Shown piece after piece: positions 1 to 64,000 of a stretch of DNA of 64,000 bases. A program made the position numbers and the translations under genes. The DNA is taken from the NCBI GenBank assembly GCA_964576435.1, contig CAZNUP010000001.1, forward strand, positions 442,259-506,258. The letters run 5' to 3'. Source of the DNA: an uncultured Gammaproteobacteria bacterium (lineage in GTDB: Bacteria > Patescibacteriota > Microgenomatia > JAMCZE01). The number at the start of each line of letters is the position of its first letter. Within the stretch, counting starts at the first letter, position 1. The notes below the pieces were generated by a model. The model was not told where the DNA came from. It was given only the letters and a program-made list of their open reading frames with translations, and searched no databases.

Positions 1-4
1 CGAT

Positions 5-34
5 TTGGCAAGTCATCATGTATGGCGTTATACT
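5..34 (+). promoter_or_regulatory. Candidate sigma70-type promoter, TTGGCA-18-TATACT, upstream of the first island gene
   Basis: TTGGCA at 5-10 and TATACT at 29-34 with an 18-nt spacer. The ATG at 61 follows about 27 nt later with no GGAGG-like SD. Confidence 0.3.
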
Positions 35-60
35 AGTACCCACACTGGTTGGTTTAAACT

Positions 61-1560
61 ATGAAAAATTTATTAAAAAATCTTAACCTCACAAAAGGTG
101 ATTTTGTATTCTTTGCCCTAATCATTCTTCTCTTTTTTGGCACTAGATTAATTAACCTACTTATCATTCCAATCTTTACGGATGAAGCTATCTATTTAAG
201 ATGGAGCCAAATTATGGCCCACGACGCAAGTCTTAGGTACTTGCCTTTGTCAGATGGAAAGCCACCACTTTTTATGTGGCTAGTCTCCTTTGCTATAAGA
301 GGGGCTCCCTTTTTGGATTACCTCTTTGCAGGAAGACTTGTGGCAGTTTTTGCAGGGTTTTTTGGACTAATTGGGGTTTACTTTACAAGCCGTGTTCTCT
401 TTAAAGAAAAATTAGTTGCTAATTTCGCCGCCATTTTTTACTTAATTATTCCCTTTACCCTTTTTTACGACAGGATTGCCCTTGCCGACTCGCTATTAGC
501 AGCCTTTGGGATTTGGAGTATTGGCCTAGGAGTTCTTCTAGCAAAAACCTTGAGATTGGATGTTGCTCTAATTCTTGGATGGATAATTGGTCTTGGGCTT
601 CTAACAAAAACCCCAGCAATATTTTTCATCATGATCCAACCGTTGCTGTTTTTTACGGTTCGAAAATTCAAATTTGCTGACATTGTGAAATTCCTTCTGT
701 TAGTTGGCGTTGCTTTTGTTGAATCTCAAATAATCTTTTCGATTTTAAGGCTCTTCCCATTGTTTCATATGCTCGGTCAAAAAAACCACGAGTTTACGCT
801 GTCTCTGGCAGAATTCCTACAAAACCCATTTGCACTATTTTTCGGAAATATCAAAAGCTTGCTTTCATGGGAAGTTGGTTATTTAACAATCCCCGTTGTC
901 ATACTTATTCTTTTTGCTGTAGTAATGGCAATAAAAAAGCGCTTCCTCCCACCCTTAATCTTGACTCTTATTTTCCTAGGATTTGTAATTTCCATGGCAA
1001 GCTTCAATAAGGTAATTTTTGTCAGGTATTTATTAACCTTTACTCCCGCTCTATTTTTAGTAGCAGCATACGGTTTATTTGAGCTTCAAGCCTTAATTAA
1101 GAATAAATATTTTAAGATTTTGGCAATCGCCTTTTTCTTTGTTTGGCCCATTACGATAAGTATGGATTTATTAACAAATCCTATCCAAGCACAAATTCCT
1201 AAATCTGATTCCGACCAATATCTCCACTCTTGGCCAGCTGGTTTTGGTGTAGTAGAAGTAAGAGATTACTTAGCGAATGTTCCAGGCAAATCTATTGTTC
1301 TAACTGAAGGAACATTTGGACTAATGCCTTATGCCTTAGAGCTTTATCAAAGTGATTATCCAAATACGCAAATTAAACCCTATTGGCCATTGCCAAACAC
1401 ACCTCCTGAAGATATCTTAAAATCTTCAAAAGATACGCAAATATTTGTTCTTATGTATCAAAATCAAAACAAACCCGCAAACTGGAATATGACTGAAGTT
1501 CTACGCTTCCGTCAAGGAAATGGTAATGACTATCTCCGATTGTATAAATTAAACAGATGA
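61..1560 (+). CDS. GT-C fold integral-membrane glycosyltransferase, PMT_2/ArnT-like (GT39/GT83 superfamily)
   Basis: 499 aa with many TM segments. N-terminal loop motif TDEAIYLRW (DE motif) and SDGKPPLFMWLV (hPPL motif) are typical of polyprenyl-phosphate-sugar dependent GT-C transferases. Confidence 0.6.
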   Translation: MKNLLKNLNLTKGDFVFFALIILLFFGTRLINLLIIPIFTDEAIYLRWSQIMAHDASLRYLPLSDGKPPLFMWLVSFAIRGAPFLDYLFAGRLVAVFAGFFGLIGVYFTSRVLFKEKLVANFAAIFYLIIPFTLFYDRIALADSLLAAFGIWSIGLGVLLAKTLRLDVALILGWIIGLGLLTKTPAIFFIMIQPLLFFTVRKFKFADIVKFLLLVGVAFVESQIIFSILRLFPLFHMLGQKNHEFTLSLAEFLQNPFALFFGNIKSLLSWEVGYLTIPVVILILFAVVMAIKKRFLPPLILTLIFLGFVISMASFNKVIFVRYLLTFTPALFLVAAYGLFELQALIKNKYFKILAIAFFFVWPITISMDLLTNPIQAQIPKSDSDQYLHSWPAGFGVVEVRDYLANVPGKSIVLTEGTFGLMPYALELYQSDYPNTQIKPYWPLPNTPPEDILKSSKDTQIFVLMYQNQNKPANWNMTEVLRFRQGNGNDYLRLYKLNR

Positions 1561-3128
1561 AATCATTTGTCGCTATTTTTCTAATAGTTATTCTAGCCTT
1601 CGTTTTACGCTTCTATAATATTGCAACTATTCCGCCCTCCCAAGATTGGGACGAGGCAAGTTTAAGTTGGAACGCCTATTCAATTTTAAAAACCGGAACT
1701 GATGAATATGGTAATGCCCACCCCGTCTCAATTAGATCCTTTAATGATTTCAAGCCCCCTCTTTATGTCTACACTTTAGTGCCATTTCAAGCAATTTTTG
1801 GGTCATCTGACTGGGTCACGCGTGCTCCATCAGCATTGTTTGGTTCTCTAACTGTGCTAGTTATGTTTTTCTTAGGGTGGCTACTTGCTAAAAAGAAAGT
1901 TGGCCTTGCTGTTGCACTTTTATTTGCAGTTACTCCTTGGACAGTTCAATTTAGTAGAGTTGCATTCGAAGCAAATCTGGCTCTGTTTTGGTTTACTCTT
2001 GGTGTTCTGGGAGTTTGCCTTTTTATTAAAAAAGAAAAGGGCCTATATCTTATTCTTTCGACAGTCTGTTTGCTTCTTGCTATGTATGCCTACCATAGTA
2101 CAAGGATAGCAGTGCCAGTTTTTGTTCTTTTAGTGGCTCTTCTAAATGTAAAGCTTTTTTGGAGAAAAAAATTATTTGTCATTATTGCCGGTTTGATATT
2201 TGTGGTTGGCCTCCTTCCTCTTGCAAGAAATTATGTGCGAGTCGGGGGGACTCAAGCCAGGTTTGAGAGCGTCAGCATTTTTAATGCCAAACCTAAGCTA
2301 GAAACGGATACTAAGATTGAAAAAATTAATGCTTTACCATTTATTTACTATCCACAGATAATTACCAGAAACTGGTTATCACATCTAGATTTTAAATTCC
2401 TTTTCTTAACTGCAGACAACACAGATAGGCACCATGCTCCAGATTCTGGATTGTTGTTGTTTGGTGAAATTGCTGCACTTATTTCCGCATTTATACTTGT
2501 AGTAAGAAAAAGACCATCTTGGCTAGGGATGATTTTAGTTCTTATTTTTGTAGCACCTTTGGCATCTTCCATTTCAACCGGCTCTCCGCATGCGGTTAGG
2601 GGACTGTTATTAGTTGTGCCGCTGACTTTTCTATCAGGGTTTGGCATTGTAGGCTCTCTGGAATTTTTTAAATCGAAGTGGAAACTAGTTGTGGCCGGTA
2701 TTTGGTCAGTTGTTTTGTTCGCCAGTGTTTTCTATTTTACTCATCAATATTTCATTCACATGCCAGTTGAGTTTGCTAGGAATTGGCAGTATGGCTACAA
2801 GCAGTTAGTGGAAAAAGTTTTAGCAGTTGAAAATAACTATGATGCCGTTGTGGTAACCACTTACTACGATCAACCATATATCTATTTCCTAAACTATGGA
2901 AGAATTTCTCCAGTAATCAAGAATGATTCATTTTTCTTCCAGGGAATGGATAAATATGTCTTCCATGATCCGGCAGATGTGGAACTTTATGATAAGAAAT
3001 TGTGCTGCAAAATATTAATTGCAGCTGCTCCCCATGAAGAAGTTCCTGGTGCAAATATTATAGATAAGATATACTTCCCAAATGGAAGTGTTGCCTTCAA
3101 TATATGGTCAAAACAAGTAAGAAAGTAA
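1557..3128 (+). CDS. GT-C fold integral-membrane glycosyltransferase, PMT_2/ArnT-like
   Basis: 523 aa polytopic protein. WDEASLSWNAY (DE motif) and FKPPLYVY motif. ATGA overlap with the upstream gene, consistent with translational coupling. Confidence 0.6.
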   Translation: MKSFVAIFLIVILAFVLRFYNIATIPPSQDWDEASLSWNAYSILKTGTDEYGNAHPVSIRSFNDFKPPLYVYTLVPFQAIFGSSDWVTRAPSALFGSLTVLVMFFLGWLLAKKKVGLAVALLFAVTPWTVQFSRVAFEANLALFWFTLGVLGVCLFIKKEKGLYLILSTVCLLLAMYAYHSTRIAVPVFVLLVALLNVKLFWRKKLFVIIAGLIFVVGLLPLARNYVRVGGTQARFESVSIFNAKPKLETDTKIEKINALPFIYYPQIITRNWLSHLDFKFLFLTADNTDRHHAPDSGLLLFGEIAALISAFILVVRKRPSWLGMILVLIFVAPLASSISTGSPHAVRGLLLVVPLTFLSGFGIVGSLEFFKSKWKLVVAGIWSVVLFASVFYFTHQYFIHMPVEFARNWQYGYKQLVEKVLAVENNYDAVVVTTYYDQPYIYFLNYGRISPVIKNDSFFFQGMDKYVFHDPADVELYDKKLCCKILIAAAPHEEVPGANIIDKIYFPNGSVAFNIWSKQVRK

Positions 3129-3877
3129 GCATAGTAATTCCTGCCTACAATGAAGAAAAGAACTTTCGCGCGGGTCTTTTGAATCCAATGATTTCCTTTT
3201 TAGAAAAACAGAAATATACTTTTGAGGTAATTTTTGTCGATGATGGTTCAACAGATAAGACTAAAAGTCTTGTTCAGGATTTATCAAAGAAAATTTCTAA
3301 ACCTGGTAAAACGTATAGGGTGCTTTCGATTCCTCACGGCGGTAAAGCCGCAGCAGTAAAAGCAGGGATGCTTGATGGGGTTGGGGAAATAATTTTATTT
3401 ACTGACTTTGATCAATCAACTCCAATAAGTAACCTTGATAAATTTCTAAAAGCCCATGAAAAAGGTGCTGATGTTGTAATTGGAGTTCGTGGAGAAGGTG
3501 CCGAAACTAAAAAAGACACTATCTTTAGAAGATTTAGAAGCTGGGGGTTTGTCTTTTATGTTCAAATTGTAGCTCTTCCAGGAATTTCAGATACCCAGTG
3601 TGGTTTTAAATCTTTTAAACATGACGTTGCTAAAAAGATATTTTCTAATTTGAGAGTTACGTTTAAGAAGAAAGTATCTGGTGGCTATATGGGCGCCTTT
3701 GACGTCGAAGCACTTTTCATAGCAAAAAAACTTCATTGTACAATTGTCCAAATTCCGGTTAGCTGGGTAAAAGTCTATTCTGAAAAACTTAATATCTGGC
3801 GTGAACCCCTTCAGATGGCAATTGATACTTTAAATGTGAGAATTGCAGGCCTGTCCGGCAAATATGACAATATATGA
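3104..3877 (+). CDS. GT2 polyprenyl-phosphate sugar synthase (DPM1/GtrB-like)
   Basis: VSIVIPAYNEE...VDDGSTDKT N-terminal GT-A signature and a DxD-like FTDFD. The size of about 250 aa is typical of Dpm1/GtrB-type enzymes. Confidence 0.65.
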   Translation: MVKTSKKVSIVIPAYNEEKNFRAGLLNPMISFLEKQKYTFEVIFVDDGSTDKTKSLVQDLSKKISKPGKTYRVLSIPHGGKAAAVKAGMLDGVGEIILFTDFDQSTPISNLDKFLKAHEKGADVVIGVRGEGAETKKDTIFRRFRSWGFVFYVQIVALPGISDTQCGFKSFKHDVAKKIFSNLRVTFKKKVSGGYMGAFDVEALFIAKKLHCTIVQIPVSWVKVYSEKLNIWREPLQMAIDTLNVRIAGLSGKYDNI

Positions 3878-4854
3878 TTATCACCCAGACTCCTCTAAGA
3901 GTTAGCTTCCTAGGTGGCAATACAGACTTTTCCAAATACTATCTAAAACGAGGTGGCGCAGTTCTATCAACTGCAATTGATAAATATATCTACTGCATTA
4001 TTACCGAGAGATTTGATGAAAAAATTTACGTCAACTGGTCTAAAAAAGAAATTGTCGATACCCCAAATGAACTAGAGCACGAACTGGTTAGAGAGGCTCT
4101 TAAAAAAGTAGGCGTCACAAAAGGCGTAGAAATTAGTTTCTTGGCAGATATTCCCTCAGAAGGTTCGGGTCTTGGTTCCAGCAGTAGTGTTTTGGTTGGA
4201 GTTCTAAATGCTTTGTATCACTACATTGGTGAGACTCCAACAGAGGAGCGTCTTGCCAAAGAGGCTTGTGAAATTGAAATTGAAGTTTTGAAAAAACCAA
4301 TTGGCATTCAAGACCAATACATAGCAGCCTATGGTGGACTAAGATTCTTTGAATTCCAAAAAAGTGGTGCCATTAAATCAACTAGAGTTAATATCCCAAA
4401 AAACATCAAAGAAGACTTTGATAATAGTTTAATGATGTTTTACACAGGTAAAACTAGAAAATCGAGTACGATTCTCTCTTCAGTTAAAGAAAACATCAAG
4501 GATAAAGAAAAATTACTTGATAAAACTAAAGAACTAGCTGTAGCTGGTCATAAAGCCCTTCTTAAAGGAAAAGTAGAAACAGTCGGTAAACTATTAAACG
4601 ATTATTGGCGCTTAAAAAAGCAAATGTCCGGTGCTATTTCGAATCCCGAGTTAGACACTTTGTATGACAAGGCATTAAAGGCAGGAGCAATCGGTGGGAA
4701 GCTTTTAGGTGCGGGTGGGGGAGGTTTTATGCTTTTTATGGTTCCATCAGAAAAACGCCAAAGTGTTAGGAAAGCTCTTAAAAACTACAGAGAGATGCCA
4801 TTCCATTTTGAGAAAGATGGCAGTAAAGTAATTGTGAATATAAGTAGAAATTAA
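3874..4854 (+). CDS. GHMP-family sugar kinase, HddA-like (D-glycero-D-manno-heptose 7-phosphate kinase family, COG2605)
   Basis: PLRVSFLGGNTDF motif and the GHMP ATP-binding loop PSEGSGLGSSSS. It is adjacent to a GmhA-like SIS gene. Confidence 0.55.
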   Translation: MIITQTPLRVSFLGGNTDFSKYYLKRGGAVLSTAIDKYIYCIITERFDEKIYVNWSKKEIVDTPNELEHELVREALKKVGVTKGVEISFLADIPSEGSGLGSSSSVLVGVLNALYHYIGETPTEERLAKEACEIEIEVLKKPIGIQDQYIAAYGGLRFFEFQKSGAIKSTRVNIPKNIKEDFDNSLMMFYTGKTRKSSTILSSVKENIKDKEKLLDKTKELAVAGHKALLKGKVETVGKLLNDYWRLKKQMSGAISNPELDTLYDKALKAGAIGGKLLGAGGGGFMLFMVPSEKRQSVRKALKNYREMPFHFEKDGSKVIVNISRN

Positions 4855-4855
4855 T

Positions 4856-5983
4856 ATGGCTAAAGGCAAAGTCTTAATAATTGGTGGTGCAGGATTCATT
4901 GGTTCCCACACAGCTGACGAACTGAAAAATAGAGGATATGATATTAGAATTCTTGATAATCTTTCCCCAAAGACTCACTTCGGCGCTTGGCCAGAATATT
5001 TAGATTCTTCTTTTGAGAAGATGGAGGGCGATGCGAGAAGTAAGGAAGATTTAGAAAAATCTCTAACTGGTGTTGATTATGTTATTCATCTCGCCGCCCA
5101 AATGGATCTAATGCCTGACTTCAGTGTGTTTTTTGATACCAATGTTACAAGTACAGCTTTAATTTATGAACTTATTGTCAAAAATAAATTGCCGATTAAA
5201 AAAGTCGTCGTCGCTTCATCTCAATTTGTTTATGGTGAGGGTCAATGGAATTGTAAAAAAGATGGAGTAGTAACCCCAAATTTAAGAACCCCTGAGCAAC
5301 TAGAAAAAGGCCATTGGAATCCAGTTTGTCCAAAATGCGGTGGGGAAATAAACTATTTAGGAAATACCGAAGACCATCAAGATCCACCCAATCAATATGC
5401 TATTTCTAAGTATGCAGAAGAGCTAATTGCTTTAAAAATTGGCAGGCAGTATGGTGTGCCTTCGGTAGCAATGCGTTATTCAATTGTCCACGGGCCAAGG
5501 CAGTCATTAAAAAATGCCTATTCAGGAGCTTTAAGAATTTTTGCCATGAAACTTTTAAACGGAGAAACACCACCAATTTACGAGGATGGAGCCTCGTTAA
5601 GGGATTATGTCTCAGTTTATGATGTCGCTAGAGCCAATGCTGATGTTTTGGAAAGTGATAAAGCTAACTACGAAAACTTTAATGTTGGCGGAGAAAAAGC
5701 CTACACAGTAACTGAACTAGCAACAATGGTTAGAGACTTGCTAGGTTTGTCTATGGATTTAAAACCAAGTCATCTTTTTAGAGTTGGTGACATTAGAAAT
5801 GCAGTTTCAAAAACAGACAAACTTCGAAAAATTGGCTGGAAGCAAAAAGACACTGAAGAGAATATTGTTAAAAAATATTTGGAATGGCTTAAGATTGAAG
5901 TTAAAAAACAAGATTTCTACTCCTATATTAAAGAAGCTGAGCAAAACATGCAGAAAAATGGTGTCATTAAAAAAGGAGCATGA
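4856..5983 (+). CDS. NAD-dependent sugar epimerase/dehydratase (extended SDR) with a Cys-containing insertion
   Basis: N-terminal GGAGFIGSH Rossmann motif and catalytic YAISK (YxxxK). A 40-aa insertion carries C-x26-CPKC, a possible metal-ribbon. Confidence 0.65.
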   Translation: MAKGKVLIIGGAGFIGSHTADELKNRGYDIRILDNLSPKTHFGAWPEYLDSSFEKMEGDARSKEDLEKSLTGVDYVIHLAAQMDLMPDFSVFFDTNVTSTALIYELIVKNKLPIKKVVVASSQFVYGEGQWNCKKDGVVTPNLRTPEQLEKGHWNPVCPKCGGEINYLGNTEDHQDPPNQYAISKYAEELIALKIGRQYGVPSVAMRYSIVHGPRQSLKNAYSGALRIFAMKLLNGETPPIYEDGASLRDYVSVYDVARANADVLESDKANYENFNVGGEKAYTVTELATMVRDLLGLSMDLKPSHLFRVGDIRNAVSKTDKLRKIGWKQKDTEENIVKKYLEWLKIEVKKQDFYSYIKEAEQNMQKNGVIKKGA

Positions 5984-6585
5984 ACTCAAAAAAATTCTTC
6001 ACCGATTATTTTTCTACTCTAAAAACCGCACTTGATGAAATTGATGTTAAAAAGTTGGAGAAAAGCTGTGAACTCTTAAAAACTGCCTATAAGGGTGGTA
6101 AAACAATTTTTACTATTGGTAACGGGGGGTCCGCTTCAACGGCTAGTCACATGGCCTGTGATTTAGCGAAAACCGTAAGAGGTCATAAAGGCGATTCAAA
6201 GTGGAAAGGCTTTAAAGCAATTTGCCTTGCAGATAATATGGGTTTAATAACTGCTTGGGCTAATGACGCGGGATATGAAAAAGTGTTTTCCGGACAGCTA
6301 GAGAATTTAGGTTCAAAAGGCGACATTCTTATAGCAATTTCATCATCTGGGAATTCTGAGAATATCCTCTCATGTGTTAAGCTTGCTAAAGAGCTTGGTA
6401 TAAAGACAATAGGGATAAGCGGGTTCAAGGGAGGAAAGTTGAAAAATTTAGTGGACGTAGCTTTAGTTTCAAGTGAAGAAGCTTATGGTCCAGTCGAAGA
6501 TATTCAACTTGTCATAAATCACGCAATTACAAATTATTTTATAAATTATTTCAATGAAACTTTCAGTCACACTAGCAGTTCATAA
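5980..6585 (+). CDS. gmhA: SIS-domain sedoheptulose-7-phosphate isomerase-like (GmhA family)
   Basis: TIGNGGSASTASHMACDL matches the GmhA GNGGSAADAQHFAAEL signature. The SIS-typical size (201 aa) and the neighbouring HddA-like kinase support the call. Confidence 0.55.
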   Translation: MNSKKFFTDYFSTLKTALDEIDVKKLEKSCELLKTAYKGGKTIFTIGNGGSASTASHMACDLAKTVRGHKGDSKWKGFKAICLADNMGLITAWANDAGYEKVFSGQLENLGSKGDILIAISSSGNSENILSCVKLAKELGIKTIGISGFKGGKLKNLVDVALVSSEEAYGPVEDIQLVINHAITNYFINYFNETFSHTSSS

Positions 6586-7324
6586 TGAAGAAAAGTTCTT
6601 AGGTAGATGTTTAGATGCGATTAAAGGTATCGCAGATGAAATCATTATTGTCGATGGGCAGTCTGAAGATAAAACAGTAGAAATTGCCAAAAAGTACAAA
6701 GCAAAAATTTTCGAAGTCAAAAATGACCCAATTAACTTTCATAAACAAAAAAAACTAGCAAACGACAAGGCTACAGGCGACTGGATTTTGCAACTTGACG
6801 CTGACGAAGTTGTTTCTAAAGAATTAGCAAAAGAAATCGTAGATACAATAAATTCTAATCCAATGAAGAATGGGTTTTGGATGCCCCGGTTAAATTACTT
6901 TTTGGGAAAATTCCTTAGAAAAGGTGGAACCTATCCAGATTACACGCTAAGACTATATAGAAGGGGAAAAGGAAATCTTCCCGCTGATAATGTACACGAA
7001 CAAGCAAAAGTCGAAGGGGAAGTTGGTTTTTTGAAAAACGATCTGCTTCACTACAGTAATCCCACCTTTGGAGATTACATTGAAAAACGCTTCAATAGAT
7101 ATACAGACGAAATGGCAGCCAGAGCAAAAAACCCCACATTTTTTAATTACGTGTTTTTGCGTCCACTAGTTGACAAGAATCAGGGTTTTCTGTCGATCTA
7201 TGTTAGACATTTAGGATTCTTAGATGGGTTTCCAGGTTTCATTTGGGCTCTATTTAGTGCACTTCATTATCCAATTGCATATTTTAAATACCTCGATATT
7301 AAAGAGGGTAGAATAAAGATATAG
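6554..7324 (+). CDS. GT2 family glycosyltransferase (WaaE/KdtX-like small GT-A)
   Basis: LSVTLAVHNEEKFLGRCLD...VDGQSEDKT and LQLDADE (DxD-like). Confidence 0.55.
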   Translation: MKLSVTLAVHNEEKFLGRCLDAIKGIADEIIIVDGQSEDKTVEIAKKYKAKIFEVKNDPINFHKQKKLANDKATGDWILQLDADEVVSKELAKEIVDTINSNPMKNGFWMPRLNYFLGKFLRKGGTYPDYTLRLYRRGKGNLPADNVHEQAKVEGEVGFLKNDLLHYSNPTFGDYIEKRFNRYTDEMAARAKNPTFFNYVFLRPLVDKNQGFLSIYVRHLGFLDGFPGFIWALFSALHYPIAYFKYLDIKEGRIKI

Positions 7325-7336
7325 GTTTATTCTGTC

Positions 7337-7367
7337 TTAGGAATGAACTTAATAATGCTGATATAAT
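7337..7367 (+). promoter_or_regulatory. Extended -10 promoter (TGaTATAAT) 6 nt upstream of the ATG at 7374; apparently leaderless
   Basis: TG at 7359-7360 and TATAAT at 7362-7367. Weak -35 (TTAGGA/AGGAAT). No room for an SD. Confidence 0.4.
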
Positions 7368-7373
7368 TTCTCT

Positions 7374-8402
7374 ATGAAAGTGGGTTTGGTAAAACCACCA
7401 AATACAGGTAATTCAGTTCGAGGTGTTGGTTTCTATGCCGAGAGACTCTTTAATGCTCTTCTTGAAAAAAAGGATTTAGAAATTAGCTGGATGAACTATT
7501 CAAAAAACCCTTTTGCCTATCAAAAGTATGATATTGTTCATTTCCCATTTTTTGATCCTTTTATGTTGACCCTGCCTCCAGTTAGAGTAAGCCGAACTAT
7601 CGTGACAGTCCATGACCTCATTCCTCTTAAATTTCCAGCGCACTATCCTTTAGGAAGAAAAGCAAAAGTTGTTTGGCCTGTCCAAAAAAAGATCCTAGCC
7701 GGAGTCGATGGAATCATTACAGACTCAAAAGCTTCAAAAAAAGATATTGAAGAAATTGTCAAAATCCCTCCAGACAAGATTTTTATAACTTATCTAGCCG
7801 CTGATAAAGCGTTTCAAAAGTTAACTGATGAAAAACTTCTATCTAAAGTAAAGAAAAAATTTAATCTACCTGACAAGTTTGCTCTCTACGTAGGGGGCGT
7901 TAATTGGAACAAAAATGTTCCAGGATTAATAAAAGCTTGCGCCCTGATTAATCTACCACTTGTCTTAGTAGGCAAGGAATTTGAAGCAAAAGGATTGGAT
8001 TTATCTCATAAAGAATTAGCTTCATTTAGAGAAGTAACTGAGTTGATGGTAAATAATAAAAATATTTTGCCATTAGGTTTTGTAGAAACTGCTGATCTCG
8101 TAGGAATCTATAATTTAGCAACTGTCTATGTCCAACCCTCGTTTTATGAAGGTTTTGGACTCCCAGTTTTAGAAGCATTAGCCTCGGGTGCTCCTGTTGT
8201 TTCAGGAATGGGAGGAAGCCTTGCAGAAATTGGTGGTAAAGCAGTCGTCTTTGCTGAAGTTGATGATCCAAAAGATCTTGCTGAAAAAATATCTAAATCT
8301 AAAAAGAATGATAAAGGAATGGATCAAGCAAATAAATTTTCTTGGCAAAAGTGCGCTGATGAAACATATGACATTTATCAAGAAATTCTACACAGAGTAT
8401 AA
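7374..8402 (+). CDS. GT4 family glycosyltransferase (GT-B, Glycos_transf_1)
   Basis: C-terminal EGFGLPVLEALASGAPVV (E-x7-E motif region). Confidence 0.75.
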   Translation: MKVGLVKPPNTGNSVRGVGFYAERLFNALLEKKDLEISWMNYSKNPFAYQKYDIVHFPFFDPFMLTLPPVRVSRTIVTVHDLIPLKFPAHYPLGRKAKVVWPVQKKILAGVDGIITDSKASKKDIEEIVKIPPDKIFITYLAADKAFQKLTDEKLLSKVKKKFNLPDKFALYVGGVNWNKNVPGLIKACALINLPLVLVGKEFEAKGLDLSHKELASFREVTELMVNNKNILPLGFVETADLVGIYNLATVYVQPSFYEGFGLPVLEALASGAPVVSGMGGSLAEIGGKAVVFAEVDDPKDLAEKISKSKKNDKGMDQANKFSWQKCADETYDIYQEILHRV

Positions 8403-9483
8403 ACTCCCTATTCTCATCTTTTTAATTTGGCGTCTGGGCTTGTTCGCCTTAGGATTTCTTGCAATTAATATTTTGCCGTTTAAAGCTAGTTTCCCCTATG
8501 TCCCTGAAGTTCTAATACCCAGTGGCTTCAATCAGGCAATCTGGCAGTGGGGTAACTTTGATGGAGTTCATTATCTAACAATAGCAAGTCTAGGCTATTC
8601 AGGGGATGTCGCCAGTGAACAAGTCTTCTTTCCAGTCTTCCCGATAATGATTTGGGTTTTAACATTTTTGACAAAGAATTATGTCCTTTCAGGCCTCATT
8701 TTGTCGACAGTATTTTCATTAATAGTAGGATTAGCCTTATATAAATTAGTAAAGAAAACTTTTGATGAAAAAATTGCAATCTGGTCCGTGCTATTCCTTT
8801 ACGCATTTCCAACCTCCTTCTTTTTTGGAAGCATCTATACAGAAGCGATTTTCTTAAGTTTCATACTTCTAGCTTTCTTAAAAGATGGAATTATTGGATT
8901 TATCTTTTCATTCTTGGCAGGGGGAACAAGATTAGTTGGCGGATTCTTGGGAGTCGCTGCTTTTTTTAAACCAAAAAAATTTGTCCTTCTTGCTAGTTTC
9001 CTTGGAGTCCTAGCTTACATGATTTATCTAGGAGCTACTTTTAATGACCCCTTCAAGTTTATTTCTGCTCAAAGTTCCTTTAAAAATGAGCGTGCCACAA
9101 GTTTTACGAGGGTAGTCACACCACCTCAAGTTGCGTATAGATACTTTAAAATTTTCAAAACCACAAGCCCACAAAATTATGACTTCTGGCTATCAATGCT
9201 AGAATTTTGGTCATTTATAGGCGGAACAGTTGTTTTAATTTATCTTTATTTTAAATCCAAAATCCCAAAACCTTGGATAATTTTTTCTTTAGGAAGTTTA
9301 ATTTTGCCTGCTTTTTCTGGAACATTTTCCTCAGTCCCTAGGTATCTTTTAGTTTGTTTTCCAATATATATTTTCTTAGGGAGTATTAAAACTAAATGGA
9401 TAAGATCCTCGCTTCTAGTAATATTTTTGGTCTTTGAAGCAATTTTTACTTGTTTATTTTTGAGAGGTTACTTCGTTGCTTGA
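8359..9483 (+). CDS. Polytopic membrane protein, PIG-V/DUF2029-like GT-C mannosyltransferase candidate
   Basis: The ORF-track start at 8188 lies deep inside the upstream GT4, so the start was moved to the ATG at 8359 (or 8368). WGNFDGVHYLTIASLGY resembles the W-D-x-HYL-IA-GY loop of the PIG-V family. More than 8 TM segments. Confidence 0.4.
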   Translation: MKHMTFIKKFYTEYKLPILIFLIWRLGLFALGFLAINILPFKASFPYVPEVLIPSGFNQAIWQWGNFDGVHYLTIASLGYSGDVASEQVFFPVFPIMIWVLTFLTKNYVLSGLILSTVFSLIVGLALYKLVKKTFDEKIAIWSVLFLYAFPTSFFFGSIYTEAIFLSFILLAFLKDGIIGFIFSFLAGGTRLVGGFLGVAAFFKPKKFVLLASFLGVLAYMIYLGATFNDPFKFISAQSSFKNERATSFTRVVTPPQVAYRYFKIFKTTSPQNYDFWLSMLEFWSFIGGTVVLIYLYFKSKIPKPWIIFSLGSLILPAFSGTFSSVPRYLLVCFPIYIFLGSIKTKWIRSSLLVIFLVFEAIFTCLFLRGYFVA

Positions 9484-10743
9484 TTTCCTAGATAGCTCAA
9501 AAAGATAGACCCCGTATGGGTAGTTCCATTGTTTTACAAATTTTGAATTAGCTGAGGCCCGAACTTCCCATTGGTCACTCTTAAGAACTTCCTTAAGTGG
9601 TGTCTTTGAAACAATATAGATAGTTTTTGCAATTGGATATTCACTCACTCCCGTTGGTGGGTGTCCAGAATAGGTAAGAAGTGCTCGAAGATAAGAAGCC
9701 CGAGCGTCACCTGTTATTACATCAATTACACTACTATCAGGTTTGTTTTCAGAAATTATGTGGTCACGCATGCTGGAAAGAACTGTATAGCTCAGACCTT
9801 CAGGGGTTAAATATCCATGAGACGGTTTAGGTAGGAGTTGTGAAAGGGACCAATATATATATACGACGAGAATTGGAATGACAATAATTCTTTTTGACTG
9901 CCATATACGGTTAAGCAGCCGTGCTGCCCCAAAAAAAGCAAATGGAAAGATGAACAAGAAATATTGAATTGCCCAAGAGCCTGGTGCACTATTTTTTCCA
10001 TTAATTTGGGACAAAAGATACAAGACCATTGTCTCCGCGTTGTAAAAACGATGTTTAAGGTCAAAGACAATAAGTGGCGAAAAACCAATACAAAAACCAA
10101 GCACAATCAATACTAAATGTTTAAGGCTTACTAATTTTTGTCTCACAAGTGCAATAAAACTACAAATGCTTACTATTACAAAGGAATAGTGCGCCTGAAA
10201 TCCAAGCCCCCACAATATTCCAATTGCTAAAATTAACCCGAAATTTTTAATTCTTCCTGTTGCAGGTAAAAACAAGTGAGCCGCTAACAATAGACAACAT
10301 ATTGGAATTAGTAAATTGGCATTCCATAGAAATCTACTGAAATTGACCATTGTGGGTGACAAAGCGAATATTATTCCAAAAAATATCGCTGTTTTGAAAC
10401 CAAAACGTCTTTTTAGCGCGTAAAGAAGAATCATAAATGCCCCAAACTGCACGAGGATTAAATAATATGAAATGACTAGTGCATTCCACCCAAACATAAT
10501 TACAGCTGGAATTGGCACATAATAAATAAGGGGTCCAAAGAAAAACATTCTTCCACCAGGGAGTGCAAATGAAGACGGTGGCCCAAGAAGTGTTAGTTCA
10601 TGATTATGAACTATGTCGTATATCGCTAGCATGTGAAGTCCTTGGTCGGTTCCAGCCGTAGTAAAATCAGGCAAATGCCAAAGCCTCAGAAAAAAGAAGC
10701 AAAAAATGACAAAACAGGTTAAAATAATCTTAGGTGAGGTCAC
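9454..10743 (-). CDS. GT-C fold membrane glycosyltransferase (PMT_2-like), antisense-embedded in the + strand operon
   Basis: 429 aa polytopic protein. N-terminal loop TDQGLHML and LLGPPSSFAL motifs. GTG start at 10743. Its 3' end overlaps the upstream + gene by 30 nt (convergent). Confidence 0.45.
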   Translation of the reverse strand: MTSPKIILTCFVIFCFFFLRLWHLPDFTTAGTDQGLHMLAIYDIVHNHELTLLGPPSSFALPGGRMFFFGPLIYYVPIPAVIMFGWNALVISYYLILVQFGAFMILLYALKRRFGFKTAIFFGIIFALSPTMVNFSRFLWNANLLIPICCLLLAAHLFLPATGRIKNFGLILAIGILWGLGFQAHYSFVIVSICSFIALVRQKLVSLKHLVLIVLGFCIGFSPLIVFDLKHRFYNAETMVLYLLSQINGKNSAPGSWAIQYFLFIFPFAFFGAARLLNRIWQSKRIIVIPILVVYIYWSLSQLLPKPSHGYLTPEGLSYTVLSSMRDHIISENKPDSSVIDVITGDARASYLRALLTYSGHPPTGVSEYPIAKTIYIVSKTPLKEVLKSDQWEVRASANSKFVKQWNYPYGVYLFELSRKSSNEVTSQK

Positions 10744-10745
10744 AT

Positions 10746-12302
10746 ATGAATTTTACATCAACAGGAGAGAAAATAAAGAAATTTTTTGGACGAAAAGGTG
10801 TTGTTGAGGGAATACTCATTTTAGGCATTGTCTTCAATATCTTTGCCATGTCCTTCTTTGCTCTTCACAAAGACGTCAACTTCATTTCCGATGTATCAAG
10901 GGACTTTCTGCTTTATCAAGAAATTGATGTCAAAAAGATAGTTCTTATTGGCCCAAGATCAAGTACAGAAGGCATATTCCATGGTCCGCTATGGCTTTAC
11001 TTGAATTATCCATCATATCTTCTAGGTCATGGTGATCCAGTGGTGGTAGGATACTTTTGGTTATTCCTAGGCGTTGCTTTCCTTGGCTGTGGTTACTTTG
11101 TGGCAAATAAATTGTTTGGGAAAACTGCAGCCCTTGTTTATGTTCTCCTCCTGTCAGGAAACATGATTTTCCTAACTTCTGGGATGTTTAATCCGCATGG
11201 GGCTTTATTTTTGATGCCATTCTTCTTCTTAACTATTTTCCTCTATCAAAAGTTGCAGAAGTGGTGGTACTTGGCGATTCACATTTTTTTGGCTGGGCTA
11301 ATTATCCAGTTTCAAATGGCTGTAGGAATTCCGCTTCTTCTTTTATCTGGCGCTTTTGTTCTATTTTCTGTTTGGAAATCAAAAAAATATCTGCATCTTT
11401 TGCTTTTCGCAATCCTGATTCCAACTCTTTCGACTTTCTTCATCTTTGAACTACGTCATGGATTCACCATGACCAAATCAATCTTGCACTATGCAAGTCC
11501 AGAAGGAAGTAATGGTCAAATATTTGATTACGCTTACATGATTTACGACCGAATTGATAGGCTCCTTCAAGCCTATTTTGGTCAAGGAATGACAGCTCCC
11601 ATTGTTGGATTTGTTTTTGCAATTGTTGCCATTTTGACCTACATAGAAATAAAAACTAATCCTAAAACAAGGTCCACATATCTTTTGATTCTTTATTACT
11701 ATGTTGGATATGTGGCTCTGACATTTGTTAACAAAGGTCCCGTTCTTGAACACCAGTTTTTTCCAATTCTCGCCCTGACAGACCTATGGTTAGCCTCTTT
11801 GGTAGTTACTAAACACAAGTATCTCTTTGCTGGACTTATTACCCTAATATTCCTATTTAACTTTAACTACGCAAGAGAATATCTTAAAAAAAGTCAGGAT
11901 TTTGTAGGTAAAGATATAAGTTCATGGAGGTTTTTGTCACAAGTGGCAGAAGACATTTCAAAAAGGCAAAACGGCAAAGATTTTGGCTATTTTGTCTATT
12001 CTCCAGACGCATTTGCTTACCAGCCTCGCTATGCAATGATTTATAACTTCAAAAAATTAGGTGCAAATGCCAAAGAGTATGTTAAAGAGCCAGTAACTTA
12101 CATCATTTCTGCTCCCGACGCCTCACACAATCCATTTGTAAACAGGGAGGGCTGGATTAGGGAAAAGACGTTCATTAATGCAAAACCTGTATGGTCCAAA
12201 GACTACCTAAATGGCTATTTAATTGAAGAATTTAAGTTGAAGGGGAAGAATCTAGAAACTCCCCATGATAGAAATATTGAACTTGGGATTCATTTCCGCT
12301 GA
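10746..12302 (+). CDS. Membrane protein with a C-terminal soluble domain, putative GT-C glycosyltransferase
   Basis: Multi-TM N-terminus with FHGPLWLYLNYPSY (hPPL-like motif). ATG at 10746 is preferred over the GTG at 10734. Confidence 0.4.
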   Translation: MNFTSTGEKIKKFFGRKGVVEGILILGIVFNIFAMSFFALHKDVNFISDVSRDFLLYQEIDVKKIVLIGPRSSTEGIFHGPLWLYLNYPSYLLGHGDPVVVGYFWLFLGVAFLGCGYFVANKLFGKTAALVYVLLLSGNMIFLTSGMFNPHGALFLMPFFFLTIFLYQKLQKWWYLAIHIFLAGLIIQFQMAVGIPLLLLSGAFVLFSVWKSKKYLHLLLFAILIPTLSTFFIFELRHGFTMTKSILHYASPEGSNGQIFDYAYMIYDRIDRLLQAYFGQGMTAPIVGFVFAIVAILTYIEIKTNPKTRSTYLLILYYYVGYVALTFVNKGPVLEHQFFPILALTDLWLASLVVTKHKYLFAGLITLIFLFNFNYAREYLKKSQDFVGKDISSWRFLSQVAEDISKRQNGKDFGYFVYSPDAFAYQPRYAMIYNFKKLGANAKEYVKEPVTYIISAPDASHNPFVNREGWIREKTFINAKPVWSKDYLNGYLIEEFKLKGKNLETPHDRNIELGIHFR

Positions 12303-12967
12303 TGACAATATTAGTAGTCATTCCCGCCTTTAATGAACACGGAAAAATTCAGGAAACTATTCGTGATCTCAAAAAAAATGGATATAAAAATATGGTTGTC
12401 GTTGACGATGGGTCAAGTGACCAAACAGGGAAGCTCGCTAAAAAGGAAAATGTTGAAGTTTTAACCCATATAGTAAATAGAGGCCTAGGTGCTGCTTTGG
12501 GAACAGGTTTTGAGTATGCTAAAGAAAATGAACCAGATATCTTAGTTACCTTCGATGCCGATGGACAGATGCAAGCAAAAGACATAAAGGCACTTGTAAA
12601 ACCAATTGAAGAAAAAAAAGCCGATGTCGTGATTGGATCGCGTGCCTTAGATCAAAAAAACATGCCTCCAGTTAGAATAGTTCTCAATTGGATAAGTAAC
12701 TTTGCGACACTTATCCTTTATGGTGTCTGGACCACTGATTCTTTATCTGGTTTTAGATCCTTTGATAAAGACGCGTATAATAAGATTCAAATAAAGACAG
12801 ACCGCATGGAAGTGAGCAATGAGTTTTTTAAAGAGATAAAGAGAAATAATTTAAAATTTGTTGAGATCCCTATTAAAGCAATTTATACAGATTACAGTAA
12901 AAAGAATTCCAAAAACTCCGACCCATTTGATATTGGCTTTAAACTACTGTTAAGATTGTTCAGATAA
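12302..12967 (+). CDS. GT2 polyprenyl-phosphate sugar synthase (GtrB/DPM1-like)
   Basis: ILVVIPAFNEHGKI...VVVDDGSSDQT and TFDADGQ DxD. Confidence 0.7.
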   Translation: MTILVVIPAFNEHGKIQETIRDLKKNGYKNMVVVDDGSSDQTGKLAKKENVEVLTHIVNRGLGAALGTGFEYAKENEPDILVTFDADGQMQAKDIKALVKPIEEKKADVVIGSRALDQKNMPPVRIVLNWISNFATLILYGVWTTDSLSGFRSFDKDAYNKIQIKTDRMEVSNEFFKEIKRNNLKFVEIPIKAIYTDYSKKNSKNSDPFDIGFKLLLRLFR

Positions 12968-12968
12968 T

Positions 12969-13298
12969 ATGTCTTTATTACAAATTTTTCTAACTATTTT
13001 CCTTGTTTTTGCCCTAAGTAGAGTAGTTCTTAGATTTAAAGATAGAAAAATAAAACCAGTTGAGTTTGCCTTTTGGAGCATTCTTTTTAGTGCTGCAATT
13101 GTCGGTGTGATTTTGCCAGAAGAAACCACTAGATTTGCGAAATTACTTGGAATCGGCCGCGGTGTTGATCTCATTGTTTATGCTTCAATAGCAACTCTTT
13201 TTTACTTGGTCTTCAGACTTTATATTCTTCTCGAAGACGTGAGACATGAAATTACTAATTTGGTTCGTGAACTTGCTCTTAAAGATAAGAAAAAATGA
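12969..13298 (+). CDS. Small membrane protein, DUF2304-like (often partnered with GtrB-like GT2)
   Basis: 109 aa with 3-4 TM and a C-terminal amphipathic ...VRELALKDKKK. Sits immediately after the GtrB-like gene. Confidence 0.45.
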   Translation: MSLLQIFLTIFLVFALSRVVLRFKDRKIKPVEFAFWSILFSAAIVGVILPEETTRFAKLLGIGRGVDLIVYASIATLFYLVFRLYILLEDVRHEITNLVRELALKDKKK

Positions 13299-14374
13299 AA
13301 ATTTTGTGGTTTACAGAGTTTTACCCAAAAGATAATGATGGTAAATTTGTCGGAGGCGTTCAAACAAGGTGTTATTTTGTAGGTCGCCATATTTCAAAGA
13401 ATCAAAATCTCCAAATAATTGAAGGTGTTCCAGAAAAATTTACAAAAGCATCCTTCCTCACACTTTTTATTAGAGCATTGTATTTGCCACTAGAAGTTTA
13501 CAAAGGGTTAAATTCTGATTTTGATATTGTCGAAGCATCGAATTTTGTAATGTATCTTCCAGCTTGGATCGTAGGAAGGTTGAAAAACAAACCAGTGGTT
13601 TTTTGGTACGCGGATGTTTTTTTGGGATCATGGGTTAAAAATGTTGGCCCCGTAGGTATTATTGGAGAACGTGCCGAAAAATGGATTTTAGGTTTAAAAG
13701 GGGTTCACTATATAGCTATAAGTAACGTAGTAAAGGACAAACTAATTAAAGCAGGAGTACCTAAAGATAAAATTACAGTAATCTACTGTGGTGTTAGTAG
13801 TGAAGAAATAAAGTTAGTGAAAAAAGGCCCCAAAGTGCGCGATCTCATATCTGTTTCTCGTCTAACAAGTTATAAAAAGATTGACACTCTTATAACTGCC
13901 GTAGATAAGTTGAAGGTTAAATTGAATCAAATACAACTTGGGATTGTCGGTTGGGGAGCTGAAGAAAAAAAATTAAAAGATCAAGCCCGTAATTTACATC
14001 TTGAAGAAAATGTAACTTTTTTTGGACAAATTCCCTCGCACAAAGAAGTTTTAGAAAAAATTTCTGAATCAAAAGTTTTTTGCCATCCATCTCTTGTTGA
14101 AGGTTTCGGTATTTCAATAATTGAAGCCCTTGCCTTGGGTGTTCCAGCAGTTATTGCCAAGACCCCAATTGCTGAAGAAATAACTAATGGTGGTCAAGGT
14201 GTTCTATTTTTTGACTCTCAACAAGGTCTTGAATCTAAAATTACCAATCTCCTTACTGATGCCAAATTATATACATCTAAAAGAAATGAAGGTTTAACTC
14301 TAGCTAAAAACTATTTTTGGGAAGATATTTCCAAAGAAACACTTAAATTTTATGAAAATTTGCATAATAACTGA
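13295..14374 (+). CDS. GT4 family glycosyltransferase
   Basis: EGFGISIIEALALGVPAVIAKT motif. Confidence 0.75.
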   Translation: MKILWFTEFYPKDNDGKFVGGVQTRCYFVGRHISKNQNLQIIEGVPEKFTKASFLTLFIRALYLPLEVYKGLNSDFDIVEASNFVMYLPAWIVGRLKNKPVVFWYADVFLGSWVKNVGPVGIIGERAEKWILGLKGVHYIAISNVVKDKLIKAGVPKDKITVIYCGVSSEEIKLVKKGPKVRDLISVSRLTSYKKIDTLITAVDKLKVKLNQIQLGIVGWGAEEKKLKDQARNLHLEENVTFFGQIPSHKEVLEKISESKVFCHPSLVEGFGISIIEALALGVPAVIAKTPIAEEITNGGQGVLFFDSQQGLESKITNLLTDAKLYTSKRNEGLTLAKNYFWEDISKETLKFYENLHNN

Positions 14375-15368
14375 TGCTTGGAAACCTATCTGGGGAGGCG
14401 GTCAGGAACACATTTGGCAAATCTCCAATATTCTTGCAAAAGAGGGTTTTAACATAACTGTTTTGGCTCCAAATTTAGGGCCACAGAGTGAAAGTTATTA
14501 TTCAGGTAATTTAAAAATACTAAGGATTGGTCCAAAATTTACTTTTCCTAATGTTTTTGGGCGAGCACTTTTTTTACTATCTGTCCTCAAGTTTGAGCTT
14601 TTAAATGACTTTGATATATATCACACCGAAGCCAGTGATGCTGTTATCCAACCTTTAGTAAAAGTTTTCAAACCAAAATCTAAATTCATTTATACAGTTC
14701 ATGGTGCTGGACAAGAAATTTTAAACGGCGGACTAATAAATTCTTTTAATATTATTCAAAAAATATGGCTCTATCTTATCTATAAATATCCCTGGGACGC
14801 GCTCTTAACAGCAGCTAAAAGCACAATAAAGGGAGAAGTTAAAGCGAAAGAGTTTGTAGTTATTGGCAACGGAGTAAATATTGATGAAATTGAAAAAGTT
14901 AAGGCTCAAAAAGAAAAAGGCAAATATAAAGTAGTTTGGGCAGGAAGAATTGATGATCCTATTAAAGGCGTTAAATACCTAAAAGAAGCGGCTGATTCAC
15001 TATCTTATGTAGATCTTGAATTAGTCACTAATAAACCTCACTCTGAGGTAATAAAAGCGCTAAAGAAAGCTGATCTATTTGTTCTCCCATCACTTTCTGA
15101 AGGTCTTCCATTAATTCTTCTAGAAGCAATGGCTGCAGGGCTCCCTGTAGTTGTAACAGATGTGGGTGATTGCAGGGAAATCGTCGAAAAGTCAGGAGTA
15201 GGAATCATTGTTGAAAAAGGCAGCTCCAAGGCATTAGCAGAGGGAATTGAAGTAATGTATAAATCTAAAAATCGAAAAACCGGTTTTAACTATATTAAAG
15301 ATCATTATACTTGGGATAAAATTGCCGAAATACAAAAGCAAGTTTATGAAGAAGCAACCGCAAACTAG
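14352..15368 (+). CDS. GT4 family glycosyltransferase
   Basis: SEGLPLILLEAMAAGLPVVVTDVG motif. Confidence 0.75.
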   Translation: MKICIITDAWKPIWGGGQEHIWQISNILAKEGFNITVLAPNLGPQSESYYSGNLKILRIGPKFTFPNVFGRALFLLSVLKFELLNDFDIYHTEASDAVIQPLVKVFKPKSKFIYTVHGAGQEILNGGLINSFNIIQKIWLYLIYKYPWDALLTAAKSTIKGEVKAKEFVVIGNGVNIDEIEKVKAQKEKGKYKVVWAGRIDDPIKGVKYLKEAADSLSYVDLELVTNKPHSEVIKALKKADLFVLPSLSEGLPLILLEAMAAGLPVVVTDVGDCREIVEKSGVGIIVEKGSSKALAEGIEVMYKSKNRKTGFNYIKDHYTWDKIAEIQKQVYEEATAN

Positions 15369-16125
15369 CTCCAAGCTTTGGGATGGACTTTGGAAAAATC
15401 ATGCTCCTGAAAATTACGCTTCCACTCTTTTAAAGTCAGAGTCACATGGGATTAGATGGCAAAGAATTAAAAAGACTGTAATCAAGAATCACAAATCATT
15501 TAAAAATCTTCGTGTCATAGAAATTGGTGCTGGAACTGGAGTTAATTCACTACTTATGGCTAAACAAGGGGCAAGGGTAACAATTCTAGATTATTCTGAA
15601 GAAGCCTTAAAAAAAGCAAAAAAAGTCTTTAAGAATGAGAAAACCCCCGCTACTTTTGTGTTGGCGGATGCTTTCCATCTTCCAAAAAAACACCTCAAAA
15701 GATATGACATTGCAATGTCCTTTGGCTTAGCGGAACATTTCCTAGGGAAAAAACGACAAGCGATATTTAATGCACATTTTAATCTATTAAATAAAAATGG
15801 CATTGCTATTATTTCGGTTCCCAACTCATGGAATTTGCCCTATAGAGTGTCCAAGTTTATTGGGCAAATGACACCATATTGGAAAGTGGGTGGGGAGTAC
15901 CCATTCACAAGGAAAGAATTAAAAAATATCTGTAAAGTCAGTAAAGTCACTAATTTCAGTTTCATCGGTGACTCTCTAATTACCTCGTTAAATTTTATTA
16001 ACCCTTTTTGGATTATGCAAAGAGTTAAAAAGAAACCACACAAAGTTTTAAAAAAAGAAATTGGCACGCCCTTAGATGAATATCTAAGCTACTCCTTAGT
16101 TCTTGTTGCAAAGCATGCTATTTAG
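15322..16125 (+). CDS. Class I SAM-dependent methyltransferase
   Basis: VIEIGAGTGVNS motif I. Confidence 0.6.
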   Translation: MPKYKSKFMKKQPQTSSKLWDGLWKNHAPENYASTLLKSESHGIRWQRIKKTVIKNHKSFKNLRVIEIGAGTGVNSLLMAKQGARVTILDYSEEALKKAKKVFKNEKTPATFVLADAFHLPKKHLKRYDIAMSFGLAEHFLGKKRQAIFNAHFNLLNKNGIAIISVPNSWNLPYRVSKFIGQMTPYWKVGGEYPFTRKELKNICKVSKVTNFSFIGDSLITSLNFINPFWIMQRVKKKPHKVLKKEIGTPLDEYLSYSLVLVAKHAI

Positions 16126-17521
16126 TTCGCCAATTTTTATTTTTCTTTTCCTGCCTCTTGTTTTCTTCACTTATCAATTTGTTCCTAGAAGATTTAAAAA
16201 TCTTCATCTTTTAATTGCAAGTCTAATTTTTTATTCATTAGGGGAACAAAAATTAGCATTAGTTTTAATAGTTTCAACTTTAACAAACTATTTTTTAGCA
16301 AAAAAACTAACCAAAGGAAAAGCTAAAAAGAAAATCCTAATTATTGGAGTAATTTTCAATCTCGGCATATTAATTTCCTTCAAATATTTATCATTTTTTA
16401 CATTGAATATAAATATTCTCGCTAGTTATTTCCAAATACCACCGCTTAACATTCCGTCTTTGCCGTTACCATTAGGTGTTTCTTTCTATACCTTCCACAC
16501 TCTTTCATATCTTTTTGATATTTATAGAAAAAAGGCTAAGCCTGCTAAAAGCATTATCGACTTTGCACTCTATGTCTCTTTCTTCCCACAGTTAATAGCA
16601 GGCCCCATCATTCGTTATCATGATATTTCAAGCCAGCTTGTAAAAAGAATTGTCACAAACGACAAACTGCAATATGGCATAACTAGGTTTATCCAAGGGT
16701 TGGCAAAGAAAGTTCTGATTGCCAACTCTATTGGTTTAGTTGCAGATGCAATTTTTGCTTCTCCTGTAGCTAATCTAAATCCAGCTTTAGCCTGGTTTGG
16801 TGTAATTTGTTACGCTCTTCAAATTTATTTTGACTTTTCAGGTTATTCAGATATGGCAATTGGGCTTGGAAAAATGTTTGGGTTCGATATTTTGGAAAAC
16901 TTTAACTACCCTTATATTTCACAGTCGATTACTGAATTTTGGCGCCGTTGGCATATTTCATTGTCAAATTGGTTCAAGGATTATGTCTACATTCCTCTTG
17001 GAGGCAATCGCGGAGGCACATTAAAAACAGTTAGAAATTTAATGATAGTCTTTCTTCTCTGTGGCTTTTGGCACGGGGCTAGTTGGAATTTTATAGTTTG
17101 GGGCGCTAGCCAAGGAGGGTTTTTAGTTATTGAACGTCTTGGTTTAAAGAAGATCACAGACTCACTGTGGTGGCCGTTAAGACATGTATATGCCTTAACA
17201 ATTATTCTAATAAGTTGGGTATTCTTTAGATCGATTTCTCTTGATTATGCACTCCACTTTATTGCTAAGCTATTTAATCTTGGTCAAAATTCTTCACCCA
17301 CCTTGAACATAAATATATATTTAACACCCCAGTTCATTTTGATACTTGTTCTCGGAGTGATATTTTGTACACCTATCTGGCAAAAACTGCAAAACAAGAG
17401 ATTTAGTCTCACACCTGCGTTTAACTTCACATACCACACGCTTTTAATATTTTTATTTCTCTTGACTCTTATGCACTTAGCAACCGCAACCTACAGCCCA
17501 TTTATATATTTTAGATTTTAA
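16103..17521 (+). CDS. MBOAT family membrane O-acyltransferase (AlgI/DltB-like)
   Basis: FYTFHTLSYLFD, FPQLIAGPIIRY and FWRRWHISLSNWFKDYVYIPLGGNRG motifs. Confidence 0.85.
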   Translation: MLQSMLFSSPIFIFLFLPLVFFTYQFVPRRFKNLHLLIASLIFYSLGEQKLALVLIVSTLTNYFLAKKLTKGKAKKKILIIGVIFNLGILISFKYLSFFTLNINILASYFQIPPLNIPSLPLPLGVSFYTFHTLSYLFDIYRKKAKPAKSIIDFALYVSFFPQLIAGPIIRYHDISSQLVKRIVTNDKLQYGITRFIQGLAKKVLIANSIGLVADAIFASPVANLNPALAWFGVICYALQIYFDFSGYSDMAIGLGKMFGFDILENFNYPYISQSITEFWRRWHISLSNWFKDYVYIPLGGNRGGTLKTVRNLMIVFLLCGFWHGASWNFIVWGASQGGFLVIERLGLKKITDSLWWPLRHVYALTIILISWVFFRSISLDYALHFIAKLFNLGQNSSPTLNINIYLTPQFILILVLGVIFCTPIWQKLQNKRFSLTPAFNFTYHTLLIFLFLLTLMHLATATYSPFIYFRF

Positions 17522-17523
17522 AA

Positions 17524-18651
17524 GTGAAGCAAGCAAAATACATTTTAAATAATTTCTTCGTTTGTCTATTTTTATTCATTATTTGCCTTCCTCTTTTGCA
17601 AATGATCTTTAAATTTGTCCCGGAGTATAAAAATACTGAAAAAAGAGAATTAACAACTTTTTCTTTATCAGAAAATTCCTCTCCTTGGGATTTAGTTAAC
17701 AACTTTACTAACTTTTTTAATGATAATTTTGGTTTTAGAACTTGGCTTATTCACAATAATACTTATTTAACTGCAAAATATTTAAGAACATCAGCTATTC
17801 CTTATGTGACAATTGGTAAAGACGGTTGGCTATTTTATACATCGGAATCACTTGATGATGGGCAAAGTACAAATGATTATCAAGGTTTAGTTCCACTAGA
17901 TAATTCTAAATTGGAAGCAATATTAGAAAATTTATCTAGGTTAGATAGAAATTTAGAAGAAAAGGGAATTATTTTTATGGTTTTAGTAGCACCTAACAAG
18001 CAAACTATTTATGGAGACTATTTGCCTGACAATCTATCAAAACGTGGTCACGAGACGAGGTTCGATCAGATAAAAAGGTTTTTGGTGGGAAAAGATATCA
18101 ATTTTCTTGAAGTTCGTTCAATTCTACAAAATCCTCCAGAAAACTACCCCACTTTTTATAAAACAGACACCCATTGGAATACTTATGGTGCTTATCTAAC
18201 GGCAAAATTGCTAATGGAGGAGTTAAACAAAATTGATCCTAAAGTTGAAAAAATTAAAAATCAAAATTTTACCTTTGATAGGATGAATGACATTGAGTCT
18301 GGCGATATAGCTACGATGCTTTCACTGGAAGAGTTCTATAAAGATGAAGATATTTCTATAAAGTCCAAAAACAAAAATGAGAACAAACTAAATACCAAGC
18401 TCCAAACCTATAAAAATGGCATAAGCGGGTTTCGTATTAAATCAAAGAATGACAACGGACAAAAAATAATCGTTTTTAGTGATTCCTACGGAGCGAAACT
18501 AATACCATTTATTTCTCCACATTTTACAAGTAGCCTATTTTTAGGTGGTGGAAAATACCGAGTTGATGAAAATATTGTGGATTCAGAAAAACCGGATATT
18601 GTTGTTTGGGAAGTTGCAGAAAGGTTTGTCAATCTTCTTTCAAATCCCTGA
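17524..18651 (+). CDS. AlgX/AlgJ-like (DHHW family) SGNH-like O-acyl transfer partner of MBOAT
   Basis: N-terminal signal/TM and YKTDTHWNTYGAY (DxHW signature of the AlgJ/AlgX N-domain). Located directly after the MBOAT gene. Confidence 0.6.
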   Translation: MKQAKYILNNFFVCLFLFIICLPLLQMIFKFVPEYKNTEKRELTTFSLSENSSPWDLVNNFTNFFNDNFGFRTWLIHNNTYLTAKYLRTSAIPYVTIGKDGWLFYTSESLDDGQSTNDYQGLVPLDNSKLEAILENLSRLDRNLEEKGIIFMVLVAPNKQTIYGDYLPDNLSKRGHETRFDQIKRFLVGKDINFLEVRSILQNPPENYPTFYKTDTHWNTYGAYLTAKLLMEELNKIDPKVEKIKNQNFTFDRMNDIESGDIATMLSLEEFYKDEDISIKSKNKNENKLNTKLQTYKNGISGFRIKSKNDNGQKIIVFSDSYGAKLIPFISPHFTSSLFLGGGKYRVDENIVDSEKPDIVVWEVAERFVNLLSNP

Positions 18652-18688
18652 TGACTTTGATTCCGTTATAATATAACCTATATCTCTT

Positions 18689-19513
18689 ATGGCAGATGTA
18701 CTAGTTATCAAACCTCAAACAACTTGGTGGAAAATAAATATACGCGAACTATGGAACTATCGTGAACTGCTTTATATCCTAACTTGGCGTGATGTCAAGG
18801 TTAGATATAAACAGACGGTTCTTGGGGTGTTTTGGGTTGTCATCCAACCATTAGCAACCACCGGTATTTTCAGCATTTTCTTTGGCCAAATAGCAAAGAT
18901 TCCCTCAGATGGTATGCCTTACCCTTTGTTTGTGTTTTTAGGTTTGACTCTTTGGAACTTTTTTTCAAGCGGGGTTTCTGCAGCAAGTAACAGTATTCTC
19001 TCAAATCAAGGCCTGGTACAAAAAATCTACTTCCCACGCATTATCATTCTTGCCTCAGCAATCTTAACTTCGGGTGTAGATTTTCTAGTGAGCTTTTGTT
19101 TATTGATTGTAGCCCTGCTTTTTTATGGCTACATTCCAAATATTGGTCAAGTTTTAATTTTCTTCCCAATCATTTTCCTACTGCTTTTTATGTTGATGTT
19201 AGGTATTGGAATGCTTTCTTCTTCAGTCAATGTAAAATATCGCGACGTTCGTTATCTTTTGCCTTTTGCTATTCAATTAGGCCTTTATGTAAGTCCAATT
19301 ATTTATCCTTACTCAGCAGTAACTGGTTTTAAAAAAACACTTTTAGCCTTTAATCCTCTAACAGGAATTATTGAAGCGTATAGATCGGTGTTAACAAATA
19401 CCCCTGTCAATTTGCCACTTTTAGGAATTGCCGCTGTGGTCTGCGTTGTCTTTTTTGTGGCCGGTCTTTGGTACTTTAGACAAGTTGAATCATATTTTGC
19501 AGATATCGCATAA
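18689..19513 (+). CDS. ABC-2 type polysaccharide export permease (Wzm/TagG/KpsM-like)
   Basis: 274 aa with 6 TM and the ABC-2 signature region RDVKVRYKQTVLGVFWVVIQPL. Confidence 0.7.
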   Translation: MADVLVIKPQTTWWKINIRELWNYRELLYILTWRDVKVRYKQTVLGVFWVVIQPLATTGIFSIFFGQIAKIPSDGMPYPLFVFLGLTLWNFFSSGVSAASNSILSNQGLVQKIYFPRIIILASAILTSGVDFLVSFCLLIVALLFYGYIPNIGQVLIFFPIIFLLLFMLMLGIGMLSSSVNVKYRDVRYLLPFAIQLGLYVSPIIYPYSAVTGFKKTLLAFNPLTGIIEAYRSVLTNTPVNLPLLGIAAVVCVVFFVAGLWYFRQVESYFADIA

Positions 19514-19516
19514 CTT

Positions 19517-20767
19517 ATGGAAACAGTAATCAAAGTTGATCATCTTTCAAAAAAATATAAAGTTGGCGCTAAAGAAGATTATCTGACCTTACGTGACCAA
19601 ATTGCCAAACTAGGCCAATTTCCAAAGTCTCTACTAAGGTGGAATCATGGAGAAGATTTAAAAACTCATGAGTTTTGGGCCTTAAAAGACCTTAATTTCG
19701 AAGTAAATAAAGGTGAAGTAATGGGAATCATTGGTAGAAATGGTGCCGGTAAAAGTACTCTCCTTAAGGTCTTGTCAAGGATCACTGCCCCCACAGGTGG
19801 CCAGGCAACAATTAATGGTAAGGTCATAAGCCTCTTAGAGGTAGGGACCGGTTTTAGTGCTGAAATGACGGGCAGAGAAAACATCTATCTAAATGGCACC
19901 ATCATGGGTATGACCAGAAGTGAAATTAAGCGCAAATTTGATGCCATTATTGATTTTTCAGGAGTCGAAAAGTTCATGGACACACCTGTAAAGTTTTACT
20001 CAAGCGGCATGTACATGCGTCTAGCCTTTTCAGTGGCAGCTCATTTGGAATCAGACATAATGCTTGTTGATGAAGTCTTAGCTGTTGGCGACATCGAGTT
20101 TCAAAAGAAAAGCATGAACAAAATGGAAGAAGTAACAAGAAATAGTGGTAAGACCATTATTTTTGTAAGTCATAATCTGGGGGCAATCCAAAACTTATGT
20201 CATAGGTCAATTCTTCTCAAAGAAGGTCAAATTGATGATATTGGAAAAACTTCAAAAGTTGTCGCCAAATACATTGGCGAGACTACTAAACTTATGAAGA
20301 TTGATTTGAGTAAAAGAAAAGACAGGGATGGTAATGGGAAAATAAGAATAACTAATGTTGATTTTTTTGATTCCAAAGGTAAACCAGTTAAGAATCTAGT
20401 AACTGGTGAAGACTTCACTGCAATTGTGAAGTATAAAGTCTTCGATAGGTCAATAAAATCAATCAACTTTTCGATGCCAATTGATGAGACCGTTTATGGT
20501 AATAGACTATTCCACTTATCAAGTAGTTGGCTAGGTCAAACAATAAAGGTGACAGGATCAACCGGTGTTATAAAAGTTCATTTTAAAAAGATTCCTTTAA
20601 TTGCCGGTAACTATAGTTTCAATGTTTGGGTCGATTACCATGGAGAAATGCTAGATTGGGTTCAACAAGCAGGAAACTTCGACGTAACTTTTGGCGACTA
20701 TTACAATTCTGGCAAACAGCCAGATGCAAGCCAAGGCTCCGTTCTAGTTGACTATATAATTGAGTAA
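19517..20767 (+). CDS. ABC transporter ATP-binding protein (Wzt/TagH-like) with a roughly 170-aa C-terminal extension (putative glycan-binding domain)
   Basis: Walker A GRNGAGKST, signature YSSGMYMRLAF (Wzt/TagH-type) and Walker B LVDE. Residues from about 250 onward are a beta-rich extension. Confidence 0.8.
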   Translation: METVIKVDHLSKKYKVGAKEDYLTLRDQIAKLGQFPKSLLRWNHGEDLKTHEFWALKDLNFEVNKGEVMGIIGRNGAGKSTLLKVLSRITAPTGGQATINGKVISLLEVGTGFSAEMTGRENIYLNGTIMGMTRSEIKRKFDAIIDFSGVEKFMDTPVKFYSSGMYMRLAFSVAAHLESDIMLVDEVLAVGDIEFQKKSMNKMEEVTRNSGKTIIFVSHNLGAIQNLCHRSILLKEGQIDDIGKTSKVVAKYIGETTKLMKIDLSKRKDRDGNGKIRITNVDFFDSKGKPVKNLVTGEDFTAIVKYKVFDRSIKSINFSMPIDETVYGNRLFHLSSSWLGQTIKVTGSTGVIKVHFKKIPLIAGNYSFNVWVDYHGEMLDWVQQAGNFDVTFGDYYNSGKQPDASQGSVLVDYIIE

Positions 20768-20770
20768 ACT

Positions 20771-22498
20771 ATGCGCATCTTTATATTAGATACCTATGTT
20801 TATGGTGCAGTTTTAGAAAATTTCTATCAAAACTTTGATGTAAAGAATAAAACATACAGCGAGGTAATGTCTGGAATTTTTTCTCTTGAGTTTGGCACGT
20901 CTAATTTTTATTCTAAGAACCTCAATAAATTAGGTCATGTCTCTCAGGAATTTATTTTCAACGACTTAATTTCTCAATCAATATGGGCTAAAGAAAATGG
21001 AATCAATCTTTTTTTTGATAAGCTCCGAAAAAAAGATTGGAAGGAAAAAATTCTTCTTGCCCAAATTAAGAAGTTTGAGCCGGATGTGGTTTACAGTCAA
21101 GATTTGTGGGTTATAAATCCAAAATTTGCCAAAGAAATAAAAAAACATACTAAGCTTTTGGTCGGACAAATTGCTTCTCCAATGCCACCGGTTGAAAACA
21201 TTAAATCTTTTGATTTGATTCTTACGTCCTTGCCTCATTTTGTAGATAAATTTAAATCCCAAGGTGTCAAATCTGAATACTTCCGAATTGGTTTTGAGGA
21301 GTCGTTATTATCAAAACTCGGCAAAAAGACCCACAAATATGATGTGTCTTTCATAGGCGGTTTTGGTCCAATGCATAAAAAGGGCATTACCGCCCTAGAG
21401 TCTTTGGCTAAAGAAGTTTCAGTGGATTTTTGGGGCTATGGTGAGGACGGGTTACCAAGTGACTCAGCTATTCTTAAATCATTCCATGGATTTTCCATAG
21501 GTTTAGATAACTATAAAATTCTCAATGCTTCAAAAATTGGCATTAATAGACACATTGACGTAGCTGAAGACTACGCTAACAACATGAGACTTTTTGAAAC
21601 CACAGGAGTTGGGGCAATGCTTATTACAGATTCCAAGAAAAACATTGGTGATCTTTTTGTTCCCGGAAAAGAAATAGAAACATATTCCTCTCCGAAAGAA
21701 CTCATAACTAAAGTCAAATATTATTTGAAACACGACAAAGAACGCGAAAAAATCGCTAAGGCAGGTCAAATGCGGACTTTAAAAGACCATACATATTTTC
21801 GCCGGATGGAGGAATTGGCAGAAATTTTGGAAAGAAATCTCGTGGTCAATCTAAAAGACTCATGGCAAGATCCAGGTATCCCAGAAAAACAATGGGAGAC
21901 TGTGTCTAAAGAGTTGGAAAACATAAATACTGTGCCACCCTTCAAGTCTCTAGTTGAGCTAATAAAGCCACTAGATCTTTCAGAGAAATCAAAAGTTTTG
22001 GAAATAGGTTGTTCTAGCGGTTATTATAGTGAAGTTTTAAAAAAATCTGACATAAATGTTTCTTATGAAGGGTGTGACTATTCCGAACCTTTTATAAATT
22101 TTGCAAAAGAGAAGTTTCCTAAAATTCCATTCAGGGTCGCCGATGCGACAAATTTGCCTTACAAAGATAAGGAATTTATTCTAGTTATTTCTGGTGGGTG
22201 TATTTTGCATATTCCTGATTGGAAGAAAGCAATATCTGAATCTGTTCGTGCGTCATCTTCGTATGTAATTTTCCATAGAACTCCAGTTACAAAACTATCA
22301 AAAACCCATACCTGGACAAAATCTGCCTACGGAGTAGATATGCTTGAACATGCGTTTAGCGAAAAGGACTTATTAGGTGAATTTAAGAAGAATAAATTGA
22401 AAGTTGTTAAAATTACGTCCCAAGGAGACTTTGCTATAGAGGAACTTGGAAAAACTAAAATTATAATGAAAAGTTATCTTTGTAAAATTTCCAAATGA
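20771..22498 (+). CDS. Fusion of a CgeB-like glycosyltransferase (Glyco_trans_1_2/DUF3880) and a class I SAM methyltransferase
   Basis: N-terminal VSFIGGFGP...[15 protein letters not shown]...[10 protein letters not shown] resembles the CgeB family. C-terminal [13 protein letters not shown] methyltransferase motif I. Confidence 0.5.
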
Positions 22499-23985
22499 CC
22501 AGATATTTTTGCACTCTTTTTGACAAGAACTATCTAACACGTGGTTTGGCTCTATATACGTCTTTAGAAAAACATTCTCCAAACTTCAAATTGTTTGTTC
22601 TTTGCATGGATGAAGTCACTTTTGATTTTTTGACAAAATTAAAAAAAGCCAACATAACACCAATTAGGCTTAGTGATTTTGAAGACAAGGAACTTTTAGC
22701 AGTTAAATCTACACGAAATGCAGGTGAATATTGCTGGACCTGCACACCATCTCTTCCGTTGTTTATATTTAAAAAATATCCAAAAATTTCTGAGATTACC
22801 TATTTGGATTCAGATCTTTTCTTTTTTTCCTCGCCAGAACCTATTTTTGATGAATTAGGCTCCAAATCAATAGGAATTATCCCGCACAACTTTTCCAAGC
22901 CTCTATTAGAGAAGTACCCAACTATTCAAAAAACTAGTGGTATTTATAATGTGGGTCTTTTAGTTTTTAAGAATAATAAAGAGGGACTTGAGTGCCTAAA
23001 TTGGTGGAGAGATAGGTGTCTTGAATGGTGTTATGCAGATTATAAGGATGGAAAAATGGGAGATCAGTTATATTTAAACGATTGGCCTGAAAGATTTTCT
23101 TCGGTTTGTGTGATCAAAAATCCGGGTGCTGACTTAGCTGGATGGAATTTAGATAACTACAAATTAACTTTTAAGAACGGTTCTATTTTAGTCGATAATA
23201 AACCACTAATTTTTTACCACTTCCACATGGTGGATATTTATAAAGATGGGACCTTTGATATTAGATTCTACAATTTATCTGAGGAAGTAATATTAAATAT
23301 CTATTTACCATTTATAAATGCAGTCAAAGAAGAATTCCCAAAAGATTTTGAATTTGGTTATGCACATAAACCTACTTTTTCAGAAAAAATAAATTTAAAA
23401 ATAAATTACGTGTTTGGTCAAATGAAAGCACCCGTGTTAAAGTTGTTGGTAGTAGGTCGTAATTTATTTATGAAATTATTAGCAGACATTTATCATATTT
23501 TTTCACCTGACAAAGGTTATCATGTGGCTAGAACCGCTTCTCTTAATAATAAAAAATTAATAAAGGTTGGAAATGGTGCTGATATTCAAGATTATGTGGT
23601 AATTAGAGCATTCACTAAAGGTGTAGATATCGGCAAAAACACTCAGTTGAATCCTTTTACTGTTATATACGATCACGAAAAAATCACTATTGGTGACGAT
23701 GTAATGGTGGGTCCCCATGTCATGATTGCTTCAGGAAATCACGACTTCAAACAAACCGAAAAACCAATGCGCTTTGCGGGAAACCTTACTAAAGGGCCAA
23801 TTTCTATTGGAAATGGAGTCTGGATCGGAGCCAATTCAGTGATTACAGACGGGGTAAAAATTGGAGAAGGGGCTCTTATAGGAGCAGGAACCGTGGTTAC
23901 TAAAGATGTGCCAGCCTATGAGATTATTGTCGGTGTACCTGGAAAATCAATAGGAAACAGGAAAAAACTTCGATGGACAAAGTAA
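22495..23985 (+). CDS. Fusion of a GT-A-like glycosyltransferase (DxD) and a left-handed beta-helix (hexapeptide) acetyltransferase
   Basis: N-terminal [17 protein letters not shown] and YLDSDLFFF (DxD). C-terminal [35 protein letters not shown] hexapeptide repeats. Confidence 0.55.
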
Positions 23986-24749
23986 GCGTCATCATTCCAA
24001 CCTTTAATCGAGCCAAATTTTTAAAAAAAACCATCAAAAGTGTTTTAGATCAAACCTATCCAGTTTATGAAGTTATTGTTTGTGATGACGGCTCCACTGA
24101 TTCTTCGAAAAAAGAAATAGAAAAAATTGCTGACAAAAGAGTTCTTTGGTCAAATGCAGATCACTCAGGTTTGCCAGCAGTCGGCAGAAATAGAGGCGTA
24201 AAACTTTCTAAAGGTGATTGGATTGCATTTTTAGATAGTGACGACAGTTGGGAAGAAACTAAGTTAGAAAGGCAATTTAAAGCGCTTAATGATTCGAAAA
24301 ATTACCAAGCAAGTTCCACCAATGCGACTAATGCCGAAATGTCCCTAAACAAAAAAACTATTGATTTTGATGTTTTGAAAAACAATAACTATATTGTTTG
24401 TAGTTCAGTTTTAATCAAAAAAGCTATTTTTGACAAAACTGGATTATTTTCAGAGAAACCAACCTTGAAATCTATCGAGGATTATAATTTGTGGCTTAAG
24501 ATTTCCCTATTTTCACCGTTTGTTTATTTACAAGAAAAACTAGTACAATACACAAAAGATAACCCTGACAGTGTAAGGTCAATCTACACTTCTGAAGAGG
24601 TTTGGAAGCAGCGTCGTGAAATTTGGCGAGATTTGAAAAATTGGAGCAAATCTGCGAATCTTTCTAACTCACAGAAGCTTAAAATTTGGCAAAATTATTT
24701 ACGATACGAGATTAAAGGAATTGCCCATGACACCACCACCAAAGTTTAA
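23973..24749 (+). CDS. GT2 family glycosyltransferase
   Basis: [14 protein letters not shown]...[12 protein letters not shown] and LDSDD. Confidence 0.75.
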
Positions 24750-25419
24750 ATCTAAAAGTAGACTAACTGGAAAATATCCAAACCCTTCAGAAGGGTTTTT
24801 AGGCAATAACTTAGAACTTAACAACTGGGTTATTTCGGAATTTATAACGAAAGAAATAATCCCTGTTGTTGATACTCATCCATTTCCAATTCCTGAAATA
24901 TACATAATGGTGGGAGCCGTTACTTATTTTAATCCCGATGTGGTTTTTGAGTGGGGAACAAACGTGGGAAAATCAGCTCGCATTTTTTATGAAATAAAAG
25001 AGAAATTTGGCCAACCATTCGACCTATATACAATTGATTTGCCGGACTCAGAGAGTCACGAAGAGTTACCACATAATGATCAATTTGCCCACTTTATTAA
25101 AAACCTGCCAGTAACTTCTTTAAGAGGTGACGGCTTAGAAACATCTTTAAATATTTATAAAGAAAAGTATTCCAAGTCAAAAGCGCTATTTTTCTTGGAT
25201 GGTGATCACGCCGAAGATTCAGTAACAAGGGAGCTGTCTGGAATCTTTGAATCCTGTTCAAATCCTTGTGTCATTATCCATGATACCTTTTTTCAAACTA
25301 ATCCTAACTATAATATTGGTCCGCACAAAGCAATTCAAAGTTTTTTGAAAAGTGATAAAAAGAGAAAAATACTTCTGGAAACTAATTACGGCCTGCCCGG
25401 CATGACCGTACTTATATGA
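24721..25419 (+). CDS. Class I SAM methyltransferase, CmcI/TylF-like sugar O-methyltransferase candidate
   Basis: WGTNVGKSARI and FLDGDHAEDSV...VIIHDT resemble the Methyltransf_24 / CmcI family. Confidence 0.45.
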   Translation: MPMTPPPKFKSKSRLTGKYPNPSEGFLGNNLELNNWVISEFITKEIIPVVDTHPFPIPEIYIMVGAVTYFNPDVVFEWGTNVGKSARIFYEIKEKFGQPFDLYTIDLPDSESHEELPHNDQFAHFIKNLPVTSLRGDGLETSLNIYKEKYSKSKALFFLDGDHAEDSVTRELSGIFESCSNPCVIIHDTFFQTNPNYNIGPHKAIQSFLKSDKKRKILLETNYGLPGMTVLI

Positions 25420-27128
25420 AAATTGGCCTTTTAGTCAACGCTACTGGAAAATATATTTATTTTACTTATCTTCTCTGGGAATCAGTTCAAAAATATTTTT
25501 TCAAAATTCCAAATGTTCAGGTGGAGATGTTTATTTTTACGGATTCAGATGAAGTACCCAAAGGAACTAAGAGAATTTTTCAAGAACATAAGGCTTTCCC
25601 GTATGCAACACTTCTTAGATATCATTATTACTCAAACAACAAGAAAATTTTATCAGACATGGACTACCTTTTTTATTGTGACGCCGACATGGAGTTTGTA
25701 GCCCCTGTGGGAGAGGAAATTTTAGGTGAATTGGTTGGCACAATCCATCCAGGCTTTTTTGAAAGAAACAGATCAGATTTTAGTTACGAGCCCAATCCAA
25801 AATCTAAGGCTTTTATTCCAAAAAACAAAGGATCACATTATTTCTGTGGAGGCTTTAATGGAGGGACTTCTAAGGACTTCTTACTTCTTTGCGATAAGTT
25901 GAAAGAAAATATAGATAAAGATTTAAAAAACAATATTATTGCTATCCACAATGACGAAAGCCACTTGAATCGCTATTTCGTGGATCATAAGCCCACAAAA
26001 ATTCTAGACCCTTCCTATTGTTTCCCAGAAGAACTAACAGAAAAGTTTCAGTCAACTAAAGGAAAGTTATCAGCAGACCCATATACTTGGTTCCCAAAAA
26101 GCCTCAAAAAGTTTGCAACAAGCCCAAGACTCATAGCGAAGTATAAAAACCATGAGGCTTTTAGATATGGCCGTGTAGAGGGTTCGGCTAGACGCGTTGT
26201 CAATGAGACGAAGCGTTTTGCATTTTTGTCTTTGGTGGCTGCTAGATCATTTCCAAGTAGAGTTAAACATGTTTCAAGTAGAGTAGTGTTCAATATATCA
26301 AAAGATCACCCAGAAATATTTACTAGAAATTTTTACAACATTCCATTTTCAAAAGTGTTTCATTTAAATTGTAATGTAGATTTGTTAGAAAAAAATAATA
26401 ATTTACTAGACCTCGTAACCATTGGCTTTAATAATTCGGATGTTATTGAAACGCAAATTAAACTTTTGAATAAAAATTTAACTGATAAATTCTTTTATAC
26501 AGTTGCAGATAATTCATCTAGCACAAAGATAAGTAAAGAAATACAGAACATTTGTGCTAAATATAAGGTGGGTTATATTAAATTACCTCCTAATTTTTTT
26601 AGCGACAAAGGTCTTGGTAACCTTTCACATGGTTCAGCCATGACTTGGGTATTCAAAAACTATATTAAAAAAAGAAACCCAAGATATTTTGGCTTCTTGG
26701 ATCATGACATGTTCCCTATTAAAAAAACTAGTTTGGTTAAATATTTTAAAGCCTCGCCGGTAATTGGGTTTAAACAACCCAGAGAAAACTATTGGTATTT
26801 ATGGGCAGGTTTTTGTTTTTTTGACATGGAGTTTGTTGGTAAAAGAAATTTGGATTTCTTATCTAAGAAATACGGAAATCAAAGACTGGATACTGGAGGG
26901 GCAAACTGGGAGAAAATATATTGTGATGTTGACGCAGATAAATTACCTTCTTTTAAACATAGGTACCTCAATCTAACTGGGGGAGAAATAGCCCAACATG
27001 ATATGGTGGAGTTTTATGGAGATTGGCTGCATTTATTTAATGCCTCTAATTGGTACGCAATGGATGATTTAAAATTTGAAAAACGCTCCAAAGCTTTAAA
27101 AAAACTAATTCACAAATATGTTACTTGA
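25416..27128 (+). CDS. Two-domain glycosyltransferase: an N-terminal GT6 family alpha-1,3-Gal/GalNAc-transferase-like domain and a C-terminal second GT-A-like domain
   Basis: N-domain aligns by eye with vertebrate ABO/alpha3GalT across all core blocks: IGLLVNATGKYIYF, MDYLFYCDADMEF (DxD), TIHPGFF, HYFCGGFNGG, HNDESHLNRYF and KPTKILDPSYC. C-domain has TIGFNNSDVIE...FLDHDMFP (DxD). Confidence 0.75.
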   Translation: MKIGLLVNATGKYIYFTYLLWESVQKYFFKIPNVQVEMFIFTDSDEVPKGTKRIFQEHKAFPYATLLRYHYYSNNKKILSDMDYLFYCDADMEFVAPVGEEILGELVGTIHPGFFERNRSDFSYEPNPKSKAFIPKNKGSHYFCGGFNGGTSKDFLLLCDKLKENIDKDLKNNIIAIHNDESHLNRYFVDHKPTKILDPSYCFPEELTEKFQSTKGKLSADPYTWFPKSLKKFATSPRLIAKYKNHEAFRYGRVEGSARRVVNETKRFAFLSLVAARSFPSRVKHVSSRVVFNISKDHPEIFTRNFYNIPFSKVFHLNCNVDLLEKNNNLLDLVTIGFNNSDVIETQIKLLNKNLTDKFFYTVADNSSSTKISKEIQNICAKYKVGYIKLPPNFFSDKGLGNLSHGSAMTWVFKNYIKKRNPRYFGFLDHDMFPIKKTSLVKYFKASPVIGFKQPRENYWYLWAGFCFFDMEFVGKRNLDFLSKKYGNQRLDTGGANWEKIYCDVDADKLPSFKHRYLNLTGGEIAQHDMVEFYGDWLHLFNASNWYAMDDLKFEKRSKALKKLIHKYVT

Positions 27129-27939
27129 AGTAAAAAAAGTCGCAGCAGATTACAAAAGGAAGATAACAGACATATGCGCACCCGTGTTAGAAGTAAGTCA
27201 CAACGTTTTTGCTGACAAAAGATATGGCGATGTAGGTTTTTTTATAACGAAAAATCCCAAAACAAAAAAATACAAATATTCAAATTGGGGAAGTCGTGAA
27301 TGGGAATATTACTATATGGAAGAAAAATTGAAAGAAATGTGCATAGATGGAAAAGTGATCATTGATATTGGCATTGGAAGGCCAGTAGACTGTGATTTTT
27401 ATAAATTTTATGTTTCTGAAAATTGTTATATGACTGCATTTGATCCTGATGTAAGAATGCCTAAAGTCACAAATCTTTCCAAAAGATGTAAAATTTTAAG
27501 GATGTCAGCTGAAAAGTTACCTTTAAAAAATGAGAGCGTTGACGTTGCAGTCGTTCTTTCCTCGTTTGAACATTTTCCTTTAAATGAATTTTCGAAAACA
27601 ATAAAAGAACTTTTCAGGGTGTTAAAACCGGGTGGTGACTTATTAGTTACGCTAGATTTAACCTTGGATCACCAAAAATCCGCTAGATGGGCAATTTTAG
27701 AAAAAACAATGAATCACCTTTCGAAAATAGAAAATGATCAGAAAATTTCTAAAAAGGGAAAGTTTTTAACAATTGACTCCTTTCTTGGAATGATAAGACC
27801 ATATTTCAAGCCCAAGAGTTCCACAATTTTAAATTTTGATGTAAAACCAAAAGACATGGTATATTCACCAGATTTTAACTCAAACGTAGCTTACCTGCAT
27901 TTATATAAACAAGATGGAAGACCGCCAAAATCACGCTAA
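27118..27939 (+). CDS. SAM-dependent methyltransferase (Methyltransf_11-like)
   Basis: VIIDIGIGRP and LKPGGDLLVTLD motifs. Confidence 0.5.
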   Translation: MLLEVKKVAADYKRKITDICAPVLEVSHNVFADKRYGDVGFFITKNPKTKKYKYSNWGSREWEYYYMEEKLKEMCIDGKVIIDIGIGRPVDCDFYKFYVSENCYMTAFDPDVRMPKVTNLSKRCKILRMSAEKLPLKNESVDVAVVLSSFEHFPLNEFSKTIKELFRVLKPGGDLLVTLDLTLDHQKSARWAILEKTMNHLSKIENDQKISKKGKFLTIDSFLGMIRPYFKPKSSTILNFDVKPKDMVYSPDFNSNVAYLHLYKQDGRPPKSR

Positions 27940-28861
27940 AGACATAGAAAAAGTTAAAAAAGCCGCCAATCGTTTTGGTAAAGTTGTTGTCTGGGGCTTG
28001 AAGTCACATGACAGAGATAGTTTTAGGTATATTCAAAACCATTTCTATACCACTTTACAAAAGTTGGGGATCAACTCAGTTTGGTTAGACGACGAAATAG
28101 ACAACAATAATTTGGTGGAGAAAGGAGACATGGTTTGGGCTGCAAATGTTACAGGAAAGAATCTAAAACTTAAAAAAGATGTCTACTATTGTCTTCATAA
28201 TTATGACAAAGACTTTTATAAAGAATTAAACAAAAAAAACTACCTTATCGTCCAGGTTTATTCAAATGATGCCGACAAGGGGACACAGAAATGGGACTCT
28301 GTAACGAGATTTGATAGGAAAAACCAGGTCTTATATGAACCTTGGGGTACAAATCTACTCCCCTGGGAATTCAAAAACCCAGTATTTCCCAAATCTTCAC
28401 CATTTGTTTTTTGGGTGGGAAGCATTTGGAACAATGACCAAAATCAAGGAAATTTAGAAGAAATTGAAAAATTAAAGAAAGTTTTAGGAAAACATCATGT
28501 TTATTTTCTCCACCCTCGTTATGTCCCAGACTTTATTCATTGGCGTCTTATACGTTGGTCAAGAATCGCTCCAACTGTGGCAGGTAACTGGCAGGTCAAA
28601 GTAAACTATCTACCATGCCGCATGTTTAAGAATATTTCTTATGGGCAATTGGGAATAACCAATGTTAAAAAGTTTGAAGATCTCTTGGGCAGTTCTTTTA
28701 TTAAAAGCGATTCAATAGAAGATTTAGTAGAGAAATCGTTGGCTTTTTCAGAGAAAAAATATATTTCACTAGTTAAAGATCAGCAAGAAATCATAAAGAA
28801 ACAGACATATATGCAAAAAGTAATGAATCTTTTTAAGGGATTAGAAATTGTTTCTTCGTAA
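27914..28861 (+). CDS. Hypothetical protein, possibly a divergent GT-B fold glycosyltransferase
   Basis: FVFWVGSIWNN...HVYF and RMFKNISYG are loosely reminiscent of GT-B C-terminal domains. No firm family assignment. Confidence 0.3.
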   Translation: MEDRQNHAKDIEKVKKAANRFGKVVVWGLKSHDRDSFRYIQNHFYTTLQKLGINSVWLDDEIDNNNLVEKGDMVWAANVTGKNLKLKKDVYYCLHNYDKDFYKELNKKNYLIVQVYSNDADKGTQKWDSVTRFDRKNQVLYEPWGTNLLPWEFKNPVFPKSSPFVFWVGSIWNNDQNQGNLEEIEKLKKVLGKHHVYFLHPRYVPDFIHWRLIRWSRIAPTVAGNWQVKVNYLPCRMFKNISYGQLGITNVKKFEDLLGSSFIKSDSIEDLVEKSLAFSEKKYISLVKDQQEIIKKQTYMQKVMNLFKGLEIVSS

Positions 28862-30372
28862 TGCTGACAAAAACTCTTTATCGCGCGACCATAATCCTCA
28901 TAATTTTATTTTTCTTACTTAAACCATTTTTCTTAGGCTTTTATCATGATGATTGGTCAACTATTGTGGGAACTGTTGTTAAAGGAAGTCCATTTAGTCT
29001 TGATCTTTTAAGTTCTTCAATTCAAGTCTTGTTGTCCAGACCGGTTAGTGGTCTGGTCTTGTTTTCTTTTGCGTCCATAGCTGGAAAGTCTCCGCTCATC
29101 TGGCAATTCCTAACATCCCTATTGGTCTTATTAGGAATCTATGTCTTTTCCAAATTTCTTTCATCTCTAGTCAAATCTTTAAAACTAGAGACGTCTTGGG
29201 AAGAAACTGCTGCATTTGCTGCTTTATTTTTCGCTTTACCTTGGATGGCTGGAGCAACATTCTTCGTAGTTGCTGCTATTTGTGCATTGACTGCAACCTT
29301 ATTTTTTCTTTTATCAGGAATTTCATTATTAAATTACATAAATACGAAGAAGACGAAATGGCTTATTGGGGTAGGAGCATTTTATTTACTAAGTATCCTA
29401 ACCTATGAAGCGTTTTATTTACAATTTATACTTCTAACTCTTCTTGGGACCATTGTTTTAAAGGCAAAAAAAGAAAAAATATCTAATCTAGTTTTAGTTT
29501 TTATAGTTTTAGCCGTCGCTCAATTATTAGGTATAGCCTGGAATCGGTTCACCTTTTCCCTCGCCCCTGCTTCAAAAAGTATTAATCCTGATTTCTTACC
29601 GCTATTTTTATATACCTTAAGAGTTATTCCAGAAAGGTTTCTTTTTAACTTTAAGGAAATATATAGTTGGGCATTTTTATCGCTAATTGCCTACATTTTA
29701 TACACATTAGTTATTTTAAAATCTCTGTTTAGGAAATCATTTCCATTGGGAGTGTCCACATTGTCATTTATTTGTTTAGCAATTTTGGGAATTTGTTTAT
29801 CTGTTTTTCTTTATGCCCTTGCTGGATACGGAGTCGACGCCCATGGGTTAACATCCCGCACAACGTTAGTAATTAGCTTCTATATAATCCTTGCAGTATT
29901 TGTAATACAAGTTTCAAGTAGGTCAATTAACTCGGATGTAAAAATTTTTTATAACTTGACGTTTTGGTTAGTAGTTTTAGCTATTTTTACGAGTTTAATA
30001 TGGCGCTTCCGTGATTGGAAAGTTTCCTGGAGAGAACAAACTTCTGTTATTTCATCTTTTCCAAAAGAAAATTTCAAAAACGCACCAAAAGACACAGTCA
30101 TTATCTATAAAGGTCCTTTTGAATATAATGGCTTAACAGTTTTTCAGTCGTCTTGGGATCTAGCAAGTGCCATAAATTATTCTTATCCGGGTTTAAATCT
30201 TACAGTTCTTCCAAGTCCCGATGTCTGGGCGATAAATTGGGATGGCAAAAATTTAACTCAAATTGCTAAAGGAAACAAATCCACTTTGTGGTCAGGGGAA
30301 ACAAAAAATGTTTGGTTGTGGAATTATCCAAATAAAAATGTTACTAAACTAAATAAGAAATATGCAGAGTAA
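28861..30372 (+). CDS. Polytopic membrane protein with a C-terminal extracytoplasmic domain (unknown; candidate GT-C or polymerase)
   Basis: At least 10 predicted TM helices in the first 380 aa, then a soluble domain. TAATG overlap with the upstream gene. Confidence 0.35.
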   Translation: MLTKTLYRATIILIILFFLLKPFFLGFYHDDWSTIVGTVVKGSPFSLDLLSSSIQVLLSRPVSGLVLFSFASIAGKSPLIWQFLTSLLVLLGIYVFSKFLSSLVKSLKLETSWEETAAFAALFFALPWMAGATFFVVAAICALTATLFFLLSGISLLNYINTKKTKWLIGVGAFYLLSILTYEAFYLQFILLTLLGTIVLKAKKEKISNLVLVFIVLAVAQLLGIAWNRFTFSLAPASKSINPDFLPLFLYTLRVIPERFLFNFKEIYSWAFLSLIAYILYTLVILKSLFRKSFPLGVSTLSFICLAILGICLSVFLYALAGYGVDAHGLTSRTTLVISFYIILAVFVIQVSSRSINSDVKIFYNLTFWLVVLAIFTSLIWRFRDWKVSWREQTSVISSFPKENFKNAPKDTVIIYKGPFEYNGLTVFQSSWDLASAINYSYPGLNLTVLPSPDVWAINWDGKNLTQIAKGNKSTLWSGETKNVWLWNYPNKNVTKLNKKYAE

Positions 30373-31375
30373 ATTTCTAAAATTGCTTTTATGTCCAACA
30401 TGTCAGTCCGACGAACTAAAGGAAGTCCCCTTTACCAAATTAGATGGGATTATCTTTTGTAAAAAATGTCGAACTTGGTATCCAATAGACAACAATTTAT
30501 TGGAATTTTTGCCTGAAAGCTTATGTTATAAAAATGACCGCCGGATTTTCTTTAATCGCTTCAAAAAGAACTTTTCAACTAATAAGATCACATTCGGAAA
30601 AAAGGATGTTAAAACTCTTCGTCAGCAAAAAGATCAGCAAAAGCATTCGGATTGGTATGCTGAAAATGATTTGCAAACATATACCGAGTTTGAACATGAT
30701 AATTTCTGGGAAGCATTTGACTTTGGCGTCTTTTCAAAGTGGTCTAAAAAAATTAAATCGAAATCCCTACTTTTAGATCTAGGTTGCGCACAGGGGAGAA
30801 GCACCTTCAAGGTAGCCGATAAGGATATCGATATTGTGGCTTTTGATATTTCTAAAAAACTTGTTCGTCAAGCCAAAAATAGATACGATCAAAATAAACC
30901 CAAAGCAAAAATATTTTTTTTCATTGCTGATGCAACCCGCCTTCCACTAAAAAGCAGTAAATTTGACTACGTCTTAGTGTATGGTGTCCTACATCATTTA
31001 GATGATCCTAAAAAGACTGCCCATGAAATAGGACGTGTCTTAAAGAATGGAGGTCTTTATTTAGGTAATGAAAACAATACATCAAATCTAAGAAAGATTT
31101 TCGATCAACTTCAAAAAATTAAACCTATTTGGCACGAAGAGGCTGGCGTTGAAAGTCTAATTTCTGAAAAGCGTTTTAAAGAGTTTTTTGGATCATCGAA
31201 GATTAGCTTGGACATTAGATCAACAGTTTATTTGCCACCTCATTTTATAAGATTGTTTCCAATTGCCTTTGGATCAGAGCTAATAAAAGTAACCGATCAA
31301 TTTGCTAATTCATTGCCATTTATAAAAGGTAATGGGGGGCTTCTCATTGTTGAAGGTAGAAAATCCAATAATTAA
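30362..31375 (+). CDS. Fusion of a Trm112-like zinc-ribbon and a class I SAM methyltransferase
   Basis: N-terminal LLLCPTCQSDEL...CKKCRTWYPIDNNLLEF (Trm112/DUF343 pattern). Methyltransferase motif LLDLGCAQGRS. Confidence 0.6.
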   Translation: MQSKFLKLLLCPTCQSDELKEVPFTKLDGIIFCKKCRTWYPIDNNLLEFLPESLCYKNDRRIFFNRFKKNFSTNKITFGKKDVKTLRQQKDQQKHSDWYAENDLQTYTEFEHDNFWEAFDFGVFSKWSKKIKSKSLLLDLGCAQGRSTFKVADKDIDIVAFDISKKLVRQAKNRYDQNKPKAKIFFFIADATRLPLKSSKFDYVLVYGVLHHLDDPKKTAHEIGRVLKNGGLYLGNENNTSNLRKIFDQLQKIKPIWHEEAGVESLISEKRFKEFFGSSKISLDIRSTVYLPPHFIRLFPIAFGSELIKVTDQFANSLPFIKGNGGLLIVEGRKSNN

Positions 31376-31865
31376 ACTTTTCTCCAAAATATTCCTTGTT
31401 CTTTAATGGCTTAAATCCTATTTTTCTATAAAATTTATTTGATTTTTTATTTTTTGATTTGGTGCCAACTATAATTGTTTTAAATTTTTTATCCTTCATG
31501 GCTTTAGAAAAATTTCTCACTAATTTCGTTCCAAACCCATGTCCTCTAAATTTTTCAGAAACTGCTAGGAATTGAATCTCGGGATCATCAAAACTTTCGA
31601 CACTGAAAGTGCCGCGTAAAGCAATTAAATGGCGTAAAACCTGCCAACCAAATTTAAAAAAATATGGATTTTTCATATTGAATCTTATTGGGCCGACTTT
31701 TCCAATTAAAAATCCCTGGGGAAGAAGATAGATATAAATATTTTTTTCAAAAGAAAGATATCCATAAAGATTATGTAAAAACTTTTCACCAAGCTTATTG
31801 AGGTTTGAATCAACTAAATTCGTTAGGTGGAGGTCGACTAGTCTTTTAATGTCTTTTTCTTGCAT
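31344..31865 (-). CDS. GNAT family N-acetyltransferase
   Basis: FLAVSEKFRGHGFGTKLV (R-x-x-G-x-G acetyl-CoA motif). Convergent 32-nt 3' overlap with the + gene ending at 31375. Confidence 0.6.
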   Translation of the reverse strand: MQEKDIKRLVDLHLTNLVDSNLNKLGEKFLHNLYGYLSFEKNIYIYLLPQGFLIGKVGPIRFNMKNPYFFKFGWQVLRHLIALRGTFSVESFDDPEIQFLAVSEKFRGHGFGTKLVRNFSKAMKDKKFKTIIVGTKSKNKKSNKFYRKIGFKPLKNKEYFGEKFNYWIFYLQQ

Positions 31866-32566
31866 ACAACTAATCTATACCAAATATGCAAAAGTCCAAA
31901 GCCCATTCTAAACGTTCGTCTAAAGTTAAAAAATTGCGATTTACCGCTAGTTCGCCAAAAATGAGTGACAGGGACTTCTTGAAATTTAAATCCCTCATCT
32001 GAAATCTTCTTGATCATTTCAGCACAGATTAGTCCCGAATCAGATTCCAAATTTACTTTCTCGAAAATGGAACGTCTAATAATTCTAAAATCACAGTCTG
32101 TATCTCTTATTGGTACATTCAACAAGAGCTTTACTGTGTAGTGGTAAGTCTTTCCAAGTATTACTCTATGAAATGGATCCTGGCGTTTAATTTTGTACCC
32201 ATTAACAACATCGCTTCGCTTTTTTTTAGCTTCCCACAATTTCTTTACCTCTCTTGGGTCGTATTGAGCGTCTCCATCAGTATAAAATACCCATTCTTTC
32301 CGAGCATTTTTAAATCCGGATTTTAATGCTCCCCCGTAGCCTCTATTCTTGTTGTGGGTAATTATCCTAAGTTTTTTAAACTTTTTTTTGAGTGATCGAA
32401 GTATATTTTTTGAACTTTCATCACTACCATCGTCAATGATCAATATTTCATAGTCATTGGTTATTTGGGAAAGCGCTTCATCAAGTCCAGCAACCAGACT
32501 TCCGATTGTTCCCCAGTCATTGAGAAACGGAAAAAAACCTGAAATTGACCCGCTTTTACGCTTCAT
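31838..32566 (-). CDS. GT2 family glycosyltransferase (DPM1/GtrB-like)
   Basis: ILIIDDGSDESS and YTDGDAQYD. Compact size. Confidence 0.7.
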   Translation of the reverse strand: MKRKSGSISGFFPFLNDWGTIGSLVAGLDEALSQITNDYEILIIDDGSDESSKNILRSLKKKFKKLRIITHNKNRGYGGALKSGFKNARKEWVFYTDGDAQYDPREVKKLWEAKKKRSDVVNGYKIKRQDPFHRVILGKTYHYTVKLLLNVPIRDTDCDFRIIRRSIFEKVNLESDSGLICAEMIKKISDEGFKFQEVPVTHFWRTSGKSQFFNFRRTFRMGFGLLHIWYRLVVCKKKTLKD

Positions 32567-32590
32567 ACAAGGCGGATTTTAATATATACT
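32562..32590 (+). promoter_or_regulatory. Candidate promoter (TTCATA-17-TATACT) in the 37-bp divergent intergenic region
   Basis: TATACT at 32585-32590, 13 nt upstream of the ATG at 32604. Overlaps the start of the divergent minus gene. Confidence 0.25.
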
Positions 32591-32603
32591 TCATGAATAC
32601 TCT

Positions 32604-33494
32604 ATGATCATTTCTAAAATAATGGCAGGGCTTGGAAATCAAATGTTTCAATTTGCAGCAGGAAGACGCGCCGCCATTAAAAATAACACAGATTTAAAAT
32701 TAGACATTTCATGGTTTACCGATGACTCCAAAGATACTAAAAGGCTTTATGACTTGGATTCATTCAACGTTGATGTAAAAATTGCTACAAACGAAGAAAT
32801 AAATTCGCTAAAAGGTAAAAGAGGTTCATTTGTTGAAAGAGTTTTCTACACGAGAATTCCCGGATTACCTCAAATATCAAAAAGCTATTTCTTTGAAAAA
32901 AGCTCCTTGGAATATTACCCCAAACTTCTTGATGTAAAAAATAATACCTATTTAGAAGGTTTCTGGAACTATGTAAGGTATTTTGAAGACATAGGAGACG
33001 TTATTAAAAAAGATTTCACTTTGAAAAAACCACTGAGACGAGTAAAAAACGAAATTTTAAAAGAAATTAACAAAAACAAAAATTCAATTAGTCTACACGT
33101 AAGAAGAGGCGATTTTGTAAAAAATAATAACTATGCTAATTATTTCAATATCTTAACTCCTAAGTATTTCGAAGAAGCCGTTAAAATAATTCTTAAGAAA
33201 GTTAAAGACCCGACAGTATTTGTTTTTTCTGAGGATACTAATTGGGCTAAAGAAAATATTAAACTTGGTGAGAAAGTAATATTTGTTGATCCCAATGACG
33301 GTGGCAAGAGCCACGAAGACATGTTTTTAATGAGTAAATGTAGCCACAACATAATTTCAAATAGCACTCTCTCTTGGTGGGGTGCCTGGTTGAATTTAAA
33401 TCCTCAAAAGATAGTTGTAGCTCCTAAAAAATGGTTCAAAACTGACGACGTGGTTATGGATGGAAGAATGCCAGAAGATTGGATACAAATATGA
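32604..33494 (+). CDS. GT11 family alpha-1,2-fucosyltransferase
   Basis: All three GT11 motifs are present: MAGLGNQMFQFAAG, HVRRGDF and SNSTLSWWGAWL. Confidence 0.85.
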   Translation: MIISKIMAGLGNQMFQFAAGRRAAIKNNTDLKLDISWFTDDSKDTKRLYDLDSFNVDVKIATNEEINSLKGKRGSFVERVFYTRIPGLPQISKSYFFEKSSLEYYPKLLDVKNNTYLEGFWNYVRYFEDIGDVIKKDFTLKKPLRRVKNEILKEINKNKNSISLHVRRGDFVKNNNYANYFNILTPKYFEEAVKIILKKVKDPTVFVFSEDTNWAKENIKLGEKVIFVDPNDGGKSHEDMFLMSKCSHNIISNSTLSWWGAWLNLNPQKIVVAPKKWFKTDDVVMDGRMPEDWIQI

Positions 33495-34567
33495 AATTAA
33501 CGGTCCTTCTTCCAGTTTATAATGCGGAAAAGTTTCTAAACGAGGCACTAGATAGCATTTTATCCCAAACATTCAAAGATTTTGAAATATTAGCAATCGA
33601 TGACCATTCAACTGATAGTAGCTTAAAGATTTTAAAAAAATACAGCGACAAGGATAAAAGGATTAGAATTTTAACCAACTCAAAAAATTTAGGTGTCACA
33701 CAGACTTTAAATCTCGGTCTAAAAAATATTCAAACTGAATTTGTTGCCAGGATGGATGCCGATGACATTTGCGCGCCTGAAAGATTTGAGAGACAAATCA
33801 AATTTCTAGACACCCACCAAGATGTCTCCGTTTGTGGGACTTGGATCTATATTTTTACAAAAGTTCCAAAGCTAGGATTTTCCTACATGCCCCCAACAGA
33901 CTCAGATGAAATAAAAGCCTGTTTTCTTTTTGAAAACTGCATCCAGCACCCAACAATAATGTTTAGAGTAGCAGCATTAGTTAAAAATAAAGCTGAATAC
34001 CCGGTCGACTATCCCCACGTAGAAGACTATGCACTTTGGATGAAACTTGTAGACAAAATAAAATTTGCAAATGTCCCCAAACAACTTCTCTATTATAGAT
34101 TGCATTCAACACAAGTCGGAAAAGTTCATTCAAAAAAACAAAATGAAATTGTCTTAAAGGTACACAAAGAATTTATAAAAAAACTAGGATTAACACCCAC
34201 TGCCGAAGAATTAAAGATTCATGAGAATATCTGTTTCGGTATTAATATTCCTCAAAAAGAAAATATTAATAAGATTGAAGCCTGGCTTGAAAAGCTAATT
34301 GAAAAAAATAATAAAGTCCACTACGCATCGGATAAACAGTTTAAAAAAATAGTTGCTTCTAAATGGTTTGCATCTTGTATTATGAATACGAGTCTTGGCC
34401 CTTGGATATGGAGAAGATATTGGGAGTCCCCACTTTCTAGCTATTATCAGCCAACCGCAAGTCAGAAAAAACAATTATTTCTTGAAAGTGTATTCTTTCC
34501 ATACGCCAGGCCAGTGGTAATTAGAGTTAAGCAAAATGCGATCATAAGAAAAATTTTAAGGGGATGA
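33479..34567 (+). CDS. GT2 family glycosyltransferase
   Basis: LTVLLPVYNAEKFL...LAIDDHSTDSS and RMDADDI. Confidence 0.75.
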   Translation: MDTNMKLTVLLPVYNAEKFLNEALDSILSQTFKDFEILAIDDHSTDSSLKILKKYSDKDKRIRILTNSKNLGVTQTLNLGLKNIQTEFVARMDADDICAPERFERQIKFLDTHQDVSVCGTWIYIFTKVPKLGFSYMPPTDSDEIKACFLFENCIQHPTIMFRVAALVKNKAEYPVDYPHVEDYALWMKLVDKIKFANVPKQLLYYRLHSTQVGKVHSKKQNEIVLKVHKEFIKKLGLTPTAEELKIHENICFGINIPQKENINKIEAWLEKLIEKNNKVHYASDKQFKKIVASKWFASCIMNTSLGPWIWRRYWESPLSSYYQPTASQKKQLFLESVFFPYARPVVIRVKQNAIIRKILRG

Positions 34568-36081
34568 AGTTAATTTATGTTTTTATTATTGCCGTAATTT
34601 TAAAATCATTAGTTTGGTCAATTGTTGTCCCTATTTGGCAAACACCAGATGAACAGGCACATTTTGCTCAACTAGCATTCTTTGTTGACAACAAAACCAC
34701 TCACATAAATACAAGCATCGACTTGTCTCAGGAGATTGCAATTACGGAAAGAATGCTTGGCACAAACCGTGATAACCGGGGAAACAATAGTTTTACCTAC
34801 CATTCTGATTACAAAATACCCTATACAAACTCTATAACTGGCAAATATGAGGAAAAATCAATAAATTTACCAAGATCCACAAGAACTACTTATGTAGGAC
34901 AAGAAGCCGCCCATTACCCACCACTTTATTATGTATTAGCTGCACCCTTTTATTATTTAGGCGATAGTGCGTCTCTTATAGACCGTGTCTATCTAGCAAG
35001 AATTCTATCGATTATTCTCTCTGCTCTTTTAGCGGTCGTCGCCTATAAAATTGGTAAATCCATTTGGGAAAACGAGGTTATTGCCATAAGCCTTGGAGTA
35101 GTTGTCAGCTTTCAACCCATGTTGTCCTATGTTTTTGCAGGGATTCATCCAGACAACCTCTTAAATCTTCTCTACAGTTTTGGAATTTTATTACTGCTTC
35201 TTCTTTTAAAGAAGGGGATTAACATTAAATATTTAATTGCGTTAGGAGGTATAGCACTATTAGGAATTTTTACAAAGCCTCTAATGTTTCCATTTTTCCC
35301 ATTAGCAGGTGCAGTGTTTTTCTGGGTATTACTTAAAAAAATGCCAGTTGTGAGACTGGTGTTAACAGCTGCAATTCTTATAGCTCCAATTTTCGTATTC
35401 GTGTTTAAAATAAATCTTCCATATGTCCCCATTGGAGATCAAGGAGTGCTAACTTTTGTTGACTATTTAAAGTTTCGCCTGCCAAAAATATTTTTTGAAA
35501 TTTGGCCTTGGACTTGGGGAGTTTTCAAATGGCTGGGGGTAGTTCAATCTCCACTAACCTTAAAAATAATTACTCGTCTAGCTATGCTTAGTGTTCTTGG
35601 TATGGCCTTATTCATACTTAAAAAAGTTCGCTCAAGAAAGTTTGACTTTGAATGGCAAGCTTTCTGGTTTTTTCTAGTTTCCGTCTTTTCTTTTGGGACT
35701 TATCTAATTCTCTGGGATTACAGGTTAATGGCTCAGACCGGCTTCTCTCAAGGCCTTCAAGGAAGATATTTTTTCCCAAATATTGTCCCACTAATGAGTC
35801 TATTTTTAATTGGTTTTATGGCTTTTGTCCCAAAAAGTTGGACAAAATTTGTGGCAATTGCTGTAGCAGTTCTAATGATTTTCCTCAATTTAATTTCCAT
35901 TTCTCTCTTAACAAGGATTTACTATTCAGCAACAAACTTACATAGTCTAATTTTGCAGATTTCCCAATATAAACCAGTCATCTTTAAAGGGGATATAATA
36001 TTAGTGATCTATGTTTGTTTCTTAGTTTCACTAGGATTTTTATTTGTAGGTCTTGCAAAAAATGCTCAAAAAAATACTTAA
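34564..36081 (+). CDS. GT-C fold membrane glycosyltransferase (DUF2142/PMT_2-like)
   Basis: N-terminal loop QTPDEQAHF (DE motif) and AAHYPPLYYVL (hPPL motif). More than 10 TM segments. Confidence 0.45.
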   Translation: MKLIYVFIIAVILKSLVWSIVVPIWQTPDEQAHFAQLAFFVDNKTTHINTSIDLSQEIAITERMLGTNRDNRGNNSFTYHSDYKIPYTNSITGKYEEKSINLPRSTRTTYVGQEAAHYPPLYYVLAAPFYYLGDSASLIDRVYLARILSIILSALLAVVAYKIGKSIWENEVIAISLGVVVSFQPMLSYVFAGIHPDNLLNLLYSFGILLLLLLLKKGINIKYLIALGGIALLGIFTKPLMFPFFPLAGAVFFWVLLKKMPVVRLVLTAAILIAPIFVFVFKINLPYVPIGDQGVLTFVDYLKFRLPKIFFEIWPWTWGVFKWLGVVQSPLTLKIITRLAMLSVLGMALFILKKVRSRKFDFEWQAFWFFLVSVFSFGTYLILWDYRLMAQTGFSQGLQGRYFFPNIVPLMSLFLIGFMAFVPKSWTKFVAIAVAVLMIFLNLISISLLTRIYYSATNLHSLILQISQYKPVIFKGDIILVIYVCFLVSLGFLFVGLAKNAQKNT

Positions 36082-37327
36082 CGACGATCTCCTAAGACAT
36101 TCTGCAATTGTCAGCGTAGGCTATATAGCTAGTGCATTAATAGGCCTTGTTTCTTTCATCATTATTGCCAGAAACCTAGGTCCGGATGTCTTTGGTGTAT
36201 TTTCAGTCGCTCTCGGTTGTTTCATGCTAGCAGGAGATCTTGTAGATGCAGGATTAAATTCCTCGATCATCAAATTTTTCCATCAAGAAAATCGTGATAA
36301 AAATTTACAGTCAATTTTGACTGTTAAGATTGGGTTGAGTGTAGCCTTTTTGGTAATTTCCTTACCACTGAGCTATTTAATCTCTACAGTTTTAAAAAGC
36401 CCTGAACTATTTTGGCCAGTAGCCCTATCTCTTGCCTGTGTGGGCTTATCCCTTATCTATAACTATGTCGTCTATGTGTTTCAAGCTAGAAAAGACTTCA
36501 CTCTTTATTCGCTAGTTAATATTTCAAGTAACACCATAAGGCTGATATTGGTTCTCATAATTATCGTATTTTTAAAATTTGCCCCCCTCTACTCAGCTTT
36601 AATCTTATATTTCGTAACACCCATTCTCGCTCTCCTTGTTTTTGGAAAATGGTCACTCCCCTTATTTTCTAAAATCAAATTACGTCTAGCTTCAAAAGAT
36701 GCCAATATGTGGAAATTTGGGAGAAATATAACTGCTTCATTTGCAGTCTCTGCGGTTAGTTCCAAATTTGATATCTTTTTCTTAACTAGATACGCTGGAG
36801 TTACTCAAACCGGACTCTACAGTGCCCCTATGAGACTTTTCTCTCCAGTTTCCCAACTTTCCGGTGCGCTCTCCACAGTTCAAGGCCCCCATTTTTCAAG
36901 TTCTGAAGGCAAGTGGAAGCAAGTGTTTATAAAAGCTTTTGCACTTTCCGGATTGGTTTCCCTGGGACTTATATTTATATCCTTCTTTAGTGATGCGGTC
37001 CTATTAATTTTTGGATCAGAATACACTTCCTCAGGAAATATTTTTAGAGTGCTATGCTTCAGCTTTGCAATTTTTGCAATCAGCGTTCCTTTCTATAGTG
37101 CCCTAGTTTATAGACACGAGAAAAGTAAGGTCATTTTTATAAATGCCGTAATTGTTGCCTTAGTCAGCGCTGCTTCTCTTTACATTCTCGTTCCAATGTA
37201 TGGCGGACTTGGTGCTGCTTGGGCCTCTTTAATTGCAAACTCAGTATCAACTCTTGTTGAAGTTTCTGTTTTCGTATACATTTTACTTTTCCATGCTGAA
37301 AGTCACCACTCACACCATCGCAGCTAA
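36053..37327 (+). CDS. Oligosaccharide flippase, MOP superfamily (Wzx-like)
   Basis: 424 aa with about 12 TM segments and MOP/PST family topology. Confidence 0.55.
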   Translation: MQKMLKKILNDDLLRHSAIVSVGYIASALIGLVSFIIIARNLGPDVFGVFSVALGCFMLAGDLVDAGLNSSIIKFFHQENRDKNLQSILTVKIGLSVAFLVISLPLSYLISTVLKSPELFWPVALSLACVGLSLIYNYVVYVFQARKDFTLYSLVNISSNTIRLILVLIIIVFLKFAPLYSALILYFVTPILALLVFGKWSLPLFSKIKLRLASKDANMWKFGRNITASFAVSAVSSKFDIFFLTRYAGVTQTGLYSAPMRLFSPVSQLSGALSTVQGPHFSSSEGKWKQVFIKAFALSGLVSLGLIFISFFSDAVLLIFGSEYTSSGNIFRVLCFSFAIFAISVPFYSALVYRHEKSKVIFINAVIVALVSAASLYILVPMYGGLGAAWASLIANSVSTLVEVSVFVYILLFHAESHHSHHRS

Positions 37328-38078
37328 TGAAGATAAATTTATCTACTTTGCCCTTTCTTCAGTAATTGATTTTGTAAGTGAAGCACTTGTTTATAATGAC
37401 AATTCCACAGATAAGACAGGTGAGATGATAAGTTTAATAAATTCTCCAAAACTTAAAGAAGTTCAAAAGATTGAAAGCAAAGACGTTGCAGATATTAGAA
37501 ATAAGCTTATTGAAGAAACAAAAACAGATTGGTTCATCCTCCTTGATGGTGATGAAATTTGGAATAAGAACACTTTTTTAGAGTTTTTAAACTTTCTGGA
37601 ATGTCAGCCTAAAAATATTCTCGCTGTGTCAATGCGTACAAAAAACTTCGTAGGAGATGTCTATCACATTATGCCTGAAGATGCCGGTATGTATGAGCTT
37701 CAAGGAAGAAAAGGACATTTAACAACGCGTGCTTTTAGAAAAAAAACAGGTTTTTATTGGAGAGGTAACTATCCCTTGGAATATTATGCCGATTCAAAAG
37801 GTGTTCAAGTAACAAAAAATCCCGATAACTGTGCGTTTTTTGAAGGTTCCTATTGGCACGCTTCTCATCTTGAAAGGTCGTCAAACAAAGACAAAGTACC
37901 AGGTTTTAGAAGTAAAAAAATAGAAAAGGGAATTTCAGTTGGCGAAAAAGATCTACCGGAAGTATTCTTCCACACTTTCCCAGAGTCTGTAGAGTCACCA
38001 TTAGTGCATCGTTCTTTAGGATTTGAAACTAAGGCTTTATTTTTAACACCTCTTAAAAAACTGAAGCGAAAATTATGA
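37293..38078 (+). CDS. GT2-like glycosyltransferase (WaaE/KdtX-like)
   Basis: Start moved to the ATG at 37293. YNDNSTDKT and ILLDGDEIW (DxD). Similar architecture to the 6554 gene. Confidence 0.5.
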   Translation: MLKVTTHTIAANEDKFIYFALSSVIDFVSEALVYNDNSTDKTGEMISLINSPKLKEVQKIESKDVADIRNKLIEETKTDWFILLDGDEIWNKNTFLEFLNFLECQPKNILAVSMRTKNFVGDVYHIMPEDAGMYELQGRKGHLTTRAFRKKTGFYWRGNYPLEYYADSKGVQVTKNPDNCAFFEGSYWHASHLERSSNKDKVPGFRSKKIEKGISVGEKDLPEVFFHTFPESVESPLVHRSLGFETKALFLTPLKKLKRKL

Positions 38079-38839
38079 CACGCGTCTGGCACGACAAGAG
38101 ATATTACGAAAGAATCGAAACTGTAGAGAAATTTGACCATCCAAGTTTTTTAAAGATCAATGCCTTAAGTAAGCAAGCTATAAAAATACTAGATGTTGGG
38201 TGTGGTGATGGAAGTAAGTTAAGTAAATTGGGATCAAAAGAATCAAAAAGATATGGTTGTGACATAAGTAAAGCGGGTACAGATAGGGGTAAAAAGTTGT
38301 ATAAGGAAATTATCTTCTCAGTGTTTTCAGGGACACGTTTACCTTTTAAATCAGATTTCTTTGATTTAACAACTACACATTTTGTTCTAGAGCACACCAA
38401 AAACCCTAAAGCTTTAATCACTGACATGATAAGAGTTACTAAAAAAGATGGACTAATCTGTTTTCTAGCTCCTAACTATGGTGCCCCAAATAGGGCCTCT
38501 CCCAATTTCATAGGATCGCGATCGAAAAAATTACTTCATGGGTTTAAGCATGATTTGTTCCCAAGACAGGGTCTTAACTGGAACAAAGTTACTCCTAAAT
38601 TAAATACAATGGAAAACTTTGAGTCCGATGACGACACCACAATCGAACCATATTTAAATTCACTTCGGCTATTTCTAAAAAGTCACAAATGCGATATTGT
38701 TGAAACCAGTTCAAACTGGAATCTAGAATTAAAAAATTTTTCAAAAGTCCAAGGTGTTTTCTCGTTTTTTGGAAATTTAGGTTTTTACCCATTTAAATAT
38801 TGGGGTCCACACCTTTTTATAGTTGCCCGAAAATTATGA
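38075..38839 (+). CDS. Class I SAM-dependent methyltransferase
   Basis: ILDVGCGDGSKL motif I. Confidence 0.6.
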   Translation: MTRVWHDKRYYERIETVEKFDHPSFLKINALSKQAIKILDVGCGDGSKLSKLGSKESKRYGCDISKAGTDRGKKLYKEIIFSVFSGTRLPFKSDFFDLTTTHFVLEHTKNPKALITDMIRVTKKDGLICFLAPNYGAPNRASPNFIGSRSKKLLHGFKHDLFPRQGLNWNKVTPKLNTMENFESDDDTTIEPYLNSLRLFLKSHKCDIVETSSNWNLELKNFSKVQGVFSFFGNLGFYPFKYWGPHLFIVARKL

Positions 38840-39954
38840 AAATAGCATTCTTAAATATTTATCACAATATAAATAGTAGAGGTGCCGAGAGTTTTGCTAA
38901 TGATTTAGCAACAAGACTTTCAAGGCGTCATGAAGTTTATATGTTTTCAGGGGCCCCCCCTAAAGATTCAAAAAAATATAAGTCAGTTGTAATTAAGGGA
39001 TGGGTGAGCCAGCCCACAAGTACTTTTAGTAAAAATCCCATAAGTTCCCTAAGGAAAAGACTATTTTTAGATAATGCTTCTTTATCAATTTTGCTTTTTT
39101 CTTTAAAAGTTGCACCAAAACTCTGGAAAAAAAAGTTTGACGTGATAAGACCTACAAATGGGTTTTGGCAGGTGTTGATTTGCAAAGTAATTACATTTTT
39201 TCGCGGTGGGAAGATAATTATTAGAGGCGGCTCCGGTCCGGGCTGGGACGAAAGATGGAATCTTTACTTGACCCCAGACGTCTTTATAGCAACTACGCCA
39301 GAAGTAAGGGATTGGGCTAAAAAAACTGCCCCTTGGGTTGATGTCCAAATGATTCCTTTGGCAATTGATATTGAAAGATTCAAAAAAGCCAAACCAGCAA
39401 AGATTGACCTGGAACACCCCATAATACTATGCAATGCCGCCGCCGACACCTACAAACGGGTTGATCTAGCTATTATGGCAGTAGCAAAATTAGAAAAAGG
39501 TTCTCTTCTTCATTTAGGAAAAGGTGAAGACCTGGAAAAAATTAAAACACTTGGGTTAGAACTTCTGGGGGAGAAACGCTTCAAAAGTATGGTCGTCCCT
39601 CATGATGAAGTTCCAAAGGTTTTCAAAGCCGCCTCCATTGTAACTCTTCCTTCAATGGAACAAGAAAGTTTTGGCATTGTCTTTCTTGAGGCCATGGCTA
39701 GTCATAAGCTAGTAGTGGCGACTGACGCTCCTAGGCCAAGGTGGATTCTAGGTCCTGGGGGATTATTTGTTGACCCAACAAATATCGACAAATATGCACA
39801 AAAATTAACCCAGGCATTAAAAGCGAAAACTAATTGGAAAAAAGTCGATGAACATTTAGTCAGCTTTAGCTGGGAGACAGTTGCTAACGAATATGAAGAC
39901 CTCCTGGAGCAGCACATGGTGCTCTCCCTAGGGCTTTTAGGTACACTTCTATGA
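38836..39954 (+). CDS. GT4 family glycosyltransferase
   Basis: Start set at MKIAFLNIY (ATGA overlap with the upstream stop). ESFGIVFLEAMASHKLVVATD motif. Confidence 0.7.
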   Translation: MKIAFLNIYHNINSRGAESFANDLATRLSRRHEVYMFSGAPPKDSKKYKSVVIKGWVSQPTSTFSKNPISSLRKRLFLDNASLSILLFSLKVAPKLWKKKFDVIRPTNGFWQVLICKVITFFRGGKIIIRGGSGPGWDERWNLYLTPDVFIATTPEVRDWAKKTAPWVDVQMIPLAIDIERFKKAKPAKIDLEHPIILCNAAADTYKRVDLAIMAVAKLEKGSLLHLGKGEDLEKIKTLGLELLGEKRFKSMVVPHDEVPKVFKAASIVTLPSMEQESFGIVFLEAMASHKLVVATDAPRPRWILGPGGLFVDPTNIDKYAQKLTQALKAKTNWKKVDEHLVSFSWETVANEYEDLLEQHMVLSLGLLGTLL

Positions 39955-41033
39955 AAACCCTAATTTTGATCCTGGTTCTAGCAACAGCCGCTTTATTAAT
40001 TGGAGTTAATAGGCCTTTTACTGGTCATCATGATGCGAACAATAAAATGTACAGAGTAGCTGCACTGAATTATCTAACTAAACCAATTGGGGTTCATAAG
40101 TTTGGCCAACTTATTGATGGAAACTTCTACACTCACCACCCAATACTCTTACCAATAACTCTTGCTGCGTCAATTCAACTATTTGGTGACCATTTTTGGT
40201 CAATTAGGCTCGTTCCGATAATTTTTTCTGTAGCAACGCTAGGAGTCTTCTATTTTATTCTACGGTCATTTTTTAAGCCTCAAGTTGCAATCATTGCCCT
40301 TTTATTTTGGATTATTACCCCTATGTTTCTCTATTTTGGGAAAATGGCAGATCATGAGGCTTTAACATTATTTTTTATAGTTCTAGCAGTCTACGGCTTT
40401 ATAAAAAAGAATAACCGTCTAGTGATTTTAGCCGTTGTTTTAGGGCAGTGGACTGGCTGGCCAGCTTACTATTTGGCCTTTATTCTGGCCGTTTTTATGC
40501 GCTCCTGGATTTTGCTTGTAATTTCACTAGTAAATTTTGGACTATTCGCTTCGCATATTTCAGCTCTAACGGGCTCTCCAATTGGTGGTGGATTAGTTGA
40601 TATTTTTCTATTTAGGACTGGAGCAAAAGCTTCGGTGGGAAGAATTGTCGAAAGCTATTCGATGATAGATTTTTTAAAACAAGAACTATCCTGGACCTAT
40701 CATTTTTTTACACCAATTCAGTTCTTTTTAGCAGCTGCGGCGGTTTTCCTTACCGAAAAGAAGTTGACCTTAAAAAACAAAGTCTGGTTTATTTTTCTTT
40801 TTGTTCCAATTGTGCACGTATTTCTTTTTAGAACCGGAGCACATAGACATGACTATTGGCTCTATTACTTTTTGCCATTTTTCTCCTTTGGTGTAGCAAT
40901 TACCATGAACTATCTTTTGGATAAAATGAAAAAACCAAAGATTGTATACGCCCTTTTTATAATTCTCCTAATTATTGCCTTTTTAAGGTCGATGCCCTTT
41001 TTCTGGGCTCTCCAAACAAGAATAGAACTGTAA
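39951..41033 (+). CDS. GT-C fold membrane glycosyltransferase (PMT_2/ArnT-like)
   Basis: YTHHPILLPITL...LFGDHFWSIRLVP (hPPL-like motif) and 9-10 TM segments. Confidence 0.45.
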   Translation: MKTLILILVLATAALLIGVNRPFTGHHDANNKMYRVAALNYLTKPIGVHKFGQLIDGNFYTHHPILLPITLAASIQLFGDHFWSIRLVPIIFSVATLGVFYFILRSFFKPQVAIIALLFWIITPMFLYFGKMADHEALTLFFIVLAVYGFIKKNNRLVILAVVLGQWTGWPAYYLAFILAVFMRSWILLVISLVNFGLFASHISALTGSPIGGGLVDIFLFRTGAKASVGRIVESYSMIDFLKQELSWTYHFFTPIQFFLAAAAVFLTEKKLTLKNKVWFIFLFVPIVHVFLFRTGAHRHDYWLYYFLPFFSFGVAITMNYLLDKMKKPKIVYALFIILLIIAFLRSMPFFWALQTRIEL

Positions 41034-41047
41034 GATATAATAAATAA

Positions 41048-41935
41048 ATGGTCTCAGTAATAATTCCAGTCTATAACGAAGAAGAATATCTCCCAGGCTG
41101 CTTAGAAAGCTTGTCAAAGCAAAAACAAAAAAGTTTGGAAGTAATTGTCGTGGACGATGGAAGTACCGATGGTTCAAAAAAGTTAGCAACCTATTCTCAA
41201 AACCATAAAGGCCCAGGAGCGGCAAGAAATTTAGGTGCAAAACATGCTAAGGGAGATATCTTAGTATTTGTCGATGCAGACATGGAGTTTGACCCAAATT
41301 TTATTAAAGATTTAATTGCTCCAATTCTAGAAAAAAAAGCAGTTGGCACTTTCTCTAAAAATGAGTACCTTTTAAATAAAGAAAATGTTTTAGCAAGGTG
41401 TTGGAATTTAAATCTAGGAAGAGACCCATTGAAAATGGAGCCAAAAGATTATGTCAGCACCGGTTGGAGATCAAAATTAAAAGGCTCCTATAAAAATTTA
41501 GAATCAGGAAAAAGCGAGGAAGTACGAGAAGAAGGTAAACAACACGTTTTTAGAGCAATATTAAAGAACAAGTTTGAAGAAGCTGGTGGTTTTGATTTAG
41601 GAGTTGGGTATACAGATGACTGGTCAATTTCAAGAAAGCTTGGAGAATACGCAACACTTGTGCCAGGCGCAAAGTATTATCACAGAAACCCAGAAACACT
41701 TGGAGAAGTTTGGCATCAAGCAAGATGGTTTGGAAAGAACGAATTCTTAACTGGCAATTTTATTAGAAAATTTTTCAATCTTATCCGCTACAACCCAATA
41801 ACTGGTTTTTTGATTGGAATTTACGGATCAATAAAATTTAAAGAACCCTCATTTTTCCTCTTTAAAATTGTCTATGATTCCGCTGTTTTTGTAAGCGTTT
41901 TTCTGTCATTTTTTGGAGAAAGTAAGAATAAATGA
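41048..41935 (+). CDS. GT2 family glycosyltransferase
   Basis: VSVIIPVYNEEEYL...VIVVDDGSTDGS and VDADMEF. Confidence 0.7.
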   Translation: MVSVIIPVYNEEEYLPGCLESLSKQKQKSLEVIVVDDGSTDGSKKLATYSQNHKGPGAARNLGAKHAKGDILVFVDADMEFDPNFIKDLIAPILEKKAVGTFSKNEYLLNKENVLARCWNLNLGRDPLKMEPKDYVSTGWRSKLKGSYKNLESGKSEEVREEGKQHVFRAILKNKFEEAGGFDLGVGYTDDWSISRKLGEYATLVPGAKYYHRNPETLGEVWHQARWFGKNEFLTGNFIRKFFNLIRYNPITGFLIGIYGSIKFKEPSFFLFKIVYDSAVFVSVFLSFFGESKNK

Positions 41936-43242
41936 AATACAAAGTTACTCTTATTTTGATCGTTTTACTTGGATTTTTCCTTCGTATCCAAGGCTTAAAT
42001 CAGTCTTTGTGGCTTGATGAATCAATTCAAACACTTGCTGTAAAGAATAATTCTCTTTTACATCTAATAACTACTTATTCACTAGGGGATTTCCACCCCC
42101 CTTTCTATCATGTAGTCTTGAAATTGTGGACCGACTTGTTTGGTTATTCCGAGTTTTCAGTTCGCATGCCTTCAGTAATTTTTAGCACCTTAACTGGTCT
42201 TTTTATTTTCTTAATTGGGAAAAAATTAAAAAACGAAAAAGTTGGTTTGATTGCTGCGTTTTTATGGATGATAAACCCGCTAGCCATATATTATGGCCAA
42301 GAAGCAAGGATGTATTCCCTTGCCGCATTTGGTGTAGCAGGAGCAGTTTGGTTTTTCCTTCAAAAGAATTGGTTGTGGTATTTTGTTTTTTTCCTGATTG
42401 CGCTAAGTTCAGACTATTTGCCGTTTCTCATGTTTCCCGTTTTCTTTCTTTTGTCAGAAGATAAGAAGAAGTTTGTCTTAATTAACTCTCTATTTATTAT
42501 TCCATTTTTAGCCTGGGCCCCATTTTTCTATCAGCAGTTCCAAATAGGTACAAGATTTGCTCAAGCTGCACCAGGTTGGAGTGAAGTTGTTGGGGCCGGG
42601 ACTATAAAATCACTTCCATTAACATTTGTAAAATTTACAGTCGGTAGGATAACTATTCAAGACAAAATCCTCTACGGAGTAGTTTTTGGCACATCAGTAC
42701 TCTTCTGCTTCTATTTAATTTTGAGAGCTGGGAAGCAGACCTTGCTTTGGAGCTGGCTACTAATTCCATTGATATTAGGTTTTATAATTTCATTTAAGAT
42801 TTCGATTTTCTCCTATTTCCGTTTTCTTTTTGTTCTTCCAGCATATGTATTGCTTCTAGCACTTGGAACCAAAGAAAAAGCCTGGGCAATTATTGTCATA
42901 ACTTTGATTTTCTTATCAGCAACGATCTATTTCAAAATTACTCCAGAAGCACAACGTGAGAATTGGAAAGCAGCTGTGGTCTATATTAATTCGGAACAAG
43001 GACAGGTAGTTTTACCAAGTGTTGCCCAAAATGCCCCACTAAAATACTATTCTGAGTCTCAAGTTGTTGAAGACAAAGATAATTTTGTTCCAAAAGAAAA
43101 AACTATCTATCTTATCCGTTATGTCCAAGAAATTTTTGACCCATCAGACTCCTTAAGGAAATCTTTAGAAAAAAACGGTTATCAAAAAACTGAAGAAAAG
43201 GGTTTAAATGGGGTATTAATTTGGAAATATCAGCAGAGTTAA
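41932..43242 (+). CDS. GT-C fold membrane glycosyltransferase, PMT_2/ArnT-like
   Basis: WLDESIQTL (DE motif) and GDFHPPFYHVVLKLW...FGYSEFSVRMPS (hPPL motif). Confidence 0.6.
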   Translation: MKYKVTLILIVLLGFFLRIQGLNQSLWLDESIQTLAVKNNSLLHLITTYSLGDFHPPFYHVVLKLWTDLFGYSEFSVRMPSVIFSTLTGLFIFLIGKKLKNEKVGLIAAFLWMINPLAIYYGQEARMYSLAAFGVAGAVWFFLQKNWLWYFVFFLIALSSDYLPFLMFPVFFLLSEDKKKFVLINSLFIIPFLAWAPFFYQQFQIGTRFAQAAPGWSEVVGAGTIKSLPLTFVKFTVGRITIQDKILYGVVFGTSVLFCFYLILRAGKQTLLWSWLLIPLILGFIISFKISIFSYFRFLFVLPAYVLLLALGTKEKAWAIIVITLIFLSATIYFKITPEAQRENWKAAVVYINSEQGQVVLPSVAQNAPLKYYSESQVVEDKDNFVPKEKTIYLIRYVQEIFDPSDSLRKSLEKNGYQKTEEKGLNGVLIWKYQQS

Positions 43243-43265
43243 ATTGTGCTTGCCTTCAGTAATTA

Positions 43266-46200
43266 TCACTCATTTAGATAATTTCGAGCTTTCTCAAAAA
43301 CAGCCCGGACTTCTTCAGGATTTTTCAGCTTTCCTTCTCTTGCCATTGCATTGACTGTGTCCAAAGCTCGCTGCACGCCACGACTTGTTCCAGGGGGTTG
43401 GTTCTTCATGGCTTTAAATTGAGATTCCCCGCCTTCATTGTTGTATACATATCCATAAGCTGTTGTCTGCATGCCACCATCTATTTTTTGTAACAAAGTC
43501 TGCATCTGATGGTAATGCGTTGTAGCGAAAATATCAGCCCCTGATTTTTGTAGTGCTTTCATTACAAGTGCCGCAAAAGGTGCTCCTTCACTTGATGAAA
43601 CAGCTGACCCCGGCTCGTCAAAAATCACTAGTGTTCTTTTACCTGCTTTGTGGGCTACTTGTACATTTTTTATGATTTGAGCTGTCACCATAGCTTCGTG
43701 CATAGAGGAGCTATTATTGTCCATCGACTCAGATGCTTTAAATGTTGATGCAATATATTCATAACTTGGCAAAGTCATGTGTTTCGCAAGTGCATAATCA
43801 GTACACAAGCCCAAAAATACATTAAACATAATCATTTTGGCTGAAAACGACTTTCCACTCTCATTATCTCCTGTTGCAATTGCTGGCACACCACGCACTA
43901 TTTCTATATCATTAGGTACAATTTCCTTAATTTTATCTTGTCTTAAGTATCCATACCCTCTGCCAATTACTTCATCCCCCAAGTAAACTCCCCCGGCAAT
44001 GCTTAAATCAGTGCCTTGTTTAACACGGCAACTTGGTAATTCATCTTTATTTAGCCATTCAGAAGCAAACGACAAGTTAACAAGATCTTCAATTTGTTTT
44101 GTCATCGTTCCTACAAAATTTCTATCAGGACAGTTTCTCAATTGAGATACATACTTCTTGACTATCTCGAAATCGCCGTCATAATCTATTTGCTCCAGTC
44201 CAATTCTTAAAGACTTTATTACTGTCGAAGCAATGTCTTGGCGATTCTCATATGAAAAGTCTGTTGGCGCCGAACTTTCGGTATATGCTTTTCGTAAGTG
44301 GTGAAGATATGCTTGTGTGATTGGGTGGGTAGCTAAAATAGTCTCACCGCTGATGAGGGGTTTAAAGACTTTTTGAAATCTTTCAAAATCTTCCATTCTT
44401 TTTTCCGGGGAAGCAGAGCGGGTCAGGTATTGATCCTCGAGGAGGTCTCGAATTATTTCTCCCCACATTATAAGTTCTTTCCTACCATAGGCCTCGTCTT
44501 TACCAGATAAGCCAATAAAGTCTCCACGAATTTGGGCAACATTTTCTCTGTCTCCCGAGTTTAAGGGAGCTCCTAGCCAGTCGAAAAATGGGTCCTTCAT
44601 ATTATCCTTGCGCCACGGAAACGCAGGTGTGGATAGTCCTGCAAATCCAGATTGAACTCTTCCGTATTTATCCATCAGATTTAGGTCTGTAAGTATTTCT
44701 TCGGTGGTCATGGTCCCGGCTTTACCTCCATTTATTATTGAATCTTCATCCAGAAAGCCTTGTTCCAAGGACTCTCCAGCAACCAGTCTCTTAAAAGCGT
44801 CAACAAATTCTGATGAATAGCCCTTATTTTCCAAAACTGCATGATAATTACTACTTGTTGGACTAGTCAATTCATAATTTCCAAATACAGCTGATCTAAT
44901 GTCGACCTCAGGTAGTGACCCGTTACGATTTAAGTCCAGAATTTGGCCGTAGTGTGTAGCGAGAACTGAGAAGACCTTCTTTTCGGCTAGCACATCAAGT
45001 ACTGCACGGATAATGGCTGTCGCATGGTTATCTTCTGTCCCACGAAATACTTCATCCATTAAGGCAAGGACAGGTGTTTCATTATTAAATGAGTAGATCT
45101 TATCAATGAGCGTGGCGACTCTAACAACATGGTGATGAAATCTACTGCCGTAACCAATATCATCATTCAAAGACAACATTGCATATTGAAAGTCAGGCAT
45201 CTCACCTTGTTGGTTTGCAAAAACAAATCCACCTATTTTGTGAATATAGCCGGACATTGCAAGCGATTTAAGTAATGTAGATTTTCCAGCTCCCGCAGAT
45301 CCAATTAAAACTAATGGGCGTCCAGGAACTATTTGGATATCATTTCCGACAATACTTTGTTTTTCTGTCTCCGATCTTAAGGAGTTAAATACCATGTGTT
45401 GCGGTAAATAATTTTTAAACGCGATCTTATAACTATCAGTCGGATATGACATCTCAATGCCTTTATCATTAGCTTTAGAAGCATAATATCTAAGACCTTG
45501 AACTAGGCCAAGGACATACAGAATTCTTTCCATATCGCCATCTAAGCCTGCTTGTTTGATAGTATCTGGAGTTAGTACGTCGTTGTAGGCTGCAGCTGTA
45601 ATCACAGCGCCCGCATTTGACCACAGCAATTTATCCAGGCCTATATTTTTGAGAAGAGCAATCGTGGGATTATTTGGAGACTTCGCCCGTTCAGAAAGGT
45701 CCTTAAACCATCTGGAGAACATATATGGGTCATGGGAATCGAAGACGTATTCCAGTTTTTTTGCACCAGGGTATTGTCGGTAATTTATTTCAGGACTTCC
45801 ACCGGCTTGAATAAGCTGCCTCATTAATTTTCTATCAGCAGAAATCTCGGTCCAAATTCCTAAAGTAAGGTTCGTATTTTCAAATGGAAAGTTCACCTGA
45901 TTCAGAAGAATCTCTGTCCATGGATTGGCGACATGATAGGCGGTAGGCAAATCGAGTTCCTGAAAAATTGTTGGAATTTTATAATTTCTAAATTGCAAAT
46001 CACCAAGTTCCGCTCTTTGACTTTGTGAAATTAATCCTCTTCGTTCTGACCAAGCAAGGATTGTATTAGTTAACACCTGTCTTCTATATCTGTTTAATGC
46101 CTTTTCATCTTTTATTTCTGGACTCCATACATATGGTTGGTTCATATCCAGCCCAATGCTCTTAAAGTTTGGTTTCCAAAAGTCGCGCACATATGCATTA

Positions 46201-47963
46201 ACTACGTCATCTCCTCTTGTCAATGATAAACATAATATCTGTGGAAGCCACATTTCTGCCATTTGGCAATATCTTTTCCAGAATTCATGATTTTCTTTTG
46301 GTTGATCATGTAACGTACTGCTACTTGCGCTAGACATTGCATCTATGAAAGAAAAAAGAGTTTTAATAGTAGGAAGCTGATCAACCTTATCCCCGAGAGC
46401 TGCCCGATACTTATTAATTATTCCCTCAAAAGCCAAAAAGTTGGGGAGGGTAGTCACACTGCTTATTTGGCTTTTGTAATTGTCTGTGCATTTTCGAAGA
46501 CCTTCCTTTGTCTGAGTATTACTAATATTGTCCTCTAACCATTTCGTAGTTTCATCGATTTTACCCAGTCGCCAAGCTATTAAAGCTACATTTGTGGCTA
46601 ATTCTTGATTAAAATTATAAAGTTTGTCATCCCAAAAAACTGGTTCCTGTTTAGCTAATTTTTCTAAAATAGTGCCCTGGTTAGTGTTTCCAGGACCCAG
46701 TCCTTGTGCCATAATTTTAGCTAGCTCGCTTCCAGTTACACTTCTTCCAAAAGGAACTTCTAAGACCCTAAGCAAATCGTCAAGGGTTTTAATGCCTTCT
46801 TTATTTTCATCTGCATAGGCACGAATGGCTCTTGCTTGTATTTGGTATAGGGAATTTATTGCACCAGCAATTTCAGTCATCTTGTCTTCGTAGCCTTTTC
46901 GATATTCTCCCGTTGGTACGATACCATTTAAATCGTTTAGAAGATTTAGGAAGACTCTTATATCAGTAATTTGATGGATAGATGGAACTTCTAAATCTCT
47001 TTTTGACAAGGAAACATGGTTCAATATATATTGAAAACTAAAAGTTTGAACAGTAATTTCGCCTCTATTTCCAATCACTGCGCCTATTGCGTCGTTGACC
47101 AAATTATAGGTTCTATCAAAAGCATCATATTTATCCTGACCGTAATGGTTCCTAAAATGATTAATGTCAGAAAATAGCGCTATGGGATCAGTGGGTTTAA
47201 TTCCAAGTTTTGTAAATTCCTCTTCAAATTCTTTATCACTTTCCAGAAGGTCATTTAGCAGGTGCTCGTTAAAAGAGGGACTTTCTGGATTTATGCCAGA
47301 AAATGGTCTTCCTATCATGTCATCATCTTTCATTCGTGCAACAAGTTCATTATTCCTAGCTGACCTCGCTCGTAGTTCCCTGTTAGTTATCTCTAAAGGT
47401 AAGAGTGTCATAGATATCTCTGTATATCTCTGATCTCTATCTCTTTGGCTTTCGGTTGGATTTGCTCCCCAGACGGAATAGTATGCTAAGGGTTGCCCAT
47501 CCAAATATAGTTGACGAATTCCTGCTTGCTCTAAACTATCTAAAGAGGGAGTTTTTAAATCAGCGTCAGTTAATAATTTTGAAGCGACCCCCAAGATGTC
47601 TCGGACTCTAACTAGATTCGCCACACTTTGTTCGGGCAGTTCGAGGATAGCTTCAGAGCTTAAGAATTCAGCTTGCAGCGTATCGACGTCACTTATATTT
47701 CGAGCGCCAGCATTCCAGCGAGTATTAGGTGGATCTGCTAAAAGAAATGGCCTTTCAAGTAGAGAACTCAGCTCTTCCTTAGGTGTATCCTTGTCGATCC
47801 AAGGGTATATATGGCGTATTGTTTGGGAAACACGGTTAGTTGAAATGATTGGCCTAGCAAGGGGACTTCTTAAAATTTCCACGAGATCATACCATTCTTC
47901 AGATTCTAAAAAATCTGCAAGTAAAATGCCCGGATACTCAGCGCCCTGCTCTAGACTACGCAT
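43266..47963 (-). CDS. Giant (1565 aa) protein with two tandem MutS-domain-V-type ABC ATPase modules and a roughly 870-aa N-terminal region of unknown function
   Basis: Module 1 (about nt 44936..45356) has GSAGAGKST...LALMDEVFRGTEDNHATAII...LATHY. Module 2 (about nt 43466..43961) has GDNESGKS...LVIFDEPGSAVSSSEG...FATTHY. The S-x-F-x-x-E, DE-x-GRGT and THY spacing is MutS-like rather than transporter-like. No mismatch-binding or Smr domain was recognised. Confidence 0.6.
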   Translation of the reverse strand: MRSLEQGAEYPGILLADFLESEEWYDLVEILRSPLARPIISTNRVSQTIRHIYPWIDKDTPKEELSSLLERPFLLADPPNTRWNAGARNISDVDTLQAEFLSSEAILELPEQSVANLVRVRDILGVASKLLTDADLKTPSLDSLEQAGIRQLYLDGQPLAYYSVWGANPTESQRDRDQRYTEISMTLLPLEITNRELRARSARNNELVARMKDDDMIGRPFSGINPESPSFNEHLLNDLLESDKEFEEEFTKLGIKPTDPIALFSDINHFRNHYGQDKYDAFDRTYNLVNDAIGAVIGNRGEITVQTFSFQYILNHVSLSKRDLEVPSIHQITDIRVFLNLLNDLNGIVPTGEYRKGYEDKMTEIAGAINSLYQIQARAIRAYADENKEGIKTLDDLLRVLEVPFGRSVTGSELAKIMAQGLGPGNTNQGTILEKLAKQEPVFWDDKLYNFNQELATNVALIAWRLGKIDETTKWLEDNISNTQTKEGLRKCTDNYKSQISSVTTLPNFLAFEGIINKYRAALGDKVDQLPTIKTLFSFIDAMSSASSSTLHDQPKENHEFWKRYCQMAEMWLPQILCLSLTRGDDVVNAYVRDFWKPNFKSIGLDMNQPYVWSPEIKDEKALNRYRRQVLTNTILAWSERRGLISQSQRAELGDLQFRNYKIPTIFQELDLPTAYHVANPWTEILLNQVNFPFENTNLTLGIWTEISADRKLMRQLIQAGGSPEINYRQYPGAKKLEYVFDSHDPYMFSRWFKDLSERAKSPNNPTIALLKNIGLDKLLWSNAGAVITAAAYNDVLTPDTIKQAGLDGDMERILYVLGLVQGLRYYASKANDKGIEMSYPTDSYKIAFKNYLPQHMVFNSLRSETEKQSIVGNDIQIVPGRPLVLIGSAGAGKSTLLKSLAMSGYIHKIGGFVFANQQGEMPDFQYAMLSLNDDIGYGSRFHHHVVRVATLIDKIYSFNNETPVLALMDEVFRGTEDNHATAIIRAVLDVLAEKKVFSVLATHYGQILDLNRNGSLPEVDIRSAVFGNYELTSPTSSNYHAVLENKGYSSEFVDAFKRLVAGESLEQGFLDEDSIINGGKAGTMTTEEILTDLNLMDKYGRVQSGFAGLSTPAFPWRKDNMKDPFFDWLGAPLNSGDRENVAQIRGDFIGLSGKDEAYGRKELIMWGEIIRDLLEDQYLTRSASPEKRMEDFERFQKVFKPLISGETILATHPITQAYLHHLRKAYTESSAPTDFSYENRQDIASTVIKSLRIGLEQIDYDGDFEIVKKYVSQLRNCPDRNFVGTMTKQIEDLVNLSFASEWLNKDELPSCRVKQGTDLSIAGGVYLGDEVIGRGYGYLRQDKIKEIVPNDIEIVRGVPAIATGDNESGKSFSAKMIMFNVFLGLCTDYALAKHMTLPSYEYIASTFKASESMDNNSSSMHEAMVTAQIIKNVQVAHKAGKRTLVIFDEPGSAVSSSEGAPFAALVMKALQKSGADIFATTHYHQMQTLLQKIDGGMQTTAYGYVYNNEGGESQFKAMKNQPPGTSRGVQRALDTVNAMAREGKLKNPEEVRAVFEKARNYLNE

Positions 47964-47971
47964 TTGAACCT

Positions 47972-48000
47972 ATTATAAACTATGGGTCAGTTAATTCCAA
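47972..48000 (-). promoter_or_regulatory. Candidate promoter for the giant minus-strand gene (TTGGAA-17-TATAAT on the minus strand); near-leaderless
   Basis: Reverse-complement TATAAT at 47972-47977 ends 8 nt before the ATG at 47963. The -35 TTGGAA is at 47995-48000 (reverse complement). Confidence 0.4.
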
Positions 48001-48012
48001 GAAAATTCCTTT

Positions 48013-48041
48013 TTGACTTACGGCAGAGCTTATAGTATAAT
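48013..48041 (+). promoter_or_regulatory. Consensus sigma70-type promoter TTGACT-17-TATAAT
   Basis: TTGACT at 48013-48018 and TATAAT at 48036-48041 with an exact 17-nt spacer. The ATG of the small ORF lies 6 nt downstream (leaderless). Confidence 0.6.
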
Positions 48042-48047
48042 AAGTAG

Positions 48048-48230
48048 ATGAGAAACACTGAATCGCCCCGCCCTATTCAAGGTCTATTTTTTTATTTGGG
48101 AATTTTCGCTGTCTTGGCTGGAATTGGTAGTTTTGCCAAGGGAGTTTTTGAAAAGGATGTGCAACTAACAGCTGCTGGATCAGCATCTGTTGTCGTCGGG
48201 TTGGGACTATTAAGAATGGCTCTTAAATAA
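48048..48230 (+). CDS. Small (60 aa) two-TM membrane peptide
   Basis: Hydrophobic segments LFFYLGIFAVLAGIGSF and SASVVVGLGLL. Driven by the consensus promoter. No homology recognised. Confidence 0.35.
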   Translation: MRNTESPRPIQGLFFYLGIFAVLAGIGSFAKGVFEKDVQLTAAGSASVVVGLGLLRMALK

Positions 48231-48305
48231 GTTTTTTTCAGTTCGATCTGGTGCCTTCCTTGGATGGAAGACGTTCGAACCTTTTACGCTCAAATTTGAC
48301 AATAT

Positions 48306-48596
48306 TTATTCGGAGACTACCCTTCTACCATCGGGAAGATCAAATTCTGTTTTGTCACCGTAAAATACTAATTCTGAAACATTCCCCAGCAGTCCACCTT
48401 CATAGAGGGTTTTTCCTAAGAATGAAAGTTTTATTCTTGGTCCTCTGGGAAGTGTTTTATATTCTGTGACCTCGAAGAAGTTCTCATGGCAATGTTCCAT
48501 ATGGATTTTTATGCCAGGAAATGTGAAATCTCTTCCCGGAATTGCTGAGTGGTGTTCGACCGATCCATCTCTAGGATTTTCGATGCGGAATTTCAT
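48306..48596 (-). CDS. Hypothetical protein (96 aa)
   Basis: Only sizeable ORF in this interval. It lies upstream of, and co-oriented with, the Nudix gene. No motif recognised. Confidence 0.3.
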   Translation of the reverse strand: MKFRIENPRDGSVEHHSAIPGRDFTFPGIKIHMEHCHENFFEVTEYKTLPRGPRIKLSFLGKTLYEGGLLGNVSELVFYGDKTEFDLPDGRRVVSE

Positions 48597-48661
48597 AGGT
48601 CAGGGGAGTTTATGTTTAGAAAACTTCGTTATCAAGTGAGGACGCCCTCTGTTAATAGAGC

Positions 48662-49375
48662 TTAAACTCTTTTTATGTTTTGCTTTTCTTCTCGGAAAAA
48701 GAAAGTCGTTGTTTGAAGCCCTTCAGATTTGAAAGATTTTAGGTAATCGACCACAGCTTTACCACCTTGCGTAGATCGTTTTTCATTGGTGATTCCAACG
48801 TCTAGGCTCACCCAGTAATTTTTACCAAACTTATTATCTGATTGAAGATTACCAAAAGGGTTATGTGCCAAGCAAAGAAAATATAAAATATCGCTGAATA
48901 AGTCATTCTCTAGTTGTCTGATTTTTCTTATGCATCCATTGAGTTTGAACTCTGCTGTAAGTCCGGTTTCTTCTTTAAGTTTTCTCCGGGCGGCGTCAAT
49001 AATATTTTCACCAGGAACGATTGTGCCTCCCAATATTCCCTTATCACCATAATACGGTTGTCGTTTTCTCGTCTGATTAAGAATTTGAATTTGATTACCT
49101 TGTTTCTTAAACACAAATAGTAAAACATTTAGTCTAAAGAGATCAGACGTTTTCCCTAGTGGATCAAGAGGGTGAATAGTTTCAACGTGGCTTTTGCCGG
49201 TTATGGTTAGAGAATATAATTCACTATTTTTTACAACTAGTCCCTTGTTGACCAGAAATTGCAAATGGTAATTGTAAAGGTCGTTAGAAGTTTTTGGTGG
49301 CCTAATGTCTCGATAGCGAAGTCCTTTGGAGGACAACAGTTTAGTTAGAATTTTAGTCTGAATGTCTCGTGCCAT
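48662..49375 (-). CDS. Winged-HTH plus Nudix hydrolase domain protein
   Basis: N-terminal LYNYHLQFLVNKGLVV (HTH-like). Nudix box GGTIVPGENIIDAARRKLKEETGL. Confidence 0.6.
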   Translation of the reverse strand: MARDIQTKILTKLLSSKGLRYRDIRPPKTSNDLYNYHLQFLVNKGLVVKNSELYSLTITGKSHVETIHPLDPLGKTSDLFRLNVLLFVFKKQGNQIQILNQTRKRQPYYGDKGILGGTIVPGENIIDAARRKLKEETGLTAEFKLNGCIRKIRQLENDLFSDILYFLCLAHNPFGNLQSDNKFGKNYWVSLDVGITNEKRSTQGGKAVVDYLKSFKSEGLQTTTFFFREEKQNIKRV

Positions 49376-49384
49376 TAGCCTGGA

Positions 49385-49413
49385 TTATATCTCAGGTTCG
49401 ATTCCTTTCATGA
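49385..49413 (-). promoter_or_regulatory. Candidate -10 (TATAAT on the minus strand) 9 nt upstream of the Nudix gene ATG; near-leaderless
   Basis: Reverse-complement TATAAT at 49385-49390. The -35 is weak. Confidence 0.3.
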
Positions 49414-49499
49414 GTAAGTTGGTGTCGAGGTGGATAAACCTTACCTTTTGAGGCTAAATATTTTGCAGCCCTGGATGGAAAACGTCCGAACTTTTACTC

Positions 49500-50489
49500 T
49501 TAAAAAGACCGCTGCTCAATAAATGGGTTTAAAACCGACTGCAGAAAAGTTAGCGTCTCCGGTTTAGAATTAATTCCCTTTTGTTTGAGTAAATGAGGGA
49601 GCGTAATATTTGCCATCGTTGTGTTCGTCCTCACTGTCAATTTTTTCTGAACACCTGTGTATAATGAGTCTTTCTGCATGTCCTCATTTGCTAATTGATT
49701 TAGCCTCACCTGCAGTTTCTCATATTGATTGTCATACCGTTCTCGTTCCGAATCAGATAATTGATCTCGAGAGGCCTGCCAAGTAAAATCCGGTCCGATG
49801 TAGTGTTCAAGGATTGCCTTTGCTGCTAGATATTGTTCGATTTTTTTCGCTTCAACTTCGCCAATCGAATAAGCGTTTGTGCCCAATTTAATGGCTACAC
49901 CAATGTCTTGTTCATACCACCTTAACAATTGCTGTTGCTCATTGGGTGAATGCAGGTTATTAATTAAGCAACCTTGTTCAAAATCAATGACAGATACGGT
50001 TATTGGCCTTAATTTATCTTGCACTCCATCAATTACAAAAGAACCAGCATTTACGTCTCCCAATAAAACTCCTTTTGAGTGAACTAAGGATAGTGAATCG
50101 TGGACTTGTGCAACTACCTCGTCAAATTTAGCTTTAGCTGTTTCTGTGGTCCAATTTATTCTTTCAATGGATTCCCCTGGAACCCTTGTCATTAATAAAT
50201 GTGCTTCGCTGTTATCTTTGTTATATTTTAGTCCAATTGGTTTAGGTGTTACACCTGAGCCATCCAACGCTTCCAAAAATCGAAATTCTTGCTCTAAACG
50301 TTGAATTACACTTCTGCTGCCGCCTGATTTTAATTTTGCCGATTTACTAAAAAGTTGAGGAAAAAAATCTCCCCCATCTGTAAAAAGCTGATTTTTCTTG
50401 CCTCTAATTTCCGCAGCCGGGCTCTTAAATTCTAAAGTATTGTAATGAGGATGGTCTTCATTGAGGATAATATCTCTAATTTCAGCCAT
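49500..50489 (-). CDS. Protein-kinase-like fold protein (Kdo/WaaP LPS-kinase-like or RIO-like)
   Basis: LHSKGVLLGDVNAGSFVIDG resembles the catalytic loop H-x-G-x-x-H/L-GD-x-N-x-x-N. Upstream conserved Lys region LLMTRVPGESI. Confidence 0.4.
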   Translation of the reverse strand: MAEIRDIILNEDHPHYNTLEFKSPAAEIRGKKNQLFTDGGDFFPQLFSKSAKLKSGGSRSVIQRLEQEFRFLEALDGSGVTPKPIGLKYNKDNSEAHLLMTRVPGESIERINWTTETAKAKFDEVVAQVHDSLSLVHSKGVLLGDVNAGSFVIDGVQDKLRPITVSVIDFEQGCLINNLHSPNEQQQLLRWYEQDIGVAIKLGTNAYSIGEVEAKKIEQYLAAKAILEHYIGPDFTWQASRDQLSDSERERYDNQYEKLQVRLNQLANEDMQKDSLYTGVQKKLTVRTNTTMANITLPHLLKQKGINSKPETLTFLQSVLNPFIEQRSF

Positions 50490-50506
50490 GCTTAATTTTA
50501 TCAGAA

Positions 50507-50534
50507 TTGGAACCTATGTTCATTTTGCTACAAT
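50507..50534 (+). promoter_or_regulatory. Candidate promoter TTGGAA-16-TACAAT; near-leaderless
   Basis: TACAAT at 50529-50534, 8 nt upstream of the ATG at 50543. Confidence 0.35.
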
Positions 50535-50542
50535 ATCTCTAT

Positions 50543-51595
50543 ATGAAAATATGTATTGATATTAGTCAGGTTGTTTTTAAAGGCTCGGGAGTAGAAAACT
50601 ACACCAGAAATTTAGTTAGGGAAGTTTTGCGCGAAAACAAGAAGACCAACTCTCATCAATACATTCTTTTTGGAACAAGTCTTCGCCAAAAAGTACTCCT
50701 AGACGATTTTGCTTTTGAACTACGTAAAGAGGGATTAATTTTTAAAACTAGTTTTTGGGCGCTACCCCCTTCTTTTACTTCAACTGTTTGGAATCAAGTT
50801 CATCACGTAAAGATTGAACGACTAACTGGGAAAATTGATGTGTTCCATTCGTCAGATTGGACCCAACCTCCAACTAGAGCCAAAAAGGTAACCACAATTC
50901 ATGATCTAGTGACCTATAAATTCCCCGAAGCTTCAAATAAAACTATTGTAGACAATATGCGCCATAAAAATGTTTGGGTTAAAAAAGAAGTGGATGCAAT
51001 AATTGCCGTCTCCAAAAATACAAAACAAGACATTATTGATATCCTGGAAATTCCACAAAATAAAATTCATGTCATCTATGAAGGCGTGGGGGAAGATTTT
51101 CTGAATTTTAAACCTGGAAAAGATAAGACTAGCAAAAAATATATCCTTGCTATGAGCGGTGTTGGAAATAGAAAAAACACTGACCGAGTAGAAGAAGCGT
51201 TTAATCTTTTAAAGCCAAAAGGAGTAGAACTTTCAATTGTTGGTAAAAATCTTGGTTTTGTAAAACAAAGCGATTTACCAAGCCTTTATGCCAATTCCCA
51301 GGTCTTTGTTTATCCAAGTCTTTATGAAGGATTTGGGCTTCCAGTTTTAGAAGCTATGTCAGTAGGTTGTCCAGTAATAACATCAAATAACAGCAGTCTC
51401 CCAGAAGTTGGCGGTGACGCTGCAATTTATGTTGATCCGAGATCTGTGGAGGACATAAAAGATAAAATTACTGAAGTTCTGTCTTTGAGTCCTAAATCAA
51501 GAAAGTCTTTGGTTGAAAAGGGATTCGCACAAAGTAAAAAATTCTCATGGAATAAAGCTGCTAAAGAAACTATAAAGCTTTATGAAAGTCTTTGA
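50543..51595 (+). CDS. GT4 family glycosyltransferase
   Basis: Start set at MKICIDIS. EGFGLPVLEAMSVGCPVITSNNSSLPEV motif. Confidence 0.75.
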   Translation: MKICIDISQVVFKGSGVENYTRNLVREVLRENKKTNSHQYILFGTSLRQKVLLDDFAFELRKEGLIFKTSFWALPPSFTSTVWNQVHHVKIERLTGKIDVFHSSDWTQPPTRAKKVTTIHDLVTYKFPEASNKTIVDNMRHKNVWVKKEVDAIIAVSKNTKQDIIDILEIPQNKIHVIYEGVGEDFLNFKPGKDKTSKKYILAMSGVGNRKNTDRVEEAFNLLKPKGVELSIVGKNLGFVKQSDLPSLYANSQVFVYPSLYEGFGLPVLEAMSVGCPVITSNNSSLPEVGGDAAIYVDPRSVEDIKDKITEVLSLSPKSRKSLVEKGFAQSKKFSWNKAAKETIKLYESL

Positions 51596-52652
51596 TTTGC
51601 TTGTTGCATTGCTTTTAACTACATTCCTTTTTCTTCACATAAACAATCAGAAGGTAAATATAACCCAACTTGAAAATCGCTATCAAAACTCCCAATACGT
51701 AAACCCAAGTGGCTATAAATATTTCATTGATGACCCAGAAGTCTACCAAGTTGCTGGCTGGCACTACATTCACGGAGAAAGTCCAGATAAGGTCAATTTT
51801 GAACACCAGCCATTAGCTAAATATCTAATTGGCTTGTCGCTAATGGTATTTCAGAATGCATCCTATTTACAGTTAATAATCGCTTTTTTGTGCCTCTTTT
51901 TAACAATTAAGCTCTCACGAATAGCTTTTGGACAATCTCTGTGGGCATTTATACCAGCTGTATTTCTAACAGCTGACCCATTGTTTCAAGAACAATCCCG
52001 TCTGGTTTATTTGGATATTTATCAACTCCTGGCAATACTTTTGCTCTTTTTCTTAGTCTTAAAGAAGCGTTTTGTGCTTTCAATGTTAGCTTTAGGATTA
52101 GTTCTGTTATCAAATTCCGTTTGGTCAGGAATGATTACTGGGTTTGTAGCACTTTTCTTCGTTTTTATAAAAGACCGAAAAAACCTTTGGAATTTTCTAA
52201 AGTTTGTCCCAATTACAATCTTGGTGTATTTAGCTGGATATCTAGTTTTCCTCTTAAAAAACTCCCCAATCGACTTTATTATGCTCCACATAAAACAAAT
52301 AAGGTTTTATTTGTCATATGTTCCCGAATATCCAAAAGGTGAAGTATTTAGGGTAATTTTCCAAGGGTCCTGGCGCAAATGGTTTGGAGATCATGGTTTC
52401 ATGCCAGCAGAGCCTTGGTCAATTTTGTGGCCAATTGGCTTAGTGCTTTCCTATGTTCCAATCATTTCTAAAAACAGATCTCCTCTGGTTGTGCTTTTCA
52501 CTTTATGGATTTCGGTCTGGCTCATTTTCCTAAGTACAAAACTAATTTTCCCCCGCTATTTGCTAGTAATCCTGCCGTTTATCTACATTTTGGCTATAAT
52601 GGGTATTCATGACTATTGGGATAAATGGCAACGAAGCAAACGTAAAAGTTAG
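51582..52652 (+). CDS. GT-C fold membrane glycosyltransferase, PMT_2-like
   Basis: FEHQPLAKYLIGLSLMVF (hPPL motif) and about 9 TM segments. Confidence 0.5.
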   Translation: MKVFDLLVALLLTTFLFLHINNQKVNITQLENRYQNSQYVNPSGYKYFIDDPEVYQVAGWHYIHGESPDKVNFEHQPLAKYLIGLSLMVFQNASYLQLIIAFLCLFLTIKLSRIAFGQSLWAFIPAVFLTADPLFQEQSRLVYLDIYQLLAILLLFFLVLKKRFVLSMLALGLVLLSNSVWSGMITGFVALFFVFIKDRKNLWNFLKFVPITILVYLAGYLVFLLKNSPIDFIMLHIKQIRFYLSYVPEYPKGEVFRVIFQGSWRKWFGDHGFMPAEPWSILWPIGLVLSYVPIISKNRSPLVVLFTLWISVWLIFLSTKLIFPRYLLVILPFIYILAIMGIHDYWDKWQRSKRKS

Positions 52653-53697
52653 GGTTGGAAGTGGTCAATATGCTTATGAACTTCTAACTCACCTAAAATC
52701 CTCAGATTCCTATAGGGTTTACCTTGAATCCAAGCCTCTAGACGACATGCCTAAAAACTTTTCCTATGAAGTTTTTGGTCCAAAAAAACTTTGGACTTTA
52801 ACTGGCCTTCAAAAAAGACTAATTGAAGAAAAGACTAAAGGAACTTTGCCAGACGTATTTTTCACTCCTGGTCACTATGCGCCTCTTTACATGCCAACTA
52901 AATCAGTAATCTCAATTATGGATTTAGCCTTTGAAAAGTTTAAGGAATACTATAAAAAACAGGATCTCTACCAACTCAAATATTGGACCATGACAAGTGC
53001 TATGGGGGCAAGTAAGATCTTGACCATTTCCGAGCATTCAAAGAAAGATATTTGCTCCCTTTATGCAGTTAGTCCAGATAAGGTTGTAGTTACCTATCCA
53101 GGATATGATAAAGATCGTTTCTCCCCAAAAGTTAAACCCGGAAAATTTAAAGGGAAATACTTCGTTTTCTTAGGGACTCTTCAACCTAAAAAAAATATCG
53201 AAAGACTTGTTGAGGCATTTAGTAGGATTGAAGACGATTCTATAAAACTCGTTATCGTCGGCATGATTAATGAAGGTCGTGGTGGTTGGATGAACCAGTC
53301 TATTTTTGACAAAGTAAAAGACCTAAGGCTAGAAGATAGGGTCATTTTTACTGGATATGTTCCAGATAATGAAGTTCCAGGTATTTTTAAAGGGGCATTG
53401 GCCTATGTTTTACCAAGTCTCTATGAGGGTTTTGGAATCCCTCCAATTGAAGCAATGGCTACAGGAGTGCCGGTGGTGGTTTCTAAGGTGAGTTCACTTC
53501 CTGAAATTTGCGGTGAAGCTGCAATCTACATAGAAAACCCCTATGATATAGATAGTATTAAAAGGGGTTTAGACCACGTTTTGAAAATGACAAAGACAGA
53601 AAGAGAAAAAAGAGTCGATTTGGGTGAAAAATGGGTAAAACGGTATAATTGGGAGGATACAGCCAAAAAGACTCTGGAGGTTTTAAAAAATGTTTAA
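52609..53697 (+). CDS. GT4 family glycosyltransferase
   Basis: [35 protein letters not shown] motif. Confidence 0.75.
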
Positions 53698-54286
53698 AGA
53701 TAAGTACGGAAACAAGCTCACAACTAAAGAAGCCCTGCCGAAAATTAATAATAGGATAGGTAGCTATATGCTCGATCTTGAGCTCATGATTTTGACCTTT
53801 GTTGGCAATATCCCTTCCCATTCTCTAAGAAGACTGTTTTATAGATCTGCAGGCATGAAAATAGGCAAGGGAACAAATATTCATATGTGGGCAAGGTTTT
53901 ATGAGCCCAAAAATATTGAAATTGGTGAGGATTCTCTTATTGGAGATAATGCATTTTTGGACGGCAGAGATAAGCTAAAAATTGGTAATCATGTAGGGAT
54001 TGCTTCACAAGTTCTTATCTATAACTCAGAGCACAACGTTAATTCAGAAGAATTCGAAGGCATCTATGGTCCAGTAGAAATTGGTGACTACGTTTTTATT
54101 GGCCCCAGAGTGACTATATTACCAGGTGTAAAAATTGGTAAAGGTGCAGTTATAGCGGCAGGAGCTGTAGTTACAAAAGATGTTCCCGAATTTGCTATAG
54201 TTGGCGGCGTGCCAGCGACAAAGATTAGTGACCGCAAGAATAAAGATCCCAAATATGTTCTTGGAAGGGCTCGCTTGTTTCAATAA
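53690..54286 (+). CDS. Hexapeptide-repeat (LbH) sugar O-acetyltransferase (WbbJ/WcaF-like)
   Basis: Tandem hexapeptide repeats [36 protein letters not shown]. Confidence 0.75.
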
Positions 54287-57200
54287 TGAGAAAAGCACTT
54301 AATTGGTTAGATGACAATATTATTACCCTAATTGCCGGGTTCCTCTTAATTTTTATTCCTCTTTATCCAAAAATCCCAGCAGCTGATATTCTTCCAGGTT
54401 ACATTGTCAGGATTAGATTAGAAGACTTCTTTATCTTAGCCTCAATTCTTATTTTTGGAATCCAGTTTTTAAGAAAGAAAGTAAAAATCGGCTGGGATTT
54501 ACCCTCAATTGGCATTATTGTCTACATTGTAATAGGACTAATATCAGTCTTTTGGTCAATTTTTGTTGCCCAAACAGTCCCTATGGAGTTTGTCCATATT
54601 GGAAAAACTGCTCTTCATTGGCTAAGAAGAATTGAATACTTTTCACTCTTCTTTATTTTTTTTGGAACTGGCCGGGATGTCAAAAAGGTAAAGATCATTA
54701 TGACCATTTTCTTCCTAACAGTAGCCGCCGTGACTATTTACGGTTATGGTCAAAAATATCTTGCCTGGTGCGCTTTTTCCACAATGAATCGGGAATTTTC
54801 TAAAGGCGCGTGTCTTTACCTAACGGAGCACTCCCGTGTTCTTTCAACTTTTGGAGGACATTACGATCTGGCTGCCTACTTAGTTATTGCCCTCTCCCTG
54901 GCTTGGAGTTTTTTCTTTGGCCTAAAAAACAAGTTTGCCAAAATTGCCATGGGGGTAGTAATTTTGTGCGGCCTATGGCTTTTAATTCTAACTGCTTCCC
55001 GTATTTCCTTCGGTGCCTATTTAGTAGGTCTTGCTGTAGTTGTCTTTATCTGGTCATTCAAAAAAGGAGTTGGGTGGGGAATAAGTAGGGGATTTGTTGC
55101 TCTTTTCTTAAGTATTCTCTTGATGTTATCTTTTGGTGACTTGTCAGATAGATTCTTAACTCTTGTTCGCTTCGATGAACGTTTTGGTGGAATTCGCCAG
55201 ATCCTTTTAGCAAGTAGTATCAAACCCCCTGCTGGTGCGATTTTAGTTGGCGATGTGACTTCAAGGTCTGATCAGCCACCAACCCCAATAAAACCAGGAG
55301 ATGTCACAGGTGATGAAGCTCCTCTCTTTGTTAATGTCAAACAAGCAGATGGTTCCATAAAAAGAGTAGAAAAGCCACGAACCTACTCAAAATGTGCTTT
55401 AAGGTTTGACCTTTCCACTTGTATTAGACTTGAATCCACCTGGCCCAGAGCATTTGGAGCATTTGAAAAAAGTCCGCTCTTTGGAACTGGATATGCCACA
55501 CTAACAAAAGCCCAAATTGAAGACTTCACTGAAGCAGAGTCAACAGACAACGACTATTTGCGCTCTCTTGGTGAAACCGGTGCTCTTGGTTTCTTGGCCT
55601 TCTTTGGAGTAGTTGTTGGTATGGCAATAATTGCCTTTAGAAGCCTCTCAGGTATTAAAGACCCATTTGTATTCTCGCTAGTTGCTGGTTTTATAGCTTT
55701 TGTTGTTGGAATTCTTGCTAATGCCGCTTACATTGACGTGTTCGAATCGAGTAAGGTCGCATATGTTTTCTGGGGACTTTCCGGTTTAACGCTTGGCACC
55801 ATTTATGCCCTGAGATCAAAAATTGCCGAGGATAGAGAACCATTCAGACTGAATTTTGATTGGAAGAGATATCTAGCAGCGTTGAAGAAATTTTTTCTTT
55901 CCGATGTCCCTTGGGTTTTATTACTTGTTGTCTTAGTTATTGTCACTCATGCCTACAATCCAGCAACTAGTAAATTCACTTTCGATGGCCCAATTGCCGA
56001 CTGGCATTCTTGGCGCCAAGCAGACACCTCATCAGTATCAAGGAGATTTGATAGAGATGGAATAAATCTGTTATATCCAACCTTTGACGATGTCTCATCA
56101 ATTCCCTCAGGTTTACCAAACCCCAATGGTTTTAGATACGTCGAATTCCCAATCTACAACGCAGCAACTGTCATGGTCAAAAAGTTCATGCCAGAACTAA
56201 GTATTGAAGCAGCAGGTAGAACAACCTCAGCCTTAGCTACAGCCTTTTCCGCTCTTTTCCTATTCCTAATAGCCAGAAGAATTTTTGGAAGAAGAGCAGG
56301 CTATTTGGTAATGATTACCTATGCTCTTATTCCCTATAACCTGTTTTACGGAAGATCAATTCTCCCAGATCCTACCATGGTAACCTTCTCTCTTGGATCA
56401 ATTTACTTTGCATTAAGATATGCCACAAAATCAAAAATCTACAACCTAGTTTTGAGTTTAATTTTTGGAGCGATTGCCCTTTTAGTTAAGCCTTACGCCT
56501 TCTTTTTACTTGCTCCAATAGCTTATATTTTGATTGCCGCTTTTGGATTTTCAAAGAAATTCTTAATTGTCTCTGCTTGTTATGCTCTTGCAGTTATCCC
56601 CCTTCTTTGGTGGCGCCAGTTTATTACAGCTTATCCAGCAGGAATTCCAGCAAATGACTGGCTCTTTAATGGTGATGGAATTAGGTTTAAAGGAGCTTTT
56701 TGGCAATGGATTTTTGCCGATAGAATTGGAAGATTGATTTTAGGATTCTGGGGACTCATTCTTCTAGCGTTTGGAATAGTTAGAAAACCACAAGAAAAGT
56801 TTGGCTGGTTCCCCTTAATTTTCCTTTTAACATCTCTTTGCTATGTATTTGTCTTTGCAACCGGCAATGTCCGTCATGACTATTACCAAATTCTTTTAGT
56901 CCCATCTCTTGCTCTTCTAGTTGGACTTGGAGTTGATTCACTTTTGAAAGGTAATTTTGTCTCCAAAGGCTTGGCTGTCATAGCTTTTATCTTTATGGTT
57001 GCCTTTGGTTGGTACCAGGTAAGAGACTACTACAATGTTAATCATCCTGAAATTGTTAAAGCCGGACGCGCTTTCGATAAACTCGTTGATAATCCAAAAG
57101 TAACAGTTATTGCTCCATATATGGGAGATACTGCCTTCCTTTATCAAACAAACCACAGAGGCTGGCCCATTATGGAAGGCTCAATTGATGACATGATTGG

Positions 57201-57396
57201 AAAAGGTGCACAGTTCTATGTCTCAACAACTTATGACGATGTAACTAATGACATCTTGAAGTATTCAGCCACCCAAGCAGTTCAAGATGAAAGAAAAGCA
57301 TATAAAGTTGAACCATATCCCTTTACAACAATTGCAAAAACCAAAGACTATGTCATTGTTCAATTAGTTCCAACAGAAAAACTTCCAGAAAGGTAA
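54286..57396 (+). CDS. Fusion (1036 aa) of an N-terminal O-antigen ligase/Wzy_C-like domain (also the O-oligosaccharyltransferase family) and a C-terminal GT-C (PMT_2-like) membrane domain
   Basis: N-domain (about nt 54286..55725) has LTASRISFGAYLVG and STDNDYLRSLGETGALGFLAF, which match the Wzy_C 'aHNsyLqil.E.G..G' region. C-domain (about nt 55786..57396) has a second polytopic block with a WRQADTSSVSRRF loop. Confidence 0.55.
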   Translation: MRKALNWLDDNIITLIAGFLLIFIPLYPKIPAADILPGYIVRIRLEDFFILASILIFGIQFLRKKVKIGWDLPSIGIIVYIVIGLISVFWSIFVAQTVPMEFVHIGKTALHWLRRIEYFSLFFIFFGTGRDVKKVKIIMTIFFLTVAAVTIYGYGQKYLAWCAFSTMNREFSKGACLYLTEHSRVLSTFGGHYDLAAYLVIALSLAWSFFFGLKNKFAKIAMGVVILCGLWLLILTASRISFGAYLVGLAVVVFIWSFKKGVGWGISRGFVALFLSILLMLSFGDLSDRFLTLVRFDERFGGIRQILLASSIKPPAGAILVGDVTSRSDQPPTPIKPGDVTGDEAPLFVNVKQADGSIKRVEKPRTYSKCALRFDLSTCIRLESTWPRAFGAFEKSPLFGTGYATLTKAQIEDFTEAESTDNDYLRSLGETGALGFLAFFGVVVGMAIIAFRSLSGIKDPFVFSLVAGFIAFVVGILANAAYIDVFESSKVAYVFWGLSGLTLGTIYALRSKIAEDREPFRLNFDWKRYLAALKKFFLSDVPWVLLLVVLVIVTHAYNPATSKFTFDGPIADWHSWRQADTSSVSRRFDRDGINLLYPTFDDVSSIPSGLPNPNGFRYVEFPIYNAATVMVKKFMPELSIEAAGRTTSALATAFSALFLFLIARRIFGRRAGYLVMITYALIPYNLFYGRSILPDPTMVTFSLGSIYFALRYATKSKIYNLVLSLIFGAIALLVKPYAFFLLAPIAYILIAAFGFSKKFLIVSACYALAVIPLLWWRQFITAYPAGIPANDWLFNGDGIRFKGAFWQWIFADRIGRLILGFWGLILLAFGIVRKPQEKFGWFPLIFLLTSLCYVFVFATGNVRHDYYQILLVPSLALLVGLGVDSLLKGNFVSKGLAVIAFIFMVAFGWYQVRDYYNVNHPEIVKAGRAFDKLVDNPKVTVIAPYMGDTAFLYQTNHRGWPIMEGSIDDMIGKGAQFYVSTTYDDVTNDILKYSATQAVQDERKAYKVEPYPFTTIAKTKDYVIVQLVPTEKLPER

Positions 57397-57398
57397 CC

Positions 57399-58622
57399 AT
57401 GAGGATTTTAATGCTCACCCTCTATTTGCCTTATCCGCCAAACTCCGGCGGTCAAATTCGCTCCTACAACCTAATCAAGCATCTCTCCAAAAAACATGAC
57501 ATTACTCTGGTTTCTTTTATTAAAAAAGGTGAAGAAAAATATGCCAAAGAAATGGAAAAATACTGTAAAGAAATTCTCTATTTCTATAGATCAGATAGTC
57601 CCTTCGATCTAAAAAATGTCATTAAAACTGGCTTAAGTTTCTATCCGTTCCTAGTGATGAGAAATTTCTCACCACTTGGGAAAAAAGTCATTGCTCAAAA
57701 GATGAAAACGGAAAAGTTTGATCTAGTCCATGTAGAGACTTTTTACTTAAGACCCCACATTCCAAATAACATAAAAATCCCCGTCGTTTTAGTTGATCAA
57801 ACAATTGAATTTGTTGTTTACCAGCACTATGTTCAGACAATGAAGAACTGGCTCATGAAACCTCTCTACTATATTGATGTATTAAAACTTAAATATTGGG
57901 AAACAAAGTTCTGGAAAGAAGCTAAAAGGGTTATTGCAGTTTCCGATGCAGACAAACAAACTATGCAAAAAAATGTTCCTGGACTTAAAGTTGATATTAT
58001 TCCAAATGCTCCTGGAGACGATCTTTCAGGACTTTATGATCCAGAAGAGAAAGCCAAGTTTAAAACACCAATAATTTTCTATCAAAGTAATTTCCTCTGG
58101 ATGCAAAATGTTGAAGGAGCAGAATTTCTTGCAAAAGAAGTATTCCCGTTAGTTCTCAAGAAATATCCAAATGCAATTTGCCGAATCGTTGGACAAAACG
58201 TAGAAAGTAATGCTCATTTTAAAATTGATCAACTAAAAGGCAAAAATGTTGAGGTCATAGATCTTGATAAATCTGACATCAAAGGTGTTATTAAAGCTTA
58301 TAAAGAAGGAACAATTTTAGTAGCGCCTCTAAAAGGCCCTGGTGGAACTAGACTTAAAATATTGGGTGCTATGTCAGCTGGCGTTCCAGTGGTGACTACT
58401 CCTGTTGGAGCAACTGGAATAGAAGCTAAAAATGGCAAAGAAATTTTAATTGGCCAAACCAAAGAAGAGTTGGCAAATTTAGTTATAAAATTAATTGAAG
58501 ATAGGAAACTTTATAAAGACATAATTATTAATGCCAAGAAATTAATCAAAGAAAAATATGATTGGGGTAAAGTTGCTGAAGATTTAAGTAAAATTTATGA
58601 AGAAGCAGCCAGGAAAAATTGA
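57399..58622 (+). CDS. GT4 family glycosyltransferase
   Basis: GPGGTRLKILGAMSAGVPVVTTPVGATGIEAKNGKEILI, a GT-B C-domain. Confidence 0.7.
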   Translation: MRILMLTLYLPYPPNSGGQIRSYNLIKHLSKKHDITLVSFIKKGEEKYAKEMEKYCKEILYFYRSDSPFDLKNVIKTGLSFYPFLVMRNFSPLGKKVIAQKMKTEKFDLVHVETFYLRPHIPNNIKIPVVLVDQTIEFVVYQHYVQTMKNWLMKPLYYIDVLKLKYWETKFWKEAKRVIAVSDADKQTMQKNVPGLKVDIIPNAPGDDLSGLYDPEEKAKFKTPIIFYQSNFLWMQNVEGAEFLAKEVFPLVLKKYPNAICRIVGQNVESNAHFKIDQLKGKNVEVIDLDKSDIKGVIKAYKEGTILVAPLKGPGGTRLKILGAMSAGVPVVTTPVGATGIEAKNGKEILIGQTKEELANLVIKLIEDRKLYKDIIINAKKLIKEKYDWGKVAEDLSKIYEEAARKN

Positions 58623-59481
58623 ATTATCGATTATCATCCTCACATTTAATAATGAGACTGATCTCCCAGTCTGCTTAAATTCAATTTATGAAAGCGGGTT
58701 TTTAAAAAACTGGGAAGTAATTGTTATTGATAACAACTCCGAAGATAAAACAGTTTCCAATTTAAAAGACAACCTCAAAAAATATGAGAATTTAACAATC
58801 ATCGAAAACAAAGAAAATCTGGGTTTTGGCCCTGCAAATAATTTAGCAGCCAAAAAAGCTAATGGTGACTATGTGCTTTTCTTAAATCCAGACACCAAGT
58901 TGGAAAAAGACGCTATCGGTGGACCCTTAAATTATTTAAAGGAACACATTGGTGTAGGGGCAGTGAGTGCTAAGTTGGTTTTAGGTAATGGAAAGATAGA
59001 TTTGACTTGTCATAGAGGTGAACCAACTCCCTGGAACTCATTTTGCTACTTTTCGGGACTATCTAAATTGTTTCCAAAAAGCGCCACATTTTCTGGTTAT
59101 TATCTAGGAAATTTAGATTTGACCAAGGAATCTGAAGTTGAAAGTATTAACGGCGCCTATTTTATGCTCCCAAAAGAGGTGGGTACAAAGCTTAGCTGGT
59201 TTGATGAAGATTTTTACTGGAAAGGTGAGGACTTGGATTTATCTTACCGGATTAAAGAGCTAGGCTTAAAGATTGTTTACCTTCCAGAATTTGTCGTCCA
59301 CCACTACAAGGGTTCATCTAAAGGTCATAAACGGGGTAGTAAAACCCTAGAATCAAGATTCGAAGTCATGCGCCTTTTCTATGACAAACATTACAAAAAT
59401 AAATACCCTTCCTGGATGAGGAATTTTGTGCTAGCTGGAATTAAAGCACGTTATTTACTAGCTTATATAACAGGCAAATGA
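58597..59481 (+). CDS. GT2 family glycosyltransferase
   Basis: LSIIILTFNNETDL...VIVIDNNSEDKT and LNPDTKL. Confidence 0.7.
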   Translation: MKKQPGKIELSIIILTFNNETDLPVCLNSIYESGFLKNWEVIVIDNNSEDKTVSNLKDNLKKYENLTIIENKENLGFGPANNLAAKKANGDYVLFLNPDTKLEKDAIGGPLNYLKEHIGVGAVSAKLVLGNGKIDLTCHRGEPTPWNSFCYFSGLSKLFPKSATFSGYYLGNLDLTKESEVESINGAYFMLPKEVGTKLSWFDEDFYWKGEDLDLSYRIKELGLKIVYLPEFVVHHYKGSSKGHKRGSKTLESRFEVMRLFYDKHYKNKYPSWMRNFVLAGIKARYLLAYITGK

Positions 59482-59972
59482 ACATTGTAATTGATGCCAG
59501 ATTTTGGGGAGGAAAACATACCGGCCTTGGAATTTACACTAAAAATTTGGTCGAGAACCTAGAAAAGATCGACAAAAAGAACACCTATACACTCCTAGTG
59601 CGAGAAAAGGTTGAAAGCACATTTAATCAAATTATTGTCGATATCGATGCCTATTCATTAAAAGAACAATTTTCCCTTTTGCCAATTCTCTACAAATTAA
59701 AACCAGATTTAGTTCATTTCCCCAGTATTAATATCCCAGTTCTCTATTTTCGTAAATATGTAGTCACAGTTCACGATCTTATTAAACACGATTCAAAAGG
59801 AACAGACACAACAACCAAGTCGTCACTAACATACTGGGTTAAATACCTGGGGTACCGTTTTGTTTTTTGGTGGGCAACCACTTTTGCTAAAAAAATAATT
59901 GTTCCCTCGAATGCCGTAAAGAATAGGTTAAATAAACCAAACGTAATTGTGACATATGAAGCTGCCGAATAA
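59478..59972 (+). CDS. GT4 glycosyltransferase N-terminal (Glyco_trans_4-like) half; split or frameshifted gene, part 1
   Basis: MNIVIDARFWGGKHTGLGIYTKNL is a typical GT4 N-domain. It ends at a stop 17 nt inside the next ORF. Confidence 0.5.
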   Translation: MNIVIDARFWGGKHTGLGIYTKNLVENLEKIDKKNTYTLLVREKVESTFNQIIVDIDAYSLKEQFSLLPILYKLKPDLVHFPSINIPVLYFRKYVVTVHDLIKHDSKGTDTTTKSSLTYWVKYLGYRFVFWWATTFAKKIIVPSNAVKNRLNKPNVIVTYEAAE

Positions 59973-60465
59973 ATACGCGCTCTATATTGGAAACGCTTAT
60001 CCTCATAAAAACCTTGAGTTTTTAATTAAAGCATGGGAGGGAATTGACATGCCTTTAGTTTTAGCAGGAGGAAGGTCAGTCTTTTATGACAGACTAGAAA
60101 AAAAGATTACCTCAAAAAACATTATTCATGTGGGTTTTGTGGAAGATCTAACAGATCTTTACAAAAATGCCGAAGTTTTCATTTTTCCAACTCTCATGGA
60201 AGGTTTCGGTCTTCCACCTCTTGAAGCAATGAAGCATAAAGTTCCAGTAGTTTGTTCAGATATCCCGGTACTGAGGGAGGTTTTAGGAGATGCCGCTCTC
60301 TATTTTGATCCAAGAAATCCCCAAGATTTAAAAGAAAAACTCGAAGAAGTAAAAGAAAAAAGATCAGAATTAATTAAAAAAGGACTCGATCAGGTTAGTA
60401 AATATTCTTGGCAAAAGATGGCCGAGGAAACACTCAAGGTTTATGAAAGTTGCGCTAGTTTATGA
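59956..60465 (+). CDS. GT4 glycosyltransferase C-terminal (Glycos_transf_1) half; split or frameshifted gene, part 2
   Basis: KYALYIGNAYPHKN...EGFGLPPLEAMKHKVPVVCSDIPVLREV. It is in the +1 frame relative to part 1. Confidence 0.5.
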   Translation: MKLPNKYALYIGNAYPHKNLEFLIKAWEGIDMPLVLAGGRSVFYDRLEKKITSKNIIHVGFVEDLTDLYKNAEVFIFPTLMEGFGLPPLEAMKHKVPVVCSDIPVLREVLGDAALYFDPRNPQDLKEKLEEVKEKRSELIKKGLDQVSKYSWQKMAEETLKVYESCASL

Positions 60466-61516
60466 CCGCGTGAACAAATGGGGTGGGGCTGAGTCAGTGC
60501 TTTTAGCACTTCACGAGGTTTTTCCAGATGCACCACTTTACACCTCAGTCTATGCAAAAGATAAAACTCCCTGGGCGGATGTATTTGATGTTAAACCTTC
60601 TTTCTTGCAAAAACTTCCTCTTCCAAAAGATAAACATGAATACTACCCATTCTTAATGGGTCCCGCCTTTGAAGCATTTAATTTTGATGGCTTCGATATA
60701 GTAATTTCCATAACCCACGAATCAGCAAAAGCAGTGATCACCAAACCCGAAACCATGCACATTTGCTACTGTTTGACTCCGACAGGCTATCTATGGTCAG
60801 GAGTCGATTCCTATTTAAAACCAGGTCTTAAAAAAACTCTTTTGTCTCCAGTTTTAAGATACATGCGCTTTTATGACAAAATAATCTCCAAAAGACCAGA
60901 CCACTTTATTGGCATCTCAAAAACCGTTCAGGAAAGAATCAAAAAATATTATGGTTTAGAAAGTAGTTTAGTTTACCCGCCCGTAACACTTGGTAAAGTT
61001 TCAAAGCCTGGTGATTTCTTTTTGATTGTTTCAAGGCTTGTCCCCAATAAACGAATTGATATTGCTGTTGAAGCTTTTAATAAGCTAGGTTCTCCTCTTA
61101 AAATCATAGGAACAGGTAGAGAATTTGAAAATCTTAAAGGAAGGGCTAAATCCAATATTGAATTTCTAGGTCATTTGACAGATACAGAGGTTAACAAATA
61201 TTATGAAAGCTGCAAAGCTTTTATTCTGCCAGGTCTCGAAGATTTTGGTATCACACCAGTTGAAGCTCAAAGCTATGGTAAACCAGTAGTAGCATTTAGA
61301 GGTGGGGGAGCAACTGAAACAGTTATCGAAGAAAAAACTGGGTTTTTCTTTGACAAACAGTCACCGGAGTCGTTAGTAGAGACAATTAAAAAAGCTAAAT
61401 TTGATACTATAGACCCAAGGGACTGCGCTAAAAACGCAGTTAAGTTTTCTAAAGATAGGTTTAAAGAAGAATTTAGGGAAAAGATAGAAGCTGAATGGAA
61501 ATCTTATAAAAGATGA
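60443..61516 (+). CDS. GT4 family glycosyltransferase
   Basis: MKVALVYDRVNKWGGAESVL N-terminus and EDFGITPVEAQSYGKPVVAF. Confidence 0.75.
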   Translation: MKVALVYDRVNKWGGAESVLLALHEVFPDAPLYTSVYAKDKTPWADVFDVKPSFLQKLPLPKDKHEYYPFLMGPAFEAFNFDGFDIVISITHESAKAVITKPETMHICYCLTPTGYLWSGVDSYLKPGLKKTLLSPVLRYMRFYDKIISKRPDHFIGISKTVQERIKKYYGLESSLVYPPVTLGKVSKPGDFFLIVSRLVPNKRIDIAVEAFNKLGSPLKIIGTGREFENLKGRAKSNIEFLGHLTDTEVNKYYESCKAFILPGLEDFGITPVEAQSYGKPVVAFRGGGATETVIEEKTGFFFDKQSPESLVETIKKAKFDTIDPRDCAKNAVKFSKDRFKEEFREKIEAEWKSYKR

Positions 61517-62154
61517 AAAGACTTTATATTTTTAAGCGAGTTCTTGATCTTGTTGCTGGTTCAATTCTTTTAATCCTTCTCTCCCCGATTATGGTTCTAA
61601 TTGCTATTGCAGTTAAACTTGATTCCGCTGGTCCCGTTTTTGCAGATACGCCCATGAGATCGGGAAAAGATGGAAAGCTGTTTAGGCTTTATAAATTCCG
61701 TTCTATGATTCCAAACGCCCAAGAGCTTTTGATGACCGACCCAAAAATGAAAAAACTTTTTGAGGAGTACAAAAAAAATAACTACAAATTGAAAAACGAT
61801 CCCCGTGTTACAAGAGTAGGTTCATTTATAAGAAAGCATTCAATTGATGAATTTCCACAACTCTTTAACGTTTTAGGTGGAACAATGAGCCTTGTTGGTC
61901 CGAGGCCTTATTACGAGTTTGAAATCAAAGAGCAAATCCAAAAGTATCCTCACTTGAAAGACGACATTGAAGCTATGCACACTGTGCTTCCAGGAGTAAC
62001 TGGTGAATGGCAAGTCTCGGGAAGAAGTGAAATTGATTTTGAAAAAAGAATTCAAATGGATGCCGACTACGCTAGAAGAAAAAACATATTAGACGACATA
62101 GTAATCTTAATCAAAACTCCTTGGGCTGTCATATCAGGCAAAGGGGCTTATTAA
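61513..62154 (+). CDS. Initiating polyprenyl-phosphate sugar-1-phosphate transferase (small monotopic PGT, PglC/WbaP C-domain-like)
   Basis: [36 protein letters not shown] (re-entrant helix), [25 protein letters not shown] and the catalytic dyad region. Confidence 0.85.
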
Positions 62155-62155
62155 G

Positions 62156-62184
62156 TTGAACAACTGTTATATTTTTGGCATAAT
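62156..62184 (+). promoter_or_regulatory. Candidate promoter TTGAAC-17-CATAAT
   Basis: TTGAAC at 62156-62161 and CATAAT at 62179-62184, 50 nt upstream of the ATG at 62235. Confidence 0.45.
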
Positions 62185-62234
62185 GATCTTTCTTGGCATT
62201 TAAATCTTAGGTTTCAGCTAATTTTCAGCAAATT

Positions 62235-64000
62235 ATGGAAGAATTAAGAGTAGAAACAGTTGAAGAAAGTATCAAAGATGGGGAAGGTGGATCCCCACAA
62301 AAACCCATGCAGGAAAAGAAAAAACTCCCAAAGAAAAAGATTTTAGTTGTCCTAGGCATTGTCCTTGGAGTCTTTTTAGTTGTCTTTGGTTTCTTAGGTT
62401 TAATTCTTGGAATCCCCCTCTATAAAACCTATCAAGACGGAATGGTAGCCTATTCAGAAGCTAAAACCATCAATGTTGCTCTTAAAGATCAGGATGTCAA
62501 AAAACTAAATACGGCAATAACCAATACAAACGCAAAATTGGCAGTTGTCCAAAATGACCTAAAAGGTGTGGCTTGGGCCACTAATTTACCAATTGTCGGA
62601 GCCTACATTTCAGATGCAACGCACGGAGCAAACGCTGCTTCCTACGGTTTAGAAGCAGGCCAAGTTGCTGTAAAAGCTCTTGAACCTTATGCTGATCTTC
62701 TAGGCCTTGATGGCAAAGCAAAAGCTGGGAATGGAACAACCGAAGATAGAATTTCCAAATTAGTTGAAACTCTAGATAAAATCACACCTCAAATCGACGC
62801 CATCTCTAAAAAGATGGACAAAGTAGAAACTGAAGTTGCTTACATTGATCCAAATAGATACCCGGTGTCTTTTGGTGGCAAACAAATTAGAGGAAATATC
62901 ATTGAGGCTAAAGAACTTGTGGCCTTGGCAAGCCAATTCCTAAAAGAAGCAAAACCGCTAGCAAAAGACATGCCAGCGCTTCTTGGGGCAGACAAAGAAG
63001 CTAAGTACATGGTTATCTTCCAAAACGACAAAGAGCTAAGACCAACTGGTGGATTCATAACTGCCTATGCAGTCTTTAATATTAACAAAGGGAAAATTAG
63101 TCTTGATAAATCAGATGACATTTACAAATTAGATGACACAATAACTAAAAAAGTCTCACCTCCGGAACCAATCAGTAAATACTTAAATGTATTCCAGTGG
63201 AGATTAAGAGATGCTAACTTCTCTCCCGATTATGGAAGCTCCGCCAAGACTTTCCTAGATATTTATAACTCCTCAACCAGCAAGAAAGATGTTAAAGGTG
63301 TAATCGCCATGGACACTCAAGGTCTAGTAGGTTTGATGGACGTTTTAGGACCAGTGAATATTTATGGCACTAACTTTACAACTCAAAAAGTTCCAGCTTG
63401 CGATTGCCCAATGGTTGTTTATGAACTCTTAAAGCAAGCCGGTCAACCAAGAAACTATTGGACCGACAACCGAAAAGACATGATTGGAGTTCTTCTCCAA
63501 GCAATTATGAAGAAAGCGCTTGATGCCCCAAGTGAAGTTAATGGTCCACTTTTCCAACAAGGATTAAAACTCGCCAATGAAAAACATATATTATTCTTCT
63601 TGACTGATGAGAACGATCAAAAAGGTGTGGAGAGTCTTGGATTTGCAGGGAAGATCAAAACATCAGACGGAGACTATTTGCACATTAATGATGCCAATCT
63701 TGGTGGAGCAAAGTCCAATCTCTATATCACTCAAGCAGTCAAACAAGACGTTAAGATTACAGATTCTGGTGCCGACGAAATCTTAACAATTGATTACAAA
63801 TACCCAAGACAAGGTGATAATTGTTCATTAGAAAGAAAAGAAGGTTTGTGTCTAGCTGGAATCTACAGAGACTATTTGAGAATCTATTTACCAAAAGGGT
63901 CTAAAGTAAATGAAGTTAGAGGATTCGAAACCGCTAAACCTGAAATCTATGAAGATCTTGGCCACACAGTTGTTGCTGGATTCTTTACAGTTGTCCCACA
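62235..64000 (+). CDS. DUF4012-like secreted/membrane-anchored protein (3' end truncated by the window edge)
   Basis: Open frame from the ATG at 62235 to the window end, absent from the ORF track because there is no stop. N-terminal TM ILVVLGIVLGVFLVVFGFLGLIL. YMVIFQNDKELRPTGGFITAYAVFNINKGKI matches the DUF4012 'lqNnaElRptGGfig' core. Confidence 0.5.
   Translation, partial: MEELRVETVEESIKDGEGGSPQKPMQEKKKLPKKKILVVLGIVLGVFLVVFGFLGLILGIPLYKTYQDGMVAYSEAKTINVALKDQDVKKLNTAITNTNAKLAVVQNDLKGVAWATNLPIVGAYISDATHGANAASYGLEAGQVAVKALEPYADLLGLDGKAKAGNGTTEDRISKLVETLDKITPQIDAISKKMDKVETEVAYIDPNRYPVSFGGKQIRGNIIEAKELVALASQFLKEAKPLAKDMPALLGADKEAKYMVIFQNDKELRPTGGFITAYAVFNINKGKISLDKSDDIYKLDDTITKKVSPPEPISKYLNVFQWRLRDANFSPDYGSSAKTFLDIYNSSTSKKDVKGVIAMDTQGLVGLMDVLGPVNIYGTNFTTQKVPACDCPMVVYELLKQAGQPRNYWTDNRKDMIGVLLQAIMKKALDAPSEVNGPLFQQGLKLANEKHILFFLTDENDQKGVESLGFAGKIKTSDGDYLHINDANLGGAKSNLYITQAVKQDVKITDSGADEILTIDYKYPRQGDNCSLERKEGLCLAGIYRDYLRIYLPKGSKVNEVRGFETAKPEIYEDLGHTVVAGFFTVVP

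Follow-up and report, generated by a model that had tools for sequence, protein, structure and literature searches.

The GT6 and GT11 glycosyltransferases encoded in the 64-kb window (the whole stretch of DNA analysed) probably build, together with the module in which they lie, a blood-group-A-like motif, GalNAc-alpha1,3(Fuc-alpha1,2)Gal-beta (rough probability 0.6). The whole window is a single surface-glycan locus of very large size, probably from a bacterium of the CPR/Patescibacteria (Microgenomates-like). It has about 30 glycosyltransferase genes and, by Pfam, a Wzx-like flippase as well as a Wzm/Wzt exporter, and a conserved module within it runs in the order Wzm/Wzt ... GT2, two-domain GT6::GT-A enzyme ... 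GT11, GT2 (Table 1). Blood-group-like glycans are known in bacteria, and what is new here is the lineage and the enzyme layout. The earlier note had called such a structure unexpected in this lineage; no literature report was found for CPR/Patescibacteria, but GT6 genes of the DXD type occur widely among uncultured lineages with small genomes and the clade has been known since 2012.

Table 1 Features of the glycan module in the window, with the supporting evidence
Feature	Position	Strand	Evidence
Wzm (ABC-2 permease) and Wzt (ATPase)	18689..20767	+	PF01061 E=1e-19; PF00005 E=7e-21
Wzt C-terminal carbohydrate-binding domain, Wzt_C	within 18689..20767	+	PF14524 E=1.2e-19
GT2 glycosyltransferase	23973-24749	+	PF00535 E=4e-31
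CmcI/rhamnosyl-O-methyltransferase-like enzyme	24721-25419	+	PF04989 E=2.8e-9
GT6::GT-A two-domain ORF	25416-27128	+	570 aa; PF03414 Glyco_transf_6 E=6.2e-45
GT6 catalytic domain	25416..26171	+	aa 1-252 of the 570-aa ORF
Second domain, GT-A fold	26253..27128	+	aa ~280-570; D-H-D motif aa 429-431
Methyltransferase	27118-27939	+	Pfam
Soluble protein without known family	27914-28861	+	Pfam, hydropathy scan
Polytopic membrane protein, ~10 or more TM segments	28861-30372	+	Hydropathy scan
Methyltransferase	30362-31375	+	Pfam
GNAT acetyltransferase	31344-31865	-	PF00583 E=3e-11
GT2, divergent from GT11	31838-32566	-	PF00535 E=1e-26
GT11 fucosyltransferase	32604-33494	+	296 aa; PF01531 Glyco_transf_11 E=6.5e-32
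GT2, immediately 3' of GT11	33479-34567	+	PF00535 E=5e-36
Polytopic membrane protein (DUF2142 in relatives)	34564-36081	+	Many TM-like segments
Wzx-like flippase	36053-37327	+	PF01943 E=7e-25

The PF03414 match covers aa 2-209 of the two-domain protein and scores 154 bits against a cutoff of 25. The ORF also matched NCBIfam NF041524 (E=7e-61), BoGT6a (PDB 4ayj, E=3.9e-43) and the human ABO transferases (about 3e-38), whereas the match to alpha3GalT reached only 2e-26. The GT6 assignment made earlier for the gene stands for the first ~252 of its 570 residues, and the remainder is a second GT-fold domain. The AF2 model of the GT6 domain (pLDDT 91) gave Foldseek TMt values of 0.87-0.91 against BoGT6a and 0.70-0.74 against GTA/GTB. 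The key residues are D89-A-D91, H111, G113, S123, Y142, C144-G145-G146, H178, E181, A241, K244 and R250, so that the metal-binding DXD motif is retained, and the C-terminal lid RLIAKYKNHEAFR aligns to ABO RFVAVPKNHEAIR. Two features count against the A-like reading: a 24-residue insertion (aa 213-236) just ahead of this lid, and His178, followed by Asn179 for His, at the position of BoGT6a Trp189 (GTA Trp300). To our knowledge, every solved GT6 structure shows this Trp stacked against the acceptor.

His111, Gly113 and Ala241 occupy positions A1, A2 and A7 and match GTA and BoGT6a, whereas alpha3GT has Gln, Trp and Trp there, which block the acceptor 2'-fucose (PMC3516806). Judged by these residues, the acceptor pocket is of the predicted H-antigen-dependent type, unlike that of alpha3GalT. 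All four prokaryotic GT6 enzymes assayed require a 2'-fucosylated acceptor (PMC3516806, PMC4202792), and PaGT6, the assayed DXD-clade enzyme, requires Mn/Mg, transfers GalNAc only onto H-trisaccharide or 2'-fucosyllactose and has no activity on LacNAc (PMC3516806). The donor motif C-G-G, at positions 266-268 in the human enzyme background, scored +++++ for A and none for B, and bacterial 'A' genes also have it (PMC5377540, Table 2). It therefore predicts GalNAc and an A-like product, and from the 'A/B-like' epitope proposed in the earlier note the B part was dropped. The domain is predicted to be a metal-dependent retaining alpha-1,3-GalNAc transferase acting on Fuc-alpha1,2-Gal-beta.

The second domain had no Pfam match even at E=10. 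Its AF2 model (pLDDT 93, pTM 0.91) found its best PDB matches in Foldseek among GT-A enzymes, namely TarP, SpsA, GlcAT-P and XylT1 (E~1e-5, TM 0.35-0.42), and residues D86, S125-H126 and D150-H151-D152 were invariant in alignment A3. At E<=1e-3 its homologues numbered 895 cluster representatives, most of them standalone proteins of ~270-300 aa, and in some other proteins it is joined to GT2 or an NXN-type GT6. The domain is presumed to carry a second glycosyltransferase activity.

The GT11 protein scored 111 bits against a cutoff of 23.9 and carries all four family motifs, one more than previously noted: GLGNQMFQ (aa 9-16), HVRRGD (aa 165-170), FVFSEDTNW (aa 206-214) and SNSTLSWWGAWL (aa 252-263). 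These motifs were conserved at >=90% in 120 homologues, and the named members among 6350 homologues are called 'alpha-1,2-fucosyltransferase'. A hydropathy scan found no TM-like segment in either the GT11 or the GT6 protein, which is consistent with cytoplasmic assembly.

Pfam scans of ORFs of 100 aa or more found one GT6 and one GT11 in the window, on the same strand and 5.5 kb apart (27128 to 32604), close to the ~6 kb given before. With about 30 glycosyltransferases present, co-location in the window alone means little, and the argument is carried by the comparative data. A GT11 gene lies 0.06-5.5 kb from the two-domain GT6::GT-A gene in 7/7 contexts examined, which are the window, L002 (58% identity), L005/L006 (42%), L007, L075, L087 (45%) and L088, an NXN-type relative (38%). 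The closest GT11 homologues (P0123, P0125, P0126) lie on contigs of 18360, 12443 and 8042 bp, equal in length to those of the close GT6 homologues P0008, P0001 and P0007, and each pair very likely shares one contig. Among 79 GT6 genome loci, a bona fide GT11 lies no more than 10 kb away in 18 (in 9 of these, no more than 100 bp), gmd or fcl is present in 19, and GT11 or gmd/fcl in 34. The 18 loci come from at least 9 phyla, and record titles name Patescibacteria, Bacillota, Chlamydiae, Bacteroidota, Cyanobacteria, Pseudomonadota, Verrucomicrobiota, Campylobacterota, Riflebacteria and an archaeon. GT6 and GT11 domains are also fused in one chain in six proteins, in both domain orders. A functional link between GT6 and GT11 is thus well supported, if indirectly, and the conserved neighbourhood, the fusions and the acceptor-pocket residues favour the earlier proposal that GT11 would make Fuc-alpha1,2-Gal and GT6 would act on it.

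The surrounding gene order is conserved as well. The Wzm/Wzt pair, a predicted exporter of lipid-linked glycan, also lies 5' of the GT6 gene in L002, L005, L087 and L088. The stop codon of the CmcI-like methyltransferase gene overlaps the GT6 start (ATGA); this methyltransferase-GT6 order recurs in L002, and GT2 lies directly 5' of GT6 in L005, L087 and L088. The four genes between GT6 and the minus-strand pair are in identical order in L002, where the GNAT and GT2 counterparts are fused into one 379-aa minus-strand gene at an unchanged position. The order GT11-GT2-DUF2142-Polysacc_synt is kept in L002, and in L005 with insertions. The module holds five methyltransferases and several acyltransferases, which could mask the epitope.

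In the proposed pathway, all steps would take place at the cytoplasmic face on a lipid-linked acceptor. A GT2 enzyme would supply a beta-galactoside, and GT11 would transfer L-fucose from GDP-fucose to O2 of the Gal to give the H-type disaccharide. GT6 would then use UDP-GalNAc to add alpha-GalNAc at O3 of this Gal, with a divalent cation at Asp89-x-Asp91 and Glu181 as the catalytic residue, to give the blood-group-A trisaccharide. A further sugar would probably be added by the fused GT-A domain, and the product, possibly methylated or acylated, would be exported by Wzm/Wzt and exposed. Because GT6 is fused to a GT-fold domain and is associated with an ABC-transporter polymer pathway and many methyl- and acyltransferases, the A-like motif may be internal or modified, not terminal.

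GT6 and GT11 might instead act on different sugars or glycans, an unlikely arrangement in which GT6 would, like alpha3GalT, iGb3 synthase and Forssman synthase, add alpha-Gal/GalNAc to an acceptor without fucose and, with its fused GT-A domain, would form a two-activity polymerase of the ABC-transporter pathway while GT11 decorates another galactose. Two-domain glycosyltransferases of Wzm/Wzt pathways are typically chain polymerases, as in the E. coli O9a and Klebsiella O-antigen systems, and the wealth of glycosyltransferases, the presence of both exporter and flippase and the loss of the acceptor-stacking Trp fit such a division. Against it stand the fucose-accommodating A1/A2/A7 residues, the GT11 companion in every context, the fusions, and the GT11 neighbour retained by His178 variants such as P0002 and P0006. 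An inactive remnant in place of GT6, GT11 or both is very improbable. Nothing specific favours it beyond the unusual His178 substitution and insertion, whereas both ORFs are full length and lack none of the catalytic and motif residues, translation of GT6 is coupled at its start to that of the gene upstream, two independent runs assembled an identical locus, and the architecture is kept at 38-58% identity, implying purifying selection.

The supply of GDP-fucose bears on a further alternative, about as improbable as separate glycans, in which GT11 would not form the H-disaccharide but would use another GDP-6-deoxy sugar, donor or linkage, because the organism would lack GDP-L-fucose, leaving only a structural analogue of the A antigen. 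No gmd, fcl or fkp was found in the window, nor at up to 10 kb from GT6 in the CPR-type loci L002, L005, L007, L008, L075, L087 and L088. HddA-like, GmhA-like and SDR genes at 3874-6585, all below family cutoffs, resemble a GDP-heptose-like route. CPR genomes are metabolically reduced. The gmd and fcl genes often lie elsewhere than in glycan clusters, and their presence at GT6 loci in other phyla connects this family with fucose. Motif I of GT11 (HVRRGD), which binds GDP-fucose, is intact and conserved, as are motifs II-IV. GT11 enzymes are described as almost exclusively alpha1,2-fucosyltransferases (PMC8439653), although at least one alpha1,3-fucosyltransferase (PMC8439653, citing Zhang 2010) counts against the H-disaccharide. 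A B-like (Gal) or mixed A/B epitope is more improbable than either of these alternatives. The code table derives from a human GTA background, not a bacterial DXD enzyme, and specificity can be switched by position 266 alone (PMC5377540), but bacterial B or AB genes have MGS, QGC, MGG, QGG or TGA in place of the strongly A-active C-G-G (PMC5377540), Gly113 is at the 235-equivalent position as in GTA (Ser in GTB), and UDP-GalNAc is the donor of PaGT6 (PMC3516806).

The blood-group-A-like reading can be set against known systems. GT6 'clade 1' comprises prokaryotic enzymes retaining D-X-D, including PaGT6 of Parachlamydia acanthamoebae and the cyanophage P-SSM2 GT6 (PMC3516806). The GT6 domain described here shares this motif and is presumably metal dependent. 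Over the domain, it has 51% identity to a GT6 locus from Parachlamydiaceae (L018), which likewise has GT11 3.7 kb away. Clade 1 enzymes were characterised as a 'minimal catalytic domain', whereas the present GT6 is joined to a second GT-A domain of ~290 aa and differs from PaGT6, compared by description, in the insertion before the lid, the His for Trp and the CPR-like host. BoGT6a, the blood-group-A synthase of Bacteroides ovatus (PDB 4ayj/4ayl), is the best sequence and structure match (33-35% identity) and has the same His/Gly/Tyr/Glu acceptor and catalytic residues and a small-Gly-Gly donor motif (AGG there, CGG here); it differs in having N-A-N in place of D-x-D, in being metal independent and in its C-terminal extension, a membrane-binding BHB domain instead of a glycosyltransferase domain (PMC3516806). 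Human GTA (about 33% identity) shares D-x-D, HPGF(Y/F), x-G-G, DESHLN and the A-x-x-K-N-H-x-A-x-R lid, and the predicted donor and acceptor are identical, but the enzyme here has no transmembrane or stem region, has Cys144 for Leu266 and His178 for Trp300, and is predicted to be cytoplasmic, acting on a lipid-linked bacterial glycan. A GT11 H-synthase and GT6 also share one glycan locus in E. coli O86 (WbwK and WbnI) and in Helicobacter mustelae (BgtA). E. coli O86 uses the Wzx/Wzy pathway, and the single-domain GT6 with which it makes a B (Gal) epitope is NXN-type, whereas the present module is tied to Wzm/Wzt and its two-domain GT6 is DXD-type. In those systems GT11 and then GT6 act in sequence on Fuc-alpha1,2-Gal-beta-R (PMC4202792; PMC5377540).

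The protein encoded by the downstream gene of the pair (296 aa) matches PF01531 (Glyco_transf_11) in Pfam with E=6.5e-32 and carries all four GT11 family motifs as defined in PMC8439653, including the GDP-Fuc motif HxRRxD: GLGNQMFQ at residues 9-16, HVRRGD at 165-170, FVFSEDTNW at 206-214 and SNSTLSWWGAWL at 252-263. The motif positions are at least 90% conserved among 120 homologues, and the protein fits CAZy family GT11 on both its profile and motifs I-IV. A PDB sequence search returned no solved relative, and no NCBIfam model matched. GT11 is known to contain an alpha1,3-fucosyltransferase (PMC8439653), which is a caveat for the alpha1,2 linkage. The upstream gene, separated by 5.5 kb and on the same strand, encodes a protein of 570 aa in which PF03414 (Glyco_transf_6) covers residues 2-209 (E=6.2e-45; 154 bits, cutoff 25); its NF041524 score of 205.6 bits lies below the curated cutoff of 250. 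These are the only GT6 and the only GT11 among the ORFs of at least 100 aa scanned with Pfam across the window. The earlier note had described a GT11 gene with its family motifs and a GT6 gene about 6 kb apart in one locus, and this description is confirmed.

Positions of features in the window
Feature	Position	Strand	Details
PMT_2 (GT-C) membrane proteins	61-3128; 9454-10743 (-); 39951-41033; 41932-43242; 54286-57396		six, including a Wzy_C/PMT_2 fusion of 1036 aa
GHMP kinase, SIS isomerase and SDR genes	3874-6585
SDR compared with Gmd and Fcl	4856-5983
GT2 and DUF2304 pair	12302-13298
Wzm/Wzt ABC exporter	18689-20767		with Wzt_C carbohydrate-binding domain
GT6 protein	25416-27128	+	570 aa
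Second domain of GT6 protein	26253-27125	+	residues ~280-570
GT11 protein	32604-33494	+	296 aa
Wzx-like flippase	36053-37327
Protein with MutS domain V	43266-47963	-	1565 aa
GT4 (GT-B), N-domain ORF	59478-59972
GT4 (GT-B), C-domain ORF	59956-60465
Bac_transf initiating enzyme	61513-62154
DUF4012 protein	62211-63998		last ORF, running off the window end

The GT6 region is matched by BoGT6a, the A-synthase of Bacteroides ovatus (PDB 4ayj, E=3.9e-43), and by human ABO (about 3e-38), with alpha-1,3-galactosyltransferase (alpha3GT) reaching only 2e-26. An AlphaFold2 model of the domain (pLDDT 91) has a GT-A fold that superimposes on solved GT6 structures, Foldseek giving TMt 0.87-0.91 and rmsd 2.2-2.9 A for BoGT6a, and TMt 0.70-0.74 for the human A- and B-transferases GTA and GTB. 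The catalytic glutamate (E303 in GTA) lies within the motif H-N-D-E-S-H-L-N. The domain extends to about residue 252, past the end of the Pfam match, and includes a 24-residue insertion at residues 213-236 that is confined to the closest relatives; after the insertion, RLIAKYKNHEAFR (residues 238-250) aligns with the vertebrate ABO C-terminal lid RFVAVPKNHEAIR. This lid insertion is a caveat for the predicted A-type function. D89-A-D91 is present where BoGT6a has N-A-N, and by keeping it the domain falls within clade 1, the metal-dependent group of PMC3516806. This prokaryotic and phage clade was defined as a minimal single catalytic domain (PMC3516806), and in this the window protein departs from it by its length and its second GT-A domain. 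Among 92 aligned GT6 domains, DxD was found in 68 and NxN in 20.

The residues of BoGT6a that contact 2'-fucosyllactose, and the positions A1, A2 and A7 that separate H-dependent GT6 enzymes from alpha3GT, were taken from PMC3516806. At all three of the latter, the window protein has the residue type of a pocket that admits the 2'-fucose. The sole departure in the residue table is at the acceptor-stacking tryptophan, replaced by histidine and followed by Asn179 where His is expected; like the lid insertion, it counts as a caveat. This substitution is common to about ten relatives, including the homologues P0001, P0002 and P0006, and GT11 neighbours are retained in those that were checked. The tripeptide equivalent to human residues 266-268 is Cys-Gly-Gly (C144-G145-G146), which is of A-type: CGG scored +++++ for A and none for B in mutagenesis Table 2 of PMC5377540, and bacterial 'A' genes carry AGG or CGG (PMC5377540). 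Residue 113 also agrees with Gly235 of GTA, not with the Ser of GTB. Every bacterial GT6 enzyme that has been assayed takes Fuc-alpha1,2-Gal-beta-R as its acceptor (PMC4202792, PMC3516806).

Specificity residues of the GT6 domain
Position	H-dependent GT6	alpha3GT	Window protein
A1	His	Gln	His111
A2	Gly/Ser	Trp	Gly113
A7	small residue	Trp	Ala241
BoGT6a Thr134	Thr		Ser123
BoGT6a Tyr153	Tyr		Tyr142
BoGT6a Glu192, catalytic	Glu		Glu181
BoGT6a Lys231	Lys		Lys244
BoGT6a Trp189 (GTA W300), acceptor-stacking	Trp	Trp	His178

Co-location in one large window proves little alone, and the case for a link between the two genes is carried by comparative evidence. Wherever the surroundings of a two-domain gene could be read, GT11 is no more than 6 kb away: in the window itself, and at 5.4 kb in L002 (58% identity and syntenic with the window), 0.6 kb in L005/L006, 1.6 kb in L007, 0.9 kb in L075, 63 bp in L087 and 0.8 kb in L088, the last an NXN-type relative. 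Most of these loci have one GT2 gene just upstream of GT6 and another adjoining GT11, and Wzm/Wzt genes are near the module in the window, L002, L005, L087 and L088. The nearest GT11 homologues (P0123, P0125 and P0126) lie on contigs equal in length to those of the near GT6 homologues P0008, P0001 and P0007; very likely these contigs are identical, in which case the pair would be inherited together. A wider scan of one genome per species gave 79 GT6 loci, with a bona fide GT11 within 10 kb in 18 (within 100 bp in 9 of these), gmd or fcl in 19, and GT11 or gmd/fcl in 34. By record title, the 18 loci span at least nine phyla and one archaeon, and six proteins hold GT6 and GT11 domains in a single polypeptide, in both orders. 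The conserved synteny, the fusions and the H-dependent type of pocket support the proposal, made in the earlier note, that the GT6 enzyme would act on the GT11 product.

With an iterated GT11 HMM (three rounds), 29 GT6 loci instead of 18 appeared to have a 'GT11'. The 11 additional loci were dropped as profile drift, because ten representative extra ORFs had no Pfam GT11 match when scanned and, with the round-0 profile, L012 alone gave a value as good as E=3e-7; the count was kept at 18. The extra ORFs, of about 330-350 aa and with marginal GT11 similarity, are at L012:15807-16844(-), L056:7746-8798, L024:8894-9880, L028:8274-9251, L050:373-1425 and L054:13372-14391(-), with others in L019, L037, L052, L060 and L064. 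Several of these loci are from Dependentiae/Babeliales MAGs and the rest are labelled uncultured bacteria or Pseudomonadota; gmd/fcl is present in 6 of the 11. Judged from sequence, these ORFs may be a divergent fucosyltransferase family partnering GT6 in those lineages. DXD-type GT6 was also seen in putatively archaeal MAGs of DPANN type: L009 and L010 (Candidatus Woesearchaeota) and L077 (archaeon ARS54), in which the GT6 gene overlaps the adjacent GT11 gene. Homologues P0077-P0079, P0086 and P0087 (about 669 aa) are an unusual glycosyltransferase-flippase fusion, joining an NXN-type GT6 with the MGS motif to a Wzx-type flippase (Polysacc_synt); MGS is a B-type tripeptide in the published table (PMC5377540).

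Residues ~280-570 of the GT6 protein form a separate module, for which Pfam gave no match even at E=10 and NCBIfam none. The model of this domain is confident (pLDDT 93, pTM 0.91), and its best PDB matches are the GT-A-fold enzymes TarP, SpsA, GlcAT-P and XylT1, at TM of only 0.35-0.42. A D-H-D motif is invariant. Standalone copies of the module measure about 270-330 aa; others are joined to GT2, or to GT6 domains of the DXD as well as the NXN type. A library of 1.84 billion proteins yielded 895 cluster representatives of it at E<=1e-3. On its modelled fold the module is a candidate for an undescribed glycosyltransferase family.

Nearly all of the 64 kb consists of glycan-biosynthesis genes, with about 30 glycosyltransferases of GT2, GT4, GT8 and GT-C/PMT_2 types and many methyl- and acyltransferases. 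The GT6 start codon overlaps the stop codon of an upstream CmcI-like methyltransferase gene (ATGA), and neither the GT6 nor the GT11 protein has transmembrane segments. Wzm, Wzt with Wzt_C, cytoplasmic-type glycosyltransferases and Bac_transf are all present, as is expected for ABC-transporter-dependent assembly, and the Wzm/Wzt exporter would handle the GT6/GT11 product. The GT2/DUF2304 pair presumably resembles streptococcal GacI/GacJ; together with the PMT_2 proteins it suggests that a wall polymer of Gram-positive style is extensively glycosylated outside the cytoplasm. A GT4 enzyme is split into N-domain and C-domain ORFs, and since L002 has the same split (1-392 and 389-877), this looks less like a frameshift error than like an enzyme conserved as two polypeptides. 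A 1565-aa protein, in which MutS domain V (residues 885-1013) is the only recognisable domain, sits mid-supercluster on the opposite strand; next come a NUDIX protein and one of 329 aa that weakly resembles the lanthionine synthetase kinase region.

The named homologues of the DUF4012 protein, at 57-63% identity, are all Candidatus Microgenomates, Gottesmanbacteria or 'Patescibacteria group'. The window belongs to an NCBI contig of 709,729 bp. These relatives, the low GC content (about 0.35) and the tightly overlapping genes point to the CPR/Patescibacteria, and we infer with good confidence that the source is a bacterium of this group. Locus L005/L006 (CAZXMM010000001.1, 950,062 bp) is labelled 'uncultured Gammaproteobacteria', yet it is syntenic with the window. 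The NCBI label was rejected as a guide to lineage, since a close DUF4012 relative (62% identity to that of the window) has named homologues that are all Patescibacteria, Microgenomates or Gottesmanbacteria; for L005/L006 it is probably wrong.

In the proposed pathway, a lipid-linked glycan on the cytoplasmic face would receive beta-Gal, GT11 would add alpha1,2-Fuc from GDP-Fuc, and the GT6 domain, using a divalent cation, would complete an A-type trisaccharide by transferring GalNAc in alpha1,3 linkage from UDP-GalNAc. The fused GT-A domain would then add one more sugar, methyl and acyl groups may be attached, and Wzm/Wzt would export the product. The main weakness of this A-type model is the absence of genes for GDP-fucose supply near the pair: neither the 64-kb window nor, in CPR-type relatives, the flanks of GT6 out to 10 kb contain gmd, fcl or fkp. 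The gmd/fcl search used phmmer with E. coli Gmd and Fcl sequences, serving as seeds only, and the separation was clean: orthologues scored over 280 bits, the remaining SDRs under 85. One SDR of the window was rejected as Gmd/Fcl at 40 bits against an Fcl cutoff of 500. In the same part of the window are an HddA-like GHMP kinase (185 bits, cutoff 600), a GmhA-like SIS isomerase (123 bits, cutoff 209) and an SDR epimerase/dehydratase of 375 aa interrupted by an insertion, which by sequence look like a partial heptose-nucleotide pathway without nucleotidyltransferase or phosphatase.

Because of the two-domain architecture and the ABC-transporter context, it is a real possibility that the A-type unit is an internal, repeated motif as opposed to a terminal cap or side branch. 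A more extended and rather unlikely reading takes the order Wzm/Wzt, GT2, GT6 fused to the novel GT-A, GT11 and GT2 as a dedicated polymerising system, in which the two-domain enzyme would alternate alpha1,3-GalNAc with a second transfer and GT11 would fucosylate each Gal. An ultra-small, host-dependent CPR cell would then be coated with a polymer bearing a blood-group-A-type trisaccharide in every repeat, which would help it to attach to its host cell, or to hide from that cell or from phages, and would not serve vertebrate mimicry; and vertebrates would have acquired their ABO family from the large DXD-type GT6 pool of CPR, Dependentiae, Chlamydiae and DPANN archaea.

Bacterial copies of ABO enzymes are thought to drive the natural antibodies against A and B, and they are relevant to the proposal that the vertebrate ABO family arose by horizontal transfer; the evidence on them has so far come from a few gut and pathogen species and one Parachlamydia enzyme. 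The window and the 79 related loci show that the DXD form is common in uncultured, small-genome and often host-dependent lineages, that linkage or fusion to the H-synthase GT11 recurs, and that one clade has incorporated the DXD form into a two-domain enzyme of an ABC-transporter pathway. The GT6 domain, with its Cys-Gly-Gly donor motif and a His replacing the acceptor-stacking Trp, is a candidate A-synthase, and the second domain offers a glycosyltransferase-fold family without a Pfam model. Literature searches gave no relevant paper on GT6, blood groups or fucosyltransferases in CPR/Patescibacteria, and the locus gives a first hint of what CPR surface glycans may look like. The relevance is mainly to ABO evolution and to work on the CPR cell surface, and nothing known is overturned.

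E. coli O86, H. mustelae, B. ovatus and Parachlamydia are established examples of the GT11 and GT6 route to A/B mimics, and the window locus is one more instance of it. It differs from these systems in its CPR-like lineage, in the fusion of the DXD-type domain to a GT-A domain without a Pfam family, and in that the pair belongs to a conserved Wzm/Wzt-linked module; from known GT6 enzymes, the window protein differs in the Trp-to-His change at the acceptor-stacking position.

What the first reader, a model, noticed from the sequence alone, without database searches (positions are those of the whole stretch)
43266..47963. 1565-aa protein with two tandem MutS-type (domain V) ABC ATPase modules and an 870-aa unknown N-terminus
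Two complete MutS-like nucleotide-binding modules occur in one chain (Walker A GSAGAGKST / GDNESGKS, then S-x-F, D-E-x-x-R/S-G-T/S and the diagnostic (A)THY). There are no recognisable mismatch-binding, connector/clamp or Smr domains. MutS ATPase domains normally dimerise between subunits. A covalently tandem arrangement (UvrA-like logic built from MutS parts) is unusual. It sits on the opposite strand immediately after the glycan island, under its own near-leaderless promoter, next to an HTH-Nudix gene and a kinase-fold gene. Its function is open (nucleic-acid surveillance, a defence-type NTPase, or something else).
Basis: partly seen in the sequence, partly recalled or inferred. Interest (0 to 1): 0.8.

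Follow-up and report, generated by a model that had tools for sequence, protein, structure and literature searches.

The report
Single-chain double MutS-type ATPase giant protein
This is a real 1565-residue gene from a small-genome (probably Dojkabacteria-like) bacterium that joins two different MutS-type ATPase engines in one chain behind about 835 residues of unknown helical protein; only five related protein clusters turned up, and its function is untested.

Summary
ORF 43266-47963 (-) encodes 1565 aa with two separate MutS domain V modules. Each passes Pfam's curated cut-off on its own. In both, the Walker A Lys, signature-like Ser, Walker B Asp-Glu and TH(Y/F) His are invariant in all six family clusters.

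It is not an assembly artefact. Per-run assemblies tile the ORF at 100% identity, and five homologues (1621-1783 aa) share the architecture.

The two modules are not a recent duplicate. They score 33 bits against each other and 70-82 bits against outside MutS proteins. Module 1 keeps the Arg-containing DE-x-F-R-G-T motif (MutS1 / small-MutS type). Module 2 lacks that Arg and resembles MutS2.

The N-terminus and the 240-aa linker match nothing, including MutS core domains, and are acidic and helical.

No flanking gene is shared among six loci. The family is very rare and found mainly in Candidatus Dojkabacteria. The tandem MutS_V layout itself is not unique: 31 other cluster representatives in several unnamed families also have it.

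Best reading: a covalent, asymmetric MutS-type ATPase pseudo-heterodimer that acts as an ATP-driven clamp or switch, not a mismatch-repair MutS. The target is unknown.

The parts
43266..47963 (-). Whole ORF, 1565 aa plus stop: tandem MutS_V giant protein
   Evidence: Identical protein P0001 on a 709,729-bp NCBI contig. Tiled by independent Logan contigs.
47972..48000 (-). Sigma-70-like promoter TTGGAA-17-TATAAT. The -10 box ends 8 nt before the ATG, so the mRNA would be leaderless or nearly so.
   Evidence: consensus match only; the scan found no more sites than shuffles. Sequence read.
45459..47963 (-). N-terminal region, aa 1-835: all-helical, acidic, fast-evolving, no known homologue
   Evidence: No Pfam hit. 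No PDB hit and no homologue with profile A3. AF2 pLDDT 37.5, all helix. 18-22% identity within the family. pI 4.5-5.4 for aa 1-430. No similarity to MutS core domains.
46074..46091 (-). RYRRQV (family consensus RYRAQV; R627 invariant): the best-conserved N-terminal patch
44784..45458 (-). Module 1, aa 836-1060: MutS domain V ATPase of the Arg-containing type
   Evidence: PF00488 50.1 bits alone. Taq MutS 1ewr at E 4.7e-11. pLDDT 70-88.
45276..45302 (-). Module 1 Walker A, GSAGAGKST (K894 invariant)
45138..45149 (-). Module 1 signature-like GSRF (G939, S940, F942 invariant); aligns with S-T-F of MutS
45036..45056 (-). Module 1 Walker B and following motif, DEVFRGT (D970, E971, R974, G975 invariant)
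44949..44960 (-). Module 1 ATHY (T1003, H1004 invariant)
44064..44783 (-). Linker, aa 1061-1300: helical, acidic, low-confidence model, no known homologue
   Evidence: No Pfam hit. pLDDT mostly below 50. hhalign probability below 1% against MutS core regions while positive controls work. pI 4.7-5.4.
43269..44063 (-). Module 2, aa 1301-1565: MutS domain V ATPase of the MutS2-like type, ending the protein
   Evidence: PF00488 47.8 bits alone. MutS2 8qpp at E 3e-7. pLDDT 60-93.
43848..43871 (-). Module 2 Walker A, GDNESGKS (G1365, D1366, N1367, G1370, K1371 invariant)
43695..43712 (-). Module 2 signature-like SSSMHE (S1418-S1420, M1421, E1423 invariant)
43584..43619 (-). Module 2 Walker B and following motif, DEPGSAVSSSEG (D1449, E1450, G1452, S1457, E1459, G1460 invariant; no Arg)
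43506..43523 (-). Module 2 TTHYHQ (all six residues invariant)

Best explanation
The gene encodes a stand-alone, lineage-restricted member of the MutS ATPase family, from a small-genome bacterium that is probably Dojkabacteria-like. Two anciently diverged MutS domain V modules are fused in one polypeptide.

Shown:
- Both modules are genuine MutS_V.
- Both keep every residue class needed for ATP binding and hydrolysis.
- Module 1 carries the Arg-containing DE-x-F-R-G-T motif, as in MutS1 and small MutS-like proteins.
- Module 2 lacks that Arg and has the MutS2-like G-[SA]-x-x-[SA]-S-x-E-G-[SA] pattern.
- No mismatch-binding, connector, core, clamp, Smr or other nuclease domain is detectable.
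- No partner gene is conserved next to it.

Inferred:
- The two modules pack head-to-tail within one chain and form two non-equivalent composite ATP sites. This would be a covalent version of the MSH2-MSH6 type of heterodimer, with the same logic as UvrA, ABCE1 and ABC-F proteins.
- ATP binding and hydrolysis at these sites move the two long acidic helical regions (the N-terminus of about 835 aa and the 240-aa linker) as arms that grip or release a macromolecular target.
- It is not a mismatch-repair MutS.

The target (a nucleoprotein, a ribosome or a protein complex) is not identified.
For: - Both modules pass the Pfam MutS_V gathering score separately.
- All PDB sequence hits and the top 50 Foldseek hits to the AF2 model are MutS, MSH or MutS2.
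- Walker A Lys, signature-like Ser, Walker B Asp-Glu and TH(Y/F) His are invariant in both modules across six clusters that share only 20-24% overall identity.
- The motif alignment shows Arg in M1 and its absence in M2, with the MutS2-like pattern in M2.
- M1 and M2 score 33 bits against each other, but 70-82 bits against outside single-module MutS proteins. Those outside proteins are small MutS (III+V), MutS1 and MutS2.
- The AF2 model of aa 836-1565 has pTM 0.60 although 244 of 730 residues have pLDDT below 50. That is hard to reach unless the two roughly 230-aa modules hold a defined mutual position (inference).
- The ORF is tiled by independent assemblies, and the architecture is conserved in five homologues.
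- No MutS_I to IV or Smr domain by Pfam, and no profile similarity to MutS core regions while positive controls score 75-98%.
- No hydrophobic segment of transmembrane strength.
Against: - The intramolecular dimer was not observed directly. No coordinates or PAE were available, and the alignment had only six sequences.
- A homodimer pairing M1 with M1' and M2 with M2' is not excluded.
- No substrate evidence exists. The arms are acidic (pI 4.5-5.4), which argues weakly against simple DNA clamping.
- The N-terminal model is unusable (pLDDT 37.5).
- The patchy distribution, and one locus beside a serine recombinase and a DnaD-like loader, would suit a mobile-element or defence role as well.
Confidence: 0.6

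Rival explanations
1. It is a defence or conflict-system NTPase, or cargo of a mobile element. The MutS-type ATPase pair would act as a sensor or switch, and the fast-evolving N-terminus would recognise invader molecules.
For: - PADLOC mad8, a MutS-like component of the MADS defence system, matches at E 9e-15.
- The N-terminus diverges much faster than the ATPase modules: column identity about 0.15-0.2 against 0.35-0.47.
- Distribution is very sparse, with six 50% clusters among 1.84 billion representatives.
- In L016 the homologue follows a DnaD-like loader, a large serine recombinase and seven unknown small ORFs, all on the same strand.
- In L017 eight unknown ORFs follow it.
- In the window it lies in a minus-strand islet of slightly higher G+C (0.39-0.40 against 0.33-0.37) inside a plus-strand glycan cluster.
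Against: - The mad8 match covers only generic MutS_V positions.
- No nuclease, methyltransferase or other effector domain is found in the protein, and none is conserved beside it.
- No flanking gene is shared among the six loci at E below 1e-4.
- L008 and L007 have housekeeping neighbours.
- No true relative on IMG/VR viral contigs, in GenBank phages or in plasmids.
- No flanking repeats, tRNA or integrase in the window.
Confidence: 0.2
2. It is a functional analogue of MutS2 (RqcU): an ATP-driven clamp that works on stalled or collided ribosomes or on another RNA-protein complex rather than on DNA.
For: - Module 2's best solved relatives are MutS2 chains from the collided-disome complex (8qpp, 7qv3).
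- Module 2 shares the Arg-less DE-x-G-x-x-x-x-x-E-G-x-A-L pattern with Smr-bearing MutS2 references.
- It lacks the mismatch-binding domain, as MutS2 does.
- The acidic arms fit a protein or ribosome target better than naked DNA (weak).
Against: - No Smr, KOW or MSSS domain.
- TIGR01069 mutS2 scores 85 bits against a cut-off of 400.
- No sequence similarity to the MutS2 N-terminal core.
- No translation-related genes are conserved nearby.
Confidence: 0.1
3. The ORF is an artefact: a mis-assembly or read-through fusion of two genes, or a decaying pseudogene.
For: - In run SRR14271336 two Logan contigs end and start inside the ORF, at window 45789-45799.
- The protein is a singleton at 90% identity.
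Against: - Contig L002, from a different run, bridges that point, and all six contigs are 100% identical to the window.
- Five homologues from other genomes have the same uninterrupted architecture at 1621-1783 aa.
- Catalytic residues are invariant in both modules.
Confidence: 0.02
4. The modules are ordinary ABC-transporter or SMC/Rad50-type nucleotide-binding domains, wrongly read as MutS.
For: Weak PF00005 ABC_tran hits (22.8-24.7 bits) and several ABC-transporter NCBIfam hits on the P-loop of module 1.
Against: - Those hits cover only about 30-40 residues around Walker A and fall below their cut-offs.
- MutS_V passes its cut-off for both modules.
- Every structural neighbour is MutS family.
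- MutS-specific features are present: the TH(Y/F) motif and the C-terminal S-x-G-x helix region, which aligns with S-Y-G-I of MutS1.
Confidence: 0.01

Closest known systems
MutS2 / RqcU (e.g. Bacillus subtilis, Thermus thermophilus; PDB 7qv3, 8qpp, 7vuf)
   Same: - A MutS domain V ATPase without the mismatch-binding domain I.
- Module 2 shares the Arg-less Walker B-adjacent pattern and the GK[TS] plus TTHY motifs.
- These are module 2's best solved relatives.
   Different: - MutS2 is a homodimer of about 780 aa, with a recognisable MutS_III-like core and with Smr (and KOW/MSSS) domains.
- This protein has none of those.
- It carries two different modules in one chain plus about 1100 aa of unknown sequence.
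MutS1 homodimer and eukaryotic MSH2-MSH6 / MSH2-MSH3 heterodimers
   Same: - The domain V fold.
- Module 1 keeps the D-E-x-x-R-G-T motif.
- Two non-identical ATPase domains would give asymmetric composite sites, as in MSH heterodimers (inference).
   Different: - Those are two separate chains with domains I to IV, and they recognise mismatches.
- Here there is one chain and no domains I to IV.
- NCBIfam MutS models score 75-79 bits against cut-offs of 480-642.
UvrA, ABCE1 and ABC-F proteins (tandem ABC nucleotide-binding domains in one chain)
   Same: Design logic: two ABC-superfamily ATPase modules fused so that the head-to-tail dimer forms within one polypeptide. This rests on established knowledge of those families and is only inferred for this protein.
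   Different: - A different ABC clade, with no sequence similarity beyond the P-loop.
- They carry their own insertion, Zn or Fe-S domains.
Other unnamed tandem-MutS_V proteins found here
   Same: - Two MutS_V modules per chain, with module 2 at or near the C-terminus.
- Examples: P0011-type, 1070-1280 aa (Candidatus Margulisiibacteriota); P0105 / UniRef A0A2H0NFS0, 1952 aa 'J domain-containing' (Candidatus Gottesmanbacteria); P0039, 3392 aa (Candidatus Omnitrophota); P0010-type, ~890 aa.
- The P0011 family aligns collinearly over M1, linker and M2 at E 2e-44.
- All are annotated hypothetical.
   Different: - Different N-terminal and linker sequences.
- In the P0011 and P0010 types both modules are of the F-[RK]-G-T kind, whereas here module 2 is MutS2-like.
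- Similarity to the window protein is confined to the modules (E no better than 3e-14).
KamC (NCBIfam NF052383, lysine 5,6-aminomutase reactivase ATPase) and mad8 of the MADS defence system (PADLOC PDLC04140)
   Same: The best-scoring named profiles in their libraries: 104.8 bits for KamC and E 9e-15 for mad8. They show that MutS_V ATPases are used outside DNA repair.
   Different: - The KamC score is far below its cut-off of 300.
- Both matches cover only the ATPase core.
- No aminomutase genes or MADS partner genes are nearby.

Membership tests
MutS family, ATPase domain V (Pfam PF00488) | Module 1 reaches the curated gathering score on its own | tested here: met
   50.1 bits against 30.2, profile positions 2-128 of 188
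MutS family, ATPase domain V (Pfam PF00488) | Module 2 reaches the curated gathering score on its own | tested here: met
   47.8 bits against 30.2, profile positions 2-131 of 188
MutS family, ATPase domain V (Pfam PF00488) | Walker A Lys, signature-like Ser, Walker B Asp-Glu and TH(Y/F) His present and conserved | tested here: met
   Invariant in six clusters for both modules
MutS family, ATPase domain V (Pfam PF00488) | Predicted fold matches solved MutS ATPase domains | tested here: met
   Top 50 Foldseek PDB matches are all MutS, MSH or MutS2, E 6e-12 to 8e-10. The model is of medium confidence, with modules at pLDDT 70-90.
MutS1 (mismatch-repair MutS; TIGR01070, NF003810) | Mismatch-binding domain I, connector II, core III and clamp IV | tested here: not met
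   No PF01624, PF05188, PF05192 or PF05190 hit. hhalign probability below 2% against the MutS1 core region, with positive controls at 98%.
MutS1 (mismatch-repair MutS; TIGR01070, NF003810) | Whole-protein score above the curated cut-off | tested here: not met
   74.8 against 641.7, and 78.7 against 480
MutS2 (TIGR01069) | C-terminal Smr nuclease domain and a MutS2 core | tested here: not met
   No Smr or MSSS hit. 85 bits against a cut-off of 400. No similarity to MutS2 N-terminal regions.
KamC reactivase ATPase (NF052383) | Whole-protein score above the cut-off; aminomutase genes nearby | tested here: not met
   104.8 against 300. No such neighbours.
ABC transporter nucleotide-binding domain (PF00005) | Gathering score reached across the domain | tested here: not met
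   22.8-24.7 against 25, P-loop region only
SMC / Rad50 / RecF-type ABC ATPases | A profile match to an SMC-type head domain | tested here: not met
   No such family among the Pfam hits at E up to 1
MADS defence system (mad8) | A mad8-like protein together with the system's other genes | tested here: not met
   mad8 matches at E 9e-15 on the ATPase core only. No other system gene was detected in the three neighbours scanned with PADLOC, and no partner is conserved.
Single-chain tandem ABC ATPases (UvrA / ABCE1 / ABC-F design) | The two modules of one chain form the head-to-tail dimer with two composite sites | tested here: inconclusive
   pTM 0.60 with a third of the residues disordered suggests a fixed M1-M2 arrangement. 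No coordinates or PAE could be inspected.
Single-chain tandem ABC ATPases (UvrA / ABCE1 / ABC-F design) | ATP hydrolysis at both sites | not testable with these tools
   Needs biochemistry

The most novel reading that the evidence does not exclude
Single-chain MutS-type ATPases form a broad, undescribed class of molecular machines in candidate phyla, with at least five unrelated-looking families. This Dojkabacteria family would be a distinct functional type. It pairs an Arg-bearing MutS1-like site with a MutS2-like site. It would use about 1100 residues of novel acidic helical arms to act on a target other than DNA mismatches, such as a ribosome, a nucleoprotein or a protein complex. That would be a new functional branch of the MutS family, not a variant of repair.
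Probability: 0.3. Interest if true: 0.8.

Novelty: new variant of a known kind. Interest (0 to 1): 0.58.

Why it matters
MutS proteins are the textbook case of an ABC-type ATPase whose two sites, formed between two subunits, behave asymmetrically. A natural covalent heterodimer with one MutS1-type and one MutS2-type site would be a ready-made system for studying that asymmetry.

It would also show that the MutS engine has been reused in single-chain form, as UvrA, ABCE1 and ABC-F proteins reuse other ABC engines.

For small-genome CPR bacteria, a 4.7-kb gene is a large investment, so the function is likely to matter to the cell.

The survey also found several other unnamed tandem-MutS_V families, all annotated hypothetical. 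None of the four literature searches aimed at MutS-family and tandem-ATPase architecture returned a paper describing such a layout.

Tried and rejected
- Word-indexed homology search, with the whole protein, the family alignment and the N-terminal alignment, returned only the query itself. The exhaustive HMMER search was needed to find relatives.
- The first genome-contig scan, with the single protein, found nothing.
- Viral and metagenome contig scans gave only weak single-module MutS hits, not family members.
- GenBank phages gave one weak single-module hit, and plasmids gave none.
- The N-terminal structure prediction was unusable (pLDDT 37.5), so no fold search was run on it.
- The N-terminal profile against PDB sequences gave only chance helical matches to interferon-gamma and haemagglutinin.
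- Internal duplication of the pre-module regions is rejected. hhalign probability is below 0.1% between the regions before the modules, and similarity extends only about 40 residues upstream of each module.
- Derivation of the linker or N-terminus from MutS core domains is not detectable, although positive controls work.
- A conserved gene neighbourhood is rejected.
- No insertion boundaries (direct repeats, tRNA, integrase) were found around the minus-strand islet.
- The AFDB fold library was not available.
- Literature searches for tandem MutS_V, KamC and MADS-MutS returned nothing relevant.
- A membrane location is unlikely. The best 19-residue hydropathy window is 1.33.
Full report
**1. 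Is it there?**

Yes. The window holds an uninterrupted ORF at 43266..47963 on the minus strand, with an ATG start, 1565 codons and a stop. The identical protein is on record from one NCBI contig of 709,729 bp.

Pfam MutS_V (PF00488) matches in two separate stretches. Cut out and scanned alone, module 1 (M1, aa ~885-1013) scores 50.1 bits and module 2 (M2, aa ~1362-1495) scores 47.8 bits. Both are above the curated cut-off of 30.2. Residues 1-860 and 1040-1340 match no Pfam family.

ABC_tran reaches only 22.8-24.7 bits, below its cut-off of 25, and covers only the P-loop. No SMC-type family appears.

All 29 sequence matches in the PDB are MutS, MSH3 or MutS2. M1 is best matched by Thermus aquaticus MutS (E 4.7e-11) and M2 by MutS2 (E 3e-7).

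**2. Is the ORF an artefact?**

No. Logan assemblies of individual sequencing runs (SRR14271331-36) give six contigs that are 100% identical to the window.
- L005 covers window 31932-45799.
- L002 covers 44738-52081.
- L001 covers 45789-55544.

Together they tile the whole ORF. The 1062-bp overlap between L005 and L002 contains all of M1.

In one run two contigs meet inside the ORF at 45789-45799. A contig from another run bridges that point.

Independently, an exhaustive HMMER search of 1.84 billion cluster representatives, with aa 400-1565 as query, found five full-length relatives. These are P0005 to P0009, 1621-1783 aa, E 1e-59 to 2e-65, 31-34% identity. After them the scores drop to generic MutS_V level at 3e-14. 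All five have the same N-terminus, M1, roughly 300-aa linker and C-terminal M2.

**3. What the family looks like**

In the six-sequence alignment (20-24% overall identity) these residues are invariant.
- M1: G888, G893, K894, T896 (Walker A); G939, S940, F942 (signature-like); D970, E971, F973, R974, G975 (Walker B and the following motif); T1003, H1004.
- M2: G1365, D1366, N1367, G1370, K1371; S1418, S1419, S1420, M1421, E1423; D1449, E1450, G1452, S1457, E1459, G1460; T1481 to Q1486.

So both modules keep every residue class needed to bind and hydrolyse ATP.

The N-terminus is only 18-22% identical between members. Its few invariant positions are P54, P72, P169, R627 in an RYRAQV patch, N794 and P854. 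Column identity is about 0.15-0.2 in the N-terminus and linker, against 0.35-0.47 in the modules.

**4. The two modules are different kinds of MutS ATPase**

M1 and M2 share 22% identity (BLASTP E 1e-6; hhalign E 3e-17). In an all-against-all comparison of modules cut from the hit set, they score about 33 bits against each other. Each scores 70-82 bits against single-module proteins outside the family.
- M1's nearest outsiders are 450-620-aa proteins with MutS_III plus MutS_V.
- M2's nearest outsiders are canonical MutS1 (domains I, III, IV, V) and Smr-bearing MutS2.

A motif alignment makes the difference concrete. M1 has DE-[LIV]-F-R-G-T-[DE]-D, with the Arg found in MutS1 (DEIGRGTS) and in small MutS-like proteins. 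M2 has DE-x-G-[SA]-x-x-[SA]-S-x-E-G-[SA]-x-[LF]-A, with no Arg. The four MutS2 references show the same pattern (DE-x-[GA]-x-x-T-x-P-x-E-G-x-A-L).

The protein therefore looks like a fusion of two long-diverged paralogues, or a very old duplication. It is not a recent tandem repeat. Similarity between the two halves stops about 40 residues upstream of each module.

**5. Everything else in the protein is unknown**

The N-terminal profile finds nothing real in the PDB and no homologue.

Profile-profile comparison was run for aa 1-430, aa 431-865 and the linker (aa 1051-1344). The targets were the regions upstream of domain V in small MutS, MutS2 and MutS1 proteins. All probabilities were below 2%. 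The positive controls (small MutS against MutS1 core, MutS2 against MutS1 core) gave 98%. So MutS domains III and IV are not detectable.

There is no segment of transmembrane hydrophobicity. In all six members, aa 1-430 and the linker are acidic, at pI 4.5-5.4.

The AF2 model of the N-terminus is all helix but unusable, with mean pLDDT 37.5 and pTM 0.22.

**6. Structure of the C-terminal half**

AF2 on aa 836-1565, with the six-sequence alignment, gives mean pLDDT 61 and pTM 0.60. Both modules are at about 70-90 and the linker is mostly below 50. The 50 best Foldseek matches in the PDB are all MutS-family chains: MSH2, MSH3, MSH6, bacterial MutS and MutS2.

I could not inspect coordinates or PAE, so the intramolecular head-to-tail dimer is not shown. 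A pTM of 0.60 when 244 of 730 residues are disordered is hard to obtain unless the two modules have a defined mutual arrangement. This is an inference.

**7. Who has it, and what lies next to it**
- P0007 is annotated as Candidatus Dojkabacteria (HRI05920.1), and L007 is a Dojkabacteria UBA2022 contig.
- L008 is labelled Methylococcaceae. It carries RNase J, a split Lon and 43% G+C, so it may be mis-binned.
- The window itself (36% G+C, from a 709,729-bp contig) is probably from a related small-genome bacterium. This is an inference.

I compared six loci: the window, L007, L008, L015, L016 and L017. No flanking ORF is shared between any two of them at E below 1e-4. The neighbours are as follows.
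- Window: glycosyltransferases on both sides, a Nudix gene and a weak kinase-fold gene.
- L007: a CCA/poly(A) polymerase-like gene, a DHH phosphoesterase, PAP2 and GT2 genes.
- L008: housekeeping metabolism.
- L015: ABC transporters and methyltransferases.
- L016: a DnaD-like loader, a large serine recombinase and seven small unknown ORFs on the same strand directly upstream.
- L017: eight unknown ORFs downstream.

In the window they are also separated from the ORF by a 96-aa ORF and a divergent 60-aa membrane-like ORF.

No true relative is found on IMG/VR viral contigs, in JGI metagenome contigs, in GenBank phages or in plasmids.

**8. Tandem MutS_V is rare but not unique**

Among the 147 non-family representatives in the top 150 of the exhaustive search, 31 have two separate MutS_V modules. 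They fall into several families.
- About 890-aa proteins that are two copies of a MutS_III-like region plus domain V.
- 1070-1280-aa proteins, of which P0011 is from Candidatus Margulisiibacteriota.
- 1160-1330-aa proteins and giants of 2996-3392 aa, of which P0039 is from Candidatus Omnitrophota.
- 1635-1950-aa proteins, of which the P0105 cluster includes a 'J domain-containing protein' of Candidatus Gottesmanbacteria.

All are annotated hypothetical. The two-module query favours such hits, so 31 of 147 is not a frequency.

The P0011 family aligns collinearly with this family over M1, linker and M2 at E 2e-44. Both of its modules are of the F-[RK]-G-T kind, so common ancestry of the fusion is uncertain.

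None of the four literature searches aimed at MutS-family and tandem-ATPase architecture returned a paper describing such a layout.

**9. Most likely mechanism**

Established knowledge: MutS ATPase domains work as head-to-tail dimers. In these, the Walker A, Walker B and His of one domain and the signature-like Ser loop of the other build each ATP site. In MutS1 the Arg of the DEIGRGT motif lies at this interface.

Here both halves of such a dimer are present in one chain, both are catalytically intact, and they differ at exactly that Arg. I therefore propose a covalent, asymmetric pseudo-heterodimer. Its two non-equivalent ATP sites would drive movements of the long acidic helical regions, which grip or release a macromolecule.

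It is not a mismatch-repair MutS. Domains I to IV are absent, and the NCBIfam MutS and MutS2 models score far below their cut-offs.

The target is open. I give about 0.6 to this core picture. Within it, a DNA or nucleoprotein target, a ribosome or RNA-protein target and a protein target cannot be ranked with confidence. The acidity of the arms argues weakly against plain DNA clamping.

**10. Rivals**
- A defence or mobile-element role (0.2). It is suggested by the fast-evolving N-terminus, the sparse distribution, the L016 context and the generic mad8 match. It lacks any effector domain or conserved partner.
- A MutS2-like role in ribosome rescue (0.1). It rests only on M2's affinities.
- Artefact, or a mis-identified ABC or SMC domain. 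Both are effectively excluded.

**11. Verdict**

This is a new variant of a known kind: a MutS-family ATPase in a single-chain, two-engine format with large novel regions. It belongs to a very small family and its function is untested. Interest is moderate to high.

Noticed in passing
window 47972-48041 and 48048-48230: Two back-to-back promoter-like sites: TTGGAA-17-TATAAT on the minus strand and TTGACT-17-TATAAT on the plus strand. Each -10 box ends 6-8 nt before an ATG, one for the big ORF and one for a divergent 60-aa ORF with two hydrophobic segments (MRNTESPRPIQGLFFYLGIFAVLAGIGSF...). Both genes may be transcribed as leaderless mRNAs.
   Followed up: partly
window 43266-50489: The big ORF, a 96-aa ORF, the Nudix gene and the kinase-fold gene form a minus-strand islet. 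It interrupts a run of more than 40 plus-strand glycan-synthesis genes (61-43242 and 50507-62154). G+C is slightly higher there (0.39-0.40 against 0.33-0.37). No tRNA, integrase or flanking repeats were found.
   Followed up: partly
window 48258-48284 and 49469-49495: A 27-nt motif (CCTTGGATGGAAGACGTTCGAACCTTT, second copy 85% identical) occurs twice. Each copy lies just downstream of the stop codon of a minus-strand gene, the 96-aa ORF and the kinase-fold gene. It may be a shared terminator or regulatory element.
   Followed up: no
window 54286-57396: A 1036-aa protein combines a Wzy_C (O-antigen ligase/polymerase-like) domain with a PMT_2 glycosyltransferase domain in one chain.
   Followed up: no
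window 48662-49375: In the Nudix protein the Nudix domain covers only aa 80-192. No profile confirmed this.
   Followed up: no
window 45789-45799 (Logan contigs L001 and L005): In run SRR14271336 two contigs end and start inside the ORF with an 11-nt overlap. This suggests a branch in that sample's assembly graph, possibly strain variation. A contig from run SRR14271332 spans the point.
   Followed up: partly
L016 557-7576: Directly upstream of the homologue P0005, on the same strand: a DnaD-like helicase loader (phrog_16826, E 4e-12), a large serine recombinase and seven small unknown ORFs. This looks like an integrated mobile element.
   Followed up: partly
L008 (contig JBILVZ010000001.1, labelled Methylococcaceae): The contig carrying homologue P0006 encodes RNase J, a split Lon protease and an FtsK, and has 43% G+C. 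RNase J would be unexpected in a gammaproteobacterium, so the contig may be mis-binned.
   Followed up: partly
proteins P0010-P0144: At least four other unnamed protein families carry two MutS_V modules in one chain. They include a 1952-aa J-domain protein of Candidatus Gottesmanbacteria (UniRef100_A0A2H0NFS0) and a 3392-aa protein of Candidatus Omnitrophota. All are annotated hypothetical.
   Followed up: partly
window:43269-47963 against PHROGs: Two phage protein families of unknown function, with profiles of about 855 positions (phrog_8439 at E 2e-18 and phrog_30120 at E 3e-15), match the two modules. This shows that phages also encode uncharacterised MutS_V proteins.
   Followed up: no

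Follow-up and report, generated by a model that had tools for sequence, protein, structure and literature searches.

Whether one membrane protein can join a Wzy_C-type module to a second glycosyltransferase module, and what such a protein would do, is the question raised by a gene of a Microgenomates (CPR) bacterium. The gene lies in the window, the whole 64-kb stretch of DNA analysed here; coordinates are window positions, and all features given below are on the forward strand.

A complete fused gene

The gene occupies positions 54286–57396 and encodes a membrane protein of 1036 residues, with a Wzy_C-type module followed by a GT-C/PMT_2-type module. The ORF call, Pfam, an identical gene in an independent assembly and the orthologues all indicate that it is complete. 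A preliminary description of the sequence had placed the two modules in one polypeptide, and this is borne out: both exceed their HMM thresholds, and both folds were recovered. Literature searches found no paper on this combination of Wzy_C and PMT_2 domains, and nothing relevant on CPR O-antigen ligases and Gottesmanbacteria glycosyltransferases. The fused protein had no match in NCBIfam. Neither the protein nor a profile of 51 sequences matched any PDB chain by sequence at E ≤ 10, so folds had to be compared.

The N-module (residues 1–508, positions 54286–55809) has about 12 TM helices and a WaaL/Wzy-like (GT-C_B) fold. The C-module (residues ~526–1036, positions 55861–57393) has the GT-C_A fold of ArnT-like enzymes; its first outer loop is long, and it ends in a small globular domain. 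Between them lies a basic, K/R-rich linker at about residues 509–530 (positions 55810–55875), which is the site of the gene split in other lineages (junctions at query residues ~507–545). The linker follows a 12-TM module and precedes a GT-C module that starts in the cytoplasm. It is predicted to be cytoplasmic, a topology that would put both sets of conserved loops outside.

A long ORF of this kind might be produced by a frameshift in sequencing, the loss of a stop codon or a chimeric assembly of two genes. Many relatives do have separate halves, in some cases in one frame and divided by a single stop. However, a check for a hidden stop or frameshift found the fused ORF intact, the identical ORF is present in the independent assembly, and 25 further fused orthologues fall in one clade, with the linker continuous in the alignment. 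The independent identical ORF and the monophyly of the fused orthologues led us to reject an assembly or frameshift artefact, whose probability we regard as close to nil.

Fused and split genes in the Microgenomates

The fusion is neither rare nor singular, and in paralogues the N-module is also joined to other GT-C-like modules. Across the Microgenomates superphylum, at least 547 species-representative genomes encode relatives; the search used the pattern TMNRE[FY][SA]K from the TM5–TM6 loop of the N-module. Of the 80 best loci, 46 carry the halves as two neighbouring genes, with the break exactly at the cytoplasmic linker. A split N-half gene ends in TAA, TGA or TAG, the C-half gene starts with a codon of its own, and the two often overlap by 4 nt. 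Stop-codon recoding of the split genes was rejected because all three stops are used, the C-halves have their own starts, and many lie in another frame.

In the tree, the 26 fused proteins form a single clade that lies within the split forms. The fused form is derived and arose by one fusion of the two genes within a Gottesmanbacteria-like Microgenomates clade. Fusion is the norm in this clade, and most other Microgenomates carry two adjacent genes. It is a Rosetta-stone fusion of two obligate partners. Among the paralogues, the same N-module occurs fused to a GT-C module that has diverged (hhalign probability 96.9%, E 1.4e-10). All that class B paralogues retain of the GT-C module is its first ~165 columns, and one of these paralogues adjoins an ABC transporter.

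The N-module carries an Asp at the ligase His position

The Pfam Wzy_C (PF04932) match spans residues 225–440 (positions 54958–55605) and scores 53.8 bits against a cut-off of 31.7; the N-half thus passes the profile on which its assignment depended. A WaaL/SEDS-like polytopic fold was found, with WaaL as the best solved structural match. The fused protein has no FTSW_RODA_SPOVE Pfam match at E ≤ 1.

R215, R288 and H338 of E. coli (Ec) WaaL, which equal R191, R265 and H313 of the Cm enzyme, correspond to R239, R381 and D421. Comparison of the full-length family profile with the single E. coli WaaL in hhalign did not succeed; the residue map combines coordinates on the common Pfam model, an N-half profile of greater diversity and the alignment of Ec and Cm WaaL. 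R239 (positions 55000–55002), the counterpart of the diphosphate-binding Arg R215/R191, was placed by the hmmsearch alignment LiltasRtsf/LALTQTRATL, Pfam coordinates and a numbering check. It is invariant across orthologues and is Lys in class B paralogues. R381 (positions 55426–55428), the counterpart of the second diphosphate-binding Arg, R288/R265, was placed by comparison of the motif R-L-x-x-W...SP-x-x-G-x-G, without a scored alignment, and is invariant in 71 of 71 orthologues and in all representatives. D421 lies in the motif ESTDNDYLRSLGETGALGF (residues 418–436, positions 55537–55593), which matches HLHNEIIEAGSLKGLMG of Ec and HAHNDIVEAASTTGIPG of Cm without gaps. Pfam coordinates, the hhalign path and the Ec/Cm WaaL alignment place this Asp at the position of the WaaL/PglL catalytic His. 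It is present in 70 of 71 sequences (the other has a gap) and in every paralogue class.

The most conserved outer loop of the module, between TM5 and TM6, comprises residues 155–196 (positions 54748–54873; GQKY..AFSTMNREFSKG..STFGGHYDLA). Its residues N168, E170, H192 and D194 are nearly invariant family-wide.

The C-module has a conserved outer-loop motif

An ArnT/PMT/STT3-like fold was found for the C-module. The Pfam PMT_2 match covers residues 642–776 (positions 56209–56613) at 56 bits, above the cut-off of 26.1. The STT3 profile gave no Pfam match at E ≤ 1, and the likeness to STT3/PglB/AglB (GT66) is at fold level only. Compared with ArnT (GT83) and the protein O-mannosyltransferases (GT39), which share the PMT_2 domain, the first outer loop is unusually long, about 85 residues. 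It carries ADWHSWRQADT (residues 571–581, positions 55996–56028) instead of the 'DE' motif of stand-alone PMT_2 paralogues in the same window. This motif is invariant in 25 fused and 46 split orthologues and is a candidate catalytic site (D572, H574, R577, Q578, D580). D572 and D580 are invariant in 71 of 71 orthologues and, judged from this conservation, may be the catalytic residues of the module. The C-terminal alpha/beta globular domain (residues 917–1036, positions 57034–57393) contains an invariant D948.

Pseudo-enzymes are, as general knowledge has it, frequent partners of membrane glycosyltransferases, and the class B paralogues keep only the short GT-C segment described above. One module could accordingly be catalytically dead and serve the other as a scaffold, a chain-length ruler or an acceptor-binding platform. 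We consider this very improbable, for the charged and polar outer-loop residues of both modules are invariant down to ~31–33% identity. Both modules look active, with R239, R381 and D421 of the one and D572, H574, R577, Q578 and D580 of the other invariant in fused and split forms.

The operon

The upstream genes of the operon (50507–54286) encode a GT4 (50507–51595), a 7-TM protein without Pfam match (51582–52652), another GT4 (52609–53697) and a hexapeptide acetyltransferase (53690–54286). In related loci the hexapeptide gene is found upstream in 43 of 46 and GT4 in 44 of 46. The downstream genes (57399–62154) encode a GT4 (57399–58622), a GT2 (58597–59481), a GT4 split into N and C ORFs (59478–59972 and 59956–60465), a further GT4 (60443–61516) and a Bac_transf initiating phosphoglycosyltransferase (61513–62154), a family that yields a diphosphate-linked intermediate. 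They are followed by a DUF4012 gene (62235–64000) that runs past the window end; its product, 652 aa in locus L001, has a single N-terminal TM and a large outer domain. Downstream in 50 related loci, Bac_transf occurs in 42, GT4 in 48, GT2 in 46 and DUF4012 in 43. The order GT4-GT4-acetyltransferase-(GT2)-[N/C]-GT4-GT2-GT4-GT4-Bac_transf-DUF4012-RecO is kept down to ~33% identity. The operon adjoins housekeeping genes (RecO, aminoacyl-tRNA synthetase) in genomes of ~0.7–1.1 Mb, and this position in small genomes suggests that its product is a core envelope polymer of Microgenomates.

Further upstream lie a GT2 with one C-terminal hydrophobic segment (41048–41935) and a stand-alone PMT_2 GT-C protein (41932–43242). 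Such a pair precedes the operon in most genomes (PMT_2 in 44 of 46 loci, GT2 in 39 of 46) and may supply a polyprenyl-P-sugar donor. A PDB search with the neighbouring GT2 enzymes had ArnC, DPMS and GtrB among its matches, but generic GT2 enzymes scored better and only ~100 N-terminal residues aligned; the GT2 does not clearly belong to the ArnC/DPMS/GtrB type.

A Wzx-type flippase (Polysacc_synt, 36053–37327) is encoded 18 kb upstream of the fused gene; in 10 of 46 related loci Wzx lies inside the operon, within 8.5 kb. No Wzz-type co-polymerase was found. The N-module is the sole Wzy_C-type protein within the 64-kb window, and nothing else in the conserved operon is a candidate polymerase. 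Also in the window is a Wzm/Wzt ABC-transporter pathway that includes a Wzt_C domain and a GT-methyltransferase. No LPS genes appeared in the window, and scans of it with Rfam and for tRNAs gave nothing.

Polymerase or ligase

In clan GT-C1 the His is kept in O-ligases, and Asp or Glu takes its place in SEDS proteins and inverting Wzy-type polymerases (Meitil et al. 2024, PMC10920833). The pattern described there, one to two conserved Arg with Asp/Glu at the ligase His position, is found here as R239, R381 and D421. The N-module thus retains the two diphosphate-binding Arg of WaaL (Cm R191, R265) but not its catalytic His. The catalytic His of PglL/PglS (PglS H324, whose H324A variant was used as an inactive control) likewise has Asp at the aligned position. 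Judged by these residues, the N-half looks more like a sugar-chain polymerase than a ligase. The signature had earlier been taken to be of the ligase/O-oligosaccharyltransferase type. Because H338 (Ec)/H313 (Cm) aligns to the invariant D421, it is the Wzy_C motif in a non-ligase form.

The preliminary description had further proposed ligation with immediate extension. The N-module would be a WaaL/PglL-type ligase or O-oligosaccharyltransferase that moves an Und-PP-glycan en bloc to protein (S-layer, pilin) or lipid, and the C-module would then add single polyprenyl-P sugars. This is one of several possible orders, and we hold it unlikely. In its favour, Pfam Wzy_C takes in ligases and O-oligosaccharyltransferases, WaaL is the top solved structural match, and both diphosphate-binding Arg are present. 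The Wzm/Wzt pathway with Wzt_C in the window is of a type that ends in a ligase, a class B paralogue adjoins an ABC transporter, and six to seven glycosyltransferases would be enough for one long non-repeating glycan. On the other hand, WaaL H313/H338 and PglS H324 are replaced by an invariant Asp in all members examined, which is the polymerase/SEDS state in the clan (PMC10920833). The operon has a phosphoglycosyltransferase and, in several genomes, Wzx, and no polymerase candidate apart from the N-module. To our knowledge, CPR bacteria are regarded as lacking LPS and a lipid A-core acceptor, an established view that also speaks against a ligase. The polymerase reading is better supported.

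In current annotation these proteins appear either as 'glycosyltransferase family 39 protein' or as 'O-antigen ligase family protein'. Each name misses half the protein, and 'O-antigen ligase' is probably also wrong on the chemistry.

A coupled machine for envelope glycan

The best reading, to which we give about even credence, is a coupled extracytoplasmic pair, a polymerase and a GT-C module making a conserved envelope glycan. The substrate would be a repeat unit built in the cytoplasm by the phosphoglycosyltransferase, four to six GT4/GT2 enzymes and the O-acetyltransferase, and exported by the Wzx flippase. The N-module would hold the undecaprenyl-diphosphate-linked oligosaccharide through R239 and R381, with D421 as the base activating the acceptor hydroxyl, and would work as an inverting Wzy-type polymerase. 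The ArnT-like C-module would work on this polymer too, using a donor linked to a lipid. Its most likely task is the addition of a sugar carried by a polyprenyl monophosphate; transfer of the finished chain to its acceptor is less likely. Fusion or translational coupling would give a 1:1 ratio and set the two active sites adjacent in the membrane, presumably with the modules in contact.

The less likely role of the C-module leads to a polymerase-ligase machine. The N-module would polymerise the repeats, and the C-module would move the completed, lipid-linked chain en bloc; its final acceptor would be another wall polymer, peptidoglycan, a lipid or a protein. Such a division of labour would parallel the model proposed for WpsJ (GT-C) acting after WpsI in Lactococcus lactis, or an STT3/PglB-type oligosaccharyltransferase. 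We judge it unlikely. Its more specific version, in which the modules are physically coupled and the growing chain of Und-PP repeats is handed directly, in the membrane plane, to the GT-C module for en bloc attachment to the final acceptor, is more doubtful still. If true, Microgenomates would anchor their main envelope glycan by a WaaL-independent and LCP-independent route, and one polypeptide would for the first time be seen to carry out both polymerisation and ligation of a Wzy-pathway glycan.

Comparison with known systems

WaaL (CAZy GT121; PDB 7TPG/7TPJ) has a catalytic His where the N-module has an invariant Asp. The N-module also has a ~70-residue insertion in its large loop, comes from a bacterium of a group regarded as lacking LPS and, unlike WaaL, always has a GT-C_A enzyme as its partner or in the same chain. 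PglL, PilO and PglS share the Wzy_C domain and the GT-C_B fold and use Und-PP-glycans, but have a catalytic His (PglS H324) instead of the Asp. The structural match to SEDS RodA/FtsW (GT119) is much weaker than that to WaaL. The partner of SEDS proteins is a transpeptidase, whereas here it is a glycosyltransferase in an operon for heteropolysaccharide, not peptidoglycan.

The inverting Wzy-type polymerases of clan GT-C1 (CAZy GT125–GT129) share the Arg and Asp/Glu pattern with the N-module, a likeness drawn from the description in PMC10920833. The operon context is also similar in part, with an initiating phosphoglycosyltransferase, several cytoplasmic glycosyltransferases, an O-acetyltransferase and, in some genomes, Wzx. 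Fusion or coupling to a second GT-C enzyme is not described there but is seen here, and Wzz was not found here.

The bimodular O-antigen ligase WadA (GT121 + GT25, Brucella/Mesorhizobium) likewise joins a Wzy_C-type membrane module to a second glycosyltransferase for the same glycan and is read as coupled. Its membrane module, however, is a GT121 ligase, in contrast to the Asp at the ligase His position here, and its partner is a globular GT25 using nucleotide sugars, in contrast to a polytopic lipid-donor GT-C module on the outer face. In the Lactococcus lactis pellicle, WpsG (Wzx), WpsI (polymerase) and WpsJ (GT-C) let a polymerase and then a GT-C enzyme act on a flipped lipid-linked repeat in a monoderm (PMC9574508). 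These are separate proteins with no fusion reported, and the likeness is one of pathway layout. Initiation in the Wps system uses GacI/J-type enzymes and a C55-P (monophosphate) intermediate, whereas here a Bac_transf phosphoglycosyltransferase is present.

Significance

Few enzymes of bacterial glycan assembly are as poorly understood as the Wzy-type polymerases, of which only one has been characterised biochemically (PMC10920833). We know of no solved structure for those of clan GT-C1. The superphylum-wide adjacency, one clean fusion and independent-looking fusions to other GT-C modules are strong comparative evidence and point to a Wzy-like enzyme working together with a second lipid-donor glycosyltransferase in a fixed complex. 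Cryo-EM and assays of coupled activity could make use of the fused form, which is by nature a single chain. The operon bears on the surface chemistry of Microgenomates through what appears to be their core envelope polymer.

The fused gene and its separate counterparts

The gene lies at 54286–57396 on the + strand and is an uninterrupted ORF that starts with ATG and encodes 1036 residues. Its start overlaps the stop of the preceding acetyltransferase gene by one base, and the next GT4 gene begins two bases past its stop. The protein carries exactly two Pfam domains, each over its curated threshold: Wzy_C (PF04932) at residues 225–440, with 53.8 bits against a cut-off of 31.7, and PMT_2 (PF13231) at residues 642–776, with 56 bits against 26.1. 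An NCBIfam search with the protein returned no model. Residues 1–508 are referred to as the N-module and residues from about 526 to 1036 as the C-module.

An identical protein with the same neighbours is found on an independently assembled Logan contig (L001). A large protein collection contains more than 1000 homologues, the best 120 of which are all about 1000–1060 aa with full-length coverage; the source-named entries among these 120 come from Patescibacteria, Microgenomates or Gottesmanbacteria metagenome-assembled genomes. The independent contig and the full-length homologues rule out a hidden stop, a frameshift or a chimera, and thus the ORF is genuine. The union of a Wzy_C and a GT-C domain in one polypeptide, as given in the preliminary description, is borne out, with the N-half recognized by the Wzy_C profile.

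Scanning one genome per GTDB species for a sequence pattern shows that at least 547 genomes encode relatives, with named records from Gottesman-, Curtiss-, Woese-, Pace-, Beckwith-, Roizman- and Chisholmbacteria. ORFs were called in the best 80 of these loci (at least 547) and in the related loci L002–L006, and compared with the window protein. One full-length fused ORF is present in 25 non-redundant loci of this set, and two adjacent same-strand ORFs in 46 of the 80. The N-half genes of the split loci encode about 430–640 aa spanning query residues 1 to ~507, and the C-half genes about 460–580 aa spanning ~545 to ~990. Stop codons of the N-half genes are TAA (20), TGA (19) or TAG (7), the C-half genes start with their own ATG or GTG, and in many pairs the two genes share 4 nt (ATGA/GTGA) or differ in reading frame. 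These features rule out recoded stop codons as the cause of the split, showing that the halves are genuine separate genes.

A neighbour-joining tree of 72 sequences places the 26 fused proteins (the window's included) in a single clade nested among the split forms. This topology implies one fusion event, with the fused state derived. Because the N and C genes are constant neighbours, frequently with coupled translation, and have fused in one clade, their products almost certainly work together, a Rosetta-stone case.

Several relatives' records bear obviously wrong titles, such as "uncultured Gammaproteobacteria". Among the related loci L008–L087, many MAG records are titled "uncultured Gammaproteobacteria" or "uncultured Pseudomonadales", yet are Microgenomates by gene content and synteny, and single records are titled Limisphaerales, Omnitrophota or Doudnabacteria; such records are probably mislabelled or mis-binned submissions.

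The wider family of the N-module

Scored on its own against 1.84 billion representatives at 50% identity, the N-half matched only 776 proteins at E ≤ 1e-3, of which 248 reach E ≤ 1e-30, indicating that the N-half belongs to a compact family apart from ordinary WaaL/Wzy_C proteins. Among the best 150 of the 776, 71 have the size of a stand-alone N-half (430–899 aa) and 63 are 900 aa or longer, with a C-half of the window type in only two of those 63. Class A (24 of the best 150) comprises proteins of ~1000 aa with a different polytopic C-terminal module. This module has no Pfam match; it bears a "DD" motif after its first helix and is remotely homologous to the C-half (hhalign probability 96.9%, E 1.4e-10, 341 columns). 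Class B (28 of the best 150; 1080–1270 aa) has a few TM helices, which match the first ~165 columns of the C-half with an hhalign probability of 70.6%, followed by a large soluble domain that matches Metallophos in two of four proteins scanned. From these two architectures the N-module appears to have been joined repeatedly to GT-C-like partners. The class A gene in the related locus L088 (8001–14928) lies in the same operon type and directly adjoins a split-type pair, a 518-aa ORF and a 489-aa PMT_2 gene. The class B gene in L089 (8001–11816), from a Pacebacteria genome, adjoins ABC-transporter genes and DUF6311.

Active-site residues of the N-module

Residues 205–354 of the E. coli K-12 ligase WaaL (Ec) correspond to positions 6–146 of the Pfam Wzy_C model, and residues 225–440 of the fusion to positions 2–149. 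Alignment of Ec WaaL with the C. metallidurans ligase (Cm), whose structure is solved, equates Ec R215, R288 and H338 with Cm R191, R265 and H313. The WaaL arginines are reported to bind the two phosphates of Und-PP, and the His to activate the acceptor (PMC10920833, citing the 7TPG work). In the fusion, R239 aligns with Ec R215 (LTASR / LTQTR) with high posterior in the hmmsearch alignment, and R381 pairs with Ec R288 by the motif R-L-x-x-W...S-P-x-x-G-x-G. The final motif aligns free of gaps: S-T-D-N-D-Y-L-R-S-L-G-E-T-G-A-L-G in the fusion against H-A-H-N-D-I-V-E-A-A-S-T-T-G-I-P-G in Cm and H-L-H-N-E-I-I-E-A-G-S-L-K-G-L-M-G in Ec. By this alignment the ligase His position is held by D421, and an independent but low-confidence hhalign path gives the same pairing. 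R239, R381 and D421 show no variation across 25 fused and 46 split orthologues, except for one gap at D421. All paralogue classes likewise retain D421 and R381, and class B has Lys in place of R239.

Within clan GT-C1, ligases retain the His, SEDS proteins carry an essential Asp, and the aligned residue is Asp or Glu in the families of inverting Wzy-type polymerases (Meitil et al., PMC10920833). O-oligosaccharyltransferases of the PglS type rely on His, and the H324A variant serves as a dead control. The signature quoted in the preliminary description is thus a true Wzy_C motif, but with D421 at the ligase His position, and given the reported distribution of His and Asp in the clan, it appears in the polymerase/SEDS state and not in that of a ligase or oligosaccharyltransferase. 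As judged from sequence, the N-module does not look like a typical ligase.

Fold and topology

A PDB sequence search with the fusion protein and with a 51-sequence family profile gave no match even at E ≤ 10. The fusion was therefore modelled with AlphaFold2 from the family alignment A1, giving a mean pLDDT of 81.3 and a pTM of 0.69, with membrane cores mostly above 90. In structure comparison the N-module matches WaaL best (7tpj_B, 352/403 residues aligned, score 24.8), followed by FtsW (14.4) and RodA (12.3–12.5). The C-module matches ArnT (5f15_A, 423/541 residues aligned, 24.7), ALG12 (24.4), AglB (23.2), Pmt4 (22.7), STT3B (20.1), ALG9 (19.3), AftA (17.7) and PglB (16.2). In the nomenclature of Alexander and Locher, which Meitil et al. 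(PMC10920833) follow, the modelled fusion is a GT-C_B module joined to a GT-C_A module.

The preliminary description had taken the N-module for a ligase or O-oligosaccharyltransferase. Three points favour that reading: the nearest solved fold is that of a ligase, no solved polymerase of clan GT-C1 is available for comparison, and one Asp-bearing paralogue adjoins an ABC transporter. With D421 at the ligase His position, a ligase or oligosaccharyltransferase function is considered unlikely.

Secondary structure and hydropathy give about 12 TM helices for the N-module, a Lys/Arg-rich linker at about residues 509–530, and a loop of ~85 residues after the first helix of the C-module. Applied to this predicted layout, the positive-inside rule indicates a cytoplasmic linker and outward-facing conserved loops in both modules.

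The invariant residues of the C-module cluster in this first outer loop, A571-D-W-H-S-W-R-Q-A-D-T581; E620, R777, R813, N861, H864, Y866, Y867, Q868 and D948 are also invariant. The stand-alone PMT_2 paralogues of the window carry the classic "DE" just after TM1 and show marginal similarity to the C-module (best E ~1e-4). The C-module forms a distinct GT-C subfamily and looks active.

The operon and its surroundings

On the + strand the tightly packed operon reads GT4, a 7-TM protein, GT4, hexapeptide acetyltransferase, the fusion, GT4, GT2, GT4 (two ORFs), GT4, Bac_transf and DUF4012, with RecO following DUF4012 in the longer contig L001. The gene order is kept in relatives down to about 33% identity. 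Among 50 loci with at least 8.5 kb downstream, GT4 is found in 48, GT2 in 46, the Bac_transf phosphoglycosyltransferase in 42, DUF4012 directly after it in 43, and RecO in 32. Among 46 loci with at least 8.5 kb upstream, GT4 and a stand-alone PMT_2 are each found in 44, an acetyltransferase in 43, GT2 in 39 and a Wzx homologue in 10. That the order is conserved, next to housekeeping genes and in genomes of very small size, suggests that the product is a core envelope polymer and not a variable O-antigen-like surface glycan.

The window encodes Wzx at 36053–37327, and no second Wzy_C-type protein was found elsewhere in its 64 kb. Its other polytopic proteins lacking an assignment have a GT-C-like "DE" or "DD" after TM1, except the ORF at 51582–52652. 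This 356-aa protein of the fusion operon has about 7 TM helices and no Pfam match, and of the related loci only a few have a counterpart of its gene (L017, L027, L067). A possible identity is a flippase, an acyltransferase or a polymerase that went unrecognized.

DUF4012 (62235–64000; complete at 10169–12127 of L001) has a single N-terminal TM helix and a large outer domain, in which long helical hairpins precede alpha/beta and beta-sandwich domains with two conserved Cys pairs. Structure comparison of its model (pLDDT 80.4) returned generic helical bundles only and no informative relative; the protein may serve as a co-polymerase, ligase or scaffold.

Almost the whole window is a glycan-synthesis island, and the genome is probably below 1 Mb (the identical protein is on a 709,729-bp contig). 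Including the fusion, there are at least eight PMT_2-type or GT-C-like polytopic proteins, the others at 61–1560, 1557–3128, 8188–9483, 9454–10743 (− strand), 10734–12302, 39951–41033 and 41932–43242; the ORFs at 28861–30372 and 34564–36081, with DD/DE after TM1, are probably also GT-C-like. Many GT2 and GT4 genes and several methyltransferases accompany them. The region 18689–22498 encodes Wzm (ABC2_membrane), Wzt (ABC_tran and a Wzt_C carbohydrate-binding domain) and a GT–methyltransferase fusion. It looks like an ABC-transporter-dependent pathway in which a methylated terminator ends the chain, comparable to WbdD or S-layer glycan systems, and adds a second export route to the island. At 16103–18651 an MBOAT acyltransferase adjoins an AlgX-like SGNH protein, a pair typical of extracytoplasmic polysaccharide O-acetylation. 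GT6 (570 aa) and GT11 (fucosyltransferase-type) enzymes are encoded at 25416–27128 and 32604–33494; both families are chiefly familiar from the synthesis of histo-blood-group antigens, and their presence in a CPR bacterium looks unusual.

The GT4 gene at 59478–60465 is present as separate N-domain (164 aa) and C-domain (169 aa) ORFs with a 17-nt overlap. The same split occurs in L001, in a 59% identical relative (L008) and in the distant L048, and most relatives have one gene of 368–372 aa instead. Either a frameshift is tolerated here, or the two ORFs encode a two-chain GT-B enzyme of the Alg13/Alg14 type. The gene at 43266–47963 (− strand) encodes 1565 residues whose sole match is a MutS domain V/ABC-type ATPase at residues ~885–1013. 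It separates a GT2/PMT_2 pair from the fusion operon, and looks like an insertion because both blocks are contiguous in related genomes.

A proposed pathway and its precedents

Two GT-C superfamily modules with conserved outer-face residues are obligately adjacent or fused in an operon with a phosphoglycosyltransferase, glycosyltransferases, an acetyltransferase and, in some loci, Wzx. In the proposed pathway, Bac_transf would prime undecaprenyl phosphate, the GT4/GT2 enzymes and the acetyltransferase would finish the repeat unit, and Wzx would flip it. The N-module would hold the Und-PP-glycan through R239 and R381, and D421 would deprotonate the acceptor hydroxyl of the next unit, leading to polymerization with inversion. 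The C-module would then act on the same chain. As a decorator it would add a branch sugar from a polyprenyl-P-sugar, possibly the product of a candidate conserved upstream GT2; as a ligase it would pass the chain to an acceptor, as proposed for WpsJ of L. lactis. We regard a polymerase working with a GT-C partner, taken as a whole, as having about an even chance of being right; under this reading the C-module is somewhat more likely to decorate than to ligate. The coupling suggested in the preliminary description was one of attachment and extension.

Database names cover the architecture only in part ("glycosyltransferase family 39 protein" or "O-antigen ligase family protein"), and a literature search for the combination of Wzy_C with GT-C found no publication. 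Partial precedents are WadA (GT121 and GT25), in which a Wzy_C-type module is fused to another glycosyltransferase, and the L. lactis pellicle pathway, in which a polymerase and a GT-C enzyme act in sequence. New here are a GT-C_B enzyme fused directly to, or obligately paired with, a GT-C_A enzyme, the conservation of this pairing across a CPR superphylum, and the Asp-type active site. The fusion leaves current concepts standing and overturns none; it would be a useful lead for the structure and enzymology of Wzy-type enzymes and for the cell envelope of CPR bacteria.
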